Shown piece after piece: positions 1-64,000 of a DNA stretch of 64,000 nucleotides (position 1 is its first letter; each line of letters starts with the position of its first letter). The notes under the pieces are model-generated. The model saw only the letters and a program-made list of their open reading frames with translations. It was not told where the DNA came from and searched no databases. The translations under genes were made by a program, and so were the position numbers. Origin of the DNA: Dehalococcoidia bacterium (GTDB lineage Bacteria; Chloroflexota; Dehalococcoidia; SZUA-161; SpSt-899); assembly GCA_048539495.1 (NCBI GenBank), contig JBLYPS010000008.1:837-64836 (forward strand). The letters run 5' to 3'.

Positions 1-90
1 ATCGGGTGGTGCGTCATTGTGTGGCCCCCGTCTTGGTGGTTTCTCCGACTGCCTGTCGATAGTGCTGGGCAAAAATGATTTAGAGTTTGG

Positions 91-609
91 TTGTACAAAT
101 TCGCAAGGGGAGGGGGTCTACCGATGTCCATTTCTTTTTCGGGCAGCGAGCTTGTCAATATCGCCATCGGTATCGAGAGGAGGGGAATCGCCTTCTATGA
201 CGTCATGGCAAAGTCAACCAAGAATGCCGTCGCTGGTGACGCCTTTCGATATCTGGGGGATATGGAACGACAGCATGTTAAGATTTTCCAGAACATGCTT
301 GCTGAAGCCGATAAGTACCAACCTTCAGAGACCTATCCCGGTGAATATGCGGCTTATCTTGAAGCACTGGTCAGCAGCGCTGTCTTCACTGATGAAATGC
401 TCGCCAGCGAAATGGCGACCCAGTCGGATAGTGATATCAAGGCACTGCAACTGGCCATCGCTGCCGAGAAGGATTCCATACTGTTTTACTATGAGATGAG
501 AGACATAATGTCTCCGCGAGCGCAGCCGGCAGTAAACCGGATAATAGCCGAGGAGAAGTTGCACCTCAGACAACTCTCCGAAACTAAGAAGAGACTGGAT
601 ACCCTTTGA
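91..609 (+). CDS. ferritin-like / rubrerythrin-family diiron domain protein
   Basis: Two halves each carry an E...ExxH pattern (ERRGIAFYD...MERQHVKIF and AAEKDSILFYYE...EEKLHLRQL), typical of a four-helix diiron site. The start may instead be the internal Met at about 124. Confidence 0.5.
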   Translation: MYKFARGGGLPMSISFSGSELVNIAIGIERRGIAFYDVMAKSTKNAVAGDAFRYLGDMERQHVKIFQNMLAEADKYQPSETYPGEYAAYLEALVSSAVFTDEMLASEMATQSDSDIKALQLAIAAEKDSILFYYEMRDIMSPRAQPAVNRIIAEEKLHLRQLSETKKRLDTL

Positions 610-738
610 TAGCGCAGGCACTATTCCCTGAGAGCCGTCTTGATCTGGCCCAATTCTTGGGGGAAGGTCCAACAGTTGTCGTCAGTATTATAGCTCAAAA
701 GGTACGACACTTCGTAGGAGGATTCTATTCCTAATCGC

Positions 739-2775
739 TTGGTGAGAGAAACAAGCCCCTATCTATTGCAGCACGCCGACAATCCAGTGGACTGGTATCC
801 GTGGGGCCCGGAAGCTCTCGATCGTGCCCGGGACGATGATAAGCCGATACTGCTGAGTGTTGGTTACTCGGCATGTCATTGGTGCCACGTTATGGCACAC
901 GAGTGTTTTGAGAATGATGAAATTGCCTCTCTAATGAACGAGACTTTTGTGAATATCAAGGTAGATAGAGAAGAGCGCCCTGACATTGATGCTATCTATA
1001 TGGAAGCGGTGCAGGCCATGACCGGCAGTGGGGGATGGCCACTAACCGCCTTCTTGACCCCGGAGGGGAAGCCGTTCTTCGGTGGCACCTATTTCCCTCC
1101 CGGAGATAGACAGGGCATTCCTGGCTTTCCTCGAGTCCTTAGGGCCGTTGCTGACGCCTACCATCACCGTCGCACTGATGTTGAGCAGACCGCCAGGCAA
1201 CTGTTAACGGCGCTGTCCGCAGAGACCCGTAGCCATGCCGTTTCCGAACCGCTGGCGGTGAATATTCTTGGGGAAGCCTATTTGGTTCTTCAGAGCAGCC
1301 TGGACCGGGAAAACGGCGGGTTCGGCACCGCTCCCAAGTTTCCCCAGCCAATGGTGCTTGAATTTCTCCTGAGATATTTCCACCGCAATCAGGAAAAGGC
1401 CGCTCTGGAGATGGTGGAGCTAACCCTGGAGAAGATGGCCAGAGGCGGCATCTATGATCAGGTAGGTGGCGGATTCCATCGCTACGCTACTGATGCTCAC
1501 TGGCTGGTCCCACACTTTGAGAAGATGCTCTACGACAACGCACTGCTCAGCCAGGTGTATCTGCATGCCTACCTGCTCACCGGGAAGCAGTTATATCGGT
1601 CTATAGCTGAGGAAACCCTGGACTATGTTCTCCGGGAGATGACCGACCCGCAGGGTGGCTTCTATAGCAGTCAGGATGCCGATAGCGAAGGCGTTGAGGG
1701 TAAGTATTACCTGTGGACCACTCAGGAGATTACCACGGCAATCGGTGAGAGACACAGCCCGCTAATCAATGACTACTTCGGGATTACCGCCGCGGGCAAT
1801 CTTGATGGGCTGAACATTCTGCACGTAGCCGACGACCAGCAACCGGGAATATCAAGCATCATTGAAAAAGCTAAAGCGTCCTTGCTGAAAAGGCGGGAGC
1901 TGAGGGTCAAGCCCGGCCGAGATGAAAAGATGTTAGCTTCCTGGAACGGGCTCATGTTGGCCAGTATGGCTGAAGCGGCTTGTGTCTTTTCCCGTCAGGA
2001 TTACTTCGCCGCTGCGGTAGCCAATGGCTCGTTCTTGCTCAATTCAATGATCAGGGATGGGCAGCTCAAACACACCTATAAGGATGGTAAGTCCAGGATA
2101 GATGGCTACCTCGAGGACTATGCCTTGGTTATCCATGGACTCCTGGCCCTGCATCAGGCAACCTTCACCGGAGAATGGCTCAGGAAAGCCGTCAGACTGG
2201 CTGAGGTTATGATTGAGAACTTCTGGGATGAGCCTACCGGCGCATTGTATGACACCGGCCCGAGGCATCAGGAGCTATTTATCCGCCCCCGCATCAAGTT
2301 TGATGGGGCATTGCCATCAGGTGCTTCAGCCGCTACCCTCGCCCTGCTCAAACTGGCCATCTTGACCGGCAATGAGGGATTCCAACGGACGGCCACCAGT
2401 TCGCTTCGGTCAATGCAACAACTCATGCGCCAGCATCCTCTGGGGTTCAGCAACTGGCTTTGCGCGCTGGACTTCTACCTCTCTACCCCGAAAGAAATCG
2501 CCATCATAGGCCATAGAGATAATCCCGCTACATCGGAGCTTGTGCACACTCTATACACCACATGGCTGCCGAACAAGGTAGTCGCCGCTTGTGATCCCGA
2601 TGACCCGACTCCGGTATCGGAGCTCAAACTGCTTCAGAACCGGGGTATGATCAGCAACCAACCCACAGTCTATATATGTGAGGGCTATACCTGCCAGGCA
2701 CCGGTTACCGACCCCGCCTCACTTGGTGCCCGGCTGCGGGGCGCCAGCCGCATCATTTCCTCGACCCATCAGTAA
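739..2775 (+). CDS. thioredoxin-domain protein, YyaL/DUF255 family (N-acylglucosamine 2-epimerase-like fold)
   Basis: The N-terminus YLLQHADNPVDWYPWGPEALDRARDDDKPILLSVGYSACHWCHVMAHECFEN is the hallmark of the DUF255/YyaL thioredoxin domain. The 678-aa length fits this family. Confidence 0.85.
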   Translation: MVRETSPYLLQHADNPVDWYPWGPEALDRARDDDKPILLSVGYSACHWCHVMAHECFENDEIASLMNETFVNIKVDREERPDIDAIYMEAVQAMTGSGGWPLTAFLTPEGKPFFGGTYFPPGDRQGIPGFPRVLRAVADAYHHRRTDVEQTARQLLTALSAETRSHAVSEPLAVNILGEAYLVLQSSLDRENGGFGTAPKFPQPMVLEFLLRYFHRNQEKAALEMVELTLEKMARGGIYDQVGGGFHRYATDAHWLVPHFEKMLYDNALLSQVYLHAYLLTGKQLYRSIAEETLDYVLREMTDPQGGFYSSQDADSEGVEGKYYLWTTQEITTAIGERHSPLINDYFGITAAGNLDGLNILHVADDQQPGISSIIEKAKASLLKRRELRVKPGRDEKMLASWNGLMLASMAEAACVFSRQDYFAAAVANGSFLLNSMIRDGQLKHTYKDGKSRIDGYLEDYALVIHGLLALHQATFTGEWLRKAVRLAEVMIENFWDEPTGALYDTGPRHQELFIRPRIKFDGALPSGASAATLALLKLAILTGNEGFQRTATSSLRSMQQLMRQHPLGFSNWLCALDFYLSTPKEIAIIGHRDNPATSELVHTLYTTWLPNKVVAACDPDDPTPVSELKLLQNRGMISNQPTVYICEGYTCQAPVTDPASLGARLRGASRIISSTHQ

Positions 2776-2789
2776 TTGAGGGGCCGGCA

Positions 2790-2972
2790 TTAATCACGGT
2801 TGTCTGGGGGAAGGAGATTCGGGATGGTATCCTTGATGGGATAGCGCTCTGAGCAGTTGGCGCAGTAGAGAGAGCCGCTAATCACCTCCTTATCATCCTC
2901 CTCCTCGACAGTGAGTTCGAGAGAGCTCTTGCACATCGGACAGGCTAGTATCTCCATGAGTTCCTTTTTCAT
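2790..2972 (-). CDS. Trm112 family protein
   Basis: MKKELMEILACPMCKSSLEL...LYCANC is the Trm112 zinc-ribbon signature. The ORF track extends 45 nt further upstream, but the internal Met fits the family's length. Confidence 0.75.
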   Translation of the reverse strand: MKKELMEILACPMCKSSLELTVEEEDDKEVISGSLYCANCSERYPIKDTIPNLLPPDNRD

Positions 2973-2989
2973 TGTATCACCTTCCATTA

Positions 2990-3215
2990 CTTTCGAGATA
3001 ACTCTTAACCCGAACAAGCCGGAACCAACAAGGCATATTGTCGTTTAAATTCGAAATCCGAAGCACGAAATACTAAACAAATCCCAAATCCCAATGTTCA
3101 AATGTTCAAAACTGCCTCATATTTGGAATTTTGCTATTTGGATTTGTTTAGTGCTTAGAAATTAGGATTTAGGATTTTCCATTTTGCGCAAGACTTTAGA
3201 TTTAAGGGACTACCC
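2990..3215. repeat. composite intergenic repeat (modules 'cccgaacaagccggaaccaa' and 'ttccattttgcgcaagact...agggacta') split by a nested ~147 bp MITE-like palindromic insert at 3031-3177
   Basis: Both modules recur contiguously at 4538-4610. The insert has inverted termini aaatcccaaatcc ... ggatttaggattt. Confidence 0.7.
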
Positions 3216-4526
3216 ATTCATCTCCACATTTACCGGGCAGACCCCACATCTTTGCTCCTGACAGAAGGTCTGGTAGAGATGAATCAATCCCTGCTGGCGT
3301 CGCGCCGAGTATAGCCCCTTTGGCTTCCCCGCACCCCAGAAAAGCTCGCTCAGGTACCGGGTTATCCGATTTTCGCCCAGCCGGGGATAGGCTCTATATA
3401 GCTCCACGACATGCTCACTGAGCTTCGGCTGTGAATCGGTCTCCGCCCAGGCGAGGGAAAATGGCAAAACCACATTCACCGTGATCTCCCGTGCCCGCCC
3501 TCGCCCGATGAGGTCGGGGATCAGAAAGCCGGACTCAATCACGGTTGCGCCTTTCCCCGGATTTGCCCGCCTTACGAGATCGAACACCCCCTTGAGCAAG
3601 CCTTGATCCAGATAGCGGTCGAAGAGATGTCCCGCTGCCAGGAGTCGCCGCGAGGGGAAATTCCTGGGATGTATCCGGAAGAAGTGCCAGTCGGCGTAGC
3701 TCATGGCGTTTTCGGCATTCAAGGAACACCAGATTGCCCCCAGCTCCGATGGCGGCTTCAAACCCCCAAATCTGGACTTCTCCCCGCATTGCGAAGGCAG
3801 CAATCCTGCCCCACCCAGAAGCAGAGCCTGGAGCGCAAGGCTTCTGTTCCCGAGCTCCTGTTCCGCCGCAATACTCGCCAAAACGCGGAGTGGCAGGCGG
3901 CGCGCTAGCTCCTGAAAGGACTTCTTATTCTTCGTATATCCGAGAGCCCCCATCACGCCCTGGTACAGGACCTCAGCCGGCTCATCGAGGATCAAACCCA
4001 CCTCAAAGAAAGCCGACTTCAAATAGAACCGCTCCTCACCACACCGATCCAGGATTTCGCCGATTCTTCCTTCTCCGTACTGACTCCCAACGCTGCGGCA
4101 GGGGGAAAGGAGATCCATCGCTCGGACGGAAAGCTCATCCATTGGGCCATTGAGGTAGTTGTGCAGCGGTAAGGTGGGGGCCAACTCCCCGTTTTCAAGT
4201 TGAGCGGGCTTCCTGGTATCGTCCCACAACACCACCTGGAGAATCACCCCGTTGAAATGCGGATCGAGGTGGTGGCCATGTGCCCTCCAGTCGCCCGACT
4301 TCACATGAAGTTCAACATCGCCCTGTAGTATCTCGTCATCGAGAATGATAATGGCTCCGAGAAAATCGGGGCCGCTATCCCTGTTCTCTATCCCGGGCGA
4401 GCGCACCCTCACCATCCGGCCATCACTCGTAGGAAGGGCGCCCTTCTGCACCCATTGACCCTTCCAGATTCTGGCCAGGAGGCTCTCGGGAACTACGGAT
4501 TTATTCTCTGGATTGATACCGGTCAC
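3210..4526 (-). CDS. DUF2851 family protein
   Basis: 438 aa. The N-terminal region (RIWKGQ...GRMVRVRSPGIENRDSGPDF...HVKSGDWRAHGHH) matches my recollection of the DUF2851 family pattern. Confidence 0.55.
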   Translation of the reverse strand: MTGINPENKSVVPESLLARIWKGQWVQKGALPTSDGRMVRVRSPGIENRDSGPDFLGAIIILDDEILQGDVELHVKSGDWRAHGHHLDPHFNGVILQVVLWDDTRKPAQLENGELAPTLPLHNYLNGPMDELSVRAMDLLSPCRSVGSQYGEGRIGEILDRCGEERFYLKSAFFEVGLILDEPAEVLYQGVMGALGYTKNKKSFQELARRLPLRVLASIAAEQELGNRSLALQALLLGGAGLLPSQCGEKSRFGGLKPPSELGAIWCSLNAENAMSYADWHFFRIHPRNFPSRRLLAAGHLFDRYLDQGLLKGVFDLVRRANPGKGATVIESGFLIPDLIGRGRAREITVNVVLPFSLAWAETDSQPKLSEHVVELYRAYPRLGENRITRYLSELFWGAGKPKGLYSARRQQGLIHLYQTFCQEQRCGVCPVNVEMNG

Positions 4527-4534
4527 AACTCATA

Positions 4535-4720
4535 TCCCCCTAACCCGAACAAGCCGGAACCAAAAAGTTTTCCATTTTGCGCAAGACTTCACTTTTTAGG
4601 GACTAACCCGGACAAGAAAATTGCCTCAATTGCCTTGAATTCAAAGAGTGCCGCAAGAGTTCAAAAATTGCCAAGAGTTCAAAAACTGCCTTAATTCACT
4701 TCCAATGCTTCCTCAAATCA
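4535..4720. repeat. intergenic repeat copy (same modules as 2990-3215, uninterrupted, plus 'gttcaaaaa(c/t)tgcc' direct repeats)
   Basis: Direct sequence identity with 3000-3030 and 3176-3215. The 'caagagttcaaaaattgcc' motif is repeated. Confidence 0.7.
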
Positions 4721-4759
4721 GGGCAAATTTTGAAATCTTTGAAAATTAGGCAATTCGCT

Positions 4760-5971
4760 CTATCCCTCCCTGGCATAGCGAACGATCTCCCTGAGAGCCG
4801 GCCTCTTGCCATACATCAGCAAGAATACTCGAAAGACCCTGGCTACAAACCAGACCCCGGCAGCAATGGATCCCACCATGATGGTCAGACTCAGGGCCAA
4901 TTCCCAGAGGGGAATGGTGGTGTTGGGGAGGCGCATCATCACCGTCATAGGGGCGGTGAGGGGAATAAAGGTCAGTATTCTGGCGAGGAGCCCATCGGGG
5001 TGCATAAGGATTGCATCGGACAGCCACATCGGCACTAGCGCCGGCACGATGAAGACGCCCGTCCATTGCTCACTTTCGCTGGCCGTCGAGCCGATACAAC
5101 CCACACCGGCAGAGAGAACGGCGAACAGCAGATAACCGAGTATGAAGTAGAGCAACCCCAGGGCCAGCATGCTCGTGGGAATGGCAAGATCGCCCAGTAC
5201 GGGTATACGTATCACCCCCACATCGGCAAATATCCTGATGGTCACCAGCCACACCACCATCTGCAGCAGGCCGGCGGAGCCCAGCCCCAGTAGCTTCCCC
5301 AGGAACAACTGCCTGGCGGAAATGGAGGAAAGCAAGATCTCGATTACCCGGTTCTCCTTCTCCTCGGAGACGCTCTGCAGCATACGTCCGGAGTTGGAGA
5401 ATATCGAGATCATGAAGAGGAACCCAAAGATAAAGGGCACAATAAACGCTACCGCCGGATGCGGCACCTGGACGATCTGCCCGGTCTCGTCCAGTTGTAG
5501 GGAGACCAGCATTAGCGGCTCTTTTATTCGTTGAACCAGTTCCTCGCTGACCCTACCCGCCAGAAGGTTGCTCAACAGAAAATCGCTGATCTGCTTCCTG
5601 GTTACTGGTGAGGGCACGATCTCGCGCTCCATGGTGAATCTGACCACCTGTCCGGTAACCAGGTAATCCGGAGGGATAATGAAAAACTCGTCGATCTCCC
5701 CGGCCAGGAGGGCATCTCTGGCCTCAGTCTCGGTGGGGTAAAGGATAAAGGTGAGGCCGGGCTGTCCGGTGTAATTGGTGAAGATTCCAGTGTGGTCCAC
5801 ATAGCCAATCCTCTCTGGTAATTCCGGCTCTGGAAAGAGATCCACGACGAACTGATAACCGAGCATCCCGATGAGCGCTATCAGGGGGATAGCGGCAGTC
5901 AGGATAAGGAAGGACTTCCTTTTGATGGCCTGCCGGAACTCGTGCTTTAAGATGATGAGCGTCTTGTTCAT
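4760..5971 (-). CDS. ABC transporter permease (ABC-2 family)
   Basis: 403 aa with an N-terminal TM helix, a large periplasmic loop, and a C-terminal cluster of about 5 TM helices. Its start overlaps the stop of the upstream ATPase gene (5971). Confidence 0.75.
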   Translation of the reverse strand: MNKTLIILKHEFRQAIKRKSFLILTAAIPLIALIGMLGYQFVVDLFPEPELPERIGYVDHTGIFTNYTGQPGLTFILYPTETEARDALLAGEIDEFFIIPPDYLVTGQVVRFTMEREIVPSPVTRKQISDFLLSNLLAGRVSEELVQRIKEPLMLVSLQLDETGQIVQVPHPAVAFIVPFIFGFLFMISIFSNSGRMLQSVSEEKENRVIEILLSSISARQLFLGKLLGLGSAGLLQMVVWLVTIRIFADVGVIRIPVLGDLAIPTSMLALGLLYFILGYLLFAVLSAGVGCIGSTASESEQWTGVFIVPALVPMWLSDAILMHPDGLLARILTFIPLTAPMTVMMRLPNTTIPLWELALSLTIMVGSIAAGVWFVARVFRVFLLMYGKRPALREIVRYAREG

Positions 5972-7035
5972 TACTCCTCCTTCACTACCTGGATGAATAT
6001 CTCGTTGAGCGATGGGGTGGAAACCTCGAATCGGTCAACGGTGATGCCCCGGGCCAGAAGCTGGCTCAGTATCTCTTGCGAAGATATTTTCCCATCCAAG
6101 AACAGCTCCACGAACTTGCCGTGATTTTTCTTCCCCGTCACACCAACCAGTCCCTCGATGGAGCCATCGCATTCGAGGAAGATAGAGTTGTTTCTGAATC
6201 TCGACCTGATCTCAGACAATTCCCCATAGAGCACCGTCTTGCCCTTATTGATCATCAGGATGCGGTCGCAGAGCTCCTCCACCTCGTTCATCTGGTGGGT
6301 GCTGAGGATGATCGTTTTCCCGCGTTGGCGAAGCTCCCGGATCAATTCCTTAAGCATCTCCCTGTTCACCGGGTCGAGCCCGGCGAAGGGCTCGTCCAGT
6401 ATCACCAGATCGGGATTGTGGACGATGGTGGTGACGAATTGAATTAGCTGCCCCATTCCCCGGCTGAGCTGCTCTATCTTCTTGCCCTTATGCGGAAACA
6501 TGCCCACTCGGTGGAGCAGGTTGTCCGTGCCTGACTTTGCCGCGCCGGGGGTGAGGCTCTTGAGTCGAGCCAGATACCCCAGCGATTCGGTGACGGTGAG
6601 CTTGCGGTAGAGCCCCCTCTCCTCCGGCAGGTAGCCGATCCTGTCCTTGGTGCTTTCCCGGAAGGGTTCGCCGAGGATCTTCACCTCGCCGGAATCGGGC
6701 TTGATGATGTCCATGAGCATCCTGATGGTAGTCGTCTTACCGGCGCCGTTGGGCCCGACCATCCCGAATATCTCGCCGGACCTAACCTCGAAGGAGATGT
6801 CGTCCACTACTTCTTTTCTGCCGAAGGATTTATGCACTCCGGAGACCTCGACGGTTTTCGTTTCGAGCAGCATCTTGCTTGGGGATAAACGGGAATCCCA
6901 TTCCAGCGTGGCGGTGATCTCCCTCGAAGTGCTTTGACTTGATCGCTCAGCCCTGCCTCGTCTCCGGCGCTGAAGATACGTGCGCAGAGACAAGACCACC
7001 GCGATGACAACAACAGCGATTATTATCGTATCCAT
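5971..7035 (-). CDS. ABC transporter ATP-binding protein
   Basis: Walker A GPNGAGKTTTIRML, an LSRGMGQ signature-like motif, and Walker B ILDEP. The N-terminal 54 aa form a hydrophobic helix plus an R-rich stretch. The real start may be the internal Met at about 6873. Confidence 0.85.
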   Translation of the reverse strand: MDTIIIAVVVIAVVLSLRTYLQRRRRGRAERSSQSTSREITATLEWDSRLSPSKMLLETKTVEVSGVHKSFGRKEVVDDISFEVRSGEIFGMVGPNGAGKTTTIRMLMDIIKPDSGEVKILGEPFRESTKDRIGYLPEERGLYRKLTVTESLGYLARLKSLTPGAAKSGTDNLLHRVGMFPHKGKKIEQLSRGMGQLIQFVTTIVHNPDLVILDEPFAGLDPVNREMLKELIRELRQRGKTIILSTHQMNEVEELCDRILMINKGKTVLYGELSEIRSRFRNNSIFLECDGSIEGLVGVTGKKNHGKFVELFLDGKISSQEILSQLLARGITVDRFEVSTPSLNEIFIQVVKEE

Positions 7036-7164
7036 ACGCTTACTCCCTCTGGATCTCTATGGCGACGATCTTCTGTGAGCAGCATTCAGCAGTTCAAACG
7101 GGACTTTAAGTAGAAAGGACTTTATCCCTGATAGCTGAAAGGTGACGACTGAACGCTTACCTCA

Positions 7165-7220
7165 TATGATAGCATAGGTCAAGCTACTTTTCCCCTACTT
7201 AAGTTCGTGTCCGGACATGC
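7165..7220. repeat. ~50 bp intergenic repeat (copy 1) ending in a gtgtccggaca palindrome
   Basis: Near-identical to 8188-8238 (atagcatag(g/a)tcaa(g/c)ct(a/g)cttttcc(c/g)ctacttaagttcgtgtccggac). Confidence 0.75.
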
Positions 7221-7242
7221 CAAAGATATCTACCCAAATCGG

Positions 7243-7578
7243 TCACCAACCCAGCGCGCTCGGTCGATCTCCCCGGAGCTCTGAATAGGTACTGGTGGCC
7301 TCCATCGACAGAGGTGATCTGTATTGCCAGACGGCCAACCCCAGACAGGCACCCAGCACCGCCAGGATAATGATCGCTACCAGCCAGGGTTTATGGCGAC
7401 CGACGACCATATTAAGCCCAATGATGATAAGCAGCACCGGCCAGAATCGCCACAGCGTACCCCACAGCCCCCAGGGCAGCACATCGAAGTTCTGCAAAAG
7501 GAGCACCGCTCCCACAAAAACCAGAATAATGCCCCAGATGGAGACATAATGCTTCCGCGACGGTTTCCCCTCACCCAT
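7243..7578 (-). CDS. small integral membrane protein (about 4 TM)
   Basis: Hydrophobic segments throughout. Its start overlaps the stop of pspC (ATGA-type overlap), suggesting an operon. Confidence 0.5.
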   Translation of the reverse strand: MGEGKPSRKHYVSIWGIILVFVGAVLLLQNFDVLPWGLWGTLWRFWPVLLIIIGLNMVVGRHKPWLVAIIILAVLGACLGLAVWQYRSPLSMEATSTYSELRGDRPSALGW

Positions 7579-8128
7579 GTTGCCTCCTCCAGGTCGTCAC
7601 CAGGAGCAGCAGGCCAACAGCGACGAGGAAGAGTGGCCACAGTCTGTCCCAGCGGAACCACCAGAAAAAGTTAAAATTAGCTGCCAAGAAAAAGAGACCC
7701 ACCACGACGAGGATAATGGCAATGAAGTTGCGACGCCGCCGATGAATCCTGTCCCGCTCTTCAGCCTCCGCTTCCTCCTCGCTAAATGTGGAACGTATCT
7801 CCTCTCCGACTTCGGCAGCGGTCTTCCTCATCTCCTCCACCTCCTCCCCAAATGCGTCACGTATCTTCTTTCCAAGTTCGGCAGCGGTCTTCCTTATCTC
7901 CTCCACATTCTCCCGCACCGTCTCCTTGGGCTGCGCCGTCTTTGAACCCTCCAGCGGAACGACGATAGCCATGATGATGTAGGCCAGGATGCCTATCCCG
8001 TTGGCAAAAACCAGCAGAACCATTACCAGGCGGATCACTGTCGGATCCACACCCAGGTATCTGGCCAGCCCCCCGCACACCCCCCAGATCACCCGGTCGC
8101 TCCGACTGCGATAAAGCCTCCTCTCCAT
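7571..8128 (-). CDS. PspC domain-containing protein
   Basis: The N-terminal LYRSRSDRVIWGVCGGLARYLGVDPTVIRLVMVLL is the PspC domain. There is an internal duplicated acidic segment (EEIRKTAAELGKKIR / EEMRKTAAEVGEEIR) and a C-terminal TM helix. Confidence 0.8.
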   Translation of the reverse strand: MERRLYRSRSDRVIWGVCGGLARYLGVDPTVIRLVMVLLVFANGIGILAYIIMAIVVPLEGSKTAQPKETVRENVEEIRKTAAELGKKIRDAFGEEVEEMRKTAAEVGEEIRSTFSEEEAEAEERDRIHRRRRNFIAIILVVVGLFFLAANFNFFWWFRWDRLWPLFLVAVGLLLLVTTWRRQHG

Positions 8129-8187
8129 AATTCCCCCTTGTCGGTTAGATTAAGGGATAACCCCTATCTCCCATCCCCTAATAATAA

Positions 8188-8238
8188 TAGCATAGATCAA
8201 CCTGCTTTTCCGCTACTTAAGTTCGTGTCCGGACTGAG
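8188..8238. repeat. ~50 bp intergenic repeat (copy 2)
   Basis: See 7165-7220. Confidence 0.75.
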
Positions 8239-8382
8239 TCGTAGCGCGGGAGCTTGCCTCCCGCTTCCTCCAGCCGGGGATGAACCCTGGCTCCCAGCGG
8301 TCTCAATGACCAGGTGTACCGCAGAAAGTCAAGAGCCAAGACCCGACCCCTCCCATTGACTCGTCCTCTCCAAATGTCTAAA

Positions 8383-8455
8383 ATTGAGTAAGGGATAAGG
8401 GATAAGGATTAAGGGATAACCCCTAACCCCTATCTCCTAACCCTTACTCAGTAGA
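8383..8455. repeat. heptanucleotide-based palindromic element (gggataa units / ttatccc arms)
   Basis: taagggataagggataaggattaagggataacccctaacccctatctcctaaccc. A shorter relative sits at 8140-8175. Confidence 0.7.
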
Positions 8456-8462
8456 GATAGAG

Positions 8463-10106
8463 ATGATTAAAGACAAAATCGCCGAGATGCTCAAGCAAAC
8501 TGCTATCAAGGCGCAAGAGGAAGGATTGATCCCTTTCCTAGCTCTGCCCGAGATTCTCCTCGAGCATCCCCAAAAGCCGGAGCATGGCGATTATGCGGCG
8601 ACCATCGCTCTAAAACTGGGCCGGGCAGCCAAAGTCAGGCCTCTCAGCATAGCTGAGGCCCTGGTGAAATTGCTGCCTGCCATCGAGGGAATAGAGAAGG
8701 TCTGGGTGGTCCCACCTGGGTTCATCAATTTCGAGGTTAGGGAGGACTGGCTCCGCCAGCAGGTTGATGAAATCCTGAGCCAGGGTAATCGCTACGGCGA
8801 TTCGGCCTCAGGGCAGGGCTGCCGGGTGCAAGTGGAGTTTGTGAGCGTCAATCCTACCGGGCCACTGCATGTGGGGCATGGTCGGGGAGCGGTTCTGGGC
8901 AGCACCCTGGCCAATGTCCTCAGCGCCGCCGGATACAGCGTGGAGAGGGAGTATTACATTAACGATACCGGGAATCAGATGCAGAACTTCTACGCCTCTC
9001 TCTATGCGCGCTATCGAGAGGTCTTTGGCCTTCCCGCTCAGATACCAGCCGATGGCTATCGCGGAGAGTATATGATTCAGATAGCCCGCCGGATCGCTGC
9101 TGAGAGAGGGGATGTCTTCTTAGAGAGCAAAGAGGACGTAGGCCGGATTGGGGCGGAGATAATAATTGACTCCATCAAGGATGATCTTGATTTCCTGGGC
9201 GTCCAGTTCGACGTCTGGTTCAGTGAGCAAACGCTATATGATTCCGGCAAATTTGAGCGGGTACTGGCGATGATCAAACACGATAACCATGTTGAAGAAA
9301 GGGATGGGGCGCTCTGGTTTGTCTCCACCGGACTTGGCGAGGATAAGGACAACGTCCTGATTCGCTCCACGGGGGCGCCCACTTACTTCGCCTCGGATAT
9401 CGCCTATCACTACAACAAGTTTTTGGAACGCGGCTTTGATAAGGTCATTGACGTTTGGGGAGCCGACCATCAAGGGCACGTCTCCCGGATGAAGGCCGCC
9501 GTCAATGCCCTGGGTGTTTCACCAGAGAGGCTGCAGATAATAATCTCGCAGATGGTCAGTCTCCGCCGCGGCGAGGAGCAAATACGGGTCTCCAAGCGCA
9601 CCGGGGATATCATCACTCTACGGGAGGTGTTAGATGAGGTTGGACCTGATGTCTGTCGCTTCTTCTTTCTGGCGCGGTCGGCGAACAGTCAGATGGACTT
9701 CGATCTGGAACTGGCCAAGAAGGAGTCGATGGACAACCCGGTCTATTATGTCCAATACGGCCATGCTCGCATCACCGGCATCCTGCGACTGGCCGGGGAA
9801 AGGGGAATTGACTACGCAAAGGGCGACGTATCGCTTCTCACCGAGGATGCTGAACTGGGCCTGATCAGGAAATTACTCCTGTTCCCGGAGACCCTGGATT
9901 TGGTGGCCAACAACCTCGAGCCCCACCACCTCCCCCACTATGCCCAGGACCTGGCCACCGCCTTTCACAATTTCTACGAGAAATGCCGGGTCATCACTGA
10001 GGATGAGCCCCTTACCCTGGCCCGGCTGAAGCTGGTGGAGGCAACAAGGATCGTCCTGGCGAGGACACTGCGCCTCATGGGGATGAGTGCACCGGAGCGC
10101 ATGTGA
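8463..10106 (+). CDS. argS: arginine--tRNA ligase
   Basis: 547 aa with the class I HIGH motif region (PTGPLHVGHGRGAVLG) and the ArgRS N-terminal and anticodon-binding domain layout. Confidence 0.9.
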   Translation: MIKDKIAEMLKQTAIKAQEEGLIPFLALPEILLEHPQKPEHGDYAATIALKLGRAAKVRPLSIAEALVKLLPAIEGIEKVWVVPPGFINFEVREDWLRQQVDEILSQGNRYGDSASGQGCRVQVEFVSVNPTGPLHVGHGRGAVLGSTLANVLSAAGYSVEREYYINDTGNQMQNFYASLYARYREVFGLPAQIPADGYRGEYMIQIARRIAAERGDVFLESKEDVGRIGAEIIIDSIKDDLDFLGVQFDVWFSEQTLYDSGKFERVLAMIKHDNHVEERDGALWFVSTGLGEDKDNVLIRSTGAPTYFASDIAYHYNKFLERGFDKVIDVWGADHQGHVSRMKAAVNALGVSPERLQIIISQMVSLRRGEEQIRVSKRTGDIITLREVLDEVGPDVCRFFFLARSANSQMDFDLELAKKESMDNPVYYVQYGHARITGILRLAGERGIDYAKGDVSLLTEDAELGLIRKLLLFPETLDLVANNLEPHHLPHYAQDLATAFHNFYEKCRVITEDEPLTLARLKLVEATRIVLARTLRLMGMSAPERM

Positions 10107-10152
10107 GCTGTTTGCAATTCTCGAGTGCACTTGATATAATGAATCAGGCAGT

Positions 10153-11478
10153 ATGAACACCACTGACGATGAAGACCCCGACCACATTAACCGTGCCCCA
10201 CCGACTGTCGCTCTTCAGACCGTTGGCTGCAAGCTCAATCAGGCGGAAAGTGAATCTCTGGCATGTAGATTCCGCGGTGCCGGGTTTGGCGTAGTAGCCC
10301 CCGATCAAGACCCCGATGTCTACATTCTCAATACCTGCACCGTGACTCATATCGCCGACCGTAAGTGTCGGCACCATCTGCGATCTTTCCGTCGAGCCAA
10401 TCCCCGTGCCCTGGTTCTGGCTACCGGTTGCTATGTGGAGCGGGACGCGGCCGGAGTCCACATTGAAGGGGTTGATCTCGCTGTCGGCAACACCGATAAG
10501 GATCGCCTGGTGGAGATAGTTACCGGCCGACTTGAAAACCGTGTCCGTAGACCGTTGGCCGTGTCCGGACACGGATCACGTATCCCGGACACGACATTCA
10601 ATGGCTATGAGGCGCAATTGTTCCGCACGCGGTCGCTGGTCAAGGTTCAAGACGGATGTAATCAGTGCTGCTCTTATTGTATCGTGCCGCATGTCCGGGG
10701 ACAGGAACGCAGCGTGCCTGCGGAACAAGTGGTGACCGAGGTCAAGGATAGAGCTAGCAGGGGATACCAGGAGGTCGTCCTCACCGGAACCAGAATTGGA
10801 GCCTATAAGGGGGGGCTTGCGGGGTTGGTGCGGCAAATCCTGGATGACACGGCCATCCCACGTCTGCGGCTTTCTTCACTTCAACCCGGGGAACTACCCA
10901 CCTCATTTATCGAGCTCTGGAGCGACAACGGACGGATATGCCGCCACCTGCACCTTGCCCTTCAAAGCGGCAGCGATTCGGTGCTTAAGCGTATGGGGCG
11001 TGGATATTGCACCGGCGAGTACGAGGAGACGGTGAATTTGGTTCGGGACGGGATGCCCGATGTTGCCATTACCACCGATGTCATTGTGGGCTTCCCCGGC
11101 GAGAGCGAAAAGGAATTCGAGGAGAGCTATCGCTTCTGCGAGAGAATCGGCTTTGCCGGTTTGCACATCTTCCCCTATTCGGCGCGCCCGGGTACTCCAG
11201 CATCCCGGATGCCCGGCAAGGTTCCCGAGAAGATCAAGAAGTCTCGGAGTCGGATCATGATTGAACTGGCAGGCCGCAGTGTCCGGGACTTTCGCCGACG
11301 GTTTTCAGGCCAAACTATGCCGGTATTGTGGGAGGAGCGAAAGGGGGAAGGTCTCTGGGTCGGGCACACCGGTAACTATATCAAGGTAATTACCAGGAGC
11401 GTGGAGTCACTCCGGGGTTATCTGCTCGAGACTAAGCTGGGCGGTGGATATGAAGATGCCCTGTGGGGTGATATATGA
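10153..11478 (+). CDS. mtaB: tRNA methylthiotransferase, MtaB/MiaB-like radical SAM enzyme
   Basis: The MTTase N-terminal domain (VALQTVGCKLNQAESE...ILNTCTV) and a radical-SAM CxxxCxxC (CNQCCSYCIVP). It carries an in-frame 'gtgtccggacac' palindromic insertion at 10541-10598. Confidence 0.75.
   Translation: MNTTDDEDPDHINRAPPTVALQTVGCKLNQAESESLACRFRGAGFGVVAPDQDPDVYILNTCTVTHIADRKCRHHLRSFRRANPRALVLATGCYVERDAAGVHIEGVDLAVGNTDKDRLVEIVTGRLENRVRRPLAVSGHGSRIPDTTFNGYEAQLFRTRSLVKVQDGCNQCCSYCIVPHVRGQERSVPAEQVVTEVKDRASRGYQEVVLTGTRIGAYKGGLAGLVRQILDDTAIPRLRLSSLQPGELPTSFIELWSDNGRICRHLHLALQSGSDSVLKRMGRGYCTGEYEETVNLVRDGMPDVAITTDVIVGFPGESEKEFEESYRFCERIGFAGLHIFPYSARPGTPASRMPGKVPEKIKKSRSRIMIELAGRSVRDFRRRFSGQTMPVLWEERKGEGLWVGHTGNYIKVITRSVESLRGYLLETKLGGGYEDALWGDI
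10541..10598. repeat. palindromic element, 'ccgtgtccggacacgg...cgtatcccggacacga' family, inserted in frame in mtaB
   Basis: The same core recurs at 23333-23380 (in nadK) and 21196-21262. Shorter copies are at 7206-7220 and 8224-8238. Confidence 0.8.
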
Positions 11479-11556
11479 TTGGTAATTGGTGATTGGTGAT
11501 TGGTGATTGCAGACCAACTAATCACTAATTACTAATCACTATTCACTAATCAAGGG
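11476..11556. repeat. heptanucleotide palindromic element (gtgattg units / caatcac arms)
   Basis: attggtaattggtgattggtgattggtgattgcagaccaactaatcactaattactaatcactattcactaatc. Relatives are at 21118-21180 and 32988-33060. Confidence 0.8.
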
Positions 11557-11568
11557 GGGTGAGGAAGA

Positions 11569-12828
11569 ATGATTGAAGGTATCTATCTGGTTTACCTCAT
11601 TGTCTTCGGGATTTGCCTGTTGTTCTCCGCCTTTTTCTCGAGCTCGGAGACCGCCTATATCTCGTTGGAACGAGCACGCATCAGGCACATGGTAAAAACG
11701 GGTGTAGCCGGAGCGGAGGAGGTAGCAAAACTTACCGAAAAGCCGGAGAAGTTGTTGACCACCGTGCTGGTGGGTAATAACTTTGTGAACACCGCCGCCG
11801 CTGTCCTGGGAACCATGATCGCCGTGGCCATCCTTGGCCCTGGTCCGAGGGCTCTCATTGTATCCACCATCGTGATAACCTTTCTGGTCTTGATCTTCGG
11901 TGAGATTGCCCCCAAGACCGCCGCTACACGAATAGGGGAACGAATGGCCTTATTCTACATCCGTCCCTTGAGGGCCATATCATGGGTTCTCTCGCCGGTT
12001 ACCTTCCTTCTTTCTGGAATAGGCACCGGCATAGCCAGGCTTCTGGGCGGTACCTCCATGCCTCGGAAACTGATAAGCGAGGAGGAAATCCGTGCCATGA
12101 TATCCATGGGGCGTGAAGATGGAGCCATGGCAGGGGAAGAGGCGAAGATGATGGAACGGGTATTCCGCTTTGGGGATCGTCAGGTGAAGGAGATTATGAC
12201 GCCACGCACGGATATCGTGAGGGTGGAGAAGGGTACCAAGCTGGCTGATTTTCTGGCAATATATGCTGAGAATCCTCACACTAGATTTCCGGTTTACGAT
12301 GAAACCGTGGACGATGTGATCGGTATTCTCTGGATAAAGGACGTGCTGCTGACCCAGGTCAGGTGCGAGTCGGATAAAGACAGCGTGGTAACGGAGCTCG
12401 CCCGTCCGGTCTTTTTCGCACCCGAGACCAAGATGGCGGGGGAGCTTCTCGCCGAGATGCAGGAGCAGAGAACTCAGATCGCGATCATAGTTGACGAGTA
12501 TGGAGGAACAGCCGGTATGGTAACCATGGACCAGTTGCTGGAGGAAATCGTGGGGCAATTGGGAGATGAACTGGGATTAGGCAAGCATGTCGAGACCATC
12601 GGTCACGACACTTTTCAGGTCAGTGGCGGAATGAGAGTCGATCAGGCAAACGAAGAACTTGGGTTAGGGTTGGCCGAAGGTGACTATGAAACTGTGGCCG
12701 GCTTTGTTCTCCATGCCCTGGGGCATATCCCCAGGGAGGGGGAGCAGTTGAAACATGGGGACGTGACGCTCACGGTTACCGAGATGAAGGGAGTCAAGAT
12801 TGAAAAGGTTCTTATCATCAAGGGGTGA
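11569..12828 (+). CDS. hemolysin-family protein (CNNM/DUF21 TM domain, CBS pair, CorC_HlyC domain)
   Basis: N-terminal DUF21 with 4 TM helices (SSSETAYISL), a central CBS pair, and a C-terminal transporter-associated domain. Confidence 0.85.
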   Translation: MIEGIYLVYLIVFGICLLFSAFFSSSETAYISLERARIRHMVKTGVAGAEEVAKLTEKPEKLLTTVLVGNNFVNTAAAVLGTMIAVAILGPGPRALIVSTIVITFLVLIFGEIAPKTAATRIGERMALFYIRPLRAISWVLSPVTFLLSGIGTGIARLLGGTSMPRKLISEEEIRAMISMGREDGAMAGEEAKMMERVFRFGDRQVKEIMTPRTDIVRVEKGTKLADFLAIYAENPHTRFPVYDETVDDVIGILWIKDVLLTQVRCESDKDSVVTELARPVFFAPETKMAGELLAEMQEQRTQIAIIVDEYGGTAGMVTMDQLLEEIVGQLGDELGLGKHVETIGHDTFQVSGGMRVDQANEELGLGLAEGDYETVAGFVLHALGHIPREGEQLKHGDVTLTVTEMKGVKIEKVLIIKG

Positions 12829-13558
12829 TCCTTCGACTCCGCTCAGGACAGGTCCACAGCAGAGACTCTGCCTCACCTTCGGTCGGGGCGAGGAGGTAAA
12901 ATACATCACCCATCTGGATGTCATGCGCCTCTGGCACAGGGCACTCCGTCGCGCCGGCATGCCTCTTTTGTACTCGGAGGGGTTCAATCCCCGTCCCAGA
13001 ATCGCCATCGCCGCTCCGCTTGCCCTGGGGGTCACCAGCGAAGCGGAACTGATGGACGTCTTCCTGGAGAGGAAGGTCTCCCTGCATTTCTTTACCAGGG
13101 TGGTGAGCGAGCAGTTGCCACAGGGCATCGAGATTTTAGAGGTGCGGGAATATTGGCCTAAACTCCCTTCGCTCCAATCCCAGTTGCGTTTTGCGGAATA
13201 TCGGGTTGAGGTGGAGTCAAGGAAGTCGCCAGAGGAAGTGAGCCACGCGCTTCGCTCCTTGCTGGCAACCAGAAGCCTGCCCTGGCAACATGCCCGAGAC
13301 AAGGAAACCCGCCGCTACGACCTCCGGGCGCTGATCGGAGCCCTCTGGCTTGTCGATCAGGGGTCAGGGGTCAGGAGTCAGGGATCAGCCCCCACCCCGC
13401 ACCCCCGACAACTGAACGATGCCCGGTATACGCTTGGCATGAGACTGCGCCATGATGCCGGCGGTTCGGGCAGGCCGGAGCAGGTAACTGCTGCCCTGGG
13501 ATTCTCGGAATTTCCCAAATCGATTCACCGTGTCAGACTGATTTTGGCTTCAAGATGA
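12800..13558 (+). CDS. TIGR03936/DUF2344 family radical-SAM-associated protein
   Basis: YITHLDVMRLWHRALRRAGMPLLYSEGFNPRPRIAIAAPLALG matches the family signature. It contains an in-frame element at 13355-13420. The start is uncertain (overlaps the upstream gene by 29 nt). Confidence 0.6.
   Translation: MKRFLSSRGDPSTPLRTGPQQRLCLTFGRGEEVKYITHLDVMRLWHRALRRAGMPLLYSEGFNPRPRIAIAAPLALGVTSEAELMDVFLERKVSLHFFTRVVSEQLPQGIEILEVREYWPKLPSLQSQLRFAEYRVEVESRKSPEEVSHALRSLLATRSLPWQHARDKETRRYDLRALIGALWLVDQGSGVRSQGSAPTPHPRQLNDARYTLGMRLRHDAGGSGRPEQVTAALGFSEFPKSIHRVRLILASR
13355..13420. repeat. composite heptamer element ('ctgatccc' arm, C-rich core, 'cagttga' arm), reverse orientation, in frame in a CDS
   Basis: gatcaggggtcaggggtcaggagtcagggatcagcccccaccccgcacccccgacaactga. 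Same family as 20340-20410, 29950-30025, 36598-36665 and 60700-60765. Confidence 0.75.
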
Positions 13559-13595
13559 GGTTAGCCGTAGCCCTCATTACCTATTACCTCTTACC

Positions 13596-13645
13596 TCTTT
13601 AGCATGTAGGGAGTAGGGAGGCTATCCTCTACCCGCTACTCGTTT
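13596..13645. repeat. intergenic palindromic element ('cgtgtag.../gtagggagtagggaggcta' family)
   Basis: Related to 19410-19475, 35172-35250 and 35798-35875. Confidence 0.7.
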
Positions 13646-13712
13646 CTCTGTGAACCCTGTGGCCATCAATCGCTGGCTGAGTAATTACAACTTGGCTAAG
13701 GAGTGCTAAATA

Positions 13713-14345
13713 ATGACTACCGAGAAGAAAGACGATGCAGTAACAAAACAAGATGCCGCCAAAACCATTTTGAAAGATAACCCCAGCAATTACAAAACAA
13801 TTTTTATGGCCAATGGTCTTTTATCTTTTGCCGATGGGATTTACTATCCTTTTTTCATTGTATTTCTTCATACCGTTGGCGATATATTCTTGATCGGAGG
13901 CGGATTAGGTTTACTCATAATCTTTGGGTCTCTCGGAAACTATTTTGCCGGAAAATGGGCTGATAAATATGGCAAAAAACCATTCCTTTTGCTTATCTCT
14001 GTTATTAGTGTTGCTATTTTTATGGCTTATCCTCTTCTACCGCTTCTTGAAACAGCAGACCACAGTTTAATGTTCCTTGTTCTTATTACAATACTGTTTA
14101 TCGATGGGATAGCATCTGGTGTTTGGCAAACAGTCGAGGCTGCTTATCTGGGGGATATTACAAGCAAGGCTTCCAGAGGAAGCAAGATGGGTTCTTACTG
14201 GGGAGTTTCAGGCTTCGTCTCCGGCGCAGCTATGATTGGTGCCGGTTTTTTAGGTGTGCATATTGATTTTCTTACCGCAGCAGTTGTTGCGAGTTCCATC
14301 TATCTTAGTGGATTTTTTTTACTGCTCCGTGTCAAAGAGATGTAA
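13713..14345 (+). CDS. membrane protein resembling the C-terminal half of an MFS transporter (6 TM); sits in an AT-rich patch
   Basis: 210 aa, six hydrophobic helices. GC is markedly lower than in flanking genes (13.6-14.4 kb), suggesting a foreign or truncated gene. Confidence 0.45.
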   Translation: MTTEKKDDAVTKQDAAKTILKDNPSNYKTIFMANGLLSFADGIYYPFFIVFLHTVGDIFLIGGGLGLLIIFGSLGNYFAGKWADKYGKKPFLLLISVISVAIFMAYPLLPLLETADHSLMFLVLITILFIDGIASGVWQTVEAAYLGDITSKASRGSKMGSYWGVSGFVSGAAMIGAGFLGVHIDFLTAAVVASSIYLSGFFLLLRVKEM

Positions 14346-14463
14346 TTATACTGCCGCGCAAAAATCCAAAGGTTTTTTGGGGCGAACTATGCATCTTGGG
14401 ATTTGAGGCAAATAGAGTGAAGCCGGTCAAATTCAACGACACCTACCACATGGGAGCCAATTA

Positions 14464-16149
14464 TTGAAAGTGTCTTCGAAGATCGCCCAGCAGTTGCCCC
14501 GCCGGGTAGAGCGCTTTATCGCGGAGCATGGCCTCTTAGAACGAGTCGAGAGTCGAGAATCAAGAGTCAAGAGTCAAGAGGGAGGGGAGGGGGACTCCAG
14601 ACTCCAGACTCCAGACTCTAGACTGCTAGTGGTGGGGGTCTCGGGTGGGACTGATTCCATCTGTCTGCTCCACGTTTTACTCCAGCTAAGGGATAAACTC
14701 GGCATTGATTTGCATGTGGCCCATCTGAATCACCAGTTGCGAGGTGCGGAGGCGGATGCCGATGCGGAGCACGTATCGAATCTGGCGCGGCAGCTCGGCA
14801 TCGCCGCTACCATTCAGAAACGCGACGTAACCGAGTCGAGAGTCAAGAGTCAAGAGTCCAGAGTCCGGGGCGGCAGGGATGGGGACTCTCGACTCTCGAC
14901 TCTCGACTCCAGACTCTTGTTCGACTCTCGTTCCTCGATTGAGGAGGCGGCCCGGGAGGTACGCTATGCCTTCTTCGCTGAGGTAGCTCGGGCTACGGGC
15001 GCCGGCGCGGTAGCGGTGGGGCATACCGCCGACGATCAGGCCGAGACCCTCCTGATGCACCTGATTCGGGGGACGGGGCTTCTGGGGCTCCGAGGCATGC
15101 AGCCGCGCTCACGGTGGCGCTTGCTCGATGGGGCTCAACTGACGGTGATCAGACCGCTTCTGGCGGTCAGCCGGGAGGAGACCGAAGCCTACTGTGCTGC
15201 CTGCGATCTTTCCACACGGCTGGACTCCTCGAATATCTCTTCCAAATACCTGCGCAACCGCATCCGCGCCGAGCTTATGCCAGTGCTCATGGAATATAAT
15301 CCCCGCATCCGCGAGAGCCTGTCTCGTGCTGCCTGCACGATTGCTGCCGATATTGCTCATCTCGATGAGGAGGTGGCACGGCTCTGGGATTCTGTGGCAG
15401 TGGAACGACACTTCGACTCGGCTCAGGACAGGCACGACGCCGTAGCGCTGGACAACAGAGCGTTTTCCGCCCTTTCCCCGGCGCTCCGGCGGCATCTGTT
15501 GCGCTCCATCCTGGGACGATTGCTGGGGGACCTGCGAGATATTGAGTTAGTTCACATTGAGGGCCTGCTCAATGTCCTGGTAAGGCCGGCGGGTAAGAGG
15601 CTCTCCCTGCCCGGCGATCTTGTATTCCATGGCAGCTACACTGAAAGCCTCATCACCAGGTCCAAGGATGCTCCCTGTCCCTTGCCGCCGCTTACAGGGG
15701 AACACCACTTGGCTATCCCCGGCGAAACCATGCTGCCAGGCTGGCGGGTCAGAGCAAGGGTTATCGAAAGCAAGCCCTGTCCCGTCGATGATGCCGGCTA
15801 TAATCACGCCCCCAGAACCGAAGACTTTTGGGGGGGGCCTGTAATTGGGGGCAAAGATTCTTGTCGGACATCATACAAAGCTTGCCTCGATTTCGATCTT
15901 ACCGGCACACAGCTCGTTGTCAGAAGCCGCCGTGATGGCGATAGGTTCCAGCCACTGGGGATGGGTGAGTCAAAGAAGCTGCAGGACTTCATGATGGATG
16001 CCAGGATCCCCCGTGCCTGGCGGGACCGCGTGCCATTGGTCTGTGCCGGAGAACAGATCGTCTGGGTGGTGGGCTGGCGCATCAACCACCGCGTGAGGGT
16101 GACCGACTCCACCAGGCGAGTTCTCCGACTCGAGTTTGAGAGGATTTAG
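14464..16149 (+). CDS. tilS: tRNA(Ile)-lysidine synthetase
   Basis: PP-loop SGGTDS (LLVVGVSGGTDSICLL) and a C-terminal TilS domain. The 561-aa length is inflated by two in-frame palindromic insertions (14543-14625, 14832-14940). It uses a TTG start. Confidence 0.85.
   Translation: MKVSSKIAQQLPRRVERFIAEHGLLERVESRESRVKSQEGGEGDSRLQTPDSRLLVVGVSGGTDSICLLHVLLQLRDKLGIDLHVAHLNHQLRGAEADADAEHVSNLARQLGIAATIQKRDVTESRVKSQESRVRGGRDGDSRLSTLDSRLLFDSRSSIEEAAREVRYAFFAEVARATGAGAVAVGHTADDQAETLLMHLIRGTGLLGLRGMQPRSRWRLLDGAQLTVIRPLLAVSREETEAYCAACDLSTRLDSSNISSKYLRNRIRAELMPVLMEYNPRIRESLSRAACTIAADIAHLDEEVARLWDSVAVERHFDSAQDRHDAVALDNRAFSALSPALRRHLLRSILGRLLGDLRDIELVHIEGLLNVLVRPAGKRLSLPGDLVFHGSYTESLITRSKDAPCPLPPLTGEHHLAIPGETMLPGWRVRARVIESKPCPVDDAGYNHAPRTEDFWGGPVIGGKDSCRTSYKACLDFDLTGTQLVVRSRRDGDRFQPLGMGESKKLQDFMMDARIPRAWRDRVPLVCAGEQIVWVVGWRINHRVRVTDSTRRVLRLEFERI
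14543..14625. repeat. heptanucleotide palindromic element, family A (gagtcga/gagtcaa units, GGGAGGGG core, gactcca units), in frame in tilS
   Basis: gagtcgagagtcgagaatcaagagtcaagagtcaagagggaggggagggggactccagactccagactccagactctagact. It translates as ...ERVESRESRVKSQEGGEGDSRLQTPDSRL.... Confidence 0.85.
14832..14940. repeat. family A palindromic element (second copy in tilS, in frame)
   Basis: cgagtcgagagtcaagagtcaagagtccagagtccgggg...ggggactctcgactctcgactctcgactccagactc. Confidence 0.85.
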
Positions 16150-16479
16150 GCGCTTAGCACCGCCACATCCTCAAGAGATTGTGGATATGGTTATTGGGAT
16201 TTCCGAGATTGCCTTTTTGGTTCTGGCTCATGCGAGTCATGGTTAGTGCAGTAAGGGTGCCGAGGGGGATATTTGCATTATAGAGCACAATGATCTCACA
16301 TATGCTATAATCTATCCAAGTCTTATGACCGTAACTACTCAATAGGTCGAAATGTGTGATAATGCATCAAATCTCGGAGCTATTCGAGGATATCCAAACC
16401 GTACTTATAAATAGAGAACAAGCTGCCAAAGCTTTTTCTACTTGCTGAATTAGAAAGCCAGCGAGCTGGGAAAACAGGC

Positions 16480-16887
16480 ATGGAAGTTGGTTCCCTACGA
16501 GAACGAGTATTGGTCTCTTTATTGATCTACAGGTTTGGCGAAGATAACGTAACCACAGATATACCCATTACAGCCCCCGAGGTGGATGTATTACTTTTTG
16601 GTAATCCTATCTCAATCAAAACTAAATCAGGGTCAGGCTATTCAGGCATAAAACTGATATGGACTGTAGACGCTCAAAATGCCCGTGAGTTCTTAGACTC
16701 CTATCGCCCAACTTGTGACATGATGTTCGCCCAGATAATATGGAACGGAAAAGGCGGCCTGTTCTATATCCCACTCTCTACGCAAACCGAAGTATTTGAA
16801 GAACTGGGTAACAACTCTTATATCAAACTACCTGGATTAGGAACAAACCCAAGAGGGGTGGAGATTAGTTCAAAAGCACTTCAGTAG
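16480..16887 (+). CDS. hypothetical protein in an AT-rich island (possible restriction-endonuclease remnant)
   Basis: A 135-aa ORF in low-GC DNA immediately upstream of a truncated DNA methyltransferase. I recognise no motif. Confidence 0.3.
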   Translation: MEVGSLRERVLVSLLIYRFGEDNVTTDIPITAPEVDVLLFGNPISIKTKSGSGYSGIKLIWTVDAQNAREFLDSYRPTCDMMFAQIIWNGKGGLFYIPLSTQTEVFEELGNNSYIKLPGLGTNPRGVEISSKALQ

Positions 16888-16927
16888 AAAACCATACATT
16901 CCGCTTCATGGCTATATTATTGAAGGA

Positions 16928-17413
16928 ATGCAAAAAATCGGTTTTCTCATGCGCGGTGAAATAATTTGGAACAAGGCTTCAAGTGCCAGTACTTCAACTG
17001 CCTGGGGGAGTTGGCTTTCGGCTGCGAATCCTGTTTTGAGAGACATTCATGAGTATATTCTGATTTTCTCTAAAGACACCTTTTCAAGAAGAAGCAAAGA
17101 TAAGCAAAATACGATTAAGAAAGAGGATTTCCTTGAGTGGACAAAAAGCGTGTGGGCATTTCCAGCAGTCTCGGCAAGAGAAATAGGCCATCCAGCGCCG
17201 TTTCCAGAAGAACTTCCCCATCGCTTGATTCAATTGTACTCTTTCAAGGACGATGTTATCTTGGACCCTTTTGCGGGCAGTGGCTCGACTTGCATCGCAG
17301 CTATTAAAGACAACCGAAATTATGTTGCCTACGATGTTGATCCCCAATATGTCAAACTGGCAAAAAAACGAATTGCCGTACTTAAGGATCAATTAAAGCT
17401 GTTCGATCACTGA
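16928..17413 (+). pseudogene. 5'-truncated N4/N6 DNA methyltransferase (beta-class, C-terminal part only)
   Basis: Carries the HPAPFP motif and the AdoMet motif I (DPFAGSGST) with the C-terminal tail of beta-class MTases. It lacks the N-terminal DPPY catalytic motif. It lies in AT-rich DNA. Confidence 0.65.
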
Positions 17414-17462
17414 TCTTTGGAACTGCCCCCCAGGGACACTTGCAAATGAGGCCCGCACATTC

Positions 17463-19400
17463 CTACCTTCTCAGCACCCGCGGCAAGATCCCTCGAATGT
17501 AATCGTCAGAGGCTAAGTCCAGTCCGGGAACTGCCTCTGTGGAGACCTGGATGAGCTCCCCGAAGAACTCGTTCTCGATCGCCATCCTGGTCTCCTCGTT
17601 CCGCCCTTCAACGCGGCAGATGATCATCGGCTGAGTGTTTGACTTCCGAATTAGAGCCTGCCCCACCCACCGCCCTTCCCCATCAGCCCATTTGATCAGG
17701 CCACCGTCAGTGGTGTCAATGGCATAACCCTTTTGGCGAAAGAGGCTGACAACCACATCCACCACCTCCTGCTTCTCGGTCAACACATTGGTGGCGAGCC
17801 GGATGTTCAGCTCCGGCGTCGTCGGGTATCGCGGCACCCCTTCGTCGAGGTCAATGAAAGTCTTCCCCTCCTTCAGCCCATTGGCAATAACCGTAAGGAG
17901 CTTGACGGTTGCGAGAAGCGCATCATCGAAAATCCAGTTCTCCTCGTGCCCCGACATCTGGTGCCCGGAGAGCTCGGCCGCCAGCACCACCGGCTCCCTG
18001 TTTTTTCGGAGATCTATCTTCTTCCCCTCCCACTGCACCTCCGGCAGGTCAGCCCGAATCCCCCGAATCAGAGCCTTCGTACCGTCTTTGATGAAAGCAT
18101 GTCCGGTGGGGCTGATGATATATTCTCCACCCTGAGCGGTTATGAACTCCTCGGTCATCCGCGAGAATTTCACCTCGCCCATGAATCGAGGCCTCCCGGG
18201 GCGTTTCTTTTTCTCATGCTCCTCAATGATCAGCTTAGCCTGGATTGCGAGTGTTCTATCCCCCTCCACCACCCTCCCATCCGATCTGACGTATATCGCC
18301 CGATCGCCATCCTCATCGAATCCAATCCCCACCACTTCTCGGTGACAACCGGCAGCTTCTCTTATCACCGCCTCCTCAAGCTGTCGGCGATACTTCGCTT
18401 TGATGGGGTCGGGGATGTGGGCCGGGAAGGAGCCATCGGGGGTATCGTTGAGGGCTACTACCTCGGCTCCGAGATCGGAATAGACCCCTTTTGTCCGCCA
18501 CGCCGAGCCATTGCCGAAGTCGATAACCACCATTATCCCCTCAAATGGATGTTTGATCGCCGTAGCCGGCTGCTCGAAATCCGGGGGCAGATCGAGGGCG
18601 CTCCTGATCTGGGCCCACTTTTTGCTATCCAGCCCCTCGGGGAAACCCAGTGCAGCGACGGTATCGAGAAGGGCTTTTAAGTCTCTCCATCTCTTAATCA
18701 GGTATATCCATATCTCCCTTCCCAGACGGCAGTTGGCCTTCACCAGTTCATTGTGGTATCGGACCACCTCGCCTTCCTCAACGGCGATAAGTCTCCCTTC
18801 GCCCTCCAGAAAATCCCCTTCAAGTACCGTTCGCTTGATCTCAAGCATCTGGTCGGCACTGATGCTGGTGATGAATCCATCTTCGCTCTTTATCACCTGT
18901 TTGAGGCCATTGTCTTCCGACTCATTGTGACTGGCAGTGATATTCACCCCACCGTCAGCATTGAGATAAGGGATGGAAAAGTAGAGTTCCGGGGTTGAGG
19001 TAACGCCGACATCATAAACATTCACCCCCGTGGAAAGAATGCCCTTAACTAGCTCACGACGGATTCTTTCTGTTGAAAGCCTGATCCCTCCGCCGACCGT
19101 GGCGGTGAGTCTAGAGTCTAGAGTCTGGAGTCTAGAGTCCCCCTCCCCTTGCCTCGATACTCGATACTCAATACTCGATTGTATATTTCTCCGCAGAAAG
19201 CTGCCATACCCCTTCCCGAGATAGTAGCATACCCTGTCCGAGAGATATTCGTCCGCGACGGCGCGTACATCGTAGGTCTGGAAGATCACGGGATCGATCA
19301 ACATGTAGTCGAGGTCGTCCCTGACCTCGACAGACTCCTGTATCTTCTCCCGATTCTGATAATAGTCCATCCATCTGCTCCTTTCCGAAAAGATAGCCAC
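17463..19400 (-). CDS. phosphoglucomutase/phosphomannomutase family protein (alpha-D-phosphohexomutase)
   Basis: Phosphoserine loop ITASHNESEDNG and Mg-binding FDEDGDR. 645 aa, with an in-frame hybrid palindromic element (19100-19172) giving ...SRQGEGDSRLQTLDSRL.... Confidence 0.8.
   Translation of the reverse strand: MAIFSERSRWMDYYQNREKIQESVEVRDDLDYMLIDPVIFQTYDVRAVADEYLSDRVCYYLGKGYGSFLRRNIQSSIEYRVSRQGEGDSRLQTLDSRLTATVGGGIRLSTERIRRELVKGILSTGVNVYDVGVTSTPELYFSIPYLNADGGVNITASHNESEDNGLKQVIKSEDGFITSISADQMLEIKRTVLEGDFLEGEGRLIAVEEGEVVRYHNELVKANCRLGREIWIYLIKRWRDLKALLDTVAALGFPEGLDSKKWAQIRSALDLPPDFEQPATAIKHPFEGIMVVIDFGNGSAWRTKGVYSDLGAEVVALNDTPDGSFPAHIPDPIKAKYRRQLEEAVIREAAGCHREVVGIGFDEDGDRAIYVRSDGRVVEGDRTLAIQAKLIIEEHEKKKRPGRPRFMGEVKFSRMTEEFITAQGGEYIISPTGHAFIKDGTKALIRGIRADLPEVQWEGKKIDLRKNREPVVLAAELSGHQMSGHEENWIFDDALLATVKLLTVIANGLKEGKTFIDLDEGVPRYPTTPELNIRLATNVLTEKQEVVDVVVSLFRQKGYAIDTTDGGLIKWADGEGRWVGQALIRKSNTQPMIICRVEGRNEETRMAIENEFFGELIQVSTEAVPGLDLASDDYIRGILPRVLRR
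19100..19172. repeat. hybrid palindromic element: family A left arm (gagtcta units) plus family B-like right arm (cgatactcgatactcaatactcga)
   Basis: gagtctagagtctagagtctggagtctagagtcccc ctcccc ttgcctcgatactcgatactcaatactcgatt. Confidence 0.8.
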
Positions 19401-19409
19401 AGAGAAATT

Positions 19410-19475
19410 GGCAGGGCGTAGTAGGTAGCGTGTAGCCTCCCTACCCCCTACACGCTATGCGCTACACGCTAATTG
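19410..19475. repeat. intergenic palindromic element ('tagcgtgtag/ctacacgcta' family)
   Basis: gtagtaggtagcgtgtagcctccctacccctacacgctatgcgctacacgcta. Confidence 0.75.
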
Positions 19476-21123
19476 GTTGTGTCATCACGAGTTTACTCAA
19501 TGCTTCAAAGGAGTACGGGTTTCCCCGGATTGTCTCTGTCCATTCCTTCTTGCCATCCCGCCAGAGCTCGGTCCTCATCCTCACCCTGCCGCAAGAAGGC
19601 AGGAAGATATCCGCCACCACCTCGCCGGAGGATAACTCTAACTTTCCCAGATCGATGCAGTTGTAGATCAGGGCGTCCCTGGTATGCGCATGGGAAAGGG
19701 AGCTAGACACTATGACGCTCCCCGAGATGTCCAGGTAATCAGCGCTCACCCCCAGGAGAATACTGTCCTTCACCCTGCCTTTCGCCTGAGTATCAAGCAA
19801 TATGGAGTTTTCCACGGTCAGCCCACCCGAATAGGAGCTTTCTATCCAGTACCTATCCAGGTCGTAAAACTGCCTCAAGCATTCCCCTTCGAGAGATCTC
19901 TCCAGCAGCCGGAGAAAGTTTTGGTGATAAAGCCGTAGCTGGCCGTAGTCCCACCAGAGGGTCTGGCACCCCAGGTCTTTATCCCCGAATAGCTCAAGCC
20001 CCTCTTGGGCAAGAAACCGCCCTTTGAATCGGTTCACCCTTTCCCAGAGAGCTTCGTCGCCTCCGCCCGACACGAACTCCTCCCGGGTGGAGGTCAGGGG
20101 CATCCAGAGGTGAGGGTCGGTATCCATCCTTGCCCGCTTCTCGGCAAGCTCCGCGGCGAATTCCTCACGCAAAGCTTCCAGCAAGGCGTAAGAGAGCGAA
20201 AAACACCCCAGGCTCTTCCCCATGATTATCCTGCCCGATTCATCCGGTTGGGCCATTCCCCGGTCTATCAGCTTCTTCAGTTCGCTCCAACCTCGTTTTT
20301 CCCTCTGCAGAGCCCCGCTGCCGGCGGCGGGAATACAGTTATCAGAAGTCAGTTGGTAGGGATCAGCCCCCACCCCCCGATCCCTGACCCCTGTAGACTG
20401 TAAACTGATTATGAGTCCGTAGCTCTGCCAGTCCCTCTTCCAGGTCTCTTCATCGGACGGTATTTCGGCTCTGATGCTCAGTATCTCGCCTTGATACTTC
20501 CCCTCAAAACCCACCGACCTTGAGGGGATGAATATCTGATCGCCCCAGAAAACGCAGAGCCTTCCCCCACGGGAGGAAGCAAATGGGCCGGTCTGAAAGA
20601 TCACCCCTTCCAGGACGGTCATGGCGTGCCTCTTGCCATTTGTCTCGATCAGCCGGGGCAGTTTGATGGCCGACTTGTTATTGGCCTCGGCGGCGGGGAG
20701 TGGAGCCATTCTCATGCCCTTGCCGGCGGTATGATACATCGCCACCGAACCTCCGCTCAAGAGTCTGGAGTCTGGAGTCTGGAGTCTGGAGTCCCCCACC
20801 ACCCCCGACTCTCGACTCTCGACTCTCGACTCGTAACGAGGGCTGGCCTGGGCCTTCTCCCAGGCATAGAGTGTGCCCAACAACTGACCGGCCCCGCCCG
20901 GCCAGTCCTCCTCCACCGATATGATCTGTGTCTTTCGGCCGATGACCGAGCCGCGGCCGGCTTCCAGCCGCTCCTGCCAGAAATCCGCCTGATCCCTGTC
21001 CGAGGAAACGACGATGATGACATCGAAGCCGCGGTTGGTCTCCACCGCGGTGTGCATATCTTGAATGTTGGCACGATGCATGATCTCAACCCCTTCCTTA
21101 TCATAGCGCAGAGAGGCCAGCAA
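19462..21123 (-). CDS. putative sugar-1-phosphate nucleotidyltransferase of the fucokinase/GDP-fucose pyrophosphorylase-domain family
   Basis: An N-terminal region (VIIVVSSDRDQADFWQERL...WPGGAGQLLGTLYAW) resembles the fucose pyrophosphorylase domain. It is adjacent to the phosphohexomutase. Two in-frame repeat insertions (20340-20410, 20757-20832). Confidence 0.4.
   Translation of the reverse strand: MLASLRYDKEGVEIMHRANIQDMHTAVETNRGFDVIIVVSSDRDQADFWQERLEAGRGSVIGRKTQIISVEEDWPGGAGQLLGTLYAWEKAQASPRYESRVESRESGVVGDSRLQTPDSRLLSGGSVAMYHTAGKGMRMAPLPAAEANNKSAIKLPRLIETNGKRHAMTVLEGVIFQTGPFASSRGGRLCVFWGDQIFIPSRSVGFEGKYQGEILSIRAEIPSDEETWKRDWQSYGLIISLQSTGVRDRGVGADPYQLTSDNCIPAAGSGALQREKRGWSELKKLIDRGMAQPDESGRIIMGKSLGCFSLSYALLEALREEFAAELAEKRARMDTDPHLWMPLTSTREEFVSGGGDEALWERVNRFKGRFLAQEGLELFGDKDLGCQTLWWDYGQLRLYHQNFLRLLERSLEGECLRQFYDLDRYWIESSYSGGLTVENSILLDTQAKGRVKDSILLGVSADYLDISGSVIVSSSLSHAHTRDALIYNCIDLGKLELSSGEVVADIFLPSCGRVRMRTELWRDGKKEWTETIRGNPYSFEALSKLVMTQPISV
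20340..20410. repeat. composite heptamer element (C family), in frame in a CDS
   Basis: cagttggtagggatcagcccccaccccccgatccctgacccctgtagactgtaaactg. Confidence 0.7.
20757..20832. repeat. family A palindromic element, in frame in a CDS
   Basis: gagtctggagtctggagtctggagtctggagtcccccaccacccccgactctcgactctcgactctcgactcg. Confidence 0.85.
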
Positions 21124-21180
21124 GGCAATTAGTGATTGGTGAATAGTGACTAACCAATCACTAACGCTTATTGAGCCATT
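21118..21180. repeat. gtgattg-family palindromic element (intergenic)
   Basis: attagtgattggtgaatagtgactaaccaatcactaacgc. Confidence 0.7.
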
Positions 21181-21195
21181 GTGCTATAATATTAG

Positions 21196-21262
21196 GCGAC
21201 ATTAGCGTGTCCGTGATACGTGTCCCGTGTCCGGACACGGGACACGGACACGGATACTATGG
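21196..21262. repeat. gtgtccggacac-family palindromic element (at the 5' end of the hydro-lyase ORF)
   Basis: gcgtgtccgtgatacgtgtcccgtgtccggacacgggacacggacacggatact. Confidence 0.75.
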
Positions 21263-21954
21263 CGCTATGTATTAGATTGCCACTTCACGGTGAGGTGATA
21301 GAGAAATTGAGAGCCGGCGACCAGGTCAGGCTCAACGGAATTATCTATGCCGCCCGCGATGCGGCGCATAAACGGCTCGTCGAGGCACTCGATAGAGGCG
21401 GGAAGCCCCCCTTTGAGATCGAGGGGCAGACGATCTACTACATGGGACCTTCTCCGGCCAGGCCCGGTAAGGTCATCGGTTCGGCGGGGCCGACCACCAG
21501 CGGTCGCATGGATGCTTATGCGCCGCGATTGATGGCGATCGGACTCAAGGGGATGATCGGGAAGGGGGCTCGCTCCCAGGAGGTTAAAGATGCCATGCGC
21601 AGATACAAGGCCGTCTACTTTGCCGCCATTGGGGGTGCCGGAGCCCTCATCTCTAAGTCCATCAAGAAGGCCGAAGTCATAGCCTATGATGACCTCGGCG
21701 CCGAAGCCCTACGGCGTCTGGAGGTGGAGGATTTCCCCGCCACGGTAATCAATGACATATATGGCGGCGACCTCTATGAGGAAGGGAAGGCAAAATATAG
21801 CATAACCCTCAAGAGTCCGACGAGGGTTTTGGCGTCGCGAATCTCTCCCGAAGCAATCATCTCCGGGATACCGGCCAGCGGAATGCGGACAACATCCATG
21901 ATCTCATCGGCATCTGGTGCCTCCGGAACTGGCTCCAGTTCCGTGGCGAGATAG
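21259..21954 (+). CDS. Fe-S hydro-lyase beta subunit (class I fumarate hydratase / tartrate dehydratase beta-type)
   Basis: Resembles the beta-subunit/C-terminal domain of class I fumarase/tartrate dehydratase (e.g. PPFEIEGQTIYYMGPSP...GSAGPTTSGRMD...GLKGMIGKG...VYFAAIGGAGAL), from memory of the family. Its 3' end has no stop for about 150 nt past the expected end and overlaps the convergent NUDIX gene. No alpha subunit is adjacent. Confidence 0.7.
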   Translation: MALCIRLPLHGEVIEKLRAGDQVRLNGIIYAARDAAHKRLVEALDRGGKPPFEIEGQTIYYMGPSPARPGKVIGSAGPTTSGRMDAYAPRLMAIGLKGMIGKGARSQEVKDAMRRYKAVYFAAIGGAGALISKSIKKAEVIAYDDLGAEALRRLEVEDFPATVINDIYGGDLYEEGKAKYSITLKSPTRVLASRISPEAIISGIPASGMRTTSMISSASGASGTGSSSVAR

Positions 21955-22313
21955 AGATAAAGATACTCGGTGGAATATCCGGGGCTGGCATAGAAACCGC
22001 CAAGAGGCTCTACCTTTCCGGCCAAGTAGCCGGTTTCCTCCCTCAATTCACGGTGTGCACAGACAAGCGGGCTTTCACCGGGCTCAACCTTGCCCGCTGG
22101 AATCTCAAGCAAATCCTGACCTGCAGCGCTGCGGTGTTGGCGAACCAGGATGACATTTTTCGCAGCATCAACCGCCACGATTGCAACACAGTTGCCATGC
22201 TCCACGATCTCCCGGGTAGCTTTCCTGCCTGATAGTAGCTCTACGCCGTCAACACGGAGATTGATCCTCCGTCCCTGATAGGCATACTTGCTATCCAGCA
22301 ATTTCTCTCTCAT
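21774..22313 (-). CDS. NUDIX hydrolase (ADP-ribose pyrophosphatase-like)
   Basis: Nudix box GKVEPGESPLVCAHRELREETGY. Confidence 0.85.
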   Translation of the reverse strand: MREKLLDSKYAYQGRRINLRVDGVELLSGRKATREIVEHGNCVAIVAVDAAKNVILVRQHRSAAGQDLLEIPAGKVEPGESPLVCAHRELREETGYLAGKVEPLGGFYASPGYSTEYLYLYLATELEPVPEAPDADEIMDVVRIPLAGIPEMIASGEIRDAKTLVGLLRVMLYFAFPSS

Positions 22314-22317
22314 TGAG

Positions 22318-22380
22318 TTTGTAGAGTTTGTAGAGTTTGTTGAGTGGGGGAGGGGCGGCCTCTATAACTTAACAAACTTC
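22318..22380. repeat. 9-nt-unit palindromic element (gagtttgta x3 ... caaactt)
   Basis: gagtttgtagagtttgtagagtttgttgagtgggggaggggcggcctctataacttaacaaacttc. Confidence 0.7.
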
Positions 22381-22382
22381 GG

Positions 22383-22859
22383 CTACCATTGCAGCTTTGC
22401 CGAGGGCTTCAAGTGGAGGACCATAGCAATCTCATCGCAATCGGGATACTTGGGGCATCGCTGGCATTCCCCCCATATCTTCCGGGGAAGCTCCATGAGA
22501 CTAACCTGATTAAAACCGAATTGCTCGAAGAAGGTTGGCTGATAGGTAAGACAGAAGATGGTAGCCACACCCAGTCCCCTGGCCTCCTCGATGCACTCTT
22601 CGATCAGCGCGGTGCCGAGACCGGCATCCTGTTGCTCCTCGGCTACGGCGAGGGACTTGATCTCTACCAGGTCATGCCAGCAGATATGCAGGGCCACACA
22701 AGCTGCTATCTCTTCTCCTTCACGAACGACGAAGAAATCTCGCAGGTTCTCATAGATTTCACTCAAGCTTCGAGGAAGCATCTGACCCTGTGCGGCGAAA
22801 TAATTCACCAGCTTGTGCATCTGAGGCACATCGGCGATGTTCGCCTTTTCAATCTTCAT
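22383..22859 (-). CDS. GNAT family N-acetyltransferase (amino-acid N-acetyltransferase-like)
   Basis: An acetyl-CoA binding region (QQDAGLGTALIEECIEEARGLG) in a 158-aa GNAT fold. Its start overlaps the stop of nadK. Confidence 0.75.
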   Translation of the reverse strand: MKIEKANIADVPQMHKLVNYFAAQGQMLPRSLSEIYENLRDFFVVREGEEIAACVALHICWHDLVEIKSLAVAEEQQDAGLGTALIEECIEEARGLGVATIFCLTYQPTFFEQFGFNQVSLMELPRKIWGECQRCPKYPDCDEIAMVLHLKPSAKLQW

Positions 22860-23742
22860 CTGCTGATCCCCCTCTGGCACTCAATTTCTGCAATAATGTC
22901 TGATGGAAGAAGGAGCGCGGCTGGATTCGTAAGAGCCGGGTGGTATAAGGGCTGCGTCTGATTCTGACCGTGTCCCCGCTGCGTAAGGGTAACTCAAGCT
23001 GCCCGTCAATACTGACCCTGGCCTCGTGAGCGGTTCGAACCTCAAGTTCTACGAGGGATTGGGGAGATAGCACCAGAGAAGTAGCCAAACTTAAATGCGG
23101 TGCGATGGGTGTCAATAAAATCTCCTCCGCGCTGGGGAAAAGGATCGGCCCACCTGAGGCCAGTGAGTATCCGGTGCTTCCGGTTGCCGTGGCTACGATA
23201 ACTCCATCGCCCTTATAGGTGGTTACCGGTTGGCCGTCGACGGATGCTTTCACCCGGATGACCCGGATGATTGATCCTCGCCCCACCACTACATCGTTCA
23301 GTGCGTGAATGACTGACTTTCCGTCTCCGTAGTCCGTTGACCGTGTCCGGACACGGTCAACGTATCCCGGACACGATTCGGGAAGTTCTGCCTGGAGCAT
23401 TGCCCGTTCGTCGGTCCAGCTTTCTCCATTCAAGAAGCTGGAAATCCTGGTGAGTGCCTCCCGCCCGCTGATTTCGGTCGTAAATCCCAGATTGCCCAGG
23501 TTTATGCCCAGGATGGGAATCGCCTCAGGAGCGGCGAGGCGCGCCGCCCGCATCATCGTGCCATCACCGCCGAGGCTGAGGATCATCTCGGTTCCGGCGA
23601 GTTCCTCCCCTGCCCTGGCCTCGTCTGAGGCGGGGTAAGCCCAGACTGAAACGCCCGATTGCTGCAATTTCTTCGCCAGACTTTGCGCAAGGCCCGGAGC
23701 GGCAGCGATGTTAGCGTTAAACAATATACCGACTCGTCTCAT
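22849..23742 (-). CDS. nadK: NAD(+) kinase
   Basis: GGDGTMMRAARL motif and the conserved NAD kinase C-terminal domain. Carries an in-frame 'gtgtccggacac' insertion at 23333-23380. Confidence 0.9.
   Translation of the reverse strand: MRRVGILFNANIAAAPGLAQSLAKKLQQSGVSVWAYPASDEARAGEELAGTEMILSLGGDGTMMRAARLAAPEAIPILGINLGNLGFTTEISGREALTRISSFLNGESWTDERAMLQAELPESCPGYVDRVRTRSTDYGDGKSVIHALNDVVVGRGSIIRVIRVKASVDGQPVTTYKGDGVIVATATGSTGYSLASGGPILFPSAEEILLTPIAPHLSLATSLVLSPQSLVELEVRTAHEARVSIDGQLELPLRSGDTVRIRRSPYTTRLLRIQPRSFFHQTLLQKLSARGGSADED
23333..23380. repeat. gtgtccggacac-family palindromic element, in frame in nadK
   Basis: gtccgttgaccgtgtccggacacggtcaacgtatcccggacacgat. Near-identical core to 10541-10598. 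Confidence 0.8.
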
Positions 23743-23793
23743 AGTTGCACCGGGTAGATTTTAACACAAAACCTGCATTTACTGAAACCGTTT

Positions 23794-23887
23794 CGGAATT
23801 AACCCTTCAGGGTTTCATGCTGCGTGATGAAAGGCTAACCGGAATTAACCCTTCAGGGTTTCATGCTGCGTGATTACAGGCTAAAGC
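23794..23887. repeat. tandem direct duplication (2 x ~47 bp) in the nadK upstream region
   Basis: cggaattaacccttcagggtttcatgctgcgtgatgaaaggctaac / cggaattaacccttcagggtttcatgctgcgtgattacaggctaaag. Confidence 0.85.
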
Positions 23888-23888
23888 C

Positions 23889-24368
23889 TTAATTCCCTGA
23901 CCTCAGCAGCTCCTCCAGTTCCTCGTTCATCCTTTGCCAGTGCGTTCCTCGCCAGTAAATACGATTGCACCCTGGACACTGCATGTATTGCTCTTGTGTC
24001 CGGAAAACATACGGTGGAACAAGATCATGAACCTCTTCTCTACCCCTGGGAATCAAGGGCTGGTTGCATTCCAGGCAGAGCGAAAACGGATCGGAGCCCG
24101 ATTCCAGTTGCAACATTTCCGCCACCTGTCGGAGCTGTTCCCTCACGTTATCGGCTTCGATCAACACCACCTTGATCTTTCCGGTAAAGGCCACCCCTCT
24201 TCGTAGTATGCCGGTATCCCTGGTCAAGAGAACCCTCCCCTCTTTGAGTGCGATTCGAACGAGCTCGTTATCGTCCAGACCGTTGATGAACAGGGCATCA
24301 TATCCCAACATCCGAAGCCTTTTGGCCAGTTTGCCTACGTTGAGATCGACAATGAACTTAGGCTTCAT
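23889..24368 (-). CDS. Mut7-C RNase domain protein (PIN-like)
   Basis: N-terminal FIVDLNVGKLAKRLRMLGYD...LLTRD and a C-terminal CxxC...CxxC zinc ribbon (CLECN...CPGCN). Confidence 0.65.
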   Translation of the reverse strand: MKPKFIVDLNVGKLAKRLRMLGYDALFINGLDDNELVRIALKEGRVLLTRDTGILRRGVAFTGKIKVVLIEADNVREQLRQVAEMLQLESGSDPFSLCLECNQPLIPRGREEVHDLVPPYVFRTQEQYMQCPGCNRIYWRGTHWQRMNEELEELLRSGN

Positions 24369-24489
24369 ACCTTTAATTATACCCTATTCCACAGGCGTTT
24401 TCATTTCCGTCGAGGTCAGGGACGACCTCGACTACTGTTATAAATATACAGGCGTTTTCATTGCTGTCTCGATTTGTTATAATTCAGCT

Positions 24490-24906
24490 ATGGAGTCAAA
24501 GTTCGAGTTCATCGATCATACTGCTGACGTAGGTCTTATCGCCTATGGGAATAGCGTTGAAGAGGTGTTCCTCAATGCGGCCTATGGGATGTTCAGCCTC
24601 ATTGCTGATCTCGAAAGGGTAGCCGAAGTGATCAGTCGCCAGGTGGTTGCCGAAGCTCCGGATCAGGATGAATTGCTGGTCACCTGGCTGAATGAGCTGC
24701 TCTATCTCTTCGATGCCGAAGGGCTTATCTTCAGTAGATTTGAGATCCTCGACCTGCGAGAGCAATCATTGAGGGCGATGGCTCACGGCGAAAAGGTCGA
24801 TCCCTGGCGTCACAATCTCAAGACACAGGTCAAGGCAGCCACATATCACCAGCTCAAGCTGGAAAAAGGAGACCATTTCAGGGCCCGAATAATTCTCGAT
24901 ATCTGA
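24490..24906 (+). CDS. archease
   Basis: FEFIDHTADVGLIAYGNSVEEVF...KAATYHQL is the archease signature. It sits immediately upstream of rtcB. The longer ORF from 24064 is antisense to the previous gene and was rejected. Confidence 0.85.
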   Translation: MESKFEFIDHTADVGLIAYGNSVEEVFLNAAYGMFSLIADLERVAEVISRQVVAEAPDQDELLVTWLNELLYLFDAEGLIFSRFEILDLREQSLRAMAHGEKVDPWRHNLKTQVKAATYHQLKLEKGDHFRARIILDI

Positions 24907-24950
24907 AGAGGTTCACGGCTGGGGAGGGGAGGAACCTTGAACTTTGAACC
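24905..24950. repeat. heptamer palindromic element (ggttcac.../gaacctt units)
   Basis: gaggttcacggctggggaggggaggaaccttgaactttgaaccc. Relative at 37830-37900. Confidence 0.7.
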
Positions 24951-26428
24951 CGTTAAATGGAGGTGTGGAGATGTCGTCCTGGAAGGAGATACTCAAGAAA
25001 ATCGATGATTACCGCTGGGAAATACCGACCAGCTACAAGCCTGGAATGCGTGTGCCGGGGCTTATCTATGCTGATGAGCACTTGCTGGAGCAAATCGGTG
25101 GCGAGCAGTCGCCGGAGCAGGTAGCTAACGTGGCGTTTCTCCCCGGAATCGTGGGCAAGGCTCTGGCCATGCCCGATATTCACTGGGGATACGGATTCCC
25201 TATCGGGGGGGTTGCCGCGACCCGTGTCGATGATGGGGTGATCTCTCCGGGTGGGGTGGGGTTCGACATCAACTGCGGCGTGCGGCTCTTGACCACCAAC
25301 CTGATGGAGAAAGACGTCCGGCCCAGGATTGAAGAGATAGTGGGGCAACTATTTGTGAGCATTCCCTCCGGCCTGGGGTCTGAGGGTCGCCTAAGGGTCA
25401 AGGGAAAAGAGATGGACAAGGTGCTGCGCGATGGCGCCCGGTGGGCCGTCGAGAAGGGCTATGGCGATCAGGAAGACCTGGAATTTACCGAAGAGGGTGG
25501 GCGCCTCAAGGAGGCGGATCCTGATCAGGTTAGCGAGAAGGCCAAGAAACGGGGCATCCCTCAATTGGGCACCCTTGGGTCCGGCAATCACTTCCTTGAG
25601 GTTCAGATGGTGGAAGAGATCTACGATGAATCGGCCGCCGGCGTGTTTGGTGTGCATCAAGCGGGTCAAGCGCTTATCTTGATTCACACCGGCTCACGGG
25701 GATTCGGCCATCAGGTCTGCGACGATTATCTCAAGACGATGGGCTCAGCGGTGAAGAAGTATGGCATCGAGCTGCCCGACCGGCAACTGGCCTGTGCCCC
25801 GGTGAAATCACCCGAAGGGCAGGCATATCTTGCGGCAATGGCCTGCGCGGCTAACTATGCCTGGGCTAATCGCCAGTGCATCACTCACTGGACGAGGGAA
25901 ACGCTATGCGGTGTCTTCGGGAGGAGACCTCGTGAATTGGGGCTGAGACAGGTCTACGATGTGGCTCATAACATCGCCAAGATAGAGGAGCACACCGCCG
26001 ATGGCAAGAGGCTCCTGCTATGTGTGCATCGCAAAGGGGCTACCAGGGCTTTCCCTGCGGGGCATCCCGATGTGCCCGCGGCATACAAGAATGTCGGTCA
26101 ACCGGTGCTTATTCCCGGGGATATGGGGCGTTACTCCTATGTGGCAGTAGGGACTCAGAGGGCAATGAAGGAGACCTTCGGTTCGACCTGCCACGGGGCA
26201 GGCAGGGTGCAGAGTCGCACGAAAGCCAGGAGAGGGCTTTCCACCTCCGAGGTGGCTGATGAGCTAAGGGCGAAAGGAATTACCTTCCAGGTAGCGAGTA
26301 AGACGGCCCTGATTGAGGAAGCATCCCAGGCCTACAAGGACGTGAGCGAGGTGGTTGCGGTGGCCGATGGGGCGGGGATATCACGCAAGGTGTTCAAGGC
26401 CAGGCCGATCGGGGTGATAAAGGGCTAG
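24944..26428 (+). CDS. rtcB: RNA-splicing ligase RtcB
   Basis: GVGFDINCGVR, GSGNHF and HRKGATRA motifs. The start may be the Met at 24971. Confidence 0.9.
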   Translation: MNPLNGGVEMSSWKEILKKIDDYRWEIPTSYKPGMRVPGLIYADEHLLEQIGGEQSPEQVANVAFLPGIVGKALAMPDIHWGYGFPIGGVAATRVDDGVISPGGVGFDINCGVRLLTTNLMEKDVRPRIEEIVGQLFVSIPSGLGSEGRLRVKGKEMDKVLRDGARWAVEKGYGDQEDLEFTEEGGRLKEADPDQVSEKAKKRGIPQLGTLGSGNHFLEVQMVEEIYDESAAGVFGVHQAGQALILIHTGSRGFGHQVCDDYLKTMGSAVKKYGIELPDRQLACAPVKSPEGQAYLAAMACAANYAWANRQCITHWTRETLCGVFGRRPRELGLRQVYDVAHNIAKIEEHTADGKRLLLCVHRKGATRAFPAGHPDVPAAYKNVGQPVLIPGDMGRYSYVAVGTQRAMKETFGSTCHGAGRVQSRTKARRGLSTSEVADELRAKGITFQVASKTALIEEASQAYKDVSEVVAVADGAGISRKVFKARPIGVIKG

Positions 26429-26434
26429 AATGAG

Positions 26435-27811
26435 ATGAAAGTTAAAGAGTTACAACATATTGTCGGAGAGGGCTGGGTGATAACCGATGAGGAGCGGATG
26501 GCAGACTACCTGGTGGATGAAACTGCCGTGGAGGTAAGACCTCAGCCGGCAGGCGAACTGGTTCTGGTAAAGCCTGCCAGCTCACAGGAGGTAAGCAGCA
26601 TCTTGAAGCTGGCAAACAATGAGGGAATTCCCGTATTTCCCCGGGGTGGAGGAACCGGCTTGTGTGGTGGTGCGATTCCGACGGAGAACGGCATAATTCT
26701 GTCGTTGGAGAGGATGAAAGAGATTGCGGTGGATCAGGATAATCTGATGGCGATCGCCGAAGCTGGTGTGACGCTGAAAGAGCTGATCGAGAAGGTGGAG
26801 CAAGAGGGTTTGTTTTTCCCGCCGCATCCGGGGGACCAGAGTGCTCAGATAGGTGGTCTGGTTGCCTGCAATGCCGGTGGGTCGCGTGCGGTGAAATATG
26901 GGGTGATCAGGAACTACGTAAAGGGGATCGATGCCGTATTGGCTACCGGTGAGGTGCTAAGACTGGGAGGGAAATTGCTCAAGAATAATACTGGATATGA
27001 CTTAATGCATTTAATAATTGGCAGTGAGGGGACCTTGGCGGTAATAACCAGGGTGATTCTGCGGTTGTTTCCGCAATTGGGTGCCAGCGTCACAATGATC
27101 ATACCCTACGATAACCGCCACGATGCGATTAATACCGTTCCCAAGATACTGCAGAGTGGAGTTATACCGCTGGCTATCGAGTATATGGAACGCGGCCCGG
27201 TTGAGCTTTCAGCGGCGCACTTGAACATGGAATGGCCCTGTAAGACCGGGGTGGCCTACCTGATGATAATAGTGGAGGGTAGGAGCGAGGAGGAGGTATA
27301 CTCAGATTGTGAGAGGATCTCTGAGATCTGTGAGAGATACCACGGGCTTGAGGCGGTAGTGGGGAAGACGAGGAAGGAACAAGAGAGGGTCCTGAAGATA
27401 AGAAGCAATATGTACCTCGCTCTAAAGCACAAGATCGCAGATAGTCTGGATGCCGCGGTGCCCCCGGCGAGTATGGGAACATTCATGGACGACATAGACA
27501 AGATCGCGGCGCGTTTCGGCACGAGTATTCCCATGCACGGGCATGCCGGGGATGGCAATCTTCACCCACACCTGATGAAGGACCTACTAGAGAAAGGGGC
27601 CGAGAACCTTAAGGAAGTAAAGAGAAAGATATACCGGGAAGCGGTTAAACTGGGTGGAGTGATGACCGCAGAGCATGGGCTGGGGAGAATCAGACTCCCG
27701 GATCTCGATATCTTCCTCGGTCAAAAGGAGATGGAGTTAATGGCGGGCATCAAGAAGGTTTTCGATCGGAAAGGCATATTGAATCCGGGATGCGCCATAA
27801 AGATGGAATAA
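26435..27811 (+). CDS. FAD-binding oxidoreductase (glycolate oxidase GlcD / D-lactate dehydrogenase-like)
   Basis: FAD_binding_4-type N-terminus (VVKPASSQEVSSILKLANNEGIPVFPRGGGTG) and a C-terminal FAD-linked oxidase domain. Confidence 0.8.
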   Translation: MKVKELQHIVGEGWVITDEERMADYLVDETAVEVRPQPAGELVLVKPASSQEVSSILKLANNEGIPVFPRGGGTGLCGGAIPTENGIILSLERMKEIAVDQDNLMAIAEAGVTLKELIEKVEQEGLFFPPHPGDQSAQIGGLVACNAGGSRAVKYGVIRNYVKGIDAVLATGEVLRLGGKLLKNNTGYDLMHLIIGSEGTLAVITRVILRLFPQLGASVTMIIPYDNRHDAINTVPKILQSGVIPLAIEYMERGPVELSAAHLNMEWPCKTGVAYLMIIVEGRSEEEVYSDCERISEICERYHGLEAVVGKTRKEQERVLKIRSNMYLALKHKIADSLDAAVPPASMGTFMDDIDKIAARFGTSIPMHGHAGDGNLHPHLMKDLLEKGAENLKEVKRKIYREAVKLGGVMTAEHGLGRIRLPDLDIFLGQKEMELMAGIKKVFDRKGILNPGCAIKME

Positions 27812-28396
27812 ATCTGGACATTCATTGTGGCCGGCACCGGGATCCGTTGCCATGGAAATAGAGAATGGAAGTGGTGGTCGAGGGGGGAGTAATCCAGCTT
27901 TGAGCCAGCTTTGTTTGAGCGGATGTTCCAGCACGTATCTGTGAAAATCATCGAACCAGATACGAAATTGCCCTTTCAATCCTTACGAAATCCATCATGT
28001 AGTCATGTATTCCCGAATCTGGCGAGCCCCTCGAAATGGAACATCCGTTGTAGATGCATCCGCAGCGAGGCTCGACACCAGGCCTGAGTGATCGGCGTGG
28101 ATATGAGTAACAAAAAAATCTGCCTTTTTTGGATTCACATCGATTTCCTTCAGTCCAGAGGAGATTGCCCTCATACATTCGGGGCGATTCATTCCGGTAT
28201 CAATGATCAGCGCTTGCCCCCCAGCCTTTACTACGTAGGAATTGATAGCTTTCAGGGGACTATCGGGCAGAGGAACCTCGATCCGGTATAGGTTTGGCAA
28301 AATTTCGTCTACCATAGAACCCTCCTCGTCTATCGGCCAAGCCATGCCTTCACGGCATTGGGCAGATCTCGTGATAGTCCCCTCTCCAATCGACAC
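27737..28396 (-). pseudogene. MBL-fold metallo-hydrolase, apparently frameshifted
   Basis: The first ORF (28396-27995) carries the HIHADHSG motif but stops after 133 aa. Two overlapping downstream ORFs in other frames may continue the fold. It overlaps the 3' ends of both neighbouring genes. Confidence 0.45.
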
Positions 28397-31300
28397 GGTG
28401 GCAATGAATTCACGAACATCGGGCCATAGCTCCTCGTATTCAGCCGGCTATCGAGGACCACCATCACTCCCCGGTCGGTCTTCGACCGGATAAGCCGACC
28501 AAACCCTTGCTTGAATCTAAGGGCAGTCTGCGGCAGGGCGTATTCATTGAAGGGATCAGCAAAGGTCTCCGAGCGAGCGGCGAAGATGGGGTCGGTAGGA
28601 ACATTGAAGGGCAAGCGAACTATGACCAGGACGCTGAGTGCCTCCCCCACCACATCAACCCCCTCCCAGAAACTCGCCGCGCCCAGAAGCACCGTCCGGG
28701 GATTGCTCCTGAAAGTAGAAAGGAGCTGCCGCGGCGAGCCATTCACCCCCTGGCCCAAAACAAGGATGTCTTCCTCCTCCAGCGGAGCCTGGATGACGGT
28801 CTGGGTCGCCCGCAACGCCGCATGAGAGGTAAAAAGAACCAGACAGCGTCCTCCAGTAGCCCGACAGAGTGATACCAGTGCCCTTCCCAGGGCTGCTTGA
28901 TAGCCCGCCCTCCCCGGCTCGGGGATATCCGTGACCAGATAGATCAGCGCCGCGCTGCTATAATCGAAAGGCGATCCCAACAGAAGCTCCCGTAGGACGG
29001 GCATCTTGCCCGTCGCCTCTAAGCTAAGTCGTTCCTTGAGAAATTTGAAGTTGCCTTCCGTGCTCAAGGTAGCGCCGGTGAGGATGAGAGAATCCTTTTG
29101 GGAATAGAGGGAGTTTTGTAAGAGCGATCCCACGTGCAAAGGGGCGGAGCGTAAACATATCGTATTGGTCTTTCTGCCCAGAGTGAGCCAGTGGATAGTG
29201 TTCTCCCTGGGATGGAAAACCAACGAGCTTATCTGGTGCCGCAACTCCTCGTTCGTATTTAGCAGCGAGAGCACCTCAAGCTCCCAATAGTCGAGAGTCG
29301 AGAGTCGAGAGTCGAGAGTCGAGAGTCCCCCTCCCTGCCCCGGACTGCTGACTGCTGACTGCTGACTTATTACATGATGTATCTTCTCCAGTATCCGGGC
29401 AATATCCTCCAGTGACAGAAGCAGATTCTCACAGTTGATCTCGATGTCCGACCATGCTGGCTGAGCGCGAATCGCCATGGTGAGACGCAGGTGGAGATCG
29501 TATTCGCTCTGGGTTTCCGTATAGCCCTGAACAAGATCACGAAGATTATTGAAAAACTCCGAGACCCTACGGCGAACCCTGGATACTCCCAGGATCAGCG
29601 AATGGTTCAGTCGTTCGATATCCTCCTTTATTGATGGAGCCAGATCGCCGATGCGGACGAGGTTTTCCAATTGAGGAAGAAAACCAGATCGATTGCCATG
29701 CGTCTCGTAGATTATCTGATCAAGATGATCGAGAAAGTCCTGCTCCCGAAGCTCAGTGCCGAGTTGATCAGTAGCCACGCCCTCGAGGTGATGGGCCTCA
29801 TCAATGACCAGATGGTGATATTCGGGGAGTATCTCCGCACCAGTAGCCATCTCCGATAAGAGGAGGGCATGGTTAGTGACGATGAGATGCGCCCCTGCCG
29901 CTGCCTTACGGGCGCTGTGAAGGAAGCAGATTCCCCACTGTTCTCGGTTGTCAGTTGTCGGTTGACAGTTGACAGCCCCCCGACCCCCGACCCCTGATCC
30001 CTGATCTCTGATCCCTGAATAGGGACATCGCCGCCCGAGGCAATCGTATCCTTGAGCGCAGACCCGCGGCCAGAACGCAAGCTCCCTGCCATCAAGGTTG
30101 AGCTCGGAGCGATCGCCTGTCTGGGTCGTTGGAAGCCAGACCTGAATCCGAGCCAGAAGCTGGATCACCTCAAATGGCAGGCCGTCGGACTTGCGCAAAC
30201 TGTCCCAGCGCCGCAAGCAGAGATAGTTCGTTCGACCCTTCACCTGAGCCACCTTAAGTTTTGAGTATTGAGTATCGAGTTTAGAGGAGGGAGGGTGGCC
30301 TCCAAACTCAGAATTCAGAACTCTAAACTCCAACGCTGACCCGATCGCTTGAACCAGAGCAGGGATATCCTTGTGCACCAGTTGCTCTTGAAGATTGATA
30401 GTATTGGTGGAAATGACCACCGGCACATTGTTGCGGTAGGCGAAAAACGCCGCTGGCAAGAGATAAGCCATCGATTTGCCCGTGCCCGTGCCTGCTTCCA
30501 CAATCAAGTGCTGGCTACCGTTAAGCGCCTCAGCGGCTGCTCTCATCATCTTGACCTGTTCCGGGCGCTGCTCGTACTGGGGGAATGTCCGGGCCAGAGG
30601 CCCATCGCGCTCAAAGAAACCGGTAAGTTCCTCAATATCCAACAGGACCCTTTCTGCGCTCGGAGTCAACGGTTCATTTAGAGCACGATATCCAACTAGT
30701 TTTGAGTATTGAGTATCGAGTTTAGAGGAGGGGAGGTGGCCTCCAAACTCAGAACTCAGAACTCTAAACTCGAACCCTCTTTCCTCCCACACCTTTCGAA
30801 GTAAGCCGCTGAGCCACCAATCGGTATTAGCGCCTTCGGTGCTAACCTTGACCGCTCCGCGGTCAAGGTTTGTGGTCAGACGTACCAGCTCACCCAGGAC
30901 ACTGGCATCAAGTTCGTATAACCGGTTCAGCAGTACTAAGAAGGTCTCCTTGACCACCAGCGCATCGTTCAGTGCACGGTGAGTGGAGGGGTGAGGAATC
31001 CCGAGGTGCGAGGCCACCGCAGTTAGATTGAGCTGCGGGAGGTGCGGGAGCAGAAGCTTGGCCAGAGCGTAGGTATCGTAGGCGGAATTAGCAAAGTGTC
31101 GTAGCCTGATGCCCTTCTTCTCCAGAAAGCTCAGGTCGAAGGATATATTGTGTCCCACCACCGGGCATCCTTCCAAGAAGGCAATCAATCCCTCCGCTAA
31201 CGCTGAAAATGGTGGCGCGGCATCAACCTCCTCTTGCGAAATGGCGCAGAGCGATCTAATGAAGTATGGTATGGGCCGGTGGGGATTGACCAGGGACTGA

Positions 31301-31419
31301 AATACCTCTATCTCGTGGCCATCCCGAAACTTGACCGCGCCGATTTCAATAATCTCGTCGCTCTCCGGTCGGAGGCCAGTGGTCTCCAGGTCCAGGGCAA
31401 CGTAAATCTGATCCTTCAT
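28330..31419 (-). CDS. dinG: DinG-family ATP-dependent helicase with a fused N-terminal DnaQ-like 3'-5' exonuclease
   Basis: The N-terminal VALDLETTGLRPESDEIIEIGAV is Exo motif I. Walker A VEAGTGTGKS, a DEAH box (VIDEAHHL) and the helicase C-terminal domain follow. Carries at least four in-frame repeat insertions (29281-29352, 29950-30025, 30262-30345, 30700-30772). Confidence 0.85.
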   Translation of the reverse strand: MKDQIYVALDLETTGLRPESDEIIEIGAVKFRDGHEIEVFQSLVNPHRPIPYFIRSLCAISQEEVDAAPPFSALAEGLIAFLEGCPVVGHNISFDLSFLEKKGIRLRHFANSAYDTYALAKLLLPHLPQLNLTAVASHLGIPHPSTHRALNDALVVKETFLVLLNRLYELDASVLGELVRLTTNLDRGAVKVSTEGANTDWWLSGLLRKVWEERGFEFRVLSSEFGGHLPSSKLDTQYSKLVGYRALNEPLTPSAERVLLDIEELTGFFERDGPLARTFPQYEQRPEQVKMMRAAAEALNGSQHLIVEAGTGTGKSMAYLLPAAFFAYRNNVPVVISTNTINLQEQLVHKDIPALVQAIGSALEFRVLNSEFGGHPPSSKLDTQYSKLKVAQVKGRTNYLCLRRWDSLRKSDGLPFEVIQLLARIQVWLPTTQTGDRSELNLDGRELAFWPRVCAQGYDCLGRRCPYSGIRDQGSGVGGRGAVNCQPTTDNREQWGICFLHSARKAAAGAHLIVTNHALLLSEMATGAEILPEYHHLVIDEAHHLEGVATDQLGTELREQDFLDHLDQIIYETHGNRSGFLPQLENLVRIGDLAPSIKEDIERLNHSLILGVSRVRRRVSEFFNNLRDLVQGYTETQSEYDLHLRLTMAIRAQPAWSDIEINCENLLLSLEDIARILEKIHHVISQQSAVSSPGQGGGLSTLDSRLSTLDYWELEVLSLLNTNEELRHQISSLVFHPRENTIHWLTLGRKTNTICLRSAPLHVGSLLQNSLYSQKDSLILTGATLSTEGNFKFLKERLSLEATGKMPVLRELLLGSPFDYSSAALIYLVTDIPEPGRAGYQAALGRALVSLCRATGGRCLVLFTSHAALRATQTVIQAPLEEEDILVLGQGVNGSPRQLLSTFRSNPRTVLLGAASFWEGVDVVGEALSVLVIVRLPFNVPTDPIFAARSETFADPFNEYALPQTALRFKQGFGRLIRSKTDRGVMVVLDSRLNTRSYGPMFVNSLPPCRLERGLSRDLPNAVKAWLGR
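29281..29352. repeat. family A-type element with a variant right arm (gactgct units), in frame in dinG
   Basis: gtcgagagtcgagagtcgagagtcgagagtcgagagtccccctccctgccccggactgctgactgctgactgctgac. Confidence 0.8.
29950..30025. repeat. C-family composite heptamer element (cagttga units, C-rich core, tgatccc units), in frame in dinG
   Basis: ggttgtcagttgtcggttgacagttgacagccccccgacccccgacccctgatccctgatctctgatccctga. Confidence 0.8.
30262..30345. repeat. family B palindromic element (gagtat(t/c) units, GGAGGG core, aactcag units), copy 1 of a direct pair in dinG
   Basis: gttttgagtattgagtatcgagtttagaggagggagggtggcctccaaactcagaattcagaactctaaactcc. Confidence 0.85.
30700..30772. repeat. family B palindromic element, copy 2 (same orientation, about 440 bp downstream, in frame in dinG)
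   Basis: gttttgagtattgagtatcgagtttagaggaggggaggtggcctccaaactcagaactcagaactctaaactcg. Confidence 0.85.
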
Positions 31420-31598
31420 TTAACCCAGATAATGCATGATGTATCTAAATGACTGCAAAAAATGACACGAAAACGAAGCTACGTGCATAATTTGGGATTA
31501 AATCTCCTATCTTGTCAGCATCAGAGGATGCCTGCTCCTCTCTCCCTTGAAAACAGCAATTTCATGCGACATGGTACACCGCGACGCATGGGCAATTC

Positions 31599-32168
31599 CT
31601 AACATACCACCGGAGCAAGTTCAAATAGACCCCAACCTAAGTAGATCAGAAGCATGGTTCTCACCAGCCGCCCCGGCCAGCTGAAAAGGAGGAATTTCCA
31701 CAACGGGAATCTCAGCGCTCCGCAGACGATTCCCACCAGATCGAAGGGAAAGGGCATCATAGCAATGACAAATATGGCCACACTGCCGTAGCGTCTCATC
31801 CAGAGCTCTATTTTCCCGTAGTCTCTCCGATGTTTCTCGGTGATCACTGCCCTTCCCCAGTACCCTGCGAGGTATCCGGTGGTCTCACCCAGCGTCGCTC
31901 CGGTGGTTGCCACCATCCCCAGCCAGAATAAACCCCATCCCGAAAGTCCCATAATACCCGGCGCTGCGACCAGGATCGCCCAGCCGGGAAGGGGAACAAG
32001 GATGGTCATGCTGCTGACGAGCATCAAGATGAAGATGCCCAGGAAACCGTAGGCACGGACTAGCCCCTCCCAGTCGATATCGAGCTGGTAAACGATAAAC
32101 CCCAGGGCAAGAATACAGAGTATGCCCAGCACCAGCAGAAGTTTTTTGTTCCACGATTCACGATTCAT
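31599..32168 (-). CDS. VTT-domain (TVP38/TMEM64 / DedA-like) membrane protein
   Basis: 189 aa, multi-TM, with the characteristic ...RYGSVAIFVIAMMPFPFDLVGIVCGALRFPLWKFL... segment. Confidence 0.65.
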   Translation of the reverse strand: MNRESWNKKLLLVLGILCILALGFIVYQLDIDWEGLVRAYGFLGIFILMLVSSMTILVPLPGWAILVAAPGIMGLSGWGLFWLGMVATTGATLGETTGYLAGYWGRAVITEKHRRDYGKIELWMRRYGSVAIFVIAMMPFPFDLVGIVCGALRFPLWKFLLFSWPGRLVRTMLLIYLGWGLFELAPVVC

Positions 32169-32199
32169 GATTCCTGAATTCCTGAGGGTAGGGGCGAAT

Positions 32200-33225
32200 T
32201 TATTCGCCCTGTCGGGAGGCTGAAGCCTCCCCTACCAGTATGCCAGCAGTTGTACGCACCAGAAGAGCCTCCATACCCTCCCCATTTAATCGCCTCGCCA
32301 GTGCCTCTCCCTCTACTTCATCGGGCACCAGCGTGAAGAGCATTGGCCCCGCTCCGACGAGGTGAACGCTGCTAGCCCCGGCGGCGAGAAATCTCCTGCG
32401 ATACTCATCGATCTGGGGGAAGAAATCAAAGGCCACACCTTCAAAGGTATTACATAGCAGAGAGGATTGCAAGGGGCGACCACGGCGCAACTCGCTCACC
32501 AGCTTCCGTGTAGCAGCACCGGTTGTGAAATGTGACGAGTCCAACAGGGAATACATTACAGCAGTCTTGGAGGGAACGGGGTCGATCGCTGGCTTCAGCA
32601 GCACCAGCCAGGTTGCAGGCAGCGTGGGAAGAATGGTGATTTTCTCCCCGCGCCCTTCCGCCAGGGCTGTGCCGCCGTAAATGAAAAACGGGGCATCCGA
32701 ACCTATTCTCGCTGCCAGTTGGCTCAGATTCTCGCGAGATAGCTCAAGAGACCAGAGTTGATTTAGCCCCCTCAGTACCGCAGCCGGAATACTGGCACTT
32801 GAGCCGAGGCCGATCCCGCCGGGGATAGCCACGCTTTCCGCTCGAATCACCGCCCCCTTACGAGTCGAGAGTCGAGAGTCGAGAGTCGGGGAGGGGCGGG
32901 GGACTCCAGACTCCAGACTCCAGACTCCAGACTCCAGACTCAGCAGCCTCGCCGCCTTTAATACCATCTTTTCAAACGACGCCATTAGCGAGTGATTGGT
33001 GAATGGTGAACGGTGATTAGTCCCCATCCCCCAAGGCGAGTGATTGGTTTGACCGGTGCCAGGGTCGAGGCACTCAAATTTGATCTCCGTTGCCGGTTCG
33101 AAAGAGAGTACGTCCACGAGATTGATGGTCTGGAGAACGCTCGAGATCTCGTGATAGCCATCATCTCGTCTCCCCAGTACCTCAAGGGTCAAGTTCACCT
33201 TGGCATGGGCCGAAAGGGTTAACAT
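32200..33225 (-). CDS. ispE: 4-(cytidine 5'-diphospho)-2-C-methyl-D-erythritol kinase
   Basis: AHAKVNLTLEVLGRRDDGYHEI N-terminus and the GHMP kinase motif (IPGGIGLGSSAS). The annotated ORF's first 25 codons are encoded by repeat 33232-33310, so the Met at 33225 is the likelier start. An in-frame family A insertion at 32858-32945 gives ...LESGVWSLESGVPRPSPTLDSRL.... Confidence 0.85.
   Translation of the reverse strand: MLTLSAHAKVNLTLEVLGRRDDGYHEISSVLQTINLVDVLSFEPATEIKFECLDPGTGQTNHSPWGMGTNHRSPFTNHSLMASFEKMVLKAARLLSLESGVWSLESGVPRPSPTLDSRLSTRKGAVIRAESVAIPGGIGLGSSASIPAAVLRGLNQLWSLELSRENLSQLAARIGSDAPFFIYGGTALAEGRGEKITILPTLPATWLVLLKPAIDPVPSKTAVMYSLLDSSHFTTGAATRKLVSELRRGRPLQSSLLCNTFEGVAFDFFPQIDEYRRRFLAAGASSVHLVGAGPMLFTLVPDEVEGEALARRLNGEGMEALLVRTTAGILVGEASASRQGE
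32858..32945. repeat. family A palindromic element, in frame in ispE
   Basis: gagtcgagagtcgagagtcgagagtcggggaggggcgggggactccagactccagactccagactccagactccagactcagc. Confidence 0.85.
32988..33060. repeat. gtgattg-family element inside the ispE 5' region
   Basis: gagtgattggtgaatggtgaacggtgattagtccccatcccccaaggcgagtgattggtttgacc. Confidence 0.65.
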
Positions 33226-33231
33226 ACGTGA

Positions 33232-33310
33232 AAAGTTAGAGTTCTGAGTTTTGAGTTTAGAATCCATTCCCCTCCTCCCTCCTCGAAGCTCTATACTCAA
33301 AACTCAATAC
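33232..33310. repeat. family B palindromic element (reverse orientation) at the ispE / rsmA junction
   Basis: agttagagttctgagttttgagtttagaatccattcccctcctccctcctcgaagctctatactcaaaactcaatactg. Confidence 0.8.
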
Positions 33311-34189
33311 TGCCCATTCCTCCAGGCTAATCGTCTCGGCTCGTCTCTGGGGGGATATCCCTGATCTATTCAAAAGTGCCGCGGCGGCGGCGGGCGAAAT
33401 GGAAAAGCCGTGAGCCAGAGCATTGCGCAGTTGCTTCCGGGGGGCACTGAATCCAGCCCGCACCACTTGAAAGAATCCCTCGACCTCCGCCACCGGGCGA
33501 CAATAGACATCGATGCGCACGATCGCCGAGTCTACCTTGGGGACGGGATAAAAACTCTGCGCCGGAACGTAGTCCACTATCTCTGGCTTCCCGTAAATCT
33601 GCACCCCGATGCTCAGGATGCTCATCCTGCCCGGACTAGCCACGATGCTTTCGGCGACTTCCTTCTGCACCATCACCACCAGGCGGCGAGGCTTGAACGT
33701 TGTTTCCAGGAAATGACGGATGGTGGGGGAGGCAATATAGTACGGCAAATTGGCCACGAATTTGTAGTTGAAATCAGGGGACTGGACCGCAAAAAACTCG
33801 CCCGGCACGAATTGAAGAATATCGTTATTGAGAATGATGATGTTCGTCAGGTAGGAGAATCTCTCGGTCAGGATCGAGGCTATTCGGGGGTCGATCTCGA
33901 TTGCAACTACTCTCCTCGCTTTCCCGACCATCTCCTCAGTGAGCACACCCAGTCCCGGCCCCGCCTCCACCACCGTATCATCCGAAGTTAGCTCTGCAGC
34001 CTCGATTATCGTCCGCAGCGCTCCCTGATCGACAAGAAAATGCTGCCCCAGTCCCTTCCTGGCGTGAAGGCCAAAGCGTCTGAGCAGCTTTTTGGTCTGG
34101 AGGAGCAATGCATCAGGAGGAGATCCCCTTGAACCCCCCCTTTTGAAGGGATTTGATTCTTCGCGCAAGATAGTCGCTACCTCAGCCAT
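33257..34189 (-). CDS. rsmA: 16S rRNA (adenine1518-N6/adenine1519-N6)-dimethyltransferase
   Basis: [19 protein letters not shown]...[12 protein letters not shown] is the KsgA/RsmA AdoMet motif. The N-terminal tail overlaps repeat element 33232-33310. Confidence 0.85.
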
Positions 34190-35166
34190 GGCATCATCGC
34201 CCGAAGCTCTTTGCCCACTTGTTCGATCGGGTGGTCAGACTCATTCCTGCGGGAGGCGCTGAAGCTGGGGCAGCCCGCCTGATTCTCCAGAATCCACTCC
34301 CGGGCAAAGGTGCCGTTCCGGATCTCCTCCAGGATATTCCACATCTCGTCACGGACGTCATCATTGATTATCCGAGGCCCGCGGGTGTAGTCGCCATACT
34401 CGGCGGTATCGCTAACGGAGTCGCGCATGAAGCTGAATCCCCCGCGGTAGATCAGGTCCACGATAAGCTTGAGTTCATGGCAGACCTCAAAGTAGGCGAT
34501 CTCAGGTTGGTAGCCAGCCTCGACCAGGGTCTCGAAGGCGGTTTTCATCAGACTGGTAATGCCGCCACAGAGCACCACCTGCTCGCCGAACAGGTCGGTC
34601 TCGGTTTCCTCGGCAAAAGTGGTTTCCAGAATCCCCGCTCGAGCACAGCCAAGACCCTTGGCATAGGCCAGTGCTATCTCTTTGGCCTTGCCCGAAGCGT
34701 CTTGATGCACTGCTACCAGGGCGGGAGTCCCCAGATTCTCAGTGTAGAGTTGGCGCAACATGTTACCCGGGGTTTTGGGCGCAATCATGGTAACATCAAC
34801 CCTGGAGGGGGGAACTATCTGGTTGAAATGGATGTTGAATCCATGGGCAAACATGAGCATCTTCCCCGCTGTGAGATTCTTCTCGATGGACTCACGGTAA
34901 ATCCGGGGCTGGAGGCTATCAGGGACGAGCATGACGATAATATCCGCATTTCTGGATACCTCATCGGCGGTAGCCACCTTCAGTTTTGCCGACTGGGCGC
35001 TCTTCCAGGGCTCGCTGCCGGAAATCTCGCCAACCATAACCTGGCACCCGCTGTCTCTCAGGTTCTGGGCATGAGCATGCCCCTGGCTGCCGAAGCCGAT
35101 GATGCCGATGGTCTTACCCTTGAGTAAAGCAAGGTCTGCATCCTTCTCATAATAGATCTTTGCCAT
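34177..35166 (-). CDS. ilvC: ketol-acid reductoisomerase
   Basis: N-terminal [39 protein letters not shown], a Rossmann fold, and the KARI C-terminal domain. Confidence 0.9.
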
Positions 35167-35171
35167 TTTTC

Positions 35172-35250
35172 CTCCTTATTTAGCGTGTAGCGCATAGCGT
35201 GTAGGGAGTAGGGAGGCTACACACTACCTACTATCCGCTACACGCTGCCC
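35172..35250. repeat. intergenic palindromic element ('tagcgtgtagcgcatagcgtgtaggg...ctacacgct' family)
   Basis: ttagcgtgtagcgcatagcgtgtagggagtagggaggctacacactacctactatccgctacacgctg. Confidence 0.8.
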
Positions 35251-35781
35251 GTTTGATTTTCGTTGTTTGGATATCCCCTGCTTGAGAAGGGGTCCGATGG
35301 TTCCTCGTGTCATGGCAATACGCCCGGTGCGAGCCAGTTCAATTATACCAAATCCCCGAAGGAGCTCGATGAGTGAGCCTACCTTGTCGTCGTCGCCGGT
35401 GACCTCTATCACAATGGAATCGGAGGCGACGTCGAGTATGTTCGCCCGAAAGATATCGGTGATCTGCATGATCTCGCTCCGTGTAGACGGGCCGGATTCT
35501 ACCTTTATCAGCGCCAGTTCGCGAGCAACGAGGTTATCTTCGCTGATGTCGGTAACCTTGACCACCTCGATTAGCTTATCGAGCTGCTTTCTGACCTGCT
35601 CCACGGCGGTGGTGGCACCGTCAACGACGATGATCATTCTGGAGAGCCCCGGTGTCTCCGAGTGCCCTACGGCGAGACTCTCGATATTGAACCCCCGCCG
35701 GCGAAAGAGGCTGACTACTCGATTCAATACGCCCGGCCGATCTTCAACCAGGACAACTATGGTATGTTTTGTCGTGGCCAT
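35224..35781 (-). CDS. ilvN: acetolactate synthase small (regulatory) subunit
   Basis: The N-terminal ACT domain (HTIVVLVEDRPGVLNRVVSLFRRRGFNIESLAVG) and the C-terminal small-subunit domain. Confidence 0.85.
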   Translation of the reverse strand: MATTKHTIVVLVEDRPGVLNRVVSLFRRRGFNIESLAVGHSETPGLSRMIIVVDGATTAVEQVRKQLDKLIEVVKVTDISEDNLVARELALIKVESGPSTRSEIMQITDIFRANILDVASDSIVIEVTGDDDKVGSLIELLRGFGIIELARTGRIAMTRGTIGPLLKQGISKQRKSNGQRVADSR

Positions 35782-35797
35782 TTCTTACTACCCCCCA

Positions 35798-35875
35798 TTT
35801 AGCGTGTAGCGCATAGCGTGTAGGGGGTAGGGAGGCTACACGCTACCTACTACCCGCTACCCGATGGTGTGCTCT
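35798..35875. repeat. intergenic palindromic element, second copy of the 35172-35250 family
   Basis: ttagcgtgtagcgcatagcgtgtagggggtagggaggctacacgctacctactacccgctacccg. Confidence 0.8.
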
Positions 35876-35887
35876 GTGGCTTTCTCC

Positions 35888-37654
35888 TTAGAGATTACTG
35901 ATGTCGCGCGGCTTGCTGCCAAACTCCACCTTCTCCACTGGTGATTCGATCATCTCGGTGATGGCTGCCCCCGGCGCGACCATCGGGTAAACGTTCTCCT
36001 CGGGCTCGACCACGAAATCAATGAGGAAAGGCCCTGGATGATCCATCGCCTGCTGAATGGCGGGAATCACCTCAGCTTTGCTCCTTACCCTGAGGGCGGG
36101 CAGGCCATAGGCCTCAGCAAGCTTGACGAAGTCGGGGCCGCTAAGCGGGGTGGCGACATAGCGGCGCCCATAGAACATTTCCTGCCACTGCCGCACCATC
36201 CCGAGATAGCCATTATTGAGGATGGCTATCTTAACGGCAATATCGTCTTGAACTATGGTGGCCAGTTCCTGCACCGTCATCTGGAATCCCCCGTCGCCGG
36301 CGACACACCACACGCAGTCATCAGGGAGCCCTACCTTCGCCCCAACGGCTGCGGGCAGCTCAAAGCCCATCGTTCCTAATCCACCGGAGGAGATGAGACT
36401 GTTGGGCTTGTCGTAGCAATAGTGCTGCGCCGACCACATTTGATGCTGGCCGACGCCGGTGACAATGGTGGCCCTGCCGGCGGTAACCTGGTGAATCTTC
36501 TGTATCACATATTGGGGCAGTAGCTGCTCGGTTTCCCGAATCACGGTTGACGGATGCTCGCGGCGCCACTCTTCTATCTGCCGAATCCATCCGAGTCGGC
36601 AGTCGCCAGTTGGCAGTTGACAGTCCTCCGACCCCTGGCCTCTGTCCCCTGATCCCTCGATCTGCTTGTTCAACGACTGTAATACATTCTTGATGTCTCC
36701 CACGATGGGCACGCTCACCTTGAGGTTCTTTCCGATCTCAGCAGGGTCAATGTCAATATGAATGATCTGGGCGTGCGGAGCAAAACCAGATACCTTTGCG
36801 GTGGCTCGGTCGTCGAACCGCATTCCGATAGCGATGATGAGATCCGCGGCATCTACTGCCAGGTTGGCATAGGCCATGCCGTGCACGCCCAGCATGCCGA
36901 AGCTGAGGACGTGGCTTTCGGGGAAGCAGCTGATGCCCAGAAAGGTTGTGACAACCGGCACTTGAGCTTTCTCCGCCAGTTCCTTGAGCTCTTGGTAGGC
37001 TTTGGAGATGATGACCCCGCGCCCGGCGATGATCGCCGGGCGTTTCGCCTCGTTTATAAGCCTGGCCGCTTTCTTTATCTGCAATGGATGCCCCTGGACG
37101 GTCGGGCAGTATCCTGCCAGATTGACCCTGGCGGGGTAGGCGAAGGCAGCCTCATCGGTGAACACATCGCGCGGGACGTCAATGAGCACCGGCCCCGGCC
37201 GTCCGGTGGTGGCGATGTGAAATGCTTCCTTGAACACCTTAGCCATGTCCTCTACCCTGGACACCTGATAGTTGTGCTTGGTAATGGGCACAGTGATGCC
37301 GATGATGTCTATCTCCTGGAAGGCATCCTTGCCGATGAAATGTCTGGCGACCTGGGCGGTTATGGCTATCACCGGCGAGGAGTCGAGATGGGCACTGGCG
37401 ATGCCGGTGACCAGGTTGCAAGCCCCCGGTCCTGAGGTGGCAAAGCAGACGCCTGCTTTGCCGGTGGCGCGGGCATACCCATCGGCGGCGTGGGCCGCCC
37501 CTTGCTCATGGCGCACCAGGATGTGGCGCAGTTGGGGATACTGGGGCAGCACATCATACAGGGGCAAGATAGCTCCACCGGGATAGCCAAAAACGACCTC
37601 CACCCCCTCGTTAATTAGCGATTGGCAGAGCATTTGGGCACCATTCATTCTCAT
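35888..37654 (-). CDS. ilvB: acetolactate synthase large subunit (biosynthetic type)
   Basis: Thiamine-diphosphate enzyme N-terminal, central and C-terminal domains (GGAILPLYD..., GDGGFQM). An in-frame C-family insertion (36598-36665) gives ...GSGDRGQGSEDCQLPTGDCRLGW.... Confidence 0.9.
   Translation of the reverse strand: MRMNGAQMLCQSLINEGVEVVFGYPGGAILPLYDVLPQYPQLRHILVRHEQGAAHAADGYARATGKAGVCFATSGPGACNLVTGIASAHLDSSPVIAITAQVARHFIGKDAFQEIDIIGITVPITKHNYQVSRVEDMAKVFKEAFHIATTGRPGPVLIDVPRDVFTDEAAFAYPARVNLAGYCPTVQGHPLQIKKAARLINEAKRPAIIAGRGVIISKAYQELKELAEKAQVPVVTTFLGISCFPESHVLSFGMLGVHGMAYANLAVDAADLIIAIGMRFDDRATAKVSGFAPHAQIIHIDIDPAEIGKNLKVSVPIVGDIKNVLQSLNKQIEGSGDRGQGSEDCQLPTGDCRLGWIRQIEEWRREHPSTVIRETEQLLPQYVIQKIHQVTAGRATIVTGVGQHQMWSAQHYCYDKPNSLISSGGLGTMGFELPAAVGAKVGLPDDCVWCVAGDGGFQMTVQELATIVQDDIAVKIAILNNGYLGMVRQWQEMFYGRRYVATPLSGPDFVKLAEAYGLPALRVRSKAEVIPAIQQAMDHPGPFLIDFVVEPEENVYPMVAPGAAITEMIESPVEKVEFGSKPRDISNL
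36598..36665. repeat. C-family composite heptamer element, in frame in ilvB
   Basis: ggcagtcgccagttggcagttgacagtcctccgacccctggcctctgtcccctgatccctcgatctg. Confidence 0.8.
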
Positions 37655-37717
37655 GGCTCTTCTCCCTCTCCTAGATAGACCATACCATAGCTACCGTATC
37701 GGTGTCAACCAGAACGA

Positions 37718-37800
37718 GTTTTGAGTATTGAGTATCGAGTTTACAGGACGGGGTGGCCTCAAAACTCAGAACTCTAAACTCTTGACTCTTGACTCTTGAC
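37718..37800. repeat. family B palindromic element plus 4 tandem 'cttgact' heptamers (intergenic)
   Basis: gagttttgagtattgagtatcgagtttacaggacggggtggcctcaaaactcagaactctaaactcttgactcttgactcttgactcttgac. Confidence 0.85.
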
Positions 37801-37829
37801 TCTTGACATGGCATTAGGCTAAAATCGAA

Positions 37830-37900
37830 TTACGGTTCACGGTTCGGGGTTGGGCCTGCGTAACCATTGAACCTTGAACCTCGAACGTTGAACCCGTTGA
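37830..37900. repeat. heptamer palindromic element (ggttcac/gaacctt family)
   Basis: ggttcacggttcggggttgggcctgcgtaaccattgaaccttgaacctcgaacgttgaaccc. Confidence 0.75.
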
Positions 37901-37909
37901 GGATGTACC

Positions 37910-39175
37910 GTGTATCAAAGGACTGTTGCGGACAATGGCCTGCGCATCGTAACCAGTAATATGCCTCACATCCGCTCGGTGTGCATCAGCATCTTTGTCG
38001 GTGCTGGTTCCCGCTACGAACCTGCTGAGCAAGCAGGGATCTCTCACTTTGTTGAACACCTCCTATTCAAGGGGACCCAACAGCGAGCAACCACTAAAGA
38101 GATATGCGAGGCTATCGAGGGGATCGGCGGGGTTCTTAATGGCGGTACCGATAAAGAGCTGTCGGTTTACTGGACTAAAGTGGCCCGCCCGCACTTCAGG
38201 ACTGCCCTGGACGTCTTAGCTGATATGATCTGTGGCTCTAAGTTCGATCCCCTTGAGATGGAGAAAGAGCGTCAGGTGATCATCGAGGAGATCAACATGA
38301 GCATGGATTCTCCCCAGCAGAGAGTGAACACGCTCATCGACGAGGTTGTCTGGCCAGACCAGGCTCTTGGGCGAGACGTCGCCGGAAGCAAAGAGATGGT
38401 AACTGCTCTCGCTCCTCAGGCCTTGCGTGGCTATTGGGGACGCCAGTATATCCCCGGCAATGCCGTCGCATCCGTTGCCGGCGACATAAGCCATGATGAG
38501 GTAGTGGCCCAGGTATCCTATATATTCGATGATTGGGCTGGTGAGGGGGCCACCAACTGGATTCCGGCTCGGGATGACCAGGATAAACCCCGCCTCTTAA
38601 CAGAGTTCAGGAAGACGGAGCAAGCTCATCTCTGTCTTGCCTTGCGGGGAGTTTCTAATTCTGATCCCGATCGCTTTGTCTTCGATTTATTGAACATTGT
38701 CCTTGGCGAAGGCATGAGCAGCCGTCTCTTCCTGGAGCTTCGGGAGCGAAAGGGATTGGCGTATGATGTTCACAGCTATGCGAGTCACTTCTTTGATTCT
38801 GGATCGCTGACTGTCTATGCCGGGGTCGAGCCGAAGAACATCGAGGCGGCCATCGAGGTTATCCTGGGTCAACTCTCCCGGTTCAAGGCGGAGGATGTTC
38901 CGGAATCGGAGCTTGTCAAAGCCAAGGAGATGGCCAAGGGTCGTCTGCTGCTTCGCATGGAGGATACCCGGAACGTCTCTGGCTGGATTGGAAGCCAGGA
39001 GCTCTTGACCGGGGAGATCAAGACTGTGGATGATGTGGTCTCCATAGTTGATGCTATCACCGCAGATGATATCCGGAGGGTGTCACAGGGCTTATTCCAT
39101 TCTGAGAAATTAAGCCTGGCTATCGTGGGTCCGGTTTCGGATGACATCCGGTTTCAGAAGCTGTTGGTGCTCTGA
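37910..39175 (+). CDS. M16-family zinc peptidase (pitrilysin/insulinase-like)
   Basis: Inverted zinc motif HFVEHLLFKG (HxxEH), with M16 N- and C-terminal domains. Confidence 0.85.
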   Translation: MYQRTVADNGLRIVTSNMPHIRSVCISIFVGAGSRYEPAEQAGISHFVEHLLFKGTQQRATTKEICEAIEGIGGVLNGGTDKELSVYWTKVARPHFRTALDVLADMICGSKFDPLEMEKERQVIIEEINMSMDSPQQRVNTLIDEVVWPDQALGRDVAGSKEMVTALAPQALRGYWGRQYIPGNAVASVAGDISHDEVVAQVSYIFDDWAGEGATNWIPARDDQDKPRLLTEFRKTEQAHLCLALRGVSNSDPDRFVFDLLNIVLGEGMSSRLFLELRERKGLAYDVHSYASHFFDSGSLTVYAGVEPKNIEAAIEVILGQLSRFKAEDVPESELVKAKEMAKGRLLLRMEDTRNVSGWIGSQELLTGEIKTVDDVVSIVDAITADDIRRVSQGLFHSEKLSLAIVGPVSDDIRFQKLLVL

Positions 39176-39178
39176 CAG

Positions 39179-39243
39179 CGAGTCCAGAGTCCAGAGTCAC
39201 GGGGAGGGGGACTCCAGACTCCAGACTCCAGACTCCAGACTAC
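39179..39243. repeat. family A palindromic element (intergenic)
   Basis: gagtccagagtccagagtcacggggagggggactccagactccagactccagactccagact. Confidence 0.85.
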
Positions 39244-39247
39244 CTTT

Positions 39248-40870
<1,623 letters not shown>

Positions 40871-41173
40871 TTACTTCTTTCTTTTGGCCTGGATGTCGCT
40901 TTCCCGAAGGATGAGATACTCCTCATCCTCATATTTCCACTCCGTCCCGGCGTATTTGGCGTAGATCACCATATCGCCCTTCGCAACATCCATTGGAATA
41001 CGCTTGCTCCCATCTTCGGAAAGCCTGCCAGGTCCGACCGCTACCACTTTTCCTTCCTGTGGTTTCTCCTTGGCAGTGTCCGGGAGCACGATGCCCCCCT
41101 TCGTTACCTCCTCGCGGATTTGTGGCTTCACGATCACCCGATCAGCCAGTGGGGTAACATTCAGTGCCATCAA
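40871..41173 (-). CDS. groS: co-chaperonin GroES
   Basis: [14 protein letters not shown]...[23 protein letters not shown], about 98 aa, directly upstream of groL. Confidence 0.95.
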
Positions 41174-41192
41174 TCACCTCCATCCTAAATTT

Positions 41193-41219
41193 GGGAAAAT
41201 TAGCACTCTCTGCCCGAGA
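41193..41219. promoter_or_regulatory. CIRCE operator (HrcA binding site) upstream of groES
   Basis: ttagcactc-tctgcccga-gagtgctaa is a perfect match to the TTAGCACTC-N9-GAGTGCTAA consensus, about 20 nt upstream of the groES start. Confidence 0.9.
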
Positions 41220-41424
41220 GTGCTAATTATTTATATCATACTCAGCGGGCGTTTGTCAAGGGGGCGTTAAGTTGATAACCCTTATCACCTCTTCCTTGGT
41301 CATCACTGTTGGCAATCGTCTGGACCTCCCGGCACGGAGTCGATGAAATCCTCCATCTGTTTGTTGAGCACATCGCGAAAAAGAAACAGCAAAGCATTGA
41401 AAGCCTGATTCTGCATTTTTGCCC

Positions 41425-41453
41425 TTGACTACTTGGTGCAGATTGTGTAGTAT
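41425..41453 (+). promoter_or_regulatory. sigma70-like promoter (TTGACT-17 nt-TAGTAT) facing higBA
   Basis: ttgactacttggtgcagattgtgtagtat, with a 17-nt spacer, about 110 nt upstream of higB. Confidence 0.5.
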
Positions 41454-41566
41454 ATTGATAATCTATCAAAGGATTTCCCAAGACGTAACAGTTATTGTGA
41501 TATACGGCGTTTTTGCGGTCTAGTTAATTGATAGGCGAACTCAGCCCCCGTGTTGACAATCGTCAC

Positions 41567-41869
41567 ATGACAGGTTGCACTTCATGTGTGATCAAGACAT
41601 TCGCAGACAGGCACACGCAGGAACTGTACGCGACTGGTAGGTCGAAACGGTTCCCGCCGGACATCGCGCGACGGGCGAGGCGGAAGCTTGAGTACATCGA
41701 CTTGGCAACGCGCCTAGATGAACTTAAGGTTCCTCCCGGCAATCGACTCCACCAGCTTGGGCAGCACCGGGAGGGGCAGCACGCCATCTCTATCAACGAC
41801 CAATGGCGCATCTGCTTCCGGTTCGTCGATGGTGATGCCTACGAGGTCGAGGTCACAGACTATCACTGA
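41567..41869 (+). CDS. higB: type II toxin, HigB family (plasmid-maintenance killer protein)
   Basis: VIKTFADRHTQELYATG...FPPDIARRARRKLEYI...RLHQL...WRICFRF is the HigB-like toxin pattern. It sits upstream of an XRE-HTH antitoxin. Confidence 0.75.
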   Translation: MTGCTSCVIKTFADRHTQELYATGRSKRFPPDIARRARRKLEYIDLATRLDELKVPPGNRLHQLGQHREGQHAISINDQWRICFRFVDGDAYEVEVTDYH

Positions 41870-41882
41870 GACGAGGTGTGAC

Positions 41883-42197
41883 ATGAGCATTCCAAACACG
41901 GGGAACAGGGAGGTCCGGCCCGCCCATCCCGGCGAGATGCTTCGGGAGGATTTCCTGCCCGACTACGGGCTCACGGTCTCCGGTCTTGCTGAGGCGTTGG
42001 GCGTCTCGCGTCAGACGGTCAACGAGCTGCTCCGCGAGCGTCGGGCGGTGAGTCCGGAAATGGCGCTCCGGCTCTCGCGGCTGTTCAGAAACTCTCCCGA
42101 GTTCTGGCTCAACGCGCAACGCGCGGTGGACCTATGGGACGCAGCCCAGACCGTCGGGACCGACGTCGAGCGCATCAAGCCCTTGATCGTCGCATAA
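41883..42197 (+). CDS. higA: HigA-family antitoxin (XRE-type HTH)
   Basis: HPGEMLREDFLPDYGLTVSGLAEALGVSRQTVNELL is the HigA HTH signature. It starts 14 nt after the higB stop. Confidence 0.8.
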   Translation: MSIPNTGNREVRPAHPGEMLREDFLPDYGLTVSGLAEALGVSRQTVNELLRERRAVSPEMALRLSRLFRNSPEFWLNAQRAVDLWDAAQTVGTDVERIKPLIVA

Positions 42198-42246
42198 CAA
42201 CGGCATACACGCGGACGGGGATTCCGCTTACGCTTCCTCCCCGCCG

Positions 42247-43122
42247 GTGAACCGGAGCGATAGGCGACGCTGCGTCAAGGAGAGCGGACTCATGAACCTA
42301 GACATCGTCTTGATCGACCTGCTGACTCCAGAGGGAGTCCTCACCACGTACAAGATCTGTCCGAAGGGCGGACCAAGGGGGCTCACGATCAATCGGTACC
42401 GGGACGTTTTCCCTGAACGGTTCAGTGACGACGACCTAGAGATTGGAGGTACGCGACTGTACAGCGCATCCAGTTGCTCGATAGAAAAACTCGCCTCTCG
42501 GTTGAGGTCGTTCCGCCTGGACGAGTGCAGTCACTCCTTTTCGTTTCAATTCGAGCACATGGGGGTTCCGGTTGGGCCATCGAGGGAAGCGCACGGCGGC
42601 ATGTACAACTTCGTGTTACCACCCGGTTGGCGCTGCCGCGAGCTGTATGTCTCAGATCCTTACGATCGGAAGTACGATGATGTCAGGAAGAAGAAGCACT
42701 TCCAGCACTCAGTGCTCTGGGATCCCGAGTGCTCCACACAACTCGTCGAGATGCTGCTCCGATCAAGTCGTGGCTCGTCCTCCTTCATCGTCGCGGGCTC
42801 GGCATCGCTTGTGGCAGGCGATCCGCCCGACACGCCGTACGTTGCTTCACAGGAAAGTAGCTGGCCCAGTTCGCGAGTATCGGACACATATCTGCTCGAC
42901 TCAGAGGGCCGTAATCGCCTCGCAGACGAATTGGCGGAGAAGTCCGACTGGCTTGAGCTCAAGCCCAACATCTTTGGCTTGGGCGTCAATCCCAACCAAA
43001 TGATAAAATACGCCATTCGCCATTTCCAGGAGAAGGTCAGACCACGCGAACATGCAGGTAGGGCATCGCCTAACACCGGGTTGCAGCCGACGTTGCTCCG
43101 CTACGCTCCGCGACGCGGCTGA
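42247..43122 (+). CDS. hypothetical protein (no recognisable domain)
   Basis: 291 aa, hydrophilic and Cys-rich, GC-rich codon usage consistent with the neighbouring island genes. An alternative start is the Met at 42292. Confidence 0.45.
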   Translation: MNRSDRRRCVKESGLMNLDIVLIDLLTPEGVLTTYKICPKGGPRGLTINRYRDVFPERFSDDDLEIGGTRLYSASSCSIEKLASRLRSFRLDECSHSFSFQFEHMGVPVGPSREAHGGMYNFVLPPGWRCRELYVSDPYDRKYDDVRKKKHFQHSVLWDPECSTQLVEMLLRSSRGSSSFIVAGSASLVAGDPPDTPYVASQESSWPSSRVSDTYLLDSEGRNRLADELAEKSDWLELKPNIFGLGVNPNQMIKYAIRHFQEKVRPREHAGRASPNTGLQPTLLRYAPRRG

Positions 43123-43153
43123 ACCCGACGGTTAGGCCGGAAAGGGTGGCCAC

Positions 43154-43954
43154 ATGCAAGTTGAAAGTTTCCAATACCGGGACCCGACGGTCCGATCCGT
43201 TCGAATGAGCCGACGGGCTCTTCTTCAGAGGCTCTGCAACCCGCCTCAAGAGGGCAGATGGTTGCTTGCAATTGATCCCGATACATTGGTTGCAAGCATC
43301 GTCGTTCAGAGACCCGATGGGTTCGTCCCAGACGTGCAGGGACACGAAGATCTTTTCCCACTCCTGATGGCAATCGAGCGGCAGGATGGTTTCATTCAGG
43401 GCGGAGACTGGCTCGTAGCGAGCACACCGGCCAAGCGTGAAAGCGACGGCATTTATCGGAGCTATCGGGTTGAATGGGATGATCCGAACCCGGTCATCAT
43501 GGACCCAGGAATCCCGGTCCCTCACACTGGAGCGCTACGGGTCTTCTTGTGCCACGCATCGCAAGATAAGCCTCGAGTACGCGAGCTTTACGAACAAATT
43601 CTGCGATGGGGATACCGTCCCTGGCTCGATGAAGAGAAAATACTTCCAGGTCAGGACTGGAAGGCGGAAATCCGAAAAGCGATTACGGGCACATATGTGG
43701 TGGTCGTTTGCCTCTCACGCAAGGCCACAACGAAAGCAGGTTTCGTTCAAGCGGAGATCGCGCATGCTCTGGATGTCGCAGATGAGCAGTCTGACGGGAC
43801 TATCTTCATCGTACCCCTTCGGCTTGAGGATTGCCGAGTCCCCGATCGGCTTCAGAGATGGCAGTGGGTGGACTTTTTTGGAGAGAAGGGACCAGACCTG
43901 TTTCAGTATGCTCTCAGGACGCGCGCAGCGACCCTTGATTTCGACAATGACTGA
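43154..43954 (+). CDS. TIR-domain protein with an unknown N-terminal domain
   Basis: The C-terminal ~140 aa read RVFLCHASQDKPRVRELYEQILRWGYRPWLDEEKILPGQDWKAEIRKAI...YVVVVCLSRKATTKAGFVQAEIAHALD...IVPLRLEDC. This is the bacterial TIR layout (FxSY/HxxxD, WxDxxxxxPGxxW, SxxxxxSxWxxxEl). The N-terminal ~130 aa match nothing I recognise. Confidence 0.75.
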   Translation: MQVESFQYRDPTVRSVRMSRRALLQRLCNPPQEGRWLLAIDPDTLVASIVVQRPDGFVPDVQGHEDLFPLLMAIERQDGFIQGGDWLVASTPAKRESDGIYRSYRVEWDDPNPVIMDPGIPVPHTGALRVFLCHASQDKPRVRELYEQILRWGYRPWLDEEKILPGQDWKAEIRKAITGTYVVVVCLSRKATTKAGFVQAEIAHALDVADEQSDGTIFIVPLRLEDCRVPDRLQRWQWVDFFGEKGPDLFQYALRTRAATLDFDND

Positions 43955-44186
43955 CATTTGGAATTGGCCTAACAAAGCGCTCCACACGAACTGCCGCTCC
44001 GGTCTCGGCTTCGGCCTGAGCGTCGGGCATTTCGACACTGGTCGGCCTGATCACTTCTTCGCCAAGGCGGCGGTCGGTGAGCTGTGTCGTTGGACGGCGT
44101 GCCATGCATCACCAGCACCGCAACGACCCCATCCACATATCCCGCATTGCTTGCTTGTCTTTCAATTCAGGGTACAATGAGGGTCA

Positions 44187-44420
44187 ATGCGCTTTGAGAT
44201 TATCAGTGAAATCATACACGTCGAAACCATCGCCGTCGGCTCGTCCATTCGCGAGATTACACGTTTACGAAAACGTTACGGCAAGGGGCGCTGGCGGAAG
44301 ATGAAAGGCGTGGCGACCATCCAGTTAGCGAATGGCAAAGTTCGGTTGACAGAAATCCACTGGTACGAAGCGCACGGAATTGGCAAGAAGGAGTACAAGC
44401 GGAAACGCTATTTGGACTAA
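44187..44420 (+). CDS. small basic hypothetical protein
   Basis: 77 aa, Lys/Arg-rich C-terminus (HWYEAHGIGKKEYKRKRYLD). Forms a tight pair with the next small ORF, a TA-like arrangement. Confidence 0.35.
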   Translation: MRFEIISEIIHVETIAVGSSIREITRLRKRYGKGRWRKMKGVATIQLANGKVRLTEIHWYEAHGIGKKEYKRKRYLD

Positions 44421-44431
44421 GGTTAAGGGCA

Positions 44432-44689
44432 ATGAAATCCGTCAAATCACTTCCGGGCAAGTTTGCAATCTGTGTCAATAACGCCGACTATCCCGTCTCG
44501 CTGGAACTGCACAAGCTCTATGGCCTGGTGCCAGATGAGGAGGCCGAGCGAGATGGCGACTTGCGCGTGATTGACGAAAGCGGCGAAGACTATTTGTATC
44601 CAGCGGAGTATTTTCTGGTGGTGGAATTCCCTCAGACGATACAACAGGCATTACAAACGTCTTTCGCACGCACAGTGCAACCCGCGTAA
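44432..44689 (+). CDS. small acidic hypothetical protein
   Basis: 85 aa, acidic (DEEAERDGDLRVIDESGEDYLY). Starts 12 nt after the previous ORF. Confidence 0.35.
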   Translation: MKSVKSLPGKFAICVNNADYPVSLELHKLYGLVPDEEAERDGDLRVIDESGEDYLYPAEYFLVVEFPQTIQQALQTSFARTVQPA

Positions 44690-44784
44690 GCGTCAAATCC
44701 AGGCACGCGGTCCAACACGGCATGCGGCCGACCGCTTCGCGCTGCGCCCTCGCCGCGGCTGATGCCCACGTTAGGCGACGCGGT

Positions 44785-46230
44785 ATGAACCCTTTCTTGC
44801 CAAGCCCTATGATGGAATCGATCTCCGACTATACTCTTGAAAGATTCTCGCGAGCGGTCACGCTCACAGTTCTCGAACTGGACGTAGACCGCCATGCACT
44901 CGTTCCCGCCTACCTCATAGCCAACCTCATGTCGCCAGCTTTGTGGAGATGGCGGGAAGAGCGCAGAGCCTGCGCTCGGAATGGGCAGCTCTTGGGCGCG
45001 AACCGCCGTCTCAAGGAGCTCGAAAGACACTTCCACCGATACACATTCACGCACTTCGCAGACCAGCCAGGCGGCGATCCGTGGGGCTTACTCAGCTTCT
45101 CAGACGAAGAACAGCGTCTCGGGAGCGAGTACGTTCGACATGCGCGGCAGGAGTACGACGAGACGCTTAAGGGCCTGCTGAGGCAGAACCCTGATAGCCA
45201 GTTCGGGCAGATCGTCAAGCAGGATTACTATGAGCGTGGATACTTCCCACGGCTGAGGAATGAGACCCTCGAGGTAATGGACGCGTATTCCACCATTTCG
45301 GACGACGGCAGAGGCTCGGGCAAGTGTGCCGCACTCGCAATGCTTTGGGCAGCCGCGCTTATGGTTTGGGGCCGCTTCCCTCCTGAGAGAATCGCACTGA
45401 TAGGGAACCGTGCCCACGTATTCGTGTTCCTCGATGAGGATAATGGTCACCTCTTCAACAACACAAAGTGGTTCAGTCGGACAAGAATCCACAACGCGTC
45501 GGAGCTCTCCGAGTTCGTGAAGATGGTTACGACCGGCACGAGCACAACGTTCTTCTACTGCCCATCCCTCGGAATGTGCCAGTGTTCAGAGAGGAAATCG
45601 ACGATCCCGTGCGATCACTTAGTGGAGTTGTACCGCCATGTTCGAGACTTCCTCTCGGTTCCCCTGAGGCACCCGGACCCGGCGAACATCTGCTTCGAGG
45701 GAGTATCTGATCCCATTCCGCTCCCATCCGCGTACACCTCAGCCCAGGACTATCGTGATGCCGTCTGGGCCTTGGCGGATCGTCGCCCGGAGTCGGTCTA
45801 CGACTTGGCTCGGTATGCATACCGGTCGCTGGATGTGCCTGCGCCCGCGGTATACGCTCGGGCCGCTCTTCGTGACTATCATGCCCAGGACGCAGCGCGG
45901 CGCATCGGAGATCTCGAAGGGGCCATAGAGTTCGTAAGGAGGATACCCGGACGCCGTTCCGTATTCGACAGCAGAGAACGTATCCAGCTGCCTGACGAGA
46001 CGTTGGCCTTCCGAACAGGCGATGACAGCGACAGGGCACTGCTTCTGTTCACCTTACTTTCGCACTCCTGTGGGCAGTCATCTCGGGTCGGGGTCGCCTT
46101 GACCGATGATGCCAGCTATGTGCGTTTCGAGGGGCTCTGGGTAAATGCTGGTACGCTGTCGGTCGAGTCCCGGACGCCTGAAGGAGTGACCTCTGTGTTC
46201 AACGAGATGGGGAGTTCAGTCGTTTCGTGA
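44785..46230 (+). CDS. large hypothetical protein with a possible transglutaminase-like/papain-like Cys-His-Asp core
   Basis: A GSGKCAALAMLWAAALMVWG segment is followed about 30 aa later by HVFVFLDEDNGHLFNNTKW. That spacing suggests a transglutaminase-like cysteine protease core, but this is uncertain. 482 aa from the Met at 44785; the ORF track starts at 44722. Confidence 0.4.
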   Translation: MNPFLPSPMMESISDYTLERFSRAVTLTVLELDVDRHALVPAYLIANLMSPALWRWREERRACARNGQLLGANRRLKELERHFHRYTFTHFADQPGGDPWGLLSFSDEEQRLGSEYVRHARQEYDETLKGLLRQNPDSQFGQIVKQDYYERGYFPRLRNETLEVMDAYSTISDDGRGSGKCAALAMLWAAALMVWGRFPPERIALIGNRAHVFVFLDEDNGHLFNNTKWFSRTRIHNASELSEFVKMVTTGTSTTFFYCPSLGMCQCSERKSTIPCDHLVELYRHVRDFLSVPLRHPDPANICFEGVSDPIPLPSAYTSAQDYRDAVWALADRRPESVYDLARYAYRSLDVPAPAVYARAALRDYHAQDAARRIGDLEGAIEFVRRIPGRRSVFDSRERIQLPDETLAFRTGDDSDRALLLFTLLSHSCGQSSRVGVALTDDASYVRFEGLWVNAGTLSVESRTPEGVTSVFNEMGSSVVS

Positions 46231-46554
46231 CAACAGGATCGCCTAACAAGTCGCTGTTATGCAAAAAGTGGCTCTCCTCAAATAAGTGGGGATTTTTGCC
46301 CCGGCCCGCCACGCTCAATCAAGACGCAGAGCGGTGATTATCAAAGAAGGGTAACTACAAGCTCGACAAATGAGCTTCTGAATCGTGCCGCTGAGACTCT
46401 CAGTAAAATCATGTGGGGGATACCTTACCCCACTAAGAGCCTCCAAAAAGTCAAGGTTTTTGCGGCTCATATAGCTCACCTGGCAAAGGGAATTGTTGCA
46501 TTTCTCGGCACAGTGTTCTATATTGTTAGCAGTGGGTTAGCCTAAGTCGTTGAG

Positions 46555-46983
46555 TTGATTAATTTATGGGTCAGACAAGATTTCGGAATTAGAAAGAGGA
46601 GAAAGAAGTTGAAACAAAAGTGTTCCAATCCAAAAATGTCAGAGATTTTGTTAGAGTATGCCTCTGATTATATCGGCATGGGAGTAACTTTAGAGGAAAA
46701 AGGGCACTACCTGAATTCAGCTATTATGGCATGGAATCTTTCCCTGTTCCCAGAAGGCGAAAGAGAAAAACAAAAGCAGGCAACTCTAAAAAGGCTCGAA
46801 GAATTGACTCCTGGTTCCAAGAATCTGGAGATTCTAAAACACAATTTGGCTATCTTGATCAAGAAAAAACTAACGCAATTCCCTGAGATTAAGGAGCTAA
46901 TCCTCAACGCAGAAATCAGCATTGTTGACGGCAAAGAGTGTCTATATGTTGCTTCTACTGATTTGCAGGAAACCAATGATTAG
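46555..46983 (+). CDS. hypothetical protein in a very AT-rich patch
   Basis: Lys-rich with low-GC codon usage, unlike its neighbours. The start may be the Met at 46636. Confidence 0.35.
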   Translation: MINLWVRQDFGIRKRRKKLKQKCSNPKMSEILLEYASDYIGMGVTLEEKGHYLNSAIMAWNLSLFPEGEREKQKQATLKRLEELTPGSKNLEILKHNLAILIKKKLTQFPEIKELILNAEISIVDGKECLYVASTDLQETND

Positions 46984-47245
46984 CACAGGGCCAATGGTGA
47001 CATCATCCTGATTTTGGAGAGTCTTATCAAGCGTAGTCCTCAGAGCGTGGGAAAGCCTACTACAAGGGGAAGGACTTGACGGGAGTACGTAGCTCGCAAA
47101 GAGCCTGCCCTGAGCGAAGCCGAAGGGAAACTTATGCCGGACATAGCAGGACCGGAGCAACATAAGCCAAACTCCCTGCGGGGAATAGCAAACAGGTCGG
47201 GAGCCGGCAACGGTTACGACCTGCGCGGAACCGAGTACAACCGAG

Positions 47246-47279
47246 GAACCGGATGCGGGAAAATCGCACGTCCGGGTCT
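47246..47279 (+). ncRNA. group II intron domain V-like motif (probable degenerate intron 3' remnant)
   Basis: GAACCGGATGCGGGAAAATCGCACGTCCGGGTCT resembles the domain V consensus GAGCCGTATGCGATGAAAGTCGCACGTACGGTTCT. It has the same 2-nt AC bulge and helix register, and a hairpin follows. No intron-encoded reverse transcriptase is present. Confidence 0.4.
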
Positions 47280-47365
47280 GTGCGGGGGGCGACGGGTAAC
47301 CGGCGTTCCTACCGCGGCGGCTTGGAGTGAGTGATGAAACAGAGGGTATCATATAGAAGGTTAAC

Positions 47366-47587
47366 ATGAGCGCTATAGAGATGTTACAAACGGGGGAATT
47401 TGTGGTGGATGCCCACGGGAATAGGAGAGCTGTGTTGCTCGATTACAAAGTTTGGGAAGAACTGTTGACCTTGCTTGAAGATTGGGAAGATGCGGAGGAC
47501 ATTCGTCGTCTCCACGAGACCGGAGAGGAGGCAATCCCGTGGGAACAAGCGAAAGCAGAGCTACGAGCTAAGGGGATAGATGTATAG
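47366..47587 (+). CDS. type II antitoxin (Phd/RelB-like partner of the RelE/ParE toxin)
   Basis: 73 aa, acidic, 8 nt overlap with the downstream RelE/ParE toxin. Confidence 0.6.
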   Translation: MSAIEMLQTGEFVVDAHGNRRAVLLDYKVWEELLTLLEDWEDAEDIRRLHETGEEAIPWEQAKAELRAKGIDV

Positions 47588-47831
47588 CGTCTGCATCCTG
47601 CGGGGGGCCATCAAGGACATCGCCGACTTACCTAAGGAGTATGCCCGTTTGGCCAGCGAGCATATTGACCGCTTGCGGGAGAACCCTCGTCCGCCAGGTG
47701 CAAAGAAACTCCGAGGGACGACAGATTACAGTTTACGGGTGGGGGTGTATCGCATTCTCTACGACATAGATGATAGCCCTCGCATTGTCACCGTCTATCG
47801 AGTGAAACATCGGCGCGAAGCCTATCGCTGA
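47580..47831 (+). CDS. RelE/ParE-family type II toxin
   Basis: LPKEYARLASEHIDRLRENPRPPGAKKLRGTTDYSLRVGVYRILYDIDDSPRIVTVYRVKHRREAY is the RelE/ParE pattern. Confidence 0.8.
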   Translation: MYSVCILRGAIKDIADLPKEYARLASEHIDRLRENPRPPGAKKLRGTTDYSLRVGVYRILYDIDDSPRIVTVYRVKHRREAYR

Positions 47832-48161
47832 TTGTATTCGTTGGAGGCCAAAGCCGACTAACATCCGCTGCAGCCGACCTGTCTCCGCTGGCGCTCCGGC
47901 GGACGGCTGAGCTTTTCCGTTGCAGAGCGACAGCGATCAATGGAACGGGAGGGATGCAATATTACCCGTACTTGCATTCGTAATCCGTAGCAGTTATAAT
48001 ATCTTCAAATCCAACGAATTCCCCTCATCGCTATGGGGCGACATAGCGCAATCATCTTCTTTTTGGAGCAGGTATAAAAATGGCCTGTGATGAACCTGCG
48101 GCACACGTTGCCGAAGATGGCCGCTGTCATACCCTTTGTGATTGAGAAGTAAGGAGGATCA

Positions 48162-50501
48162 ATGACAAACGCGTCGGCTGACTATCTTGCCCACTCAGCA
48201 AACAAATATGGCAAGGTTGATCTCCTTCGTTCTCACCTCCAAAACGTTGCCAACCGCGCAGCCGAGTATGCCGAGACCTTCGGCGCTTCGGAGGAAGCCA
48301 GGCTGGCGGGTCTGCTGCACGATCTGGGGAAATATGGTGACTTGTTCCAGAGGCGACTTGAGGGGAAGGAAAGTGGGATTGATCACTGGTCGTCCGGAGC
48401 GTGGGAGGCTCTCACTAAACATCAGCAACGCGGAATTGCCATAGCCCTGGCAATCCAGGGACACCATGTCGGACTTCAGCATGCATCTGGAGATGCTCTA
48501 AGGGGCATTAATCCTGAGAAGCTGCAGGGATATCATTCGCTGGGCTTGCGACTCTCAGAGCCCGATACCAAGAAGCTGCTGCAACGGCTTGGTACGGACG
48601 GTCTGAACTTATCCCCAATCTCTTCCTCTCTTTATCCGGGGGTAAAGGAATCCTTCGAACAGAAAGAGACCGCTGCTGCCATGATGGATGTGCGGATGTT
48701 ATTCTCCACTTTGGTGGACGCTGACTTCATAGAAACTGAGGCCCATTTCCAGGAGGACTCGGATGGCAGTAAAGCTTACCGTGAGACAGGGCCTCTATTG
48801 AAACCCCAACAGACCCTGTTGCATCTCCTGGCCTACTTAAAAGAACTGGCAGTCGGTTCCGAAGCCGCCCCGCACGTGAATCAATTGCGCACACATCTAT
48901 TGCAGGCTTGTTTGGCCGCGGGAGACTTGCCGCAGGGGATTTTCACTCTTACGGCCCCGACAGGAACAGGAAAGACATTTAGCATGCTGGCCTTTGGCCT
49001 GCAACACGCGGTGAAACATGATCTTGAACGGATCATTATGGTGATTCCCTACCTGAGCATTATTGAGCAGACGGTGAGGGAGTATCGGAAAGCCCTCAAA
49101 AAATGCTTTGGTTCAGAGAGTATGCAATTCATTTTGGAGAATCACAGCCTTGCAGGCACCCGCGCCGGTGATGGGAGCGATAGCGGAAAAGAAGCCGACA
49201 TGGAGAACGAATCTCGCCGACGGGCACAGTTGCTCGCAGAGAACTGGGATGCCCCTATTGTTGTCACCACCAGTGTTCAATTGCTTGAGTCCCTGTTCGC
49301 CAATCGACCCTCGGCGTGTCGCAAACTGCATCGTCTGGCCAAGAGCGTCATTTTCTTTGATGAAGTGCAGACGCTTCCCGTATCGCTTGCTATCCCCACC
49401 CTGGCCACACTCTCCCGCCTGGCAGAACGATATGGCGCAACAGTGGTCTTCTCCACGGCCACACAGCCCGCTTTTGTGCATCTGAATGATCATGTAAGGG
49501 AATACTGCACTGGCGGTTGGGGAGCATCCGAAATTGTCCCCCCCCGGCTGAAGCTTTTCAGCAGGGCCAGGCGAACTTGTGTCGAATGGCCCGAGAATCT
49601 CAACCAGACGCTATCCTGGACAGCACTGGCCGAGCAGATTTCTCAGCACGAACGAAAGCAAGTCCTTTGCATTGTCAACCTGAAGACACACGCGCTCTTT
49701 CTGCATCAAAAGCTGGAGGAGCTCGGTGTTGAAGGGCTCTTTCATCTTTCCACCAATATGTGTCCGGCTCATCGACAGGATGCCCTGGAGCAAGTACGCC
49801 AGCAGCTGGATAAGAAACACCCATGTCATCTAATCTCCACTCAGTGTGTCGAGGCAGGGGTGGATGTGGATTTTCCGGTTGTCTATCGGGCATTCGGCCC
49901 ACTTGACGCAATTGCTCAAGCAGCCGGGCGCTGCAACCGTAATGGCCACGCCGAAACGGGCATCGTTTACGTGTTTTTACCGGAAGAAGAGAGATACCCC
50001 GACGGGGCATATGAGCAGGCTGCCGGCATCACGCGCTTTCTCCTGCAGAAGCATGGTAAGGCTGGGATGGATATCCACGACCCGGCGCTCTTTGCCGAGT
50101 ACTATCGGGAGCTTTATGACCTCATGCGCCCGGAGAACCAGAAAAAAGAACTTGCCGACGCTATCAAAGGACAGCACTTCATTGAGGTGGCAAGCCTGTA
50201 TCGAGTTATTGCCCGGGATGCCATAAATGTTCTCGTTCCCTACGATATTGATGCCTTTGCCAAACTCGGAGGTGAGGTTCGCCAAACCGGATTGAACGGC
50301 AAATGGATCGCCAAAGCGCGCCCCCACACCATAGGCTTGTTCAGGCCAAAGCTGTATGACCCGGTCAGTTCGTATCTTGACCGCATTCCCATTGGGAAGG
50401 GCAACTACTCAGAGGAATGGTATATCTATCTGAATGCCGAACATTATGATCAAACAAAAGGGCTTGTCCTGCCAACTTCAATGGAATTGCTGATTGGTTG
50501 A
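48162..50501 (+). CDS. cas3: CRISPR-associated helicase/nuclease Cas3 (HD domain plus SF2 helicase)
   Basis: N-terminal HD motifs (LLHDLGKYGDLFQ; H...D), Walker A APTGTGKT, a DEVQ box (FFDEVQ), and a helicase C-terminal domain. It is the first gene of a type I-C operon. Confidence 0.9.
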   Translation: MTNASADYLAHSANKYGKVDLLRSHLQNVANRAAEYAETFGASEEARLAGLLHDLGKYGDLFQRRLEGKESGIDHWSSGAWEALTKHQQRGIAIALAIQGHHVGLQHASGDALRGINPEKLQGYHSLGLRLSEPDTKKLLQRLGTDGLNLSPISSSLYPGVKESFEQKETAAAMMDVRMLFSTLVDADFIETEAHFQEDSDGSKAYRETGPLLKPQQTLLHLLAYLKELAVGSEAAPHVNQLRTHLLQACLAAGDLPQGIFTLTAPTGTGKTFSMLAFGLQHAVKHDLERIIMVIPYLSIIEQTVREYRKALKKCFGSESMQFILENHSLAGTRAGDGSDSGKEADMENESRRRAQLLAENWDAPIVVTTSVQLLESLFANRPSACRKLHRLAKSVIFFDEVQTLPVSLAIPTLATLSRLAERYGATVVFSTATQPAFVHLNDHVREYCTGGWGASEIVPPRLKLFSRARRTCVEWPENLNQTLSWTALAEQISQHERKQVLCIVNLKTHALFLHQKLEELGVEGLFHLSTNMCPAHRQDALEQVRQQLDKKHPCHLISTQCVEAGVDVDFPVVYRAFGPLDAIAQAAGRCNRNGHAETGIVYVFLPEEERYPDGAYEQAAGITRFLLQKHGKAGMDIHDPALFAEYYRELYDLMRPENQKKELADAIKGQHFIEVASLYRVIARDAINVLVPYDIDAFAKLGGEVRQTGLNGKWIAKARPHTIGLFRPKLYDPVSSYLDRIPIGKGNYSEEWYIYLNAEHYDQTKGLVLPTSMELLIG

Positions 50502-50615
50502 TGTCGGAGCGTGATGCCAGACTTTAGCTTCGCCAAAGCGACTCTCAGGGGCGCGCTACGAAAATCCAGGTTGGAGGAGGTGCTATGTATAAATAACCGA
50601 AGTTGAAACCAGGGT

Positions 50616-51395
50616 TTGCCAGTCAGAAAGGAGAAAGGAGGTTGTGTGAAACCGAAAGATCAGGTGCTGGAAGTGTGGGGCGATTTCGCCTGCTTTACCA
50701 GACCGGAACTCAAGGTGGAGCGATTCAGCTATCCGGTTATCACGCCCTCGGCCGCGCGAGGCATCTACGATGCTATCTACTGTAAACCCAACAGAGACCC
50801 CACGAAGGCTGAATTCCGCTGGCAGGTAACCAGGATAGAAATCCTGTCACCACCGCAATACATTGCCTTGCGTCGCAACGAAGTTAAGGACAAGGCCCCA
50901 GCGAAGGCTATCGTTACTTGGATGAGCGGCAAAAAACCACCGGAGCCCCTCTGGGCTGATGGCACCTCGGACATGCTGGGCACGGACCAGAAAGGACGCA
51001 CGCAGCGGCAGACGATGGCTCTGAAAGGCGTTCGGTATCATCTACACGCAGAGGTCCGACCCTGGCCTGGGTTCGAAGATCGGCTACAAGCAATAGAAAA
51101 TTGCTTCCGCCGTCGCGCTGCCACCGGCAAGTGCATCTACCAGCCTTACTTTGGCTGCCGCGAGTTCCCCGCCTATTTCAAGTTGGTCGAGCCGGATGCC
51201 CCTTCCGTGGAACGGGTACAGGATGACAGGGATATCGGTTGGATGCTCTACGACGTTTTCGATCTTTCCCAACCGGGGGGCTGTGATGATGAACCTTGCA
51301 TTAGCCTCTTTCGGGCAAAAGTCACCGAAGGGATACTGAAAGTGCCAGAATATGAAAGCGAGGCGGTGCTCAAGGGTGTGAGGAGGGAACGCTGA
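50616..51395 (+). CDS. cas5: Cas5c/Cas5d (type I-C)
   Basis: LEVWGDFACFTRPELKVERFSYPVITPSAARGIYDAIYCKP is the Cas5d signature. The start may be the GTG at about 50645. Confidence 0.85.
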   Translation: MPVRKEKGGCVKPKDQVLEVWGDFACFTRPELKVERFSYPVITPSAARGIYDAIYCKPNRDPTKAEFRWQVTRIEILSPPQYIALRRNEVKDKAPAKAIVTWMSGKKPPEPLWADGTSDMLGTDQKGRTQRQTMALKGVRYHLHAEVRPWPGFEDRLQAIENCFRRRAATGKCIYQPYFGCREFPAYFKLVEPDAPSVERVQDDRDIGWMLYDVFDLSQPGGCDDEPCISLFRAKVTEGILKVPEYESEAVLKGVRRER

Positions 51396-53281
51396 TGCTG
51401 GATATACTTGTAAGATACGCACATGATCGTGGGCTGGAGCCAGAACCGGGCTTTAAGGCCAAGGACGTCCGCTGGGCTATTGTCTGCGACGCTGATAGTC
51501 GATTTCTCAATGTTCTCCAACTGGGCGATACAAGTCAGAAGAACAATCCGGGACAAACGTTTCATAAATGCCCGGACCTCAGCCAACCAGAGATGGTGGC
51601 AGGTGGAGAGACGAAAAGCCACTTCCTGGTGGAGACCGCCGAAGTTGTGGCACTCTACGGAAAGAATGCCGTTAATCCCAAAGTCCGCGAACGCCACCAG
51701 TACTTCGTGAAGCTACATCAGGATGCGGGAACGTCCATGCCTGAGCTGGCCAGGCTGGCAGAGCAACTTGGCCAGCCGGAAACCATCGGTGCGATACGAT
51801 CACGATTCGAATCTCAGAAAGTCAAGCCCTCCGAAAAGGTGACATTTCGAATCGGAAGTGCCTATCCTGTAGAGTCTGATGCATGGCATGACTGGTGGCG
51901 TGAGTTCAGAAAAGGGCTGGCAGGAGGCAAATCCGAGGGAAAAGAAGGAGCTGCAAAGAAATCCGCACGGAACAAAGACGCGAGCGCCTTGATGCGCTGT
52001 TTTATCACCGGGGAATTGGTCGAACCGGTACCCACGCACTTGAAGATAGAGAAGCTCGCCGATGTCGGCGGCCAGCGCAGTGGCGACGCCCTGATCTGTT
52101 TTGACAAAGAGGCATTTCGTTCATATCGGTTGGAGCAATCTGCCAATGCAGCGATCTCGGAGCAATCCATGGCATCCTATTGCGCTGCGCTTAATCACCT
52201 CATAAAAAGGAGCGGTCGGCGTTTGGCCGGAGCCAAGGTTGTTCACTGGTTCAAGAGAAAGGATGTGCCAGAAGAAGACGATCCTATGGCATGGCTGGAG
52301 GAAGGAGCGGGGCAACAGGAGCTGAATGCCCAACGCCGGGCTGAAGAACTGCTTCAGAGCATCCAGACTGGAAAGCGCCCTGATCTGGCCAATAACTACT
52401 TCTACGCACTCACACTCTCCGGGGCAGCGGGGCGAGTGATGGTGCGTGACTGGATGGAGGGGCGATTTGAGGAGTTGGTGACAAACATCTGCGCCTGGTT
52501 TGATGATCTGGAGATTGTAAACTTATCCGGCGTGAAAAGTGCCAGGACCCCAGGCATTGAGCGTGTGATCACATGTCTTTTGCCGCTGAAAAAGAAAAAT
52601 CAGGAGTACAAGGACTGGATCAAACCGATTGGAGCAGAACGTCTGAGCCTTTGGCAGGCAGCTATTCGTGGACGTAAGACACCGATTTCTCACAGCGCAG
52701 TGTCGCGTGCAGTATTGTTGAATCGAGAGTTTTGCTTATCAGCAAAACTGGAGGAGGCTCTCCAAAGAAACGATGACCGAGCAAACACTCTGTCTTTGCT
52801 CTATGCCCGCATGGGCCTGATGAAGGCGTATCACCTTCGCAAAAACAGGGAAGGAGGAAGAGAAACGATGACATCGGAGTTAAAACCATACTTGAATGAG
52901 GATCACCCTCACCCCGCTTACCACTGCGGGAGGCTCATGGCCGTACTGGCCGCCCTCCAGCGCGCCGCACTGGGGGATATCGGTGCAGGTGTGGTCCAGC
53001 GTTATTATGCTGCTGCCAGCAGCACGCCGGCGCTGGTGTTAGGACGCCTGACTCGCACCAGCCAGTTCCATCTGAATAAACTGGAGCAGGGGCTGGCCTA
53101 TTGGTACGAGAGCAAAATTGCCCAGATCTGGAGCCGCATTAAGGACGGTATTCCTGGAACATTGAGTCTGGAAGAACAGAGTCTTTTTGCCCTGGGCTAC
53201 TACCAGCAGATTGCTCACATGAGAACAAAACGGTCGGATAAGTCCGAAAATCAACCCAAAGAGGAGGACAACAATGAGTAA
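51395..53281 (+). CDS. cas8c: Cas8c/Csd1 (type I-C large subunit)
   Basis: 628 aa, between cas5c and cas7c. Its position and size fit Csd1, and it overlaps the neighbouring genes by a few nt. Confidence 0.75.
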
Positions 53282-54290
53282 CCCAATCACAAATCGCTAC
53301 GAGTTTCTCTATCTGTTTGACTGCGAAAACGGCAATCCCAACGGTGATCCCGATGCCGGCAATGCCCCGCGCATCGATCCTCAGGACATGTGTGGGCTGG
53401 TCTCCGACGTTGCCCTGAAGCGGCGGGTGCGTAATTATATCCAGCTCGCCAGGGGCAATCAGATGCCCAACGCCATCTTCATCGAGCACGCGACCAATCT
53501 GAATCGCCCCATCGTCCGCGCTCACGAAGAGACCGAAGGTGGACTTAGCGAAACCCAAAAAGGTGCAGGCAAGAAAAAGGTCGAGTTGGCCCGAGAGTGG
53601 ATGTGCAAGAACTTCTATGACGTGCGTACTTTTGGGGCGGTGATGAGCACTGGCCCAAACGCCGGCCAGGTGCGTGGCCCGGTGCAGTTCGCTTTTGCCC
53701 GCTCCCTCGATCCTGTTCTACCTCTCGATATCTCCATTACACGGATGGCGATAGCGGAAAACGTAAGGGGGGCAAAATCAAGTGAAGACTATGCAAAATG
53801 GGAAGCTGAGCAACCTGAAGACTCGCTCCGCACGATGGGCCGCAAAGCCATGATTCCCTATGGGTTGTACGTAGCCAAGGGCTTTATCAGCGCCCATCTT
53901 GCCGAGGGAACTGGCTTTTCTGAAGGTGATCTGGACTTGTTTTGGAACGCATTGCTTGGAATGTACGAACATGACCGCTCGGCGAGTAAGGGCCTCATGT
54001 CGGTGCGCGAGCCGATCTTCGTCTTCCAGCACGTGGGGACCGACAGCGATGAAAGGCAGCGAGCCCGGCAATCCAAACTTGGCTGTGCGCCCGCACATAA
54101 GCTTTTTGATCTCGTGGAGATTCAAAAGCGTGAGGGAGTCGATGTCCCTCGGACCTTTGCAAATTACCGGATTATATTCCACAAGAGTCGATTGCCGAAT
54201 GGTGTACGGGCCGGCTTCATTGTCTCAGGTGATGGCGGAAAAGCAGATATCCGCTGGGACGAGCCTCCTGACTCAATACTGGAAGGGTGA
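53274..54290 (+). CDS. cas7: Cas7c/Csd2 (type I-C backbone subunit)
   Basis: [30 protein letters not shown]...[15 protein letters not shown] is the Csd2 N-terminal signature. Confidence 0.9.
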
Positions 54291-54523
54291 GTGGAATAAC
54301 AGGCGGGTAATACTGTCAAATGACGTCCACTATTTTTGACTGCCTCGACCTGGGTAGAGATTATACCCCTCGCCCTAGGGCCGTCAAGGGTAAAGGCTTT
54401 GCCCGATCTGAAGCTCGCCCTTGACAGCCCGGCGGGCTCGGGATAACGTTTCCAGTAACAAGTCGAGGCAAGTTTGCATCTTTTTGGAGTAGCAGTCATT
54501 TGACAGAATAGGTAATCGTAGTT

Positions 54524-55204
54524 ATGTATAGTGAAGATGAACTCCTGCCCATCTCCGCCCTTCAGCACTTGCTCTTCTGTGAGCGCCGGGCGGCTCTGGT
54601 TCACATTGAGGGTCTGTGGGATGAAAATCCTTTCACCGTAGAGGGACGCTACCTGCATGAGCGCACGCACGAGATAGGTACCGAGGTTCGCGGTGACCTG
54701 CGAATCGCACGCGGCCTGCGTCTGCGCTCGCTCCGGTTGGGACTTACGGGAAAGGCAGATGTGGTAGAGTTCTGCCGTCTGCCGGAAGGTCGGGCAGGGG
54801 TATCTTTCGTGAATGTGAGCGGCCTATGGAATCCTATTCCTGTGGAATACAAGCGAGGCAGACTCCGCCATGAAAGGGGTTACGAAGTCCAGCTCTGCGC
54901 TCAGGCCATATGCCTGGAGGAAATGATGAACGTCGAGGTAGGAGCTGGGGCAATTTACTATGGCAAGACTCGCCGCCGGCTTGAAATCACCTTTGACGAG
55001 AAGCTCCGCCGGGAAACGGAAAGAGCCGCTGAACGTCTACATGAACTATTGGCATCTGAAGGAACGCCCGGGGCCGTTCATGGGCCGAAATGCAAGAGCT
55101 GTTCACTGCTCGATCTCTGTATGCCCGGCCTCACCGGCAAGCGACGGAATGTACGGGGATATCTGTCAAAGGCCATCGCCGAGGCAGGAGAGGATAAATT
55201 ATGA
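54524..55204 (+). CDS. cas4: Cas4 (RecB-like nuclease, Fe-S)
   Basis: ISALQHLLFCERRAALVHIEGLWDENPFTVEGRYLHER, a DxK-type core, and a C-terminal Cys cluster (CKSCSLLDLC). Confidence 0.85.
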   Translation: MYSEDELLPISALQHLLFCERRAALVHIEGLWDENPFTVEGRYLHERTHEIGTEVRGDLRIARGLRLRSLRLGLTGKADVVEFCRLPEGRAGVSFVNVSGLWNPIPVEYKRGRLRHERGYEVQLCAQAICLEEMMNVEVGAGAIYYGKTRRRLEITFDEKLRRETERAAERLHELLASEGTPGAVHGPKCKSCSLLDLCMPGLTGKRRNVRGYLSKAIAEAGEDKL

Positions 55205-56232
55205 AACGCTTGCTCAATACGCTGTATGTTACTACTCAGGGCTCCTATCTGGCGCGGGAGGGCGAGACGGTGCTGGTCCGGGTTGGCGGAGAAACGAAGC
55301 TCCGCCTGCCGGTCCATACTCTGGGCAGCATTGTATGTTTCGGTCAGGTTTCCTGCAGTCCGCCGCTGATGGGACTGTGCGCCGAGCGCAACGTGGCGAT
55401 CTCCTTCCTCAGCGAGCGAGGGAGGTTTTTCGCCCGGGTCGAGGGACCCGTCTCGGGCAATGTGTTGTTGCGACGCGAGCAGTACCGCCGAGCGGACGAC
55501 CCCGAAGTCTCAGCCGAACTCGCCCGCGCGATGGTCATTGCCAAGATCGCCAATTGCCGGACGGTTCTTCTCAGAGCGGCTCGTGACCGGCCCGAGGACG
55601 AGGGTGCTGGGAAGCTATCAGAGGCAGCCGATCGTCTGGCACAACATCTCAAGAGTCTGGAGAACCCGGTGCCGCTTGATACTGTGCGTGGCAAGGAAGG
55701 GGATGCGGCACGGCGGTACTTTGATGTTTTTGACCACCTGATCACCAGCCAAAAGGAGAGTTTCTTTTTCCACGAGCGCAGCCGCCGTCCGCCGCTGGAT
55801 AATATGAATGCGCTTCTTTCATTCCTGTATACCCTGCTGGTTCATGACGTTGCCGCGGCGCTTGAGGGAGTGGGGCTCGATCCGGCGGTGGGATATCTGC
55901 ATCGGGATCGACCGGGACGCCCGGGACTTGCGCTCGATATAATGGAGGAATTCAGGCCTTATCTGGCAGACCGCCTGGCGCTGTCGCTCGTGAACCGGCA
56001 ACAGATCAAGGGAAAGGGGTTTCGGAGAACGGAAACGGGAGCCGTGCTCATGGATGATGCCACCCGTAAAGAAGTGCTTGTAGCTTATCAAAAGCGGAAA
56101 CAGGAGGAAATTCAGCACCCTTTCTTAGGAGAAAAGGTTGAAGTAGGACTCCTGCCACATGTGCAGGCACTGCTTCTGGCACGGCACTTACGGGGAGACC
56201 TGAATGGGTATCCACCGTTTTTCTGGAAATAG
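55201..56232 (+). CDS. cas1: Cas1 integrase
   Basis: LNTLYVTTQGSYLAREGETVLV... with the Cas1 metal-binding region. 343 aa; start overlaps the cas4 stop. Confidence 0.9.
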   Translation: MKRLLNTLYVTTQGSYLAREGETVLVRVGGETKLRLPVHTLGSIVCFGQVSCSPPLMGLCAERNVAISFLSERGRFFARVEGPVSGNVLLRREQYRRADDPEVSAELARAMVIAKIANCRTVLLRAARDRPEDEGAGKLSEAADRLAQHLKSLENPVPLDTVRGKEGDAARRYFDVFDHLITSQKESFFFHERSRRPPLDNMNALLSFLYTLLVHDVAAALEGVGLDPAVGYLHRDRPGRPGLALDIMEEFRPYLADRLALSLVNRQQIKGKGFRRTETGAVLMDDATRKEVLVAYQKRKQEEIQHPFLGEKVEVGLLPHVQALLLARHLRGDLNGYPPFFWK

Positions 56233-56338
56233 GTAAACCCGACCCGTGGCTTTGCGCAAGTGCCATGGGTAGCACATTAACAACTGGATATTGAAGGACA
56301 GCAGTTTGGGGTAAGAATCATGAAACGGAGAGAGCAAA

Positions 56339-56629
56339 ATGCTGGTTCTGGTAACCTATGATGTTAGCACAGAGTCGGAGGGGGGACAGAAAAGGCTGCG
56401 GCGTGTGGCCAAGATATGCAAAAACTACGGCCAGAGGGTGCAGAAGTCGGTCTTTGAATGTTTGGTGGATCCTGCCCAGTGGGCGGCAATGCGACAGCGT
56501 TTGATAGATGAAATCAAGACCGAAGAAGACAGCTTGCGCTTCTATTTTCTGGGGAAGAACTGGAAGAGAAGAGTGGAGCATGTGGGAGCCAATGCCGGTT
56601 ACGATCCCGAGGGGCCCCTGATTGTTTGA
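56339..56629 (+). CDS. cas2: Cas2
   Basis: MLVLVTYDVSTESEGGQKRLRRVAKICKNYGQRVQKSVFEC; 96 aa. Confidence 0.9.
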   Translation: MLVLVTYDVSTESEGGQKRLRRVAKICKNYGQRVQKSVFECLVDPAQWAAMRQRLIDEIKTEEDSLRFYFLGKNWKRRVEHVGANAGYDPEGPLIV

Positions 56630-56760
56630 AGTGCCTTTTGCGCCGACCCGGAGCGATCGCGGATCACGTGTGGGGTCCGCGAGCTTTGAGAGTTCCTTTT
56701 TCCAGTCGCTTAAGGGCGTGTTCGCGCAGCGGCATGGATTAAAACGTATCTGGAGATACG

Positions 56761-58516
56761 GTCGCCCCCCACGCGGGGGCGTGGATTGAAACACGTTTTG
56801 GGAATCTCGAATCGACGGACTCGATGAGTCGCCCCCCACGCGGGGGCGTGGATTGAAACATTTCATCGAGGGCTTCACGGCTCAGCATAGGATGTCGCCC
56901 CCCACGCGGGGGCGTGGATTGAAACTTAACATATCTATCTTTGTTGTCCCACTCTTCGAGTCGCCCCCCACGCGGGGGCGTGGATTGAAACCTGTACGTT
57001 AGTACGTTTTCAAGAAGAAATATGGCGTCGCCCCCCACGCGGGGGCGTGGATTGAAACCGTTTCACCTCGAACCAGAACTTTTCGAGTTGAGTCGCCCCC
57101 CACGCGGGGGCGTGGATTGAAACTATTAAACCTGAGGAAACTTTCCTCGATTGTATGTCGCCCCCCACGCGGGGGCGTGGATTGAAACTTTGAACTCGAT
57201 GCCAGACGCCTTGCCTGGTCATGTCGCCCCCCACGCGGGGGCGTGGATTGAAACTCCCTTGACACCGACCTAAACCATCCATAAGTCATGTCGCCCCCCA
57301 CGCGGGGGCGTGGATTGAAACATTGACACTTTCAGGATGAGCATTCCATTTCATAGTCGCCCCCCACGCGGGGGCGTGGATTGAAACGATTACATCTGCG
57401 GGAGAAGCGTCTCGCGATTGAAGTCGCCCCCCACGCGGGGGCGTGGATTGAAACGGATGAGCCGCACAACAAGGATAGCATTTATTACGTCGCCCCCCAC
57501 GCGGGGGCGTGGATTGAAACACTGAGGCCACTGCTACCAGAACGGCCGAAGCGGGTCGCCCCCCACGCGGGGGCGTGGATTGAAACAATCGGCCTGCCTG
57601 CCATAACATCCGCTTCGCTTAGTCGCCCCCCACGCGGGGGCGTGGATTGAAACAGGCGAGACACCGGCCACGGCAAATTGCGTTGCTGGTCGCCCCCCAC
57701 GCGGGGGCGTGGATTGAAACTCTGCCGATCCATTGCTGCCGTAACAGTATCCCAGTCGCCCCCCACGCGGGGGCGTGGATTGAAACAAGTCGACTGGGTA
57801 TGTGTTTATGAGCTGCAACGGTCGCCCCCCACGCGGGGGCGTGGATTGAAACTCGAAATAATTGAGCTTGTGCATTTGCAGTCCCTGTCGCCCCCCACGC
57901 GGGGGCGTGGATTGAAACCGATGTCCAACAACCTCTAAAAGTTCCCCTTGGGAAGTCGCCCCCCACGCGGGGGCGTGGATTGAAACTTGATATATTTTAC
58001 CTTTCGGATATTCTCAAGTCGCCCCCCACGCGGGGGCGTGGATTGAAACCACCTCCTGAAACCCAGCTGTAGACCAGATCTCGTCGCCCCCCACGCGGGG
58101 GCGTGGATTGAAACTAGGATAACCTCGGCAAGGCGGAAGCCATCAGTAGTCGCCCCCCACGCGGGGGCGTGGATTGAAACCGCTTGGATACCTACCATGT
58201 AAAACCACACTTCGGTCGCCCCCCACGCGGGGGCGTGGATTGAAACAATGTAGGTGAAGATGTTCCCGGGTGAATCGGTTGTTAGGTCGCCCCCCACGCG
58301 GGGGCGTGGATTGAAACGGTAGAAAAGCATGATGCGCTTACGGAGGCAGTTAGTCGCCCCCCACGCGGGGGCGTGGATTGAAACACAAGTGCTTGGGGAT
58401 GTGATATAATGGAGAAAAGTCGCCCCCCACGCGGGGGCGTGGATTGAAACAGAGACGTCGCTGCTGCGGACCTTCACGGTGTAGGTCACCCCCCACGCGG
58501 GGGCGTGGATTGAAAC
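56761..58516 (+). CRISPR. CRISPR array, 27 repeats of 32 bp (GTCGCCCCCCACGCGGGGGCGTGGATTGAAAC) with 26 unique spacers of 31-39 bp
   Basis: Repeat starts: 56761, 56828, 56894, 56960, 57027, 57092, 57157, 57223, 57290, 57356, 57423, 57489, 57555, 57622, 57689, 57755, 57821, 57887, 57955, 58018, 58083, 58149, 58215, 58286, 58353, 58419, 58485. The last repeat has a G>A change (gtcAcc...). The repeat ends in ATTGAAAC, the type I-C 5'-handle, so transcription is on the + strand with the leader on the cas2 side. A degenerate repeat-like sequence sits in the leader at 56703-56745. Confidence 0.95.
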
Positions 58517-58611
58517 ACTGACGAGGCCCGGTAGAACGACCGAGCTTGTCAGGGAAAGGCGAACAAGCGGGAATCACTCAGCCGATAGAAACAAAACAGC
58601 CTAAATAAAAA

Positions 58612-58893
58612 ATGGTCTCCACGGACGGCAACATGAAACCTCAAATAACGGATACTCCCCCTCAAATGCGGCAGGTGCTGATCCAAGGATATCGAAAAAT
58701 GACACCTCGGCAGAAGATGCAACGTGTCAATGAACTCAACAAGGCCGTTCAGCAGCTAGCATTGCTTCGCATCAGGAAGCAGTACGGAGAGATTTCAGAG
58801 AGAGAGCGGATGCTTCGTTTGGCAGCTCTCTGGTTAGATAGAGAAACTATGATGAAAGTCTTTGATTGGGATCCCCACAAAGAGGGCTATTGA
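58612..58893 (+). CDS. small hypothetical protein within the CRISPR array region
   Basis: 93 aa, basic/helical, immediately upstream of a nucleotidyltransferase. May be its cognate partner. Confidence 0.4.
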   Translation: MVSTDGNMKPQITDTPPQMRQVLIQGYRKMTPRQKMQRVNELNKAVQQLALLRIRKQYGEISERERMLRLAALWLDRETMMKVFDWDPHKEGY

Positions 58894-58895
58894 AC

Positions 58896-59489
58896 ATGGT
58901 TCTGCCGGAGCCTACTCGAATCACTCAACTCGTTGCTAATATACTTGATCGCCTCCAGATCCCATACTTCGTTGGCGGTTCGCTGGCGAGTTCCCTTCAC
59001 GGAATCCCCAGGGCAACTCAAGATGCCGACATAGTGGCAGACATCAAATCGGAGCACATTGTGCCATTTGTGGAAGCTCTCAGAACACAGTTCTACGTTG
59101 ACGAACAGATGATACGGGATGCAATTGAACGCCGTTCGTCATTCAATGTGATTCATCTTGAAACCATGTTCAAGGTCGACGTCTTTGTATTTCGCAACGA
59201 ACTTGGCCGTGAGGCAATGGCACGCAGAGAGAGATATCAGCTATCAGATCAGTCTGCGAGTTACATCTTTCTCGCGACTGCAGAAGACATCATTCTAAGC
59301 AAACTTCAATGGTTCCGATTGGGAGAAGGGACTTCAGAGCGACAATGGCTGGATGTGTTGGGGGTTTTGCAGGTTCAAGGTGATAGGCTGGATTTCCCGT
59401 ATCTTCAACGAATGGCTGGCCAAATGGGCGTACATGACCTTCTAAGGCAGGCGATTGAGGATGCTGCCATAGATACCAGAGATAACTGA
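58896..59489 (+). CDS. minimal nucleotidyltransferase (Pol-beta superfamily) family protein
   Basis: QIPYFVGGSLASSLHGIPRATQDADIV gives the GS-x(n)-DxD nucleotidyltransferase signature. The ORF track starts at 58866; Met at 58896 chosen. Confidence 0.55.
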   Translation: MVLPEPTRITQLVANILDRLQIPYFVGGSLASSLHGIPRATQDADIVADIKSEHIVPFVEALRTQFYVDEQMIRDAIERRSSFNVIHLETMFKVDVFVFRNELGREAMARRERYQLSDQSASYIFLATAEDIILSKLQWFRLGEGTSERQWLDVLGVLQVQGDRLDFPYLQRMAGQMGVHDLLRQAIEDAAIDTRDN

Positions 59490-59586
59490 CACTCCCCGAC
59501 GGGGATTAACTTGAAACATCCAACGGGCAAACGACTAATCCAGTGTAACCAGGCTCGGCCCAACAAGTCAAAGGACAGCAGTTTTC

Positions 59587-59618
59587 GTCGCCCCCCACGC
59601 GGGGGCGTGGATTGAAAC
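59587..59618 (+). CRISPR. orphan CRISPR repeat (perfect consensus copy) about 1.07 kb downstream of the array
   Basis: gtcgccccccacgcgggggcgtggattgaaac is identical to the array consensus. It lies between the nucleotidyltransferase gene and queA. Confidence 0.9.
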
Positions 59619-59625
59619 AAGAGAG

Positions 59626-60651
59626 CTAAACTATCAGTGTGGCGTCACCGAAGCTGAGGAAACGGAACTTGTCCTGGATGGCGTGCTCGTAGGCCCGAAG
59701 AACGAAATCCTTTCCGGCGAAGGCGGAGACGAGCACGAGATGCGACGAGCGAGGAAGATGAAGGTTAGTGATGAGTCGGTCCACGACCTTGAAACGATAT
59801 CCCGGGGTGATAAAAAGCGAGGTCCAGTTGCAGCCGGGGCGGATCCTTCCGCTCTCATCAGCAACGCTCTCCAGCGCCCGCACCGCATCCGTCCCGCAAG
59901 CGATAATCTTCTTCCCCTCCGCTTTTGCCCGATTTACCGTCTCGGCCAATTCCGGGGGAACGCGGTGAAATTCAGGGGCGAGCCGATGTTCCTCGATGAA
60001 CTCCGTCCGTATGGATCTGAAGCTGGCGATGCCCATGTGAAGAGTGAAGAGTGCCAGCTTTATGCCCTTTTCCTCGACTCGCTGAAGCAGCTCAGTGGTA
60101 AAGTGAAGGGTGGCAGTGGGAGCAGCGGTGGAACCCCAATCCTGGGCCAGAACCGTCTGATAGCGTTCGGGGTCGGCAAGGGGCTCCTTGATATAAGGGG
60201 GCAGAGGGACCTCACCCCATTTTCCCATGGCGATGATTGCCGCTCCGGATGAAGGGAAGCAGACGATCCTTGTCCCCTCTGCGGTCCTTTCAAAGACCTT
60301 CACCTTCATCCCGTCTCCGAGGACTATCTCCGATCCCGGGGCAAGCCGGCCGCCCGGACGGACCAGGGCTTCCCATCTTCCCTCGCCCAGATCCCGCAAA
60401 AGAAATACCTCCGCCTTCCCGCCGGTTGGTTTACTGCCGTGTAGCCTTGCCATGATCACCCGGGTATCGTTCATCACCAGCACATCCCCCGGCTCCAGGT
60501 AGTTTATGATCTGCCTAAAGATTCCGCTGCTAACGGTCTTCATTCCCCGATCAAGGATCAAGAGCCGCGAGCTATCCCGGGGTTCAAGCGGCGTCTGGGC
60601 GATCAGTTCCTGAGGAAGATGGTAGTCGAAATCTTCTGTCTTCAGCCACAT
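59626..60651 (-). CDS. queA: S-adenosylmethionine:tRNA ribosyltransferase-isomerase
   Basis: MWLKTEDFDYHLPQELIAQTPLEPRDSSRLL is the QueA N-terminus. The ORF's first 18 codons lie in repeat element 60657-60700, so the Met at 60651 was chosen. Confidence 0.85.
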   Translation of the reverse strand: MWLKTEDFDYHLPQELIAQTPLEPRDSSRLLILDRGMKTVSSGIFRQIINYLEPGDVLVMNDTRVIMARLHGSKPTGGKAEVFLLRDLGEGRWEALVRPGGRLAPGSEIVLGDGMKVKVFERTAEGTRIVCFPSSGAAIIAMGKWGEVPLPPYIKEPLADPERYQTVLAQDWGSTAAPTATLHFTTELLQRVEEKGIKLALFTLHMGIASFRSIRTEFIEEHRLAPEFHRVPPELAETVNRAKAEGKKIIACGTDAVRALESVADESGRIRPGCNWTSLFITPGYRFKVVDRLITNLHLPRSSHLVLVSAFAGKDFVLRAYEHAIQDKFRFLSFGDATLIV

Positions 60652-60656
60652 AACGG

Positions 60657-60765
60657 TTGGAGTCGATAGTCGAGGGTCTGGAGTCTCCCGCCTTCCCTCC
60701 TGCATTCGGGGGCCAGGGGTCGGGGGTCAGGGATCAACCCCGCCCCCCGACCCCTGTCAACTGAG
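60657..60765. repeat. adjacent family A-like (60657-60700) and C-family (60700-60765) heptamer elements upstream of queA
   Basis: gagtcgatagtcgagggtctggagtctcccgcc... and ccaggggtcgggggtcagggatcaaccccgccccccgacccctgtcaactga. Confidence 0.75.
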
Positions 60766-60820
60766 CCCTGTAAACCAGTATGTTCCTCATGCTCGATTGA
60801 GCCCTAGCGATGAAAGAGGT

Positions 60821-61909
60821 TCACCGCTCCGCAGCGCTGTAGGGAACATTGACGGCGATGTTTACCATGCCTTCGTTCAGTACGGCGGCAACTAGAGCCA
60901 GCAGTCGCTTCATTCCCCAGCTCTTGGCCGCCGAAATTGGAATGACTCTGCCTATATTATCGCCCATCCGCTCTGCATAATAATCCACCGCATCCTCGCC
61001 GCCCAAGCCGATTTCATGGGCCAGCAAGTCGATCTTATTCATGGCGATGATCTTCGGTTTGTCGGCTAAACCTAATTCTTCAAGGAGGTTATCTACTGTC
61101 TGTGCCTGCTCGGCGGCATTTGCATGCGTGATGTCAACAACATGCAGCAATATATCGGCCTCGGACAGTTCCTCCAGGGTGGCCTTAAAAGACGCTACCA
61201 ACGTTGGGGGGAGCTTCTGGATAAAGCCCACGGTGTCGCTGAGGAGCACCTCCTGGTTATTGGGCAGGGCTACTCGACGGGTGGTGGTATCCAGAGTGGT
61301 GAAAAGCTTGTCTTCAACAAAGACCTCAGAGCGGCTGAGGGCATTAAACAAGGTACTCTTGCCCGCATTGGTATAGCCAACCAGGGCGACAACAGGGATG
61401 CCGGTGCTCGCCCGATGCCGGCGGTAACGGGCTCGATGTCTCCTTACCCCTTCGATCTCACCCTTGAGGTGCGATATTCGCCTCTCGATGATTCGGCGGT
61501 CGGATTCGAGCTGTTTTTCCCCCGGTCCTCGGGTGCCAATGCCACCGCCGAGACGTTCCAAGTGTGGCCAGAGGCCCGCCAGGCGAGGCAGGAGGTATTC
61601 GTGCTGGGCCAGCTCTACTTGAAGTCGTCCTTCGTGGGTTTGGGCACGCCTGGCAAAGATGTCCAGAATGAGTGCCGTGCGGTCGAGAACCTTTACTTCC
61701 AGGGCTCGATCTAGATTCCTCTGCTGGGCAGGTGTGAGTTCATTATCGAAGATAACCAGGTCGCTGCCGAGTTCAGTCTTCAGTGCAACCAGTTCTTCCA
61801 GCTTCCCCTTGCCGATCAGATGCGAAGAGCGCGGTCGATCTATGCGTTGCGTCACTGTCCCCACGACCTCGACTCCGGCGGTCTGTGCCAGCAGCACCAG
61901 CTCTGCCAT
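60821..61909 (-). CDS. hflX: GTPase HflX (N-terminus unresolved)
   Basis: G-domain motifs (GYTNAGKST, DTVGF, NKID), the HflX N-terminal domain and a C-terminal tail. The first ATG (61909) cuts off about 45 conserved codons (...EKAILVGIEV...). That upstream extension has no ATG/GTG/TTG before the stop at 62063-62065, which lies inside the repeat. Confidence 0.8.
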   Translation of the reverse strand: MAELVLLAQTAGVEVVGTVTQRIDRPRSSHLIGKGKLEELVALKTELGSDLVIFDNELTPAQQRNLDRALEVKVLDRTALILDIFARRAQTHEGRLQVELAQHEYLLPRLAGLWPHLERLGGGIGTRGPGEKQLESDRRIIERRISHLKGEIEGVRRHRARYRRHRASTGIPVVALVGYTNAGKSTLFNALSRSEVFVEDKLFTTLDTTTRRVALPNNQEVLLSDTVGFIQKLPPTLVASFKATLEELSEADILLHVVDITHANAAEQAQTVDNLLEELGLADKPKIIAMNKIDLLAHEIGLGGEDAVDYYAERMGDNIGRVIPISAAKSWGMKRLLALVAAVLNEGMVNIAVNVPYSAAER

Positions 61910-62025
61910 GGAATCGTCAAGCGACCATGAGTTCTGAGACCTCTTTACCTCTATCCCGACCAGGATCGCTTTCTCCGGTTGAGGTTTGGTGGAGATGGTT
62001 CCTTTAGGTATGTTGTCCTCCTTGG

Positions 62026-62110
62026 CAGTCGAGAGTCCAGAGTCAATGGTCGAGAGTCCCCCCTACCGCCCCTCTGGTAACTGGTGACTCTAGACTCCAG
62101 ACTCTAGACT
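62026..62110. repeat. family A palindromic element at the dapL / hflX junction
   Basis: gtcgagagtccagagtcaatggtcgagagtcccccctaccgcccctctggtaactggtgactctagactccagactctagactctcc. It encodes the dapL C-terminal tail (...ESRVWSLESPVTRGAVGGTLDH) and abuts the start of hflX. Confidence 0.85.
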
Positions 62111-63269
62111 CTCCGTGCCACTTCTCCAATCTGACGAGCCCCTCCTGAAGGCGGTCATCCGGCGTGGTCAGAGAGATTCTGATGTAGCCCTCACCGCAGG
62201 CGCCGTATCCCGTACCGGGCGTGACGACGATCCCGACCTCATCCAGAAGTTTAGCAGCGAACCCGGCTGATGTATAGCCTTCGGGGATTCGGGCCCAGAT
62301 ATAGAGGCTTGCCCTGGGCGGCTTTGCCTCGATGCCAATCTTGCCCAGCACCTCAATCACCAGATCTCGCCGCCGTTGATAGATAAGATTATGTTCCGGG
62401 ATACAATCCTGGGGCCCGCTGAAAGCCGCTATTGCGGCATGCTGGATAGCCTGGGGGATGCCGGAATCGAGATTCGACTTCATCCGCATCAGGGCATTGA
62501 TCATCTCTTCATTGCCCACCGCCATCCCGACGCGCCAGCCGGTCATGTTGTAGCTCTTAGAGAGGGAGTGGAATTCAACCCCGATATCCTTGGCCCCCAG
62601 TGCTTGCAGGAAGCTCACCGGACGATAGCCGTCGAAAGCCACCTCCGTATATGGGGCATCGTGGCAAACAGCCAGCTCATACTTCTTGGCGAAAGCGACC
62701 GCTCGCTCGAAGAAATCGAGATGCGCCACTGCAGAGGTGGGATTGTTGGGATAATTCAGCCACAGAACCCTGGCCTTAGCGGCGACATCTGAGGGAATCT
62801 TTCCCAGATCGGGCAGGAAACCGTTCTCCTCCATGAGAGGCAGATAGTAAGGCTCACCACCGGCGAGTATGGTGCTCATGGAGTAGACCGGATAGCTCGG
62901 ATCGGGAACAAGGGCAATGTCCCCGGGGTCAATGAGACAGAAGGACATGTGGCCGATGCCCTCTTTGGAACCGATGAGCGGCAGGATTTCCTTATTGGGG
63001 TCTAAGGTGAGTCCGAAGCGGTGCTGGTACCAATCGGCGATGGCACGTCGCAACTGGGGCAATCCGTCTATCTCCGGATACCGATGGTTGATAGGGTCGC
63101 GTGCCGCCTCGCAGAGACGCTCGATGACATGGGGCGGGGTGGAGAGGTCGGGGTCGCCGATGGCAAAGCTGATCACATCCTCACCGCGGGCACGCTTCTC
63201 GGCAATCTTCCGGCTTATCCCCACGAAAAGGTACGGTGGTAGTTTTTCAATTCGTTTGGCAGTTTGCAT
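62043..63269 (-). CDS. dapL: LL-diaminopimelate aminotransferase-like (DapL-type PLP aminotransferase)
   Basis: MQTAKRIEKLPPYLFVGISRKIAEKRARGEDVISFAIGDPDL...NYPNNPT...SLSKSYNMTGWRVG (PLP-Lys region) fits a class I aminotransferase of the DapL type. The start was chosen at the Met at 63269; the ORF extends to 63314. Confidence 0.75.
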   Translation of the reverse strand: MQTAKRIEKLPPYLFVGISRKIAEKRARGEDVISFAIGDPDLSTPPHVIERLCEAARDPINHRYPEIDGLPQLRRAIADWYQHRFGLTLDPNKEILPLIGSKEGIGHMSFCLIDPGDIALVPDPSYPVYSMSTILAGGEPYYLPLMEENGFLPDLGKIPSDVAAKARVLWLNYPNNPTSAVAHLDFFERAVAFAKKYELAVCHDAPYTEVAFDGYRPVSFLQALGAKDIGVEFHSLSKSYNMTGWRVGMAVGNEEMINALMRMKSNLDSGIPQAIQHAAIAAFSGPQDCIPEHNLIYQRRRDLVIEVLGKIGIEAKPPRASLYIWARIPEGYTSAGFAAKLLDEVGIVVTPGTGYGACGEGYIRISLTTPDDRLQEGLVRLEKWHGESRVWSLESPVTRGAVGGTLDH

Positions 63270-63291
63270 AAGGTTTGCTCCTTGCCATAGT

Positions 63292-63543
63292 TTACCCCCC
63301 GAGTGCCCAAGCAAGATCCTCCATCATTGCCTCGTGCTGATGCTCAGCCAATTCTACCCAGTCAATGCCTACTGCCTCAACCGCTTTATCGCGGCCAATC
63401 TCGCCACGAAGATAACGGCCCAACATTCGCTCTCGCCACAATTGCCGGACACCGGACTGAAAGGCCATCGCCATCACTTCGGCCTCAGGCTTTTGAGTCT
63501 CACGGGCCAAGGTTTGCAGATAAGTCAGCACATCGTTCATCAT
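63292..63543 (-). CDS. UPF0175-family small protein
   Basis: 83 aa. ...AEVMAMAFQSGVRQLWRERMLGRYLRGEIGRDKAVEAVGIDWVELAEHQ... resembles UPF0175 (a putative antitoxin-like HTH). Confidence 0.45.
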   Translation of the reverse strand: MMNDVLTYLQTLARETQKPEAEVMAMAFQSGVRQLWRERMLGRYLRGEIGRDKAVEAVGIDWVELAEHQHEAMMEDLAWALGG

Positions 63544-63619
63544 TTGTCCCTCCGTTATTTACTCCACTCCCTCTCGAACACCATCTCAGCCGGGCCGCTG
63601 AGCCACACTTTCCCTCTCA

Positions 63620-63964
63620 TCAATCCAGACCCAAGATCACTTTCAGCGCTGTGGCTACCTTCTGGAGATTCTCTGTCCCGATGTTCCCAATTTTCCTTAC
63701 CAACCTTCTCTTATCAATAACCCTTATTTGCTCACACAAAAGCACTGAATCCTTAGCTAACCCACCAACCCCAGCGGGGATATTCACATGAGAGGGCAAA
63801 ATAGCTTCCTTTATCTTGGTTGTGAAGGGAACGATAATTGTATGCGGGCTCTTCTCATTTGCTCTATCTATTTGTATAATCAGTGCCGGCCTTATGCCTG
63901 ATTGCTCCGTGCCCACCACTGGATTCAAGTCTAGAAGAAATACATTGCCTCTCTTTACTTCCAA
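63620..63964 (-). CDS. mazF: MazF/PemK-family type II toxin (mRNA interferase)
   Basis: RGNVFLLDLNPVVGTEQSGIRPALIIQ...IIVPFTTK is the MazF/PemK signature. The cognate antitoxin would lie beyond the window end. Confidence 0.8.
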   Translation of the reverse strand: MEVKRGNVFLLDLNPVVGTEQSGIRPALIIQIDRANEKSPHTIIVPFTTKIKEAILPSHVNIPAGVGGLAKDSVLLCEQIRVIDKRRLVRKIGNIGTENLQKVATALKVILGLD

Positions 63965-64000
63965 TCTATCTCTCCCCGGGCTAGCCTGTCTTCATAAGCT

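Follow-up and report, generated by a model that had tools for sequence, protein, structure and literature searches.

A solitary type I-C CRISPR repeat beyond the array end and a putative MenAT1-like toxin–antitoxin pair beside queA in a Dehalococcoidia bacterium

Introduction

In CRISPR arrays a mutated repeat marks the leader-distal end, and some arrays are interrupted by insertions between their repeats. Toxin–antitoxin genes of the kind considered here have their closest known counterpart in MenAT1 of Mycobacterium tuberculosis, where the rv0078B–rv0078A operon encodes a small partner followed by a nucleotidyltransferase (PMC10435456), and where the toxin MenT1 has the active-site residues T39, D41, K137 and D152 (PMC11375011). 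Here we analyse a stretch of 64,000 nt from a Dehalococcoidia contig (the window), in which two genes lie between the degenerate last repeat of a type I-C array and a solitary, perfect copy of the same repeat. These two genes, hereafter the cassette, follow the order of the rv0078B–rv0078A operon, small partner then nucleotidyltransferase. By comparing the locus with other strains, related genomes and metagenome loci (numbered L001 onwards), we ask how the cassette came to stand between two CRISPR repeats.

Results

The features of the locus are collected in Table 1. The cas operon carries the type I-C (Dvulg) signature of Cas8c/Csd1, Cas7/Csd2 and Cas5c with no Cas6. Cas5c, Cas8c/Csd1, Cas7/Csd2 and Cas1c DVULG score above the curated cut-offs of I-C-specific NCBIfam models and the Cas4, Cas2 and Cas3 domains also pass their models, so that all seven I-C Cas proteins are covered. 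Vertical sharing of the whole CRISPR-Cas locus with its closest Cas1 relatives was considered and rejected, as the alignment is confined to the cas genes (~70% nucleotide identity) and does not reach into their flanks. The repeat, GTCGCCCCCCACGCGGGGGCGTGGATTGAAAC, occurs in 28 copies on the + strand of the window, with 0 matches in shuffled windows. It shows the I-C hallmarks of a 32-nt length, a GC hairpin, a ATTGAAAC 3' end and a location downstream of cas2, and plasmids of Nitratidesulfovibrio vulgaris carry I-C repeats of identical sequence.

Table 1. Features of the CRISPR-Cas locus, the cassette and its flanks, in window coordinates
Feature	Coordinates	Strand	Remarks
Type I-C cas operon	48162–56629	+	
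cas3	48162–50501	+	
cas5c	50616–51395	+	
cas8c	51395–53281	+	
cas7	53274–54290	+	
cas4	54524–55204	+	
cas1	55201–56232	+	
cas1–cas2 spacer	56233–56338	+	106 nt, unusually long; holds first 14-mer copy
cas2	56339–56629	+	
Leader	56630–56760	+	between cas2 stop and repeat 1
Repeats 1–26	56761–58450	+	all perfect, separated by 25 spacers
Spacer 26	58451–58484		
Repeat 27	58485–58516	+	degenerate terminal repeat of the array, G>A
mazF remnant	58529–58598	+	degraded mazF 5' fragment; left flank of the cassette in the ancestral layout
Small partner gene	58633–58893	+	86-aa all-helical protein, putative antitoxin (homologues, gene order, AF2 model)
Nucleotidyltransferase gene	58896–59489	+	197-aa MenT1-like protein, putative toxin (fold, profile, conserved residues)
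Region B	59472–59586	+	115 nt: last 6 nucleotidyltransferase codons plus 97 nt; holds second 14-mer copy
Repeat 28	59587–59618	+	solitary, perfect; 7 nt from the queA stop codon
queA	59626–60705	-	convergent with the cassette; start of conserved synteny (queA, hflX, aminotransferase)

Repeat 27 bears out the earlier note, which had taken its substitution as the sign of the array's distal end. The G>A change falls at repeat position 4, the copy scores 48.1 bits against 57.3 with a covariance model trained on 32 I-C repeats (matches reported at E <= 10), and the variant is also present in contigs L002 and L003 from two independent short-read assemblies. The perfect orphan repeat that the same note placed about 1.07 kb further on is likewise there: the interval between repeats 27 and 28 (slot 27) measures 1,070 nt, and the array spacers 31–39 nt. 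Both L002 and L003 span repeats 25–27, the cassette, repeat 28 and queA, and since these independent assemblies agree in layout, an assembly artefact is ruled out. The arrangement of array, cassette and repeat 28 is kept in all nine contigs of the species, repeat 28 being complete in L001–L006 and running off the contig end in L007–L009; L010, L011 and L013 lack repeat 28. With the same model the leader yields a weak match at 56705–56745 (11 bits, E 0.35). A degenerate repeat at 59491–59518 (CCCCGACGGGG...CTTGAAAC) appeared suggestive by eye and was rejected, the model finding nothing there at E <= 10.

The first cassette gene had been described as encoding a 93-aa protein; the open reading frame exists, and the starts of its homologues place its beginning at M8, giving 86 aa. 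Its 246 homologues are mostly 86 aa long and 65–88% identical, and its AF2 model reaches a pLDDT of 89. The protein has no Pfam, NCBIfam, PADLOC, PDB-sequence or fold match, no HepT match and no Rx4-6H motif. In 48 of 80 metagenome loci its gene lies directly 5' of the nucleotidyltransferase gene.

The product of the second gene adopts a Pol-beta nucleotidyltransferase fold in its AF2 model (pLDDT 91.5), whose best fold matches are the MenT1 entries 8an4, 8an5 and 8rr5 (E 1e-7, TM up to 0.69). MenT1 is also the best PDB profile match (E 7e-4), at an identity of only about 20%. Motifs I and II (hG[GS] ... DxD) are conserved as GGS at 27–29 and T41-Q-D43-x-D45, and among the homologues G28, S29, T41, D45, K136 and D153 are invariant and D43 nearly so. 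The predicted window counterparts of MenT1 T39, D41, K137 and D152 are T41, D43, K136 and D153, the last two lying at nearly the same positions as in MenT1 and beyond the MenT1 profile alignment, which covers residues 11–79. The earlier note had seen here a minimal Pol-beta-type nucleotidyltransferase, of a fold that it described as frequent in abortive-infection and toxin–antitoxin systems (AbiEii-like or MNT-like). The toxin-type fold and the conserved G-S...DxD motif uphold the first part of that description, with MenT1 as the nearest relative, and the MNT-like label falls: the protein has no NTP_transf_2 or Polbeta match and, at 197 aa, is longer than a minimal MNT (~100–130 aa). In the profile searches for AbiE, MNT-HEPN and CBASS, AbiEii matches are weak and sub-threshold (14.6 bits for Pfam PF08843, AbiEii/DUF1814, against a gathering cut-off of 22.5; weak matches in 18 of 31 family members, best E 8.5e-4), the protein does not belong with MNT/HEPN, and neither cassette protein matches a PADLOC defence profile, those of CBASS and other defence nucleotidyltransferases included. 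The family, with more than 2,700 nucleotidyltransferase homologues, has no Pfam domain. We regard the two genes as a putative MenAT1-like toxin–antitoxin pair, with toxin activity predicted from the modelled fold and conserved residues.

Comparison with related Dehalococcoidia places the cassette in an older chromosomal setting. The same two genes directly adjoin queA without any repeat in L010, L013 and L175 and are truncated in L011, which largely overturns the earlier suggestion that the cassette had been captured. Synteny with these relatives is limited to 58604–59471 and 59626–63269. Nucleotide identity to L013 amounts to 87.6% and 91.3% for the cassette genes, as against 87.7–89.3% for queA, hflX and the aminotransferase gene, and by this sequence measure the cassette has co-diverged with all three. 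The mazF remnant starts 12 nt beyond repeat 27 and aligns locally to L013 mazF' (9895–9963) with a score of 34, against a null of 17.5 +/- 3.3 and a maximum of 32 in 1,000 shuffles; in L013 and L010 its counterpart, a PemK_toxin fragment, is fused to the cassette.

On the other side of the cassette, homology to L013 and L011 ends at 59471 and restarts at 59626, and it breaks exactly at the queA stop codon in every related lineage. Region B and repeat 28 stand in place of the ancestral 51-nt spacer between cassette and queA. Region B shows no similarity to the 51 nt of L013 (p = 0.5), no match in the window, ~180 fetched loci, plasmids or phages, no repeat-model match and no + strand promoter; as a duplicated leader it was rejected, having no similarity to the leader, the cas7–cas4 spacer or the sequence upstream of cas3. 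The queA relatives at 85% and 81% identity carry other genes at the same junction, which marks it as a rearrangement hotspot.

Across the 80 metagenome loci with the cassette (366 kb) we found no CRISPR array, and a general CRISPR association of the cassette was accordingly rejected. What recurs around it is direct repetition of local sequence: at 8 of 47 testable loci, the window included, the cassette is flanked by locus-specific direct repeats, which are 41–84 nt long at the other loci and consist of the 32-nt CRISPR repeat in the window. In five of the eight (L129, L134, L135, L146 and L174) the duplicated sequence is the end of a neighbouring gene, the genes concerned being ychF, a DUF35-like gene, a DUF1156-like gene and one further gene; the repeats at L107, L108 and the window are non-coding. 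In L174 and L146 all 7 differences between the repeat copies are synonymous, from which it follows that the copies are two alleles joined by recombination, and the frequent flanking of the cassette by duplicated neighbour-gene ends points to one-sided recombination. Conserved termini of a putative mobile cassette were not visible across the direct-repeat-flanked loci.

The earlier note had also drawn attention to a 14-mer, AAGGACAGCAGTTT, as a marker of duplication between the cas1–cas2 spacer and the sequence before repeat 28. Both copies exist, at 56294–56307 and 59571–59584, one nucleotide from where they had been placed. Exact direct pairs of at least 14 nt that look like chance number ~12 in the window, 7.6 being expected in 64 kb, which makes the 14-mer unremarkable on its own, and the match does not extend in local alignment. 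Restricted to the two ~100-nt non-coding stretches, such sharing arose in 0 of 500 shuffles. The cas1–cas2 spacer is 4–12 nt long in most I-C loci, 68 nt in L014 and 92 nt in L015, and the long spacers of the latter two have in common with the window a GCACMTTAACAACTGRA motif only, not the 14-mer. As a duplication marker the 14-mer thus fails, being at chance level for the window, without extension and absent from L014 and L015. The spacer has no Rfam family and no repeat-model match, and a structured RNA was rejected on a folding z of -0.1 and no consensus pairs; nor did the I-C covariance model find any repeat-like element near cas2, where ctggatattgaa had been read as resembling the repeat. 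Nothing besides CRISPR-DR matches emerged from the Rfam search.

Discussion

The explanation that we favour, with moderate confidence, is that the trailer end of the I-C array abuts an older MenAT1-like toxin–antitoxin island beside queA and that repeat 28 is a recombination scar; the cassette itself is not a CRISPR component. The toxin–antitoxin module and the mazF fragment upstream of it would have stood beside queA before the CRISPR-Cas locus arrived alongside, and the array, with the G>A repeat 27 as its true end, would have been joined within the 5' part of mazF. The position of the mazF remnant between repeat 27 and the cassette argues that the array was joined to a pre-existing cassette. 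This order of events is read from the intact mazE–mazF' of lineage A against the truncated window remnant, a comparison of two cassette-bearing lineages with no cassette-bearing outgroup. In a separate recombination, illegitimate or one-sided (homology-facilitated), repeat 28 and 115 nt would have replaced the 51-nt cassette–queA spacer and left an extra repeat copy on the far side of the cassette, and the same kind of flank duplication brackets the cassette at unrelated sites in other genomes. Of the rearrangement that the earlier note envisaged at the array end, this leaves standing that some recombination put a repeat on each side of the cassette, and discards its capture from elsewhere.

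By analogy with MenT1, the nucleotidyltransferase would arrest growth by extending tRNAs with nucleotides at their 3' CCA ends, and the 86-aa protein would neutralise it by binding, possibly inducing auto-phosphorylation on the conserved Thr41. Given read-through of the array, repeats 27 and 28 could still serve as cleavage sites for Cas5c. Counting against the scar, no fewer than two events are required, and what is duplicated is precisely the 32-nt repeat with clean boundaries on both sides, the outcome expected of spacer-type integration or of insertion between two existing repeats; the duplications at the other loci span 41–84 nt. Several single-step rearrangements (plasmid integration, tandem duplication plus deletion, unequal crossover) were considered on paper and rejected, since each would reach the observed order only with extra events.

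These exact boundaries are what an integration of the 1,070-nt segment (mazF remnant, cassette and region B) between two repeat copies would account for, either by Cas1-Cas2(-Cas4) acting on long DNA as a "giant spacer" or by repeat–repeat recombination of a circular repeat-plus-cassette intermediate, which would turn I-C arrays into landing or capture platforms for toxin–antitoxin cassettes. Each junction coincides precisely with a repeat boundary, and a single whole repeat has been duplicated. At L091, another I-C array, a MntA-HepT pair sits between two degenerate repeats with a slack of only 12 and 4 nt, and the preceding slot holds HepT-MntA and an XRE-IrrE block, which makes gene capture by arrays possible; in the variant strain L007 an extra toxin–antitoxin-like DUF6883-DUF4926 pair begins exactly at the 3' end of a repeat, and the two cases together hint at a repeat-boundary-specific process. 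Nevertheless we consider such an integration unlikely here, as the slot holds the ancestral neighbourhood of queA, mazF pseudogene included, co-diverged with queA, and capture into an array that also happened to adjoin queA needs extra events. The gene-in-slot pattern recurs in only 1 of ~22 other I-C arrays with complete distal ends; a Leptolinea plasmid array, which is contiguous, does not show it; the cassette has no CRISPR association in the 80 loci; and the normal Cas1-Cas2 insert is ~35 bp. The broader proposition that I-C arrays hold toxin–antitoxin cassettes in spacer slots, co-transcribed and cut out by Cas5c, with the window and L091 as two independent instances, seems to us improbable.

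Equally doubtful is a functional coupling in which the pair would stabilise the CRISPR-Cas locus by addiction, CreTA-like in effect. Array read-through could be cut by Cas5c at repeats 27 and 28, freeing a defined toxin–antitoxin mRNA with a protective 3' hairpin, or repeat 28 could act as a terminator or insulator towards the convergent queA. In keeping with this, the stretch from repeat 27 to the cassette is free of terminator-like sites, the search for promoter-like sites on the + strand gave none upstream of the cassette, repeat 28 takes the place of a palindromic hairpin in L013, the locus is also bordered by RelB/ParE and MazEF modules, and CRISPR-repressed protein toxins exist (CreP, 10.1101/2024.01.05.574328). 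The arrangement is kept in 9 of 9 contigs of the species, but conservation across near-identical strains carries little weight, and the cassette occurs without CRISPR context in relatives and in the 80 other loci. A CreTA/CreR-like guide was looked for and rejected: the repeat model finds no degenerate repeats, and a search of the window for a TTC together with a 12-nt seed, allowing at most 1 mismatch, gave nothing for any spacer or pseudo-spacer, so that there is no CreA-like guide. Very unlikely, and largely refuted, is the 14-mer model of the earlier note, by which a duplication or recombination via the cas1–cas2 spacer made the sequence before repeat 28 and captured the cassette. That the 14-mer is shared by two short non-coding stretches of one locus speaks for it, and a short templated patch at a repair junction could have left such a trace, but ~12 comparable chance pairs exist in the window, the homologous long spacers lack the 14-mer, and nothing repeat-like is found near cas2 or at 59491–59518. 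Moreover, the 14-mer follows the supposed repeat end in one copy and precedes the repeat in the other, a misfit with a shared spacer.

If the recombination-scar explanation is correct, the locus is an ordinary array trailer beside a toxin–antitoxin island, and orphan repeats past a degenerate array end are, without comparative data, no evidence for capture or function. A large unannotated family can now be read as MenT1-like putative toxins with a new helical partner, and the recurrent flanking of the cassette by duplicated neighbour-gene ends, with synonymous-only differences between the two copies, clearly bears the mark of one-sided homologous recombination as its mode of spread. Should gene cassettes in spacer slots prove real instead, CRISPR arrays and Cas1-Cas2 would gain a new role, that of an integron-like capture and mobilisation by arrays, and an addiction module would be tied to an immune locus.

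Set beside described systems, the locus resembles several in part. Like interrupted arrays, it has extra DNA between the repeats of one array and a mutated terminal repeat; unlike them, its inter-repeat DNA is an older chromosomal neighbourhood with no insertion sequence or mobile element, and the far repeat is perfect. With CreTA/CreP it shares a toxin module embedded in a CRISPR-Cas locus close to repeat sequences, whereas the putative toxin of the window has its own putative protein antitoxin and is widespread without CRISPR. Solitary repeat units and Racr RNA anti-CRISPRs (PMC10651486) likewise place a single cognate repeat outside an array, but repeat 28 is chromosomal, beside its own array and not on a virus or plasmid, with no + strand promoter-like site in front, and region B lacks a phage or plasmid match.

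Among nucleotidyltransferase systems, the HepT-MntA pair of L091 is alike in being a nucleotidyltransferase-containing toxin–antitoxin pair between I-C repeats at the distal array end. There, however, the nucleotidyltransferase is the antitoxin and HEPN the toxin, whereas the window pair has no HEPN and its nucleotidyltransferase is of the MenT/AbiEii toxin type. Type IV AbiE differs in its winged helix-turn-helix antitoxin AbiEi, the window partner being an 86-aa protein with no Pfam, NCBIfam or PADLOC match. MenAT1 (Rv0078B-Rv0078A) stands closest. The window nucleotidyltransferase is only ~20% identical to MenT1 and falls under the Pfam AbiEii/DUF1814 cut-off, and its partner resembles neither MenA1 nor any solved structure to a detectable degree; yet MenT1 is its best fold and profile match, the predicted counterparts of the MenT1 active-site residues are conserved, and both operons open with a small helical partner that does not bind DNA and continue with a nucleotidyltransferase of ~195 aa.

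Results

At 48162-56629 the window encodes a complete CRISPR-Cas locus of type I-C (cas3, cas5c, cas8c, cas7, cas4, cas1, cas2), in which all seven cas genes pass the matching NCBIfam models, including the I-C-specific Cas5c, Csd1, Csd2 and Cas1c DVULG. Its repeat, GTCGCCCCCCACGCGGGGGCGTGGATTGAAAC, recurs without a mismatch in the plasmid-borne I-C arrays of Nitratidesulfovibrio vulgaris. Transcription of the array runs along the + strand, which makes repeat 27 its leader-distal end. Both the degenerate array end and the perfect orphan repeat described in an earlier note, made from the sequence alone, are real. Ordinary spacers measure 31-39 nt, as against 1,070 nt between repeats 27 and 28, the interval that holds the two-gene cassette. 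Contigs L002 and L003, from two independent assemblies of the same species, reach from the spacers across repeat 27, cassette and repeat 28 into queA, which rules out an assembly artefact as the source of this layout, and repeat 28 lies at the same place in seven more contigs of the species. The sister strain in L002 has another repeat variant (C>T at position 12; 143-174) and carries an additional spacer close to the end of its array, indicating that the array end is still changing and that repeat 27, cassette and repeat 28 are fixed. Elsewhere around the locus, a RelB/Phd-like and ParE toxin-antitoxin pair sits just upstream of cas3 (47366-47831), a further such pair, an 83-aa ORF and a full MazF/PemK, lies past the aminotransferase (63292-63964), where relatives have dapF, and a 233-nt non-coding gap separates cas7 from cas4 (54291-54523).

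Positions of array features, of direct repeats flanking cassettes at other loci, and of heptamer blocks
Feature	Position	Strand	Description
Leader			131 nt, between cas genes and repeat 1
Repeats 1-26			Perfect copies of GTCGCCCCCCACGCGGGGGCGTGGATTGAAAC
Repeat 27	58485-58516		G>A at position 4
197-aa nucleotidyltransferase gene	58896-59489	+	
Repeat 28	59587-59618		Perfect
queA	59626-60705	-	Convergent with cassette; stop codon 7 nt past end of repeat 28
L134	178-237 / 1353-1411		ychF 3' end duplicated
L135	177-217 / 1155-1195		ychF 3' end duplicated
L129	2704-2787 / 3820-3903		3' end of DUF35-like gene duplicated
L146	1068-1109 / 2001-2042		5' end of DUF1156-like gene duplicated
L174	4-73 / 1036-1105		3' end of a gene without assigned name duplicated
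L107	429-501 / 1492-1564		Direct repeats not coding
L108	5584-5662 / 6651-6728		Direct repeats not coding
Heptamer blocks, first set	~14540-14620, 14840-14900, 20756-20830, 29289-29360		Window
Heptamer blocks, second set	~32862-32940, 37778-37800, 39186-39240, 62032-62100		Window

Comparison with related genomes indicates that the cassette is not tied to CRISPR and is an ancestral neighbour of queA. In the related Dehalococcoidia MAG contigs L010, L013 and L175, and as a truncated copy in L011, the same two genes adjoin queA directly, with proteins 86-91% identical to those of the window and no CRISPR repeat anywhere in the four contigs; nor did 366 kb of sequence from 80 metagenome loci that encode relatives contain array-like repeats. 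At the nucleotide level the two cassette genes of the window are 87.6% and 91.3% identical to those of L013, and its queA, hflX and aminotransferase genes 89.3%, 88.5% and 87.7% (third positions, 76% and 84% against 75-77% for the housekeeping neighbours), so the cassette has co-diverged with these genes. In these relatives it is fused on the left to mazE and a truncated mazF, and in the window the 87-nt stretch from repeat 27 to the cassette aligns significantly to this mazF fragment (score 34 against 17.5 +/- 3.3 in shuffles; 0 of 1,000 as high). The remnant and the co-divergence together imply that the mazF fragment-cassette-queA unit predates its junction with the array, and repeat 27 would have joined inside the 5' part of mazF (about codon 10), left of which there is no synteny with relatives. 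Capture of the cassette from elsewhere by the array, as the earlier note proposed, conflicts with these observations, since conserved adjacency to queA without repeats, which that note itself named as the refuting pattern, is largely what the relatives display.

On the right, homology to relatives stops at 59471, six codons ahead of the nucleotidyltransferase stop, and resumes at the queA stop codon. In relatives this interval measures 51 nt and contains a palindromic hairpin, as against 154 nt in the window, made up of a 115-nt segment (region B, 59472-59586), repeat 28 and 7 nt. Region B has no similarity to the 51 nt of relatives (p = 0.5), and no match elsewhere in the window or in about 180 loci, plasmids and phages. 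Its alignment to the cas7-cas4 gap was negative, it contains nothing promoter-like on the + strand, and Rfam gave no match to it. In two more queA relatives, 85% and 81% identical, a dihydroorotase or an aminotransferase comes after queA, and in all lineages compared the homology stops right at the stop codon of queA, which marks this junction as a rearrangement hotspot.

Of 47 testable loci, eight, one of them the window, have the cassette flanked by long locus-specific direct repeats (z > 12). In the other seven they measure 41-84 nt and in five of these are duplicated ends of a neighbouring gene; no conserved cassette termini are visible across these loci. All seven nucleotide differences between repeat copies in L174 and L146 are synonymous, so the copies look like two alleles of one gene end and not like a decayed fresh target duplication.

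The 14-mer shared by the cas1-cas2 spacer and the region ahead of repeat 28 (56294-56307 and 59571-59584) is real, and the duplication that the earlier note built on it does not hold. About 7.6 exact direct 14-mer pairs are expected in the 64-kb window and, with tandem repeats set aside, about a dozen chance-like pairs were found; the match does not extend beyond 14 nt and is absent from the cas1-cas2 spacers of the two closest I-C loci, L014 and L015. We therefore treat it as chance, or at most a short templated patch. The cas1-cas2 spacer is long in these three Chloroflexota loci (106 nt in the window, 56233-56338; 68 nt in L014, 11033-11100; 92 nt in L015, 11033-11124) against 4-12 nt in most I-C loci, and a GCACMTTAACAACTGRA motif following a hairpin is common to them; folding of the spacer was not significant, and Rfam matched nothing in it. 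A covariance model trained on 32 diverse I-C repeats, which recovers all 28 window repeats, finds no repeat-like element in this spacer, where one resembling the repeat's 3' end had been noted near cas2, and nothing at 59491-59518, where a degenerate repeat was suspected by eye. Many intergenic blocks of the window are tandem heptamers (GAGTCGA, GACTCCA, GACTCTC and similar) with inverted arms around G/C-rich cores, a REP-like hairpin element family of 7-nt units. A 27-35-nt repeat, AGTTTTGAGTATTGAGTATCGAGTTTAGAGGAGGG, occurs three times (30257-30291, 30698-30732, 37717-37743), each copy with partner repeats nearby (TCAGAACTCTAAACTC).

The 197-aa protein has more than 2,700 homologues in many phyla, none with a precomputed Pfam domain. 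Its AlphaFold model (pLDDT 91.5) best matches the fold of M. tuberculosis MenT1 (8an4, 8an5, 8rr5; E ~1e-7; TM up to 0.69), followed by other small nucleotidyltransferases, and MenT1 ranks first when the family profile is compared with all PDB sequences (E = 7e-4). The nucleotidyltransferase assignment of the earlier note was thus right in kind and is refined to MenT1-like; of its suggested affinities, AbiEii finds weak sub-cut-off matches (E = 0.03 for this protein alone, similarly weak in 18 of 31 family members), and HEPN/MNT and AbiE identities were rejected for want of a HEPN partner and of AbiEi. The small ORF, read there as 93 aa, almost certainly starts at Met8 (58633) and encodes 86 aa, the length of nearly all of its 246 homologues. 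This protein is all-helical in a confident predicted model (pLDDT 89), with no match in Pfam, NCBIfam, PDB sequences or PDB folds; PADLOC matched neither cassette protein. In 48 of 80 metagenome loci its gene immediately precedes that of the nucleotidyltransferase.

Discussion

The change from the ancestral to the present layout requires at least two events, which we propose were juxtaposition of the array with the mazF fragment and exchange of the 3' flank for a segment bearing one repeat. The direct repeats at other loci suggest that the cassette spread by one-sided (homology-facilitated illegitimate) recombination and not by transposition: it would arrive joined to part of its former neighbour, and this part, the homologous anchor, would have its end duplicated in the process. 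By analogy, our preferred mechanism for the second event is recombination between donor and resident array ends, in which repeat 27 with its trailer (mazF fragment, cassette, region B) and repeat 28 may be the two copies, joined within the population.

On a minority reading, gene cassettes such as toxin-antitoxin pairs would sit in spacer slots, captured by Cas1-Cas2 or repeat recombination. The duplication in the window comprises precisely one CRISPR repeat and has clean boundaries, and in a strain variant (L007 1-1829; Logan DRR093104) an extra DUF6883-DUF4926 pair, lying between repeat and mazF remnant, begins right at the repeat's 3' end (junction GAAAC/AATTGAAATGATTGAAAC...); contigs L001, L004 and L005 break off at this polymorphic site. 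A parallel exists in one of about 22 other I-C arrays with the distal end present in the locus, that of an Elusimicrobia MAG (L091, 14444-17700). There the last perfect repeat is followed by HepT-MntA and XRE-IrrE genes and a repeat altered in its last four bases; an MntA-HepT pair starts 12 nt past this altered repeat and ends 4 nt ahead of a further degenerate repeat, and a PIN toxin follows the final one. Two cases of toxin-antitoxin pairs in slots do not prove a mechanism, although they are compatible with such capture and with a function of the bracketing, such as Cas5c carving mRNA out of pre-crRNA; no terminator was found between array and cassette. A CreTA-like guide (10.1101/2024.01.05.574328) was not found, as no spacer or pseudo-spacer with a TTC-plus-seed match occurs anywhere in the window. 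On balance, we lean towards an array trailer abutting a toxin-antitoxin island, with the solitary repeat left by recombination.

We read the gene pair as a MenAT1-like toxin-antitoxin module on the strength of the fold and profile matches, the conserved residues, the gene order and the frequent upstream placement of the small gene. T41, D43, K136 and D153 of the 197-aa protein, invariant or nearly so, are probable counterparts of the conserved MenT1 residues T39, D41, K137 and D152 (PMC11375011), the explicit alignment spanning the T/D part only. The putative toxin would extend tRNA 3' ends and so block translation, and its 86-aa partner may neutralise it by binding, perhaps also by inducing auto-phosphorylation of Thr41. 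The MenT1 gene is preceded by that of a 68-aa antitoxin without a DNA-binding domain (PMC10435456), and the cassette has the same order as MenAT1, with the small gene ahead of the nucleotidyltransferase as antitoxin is ahead of toxin.
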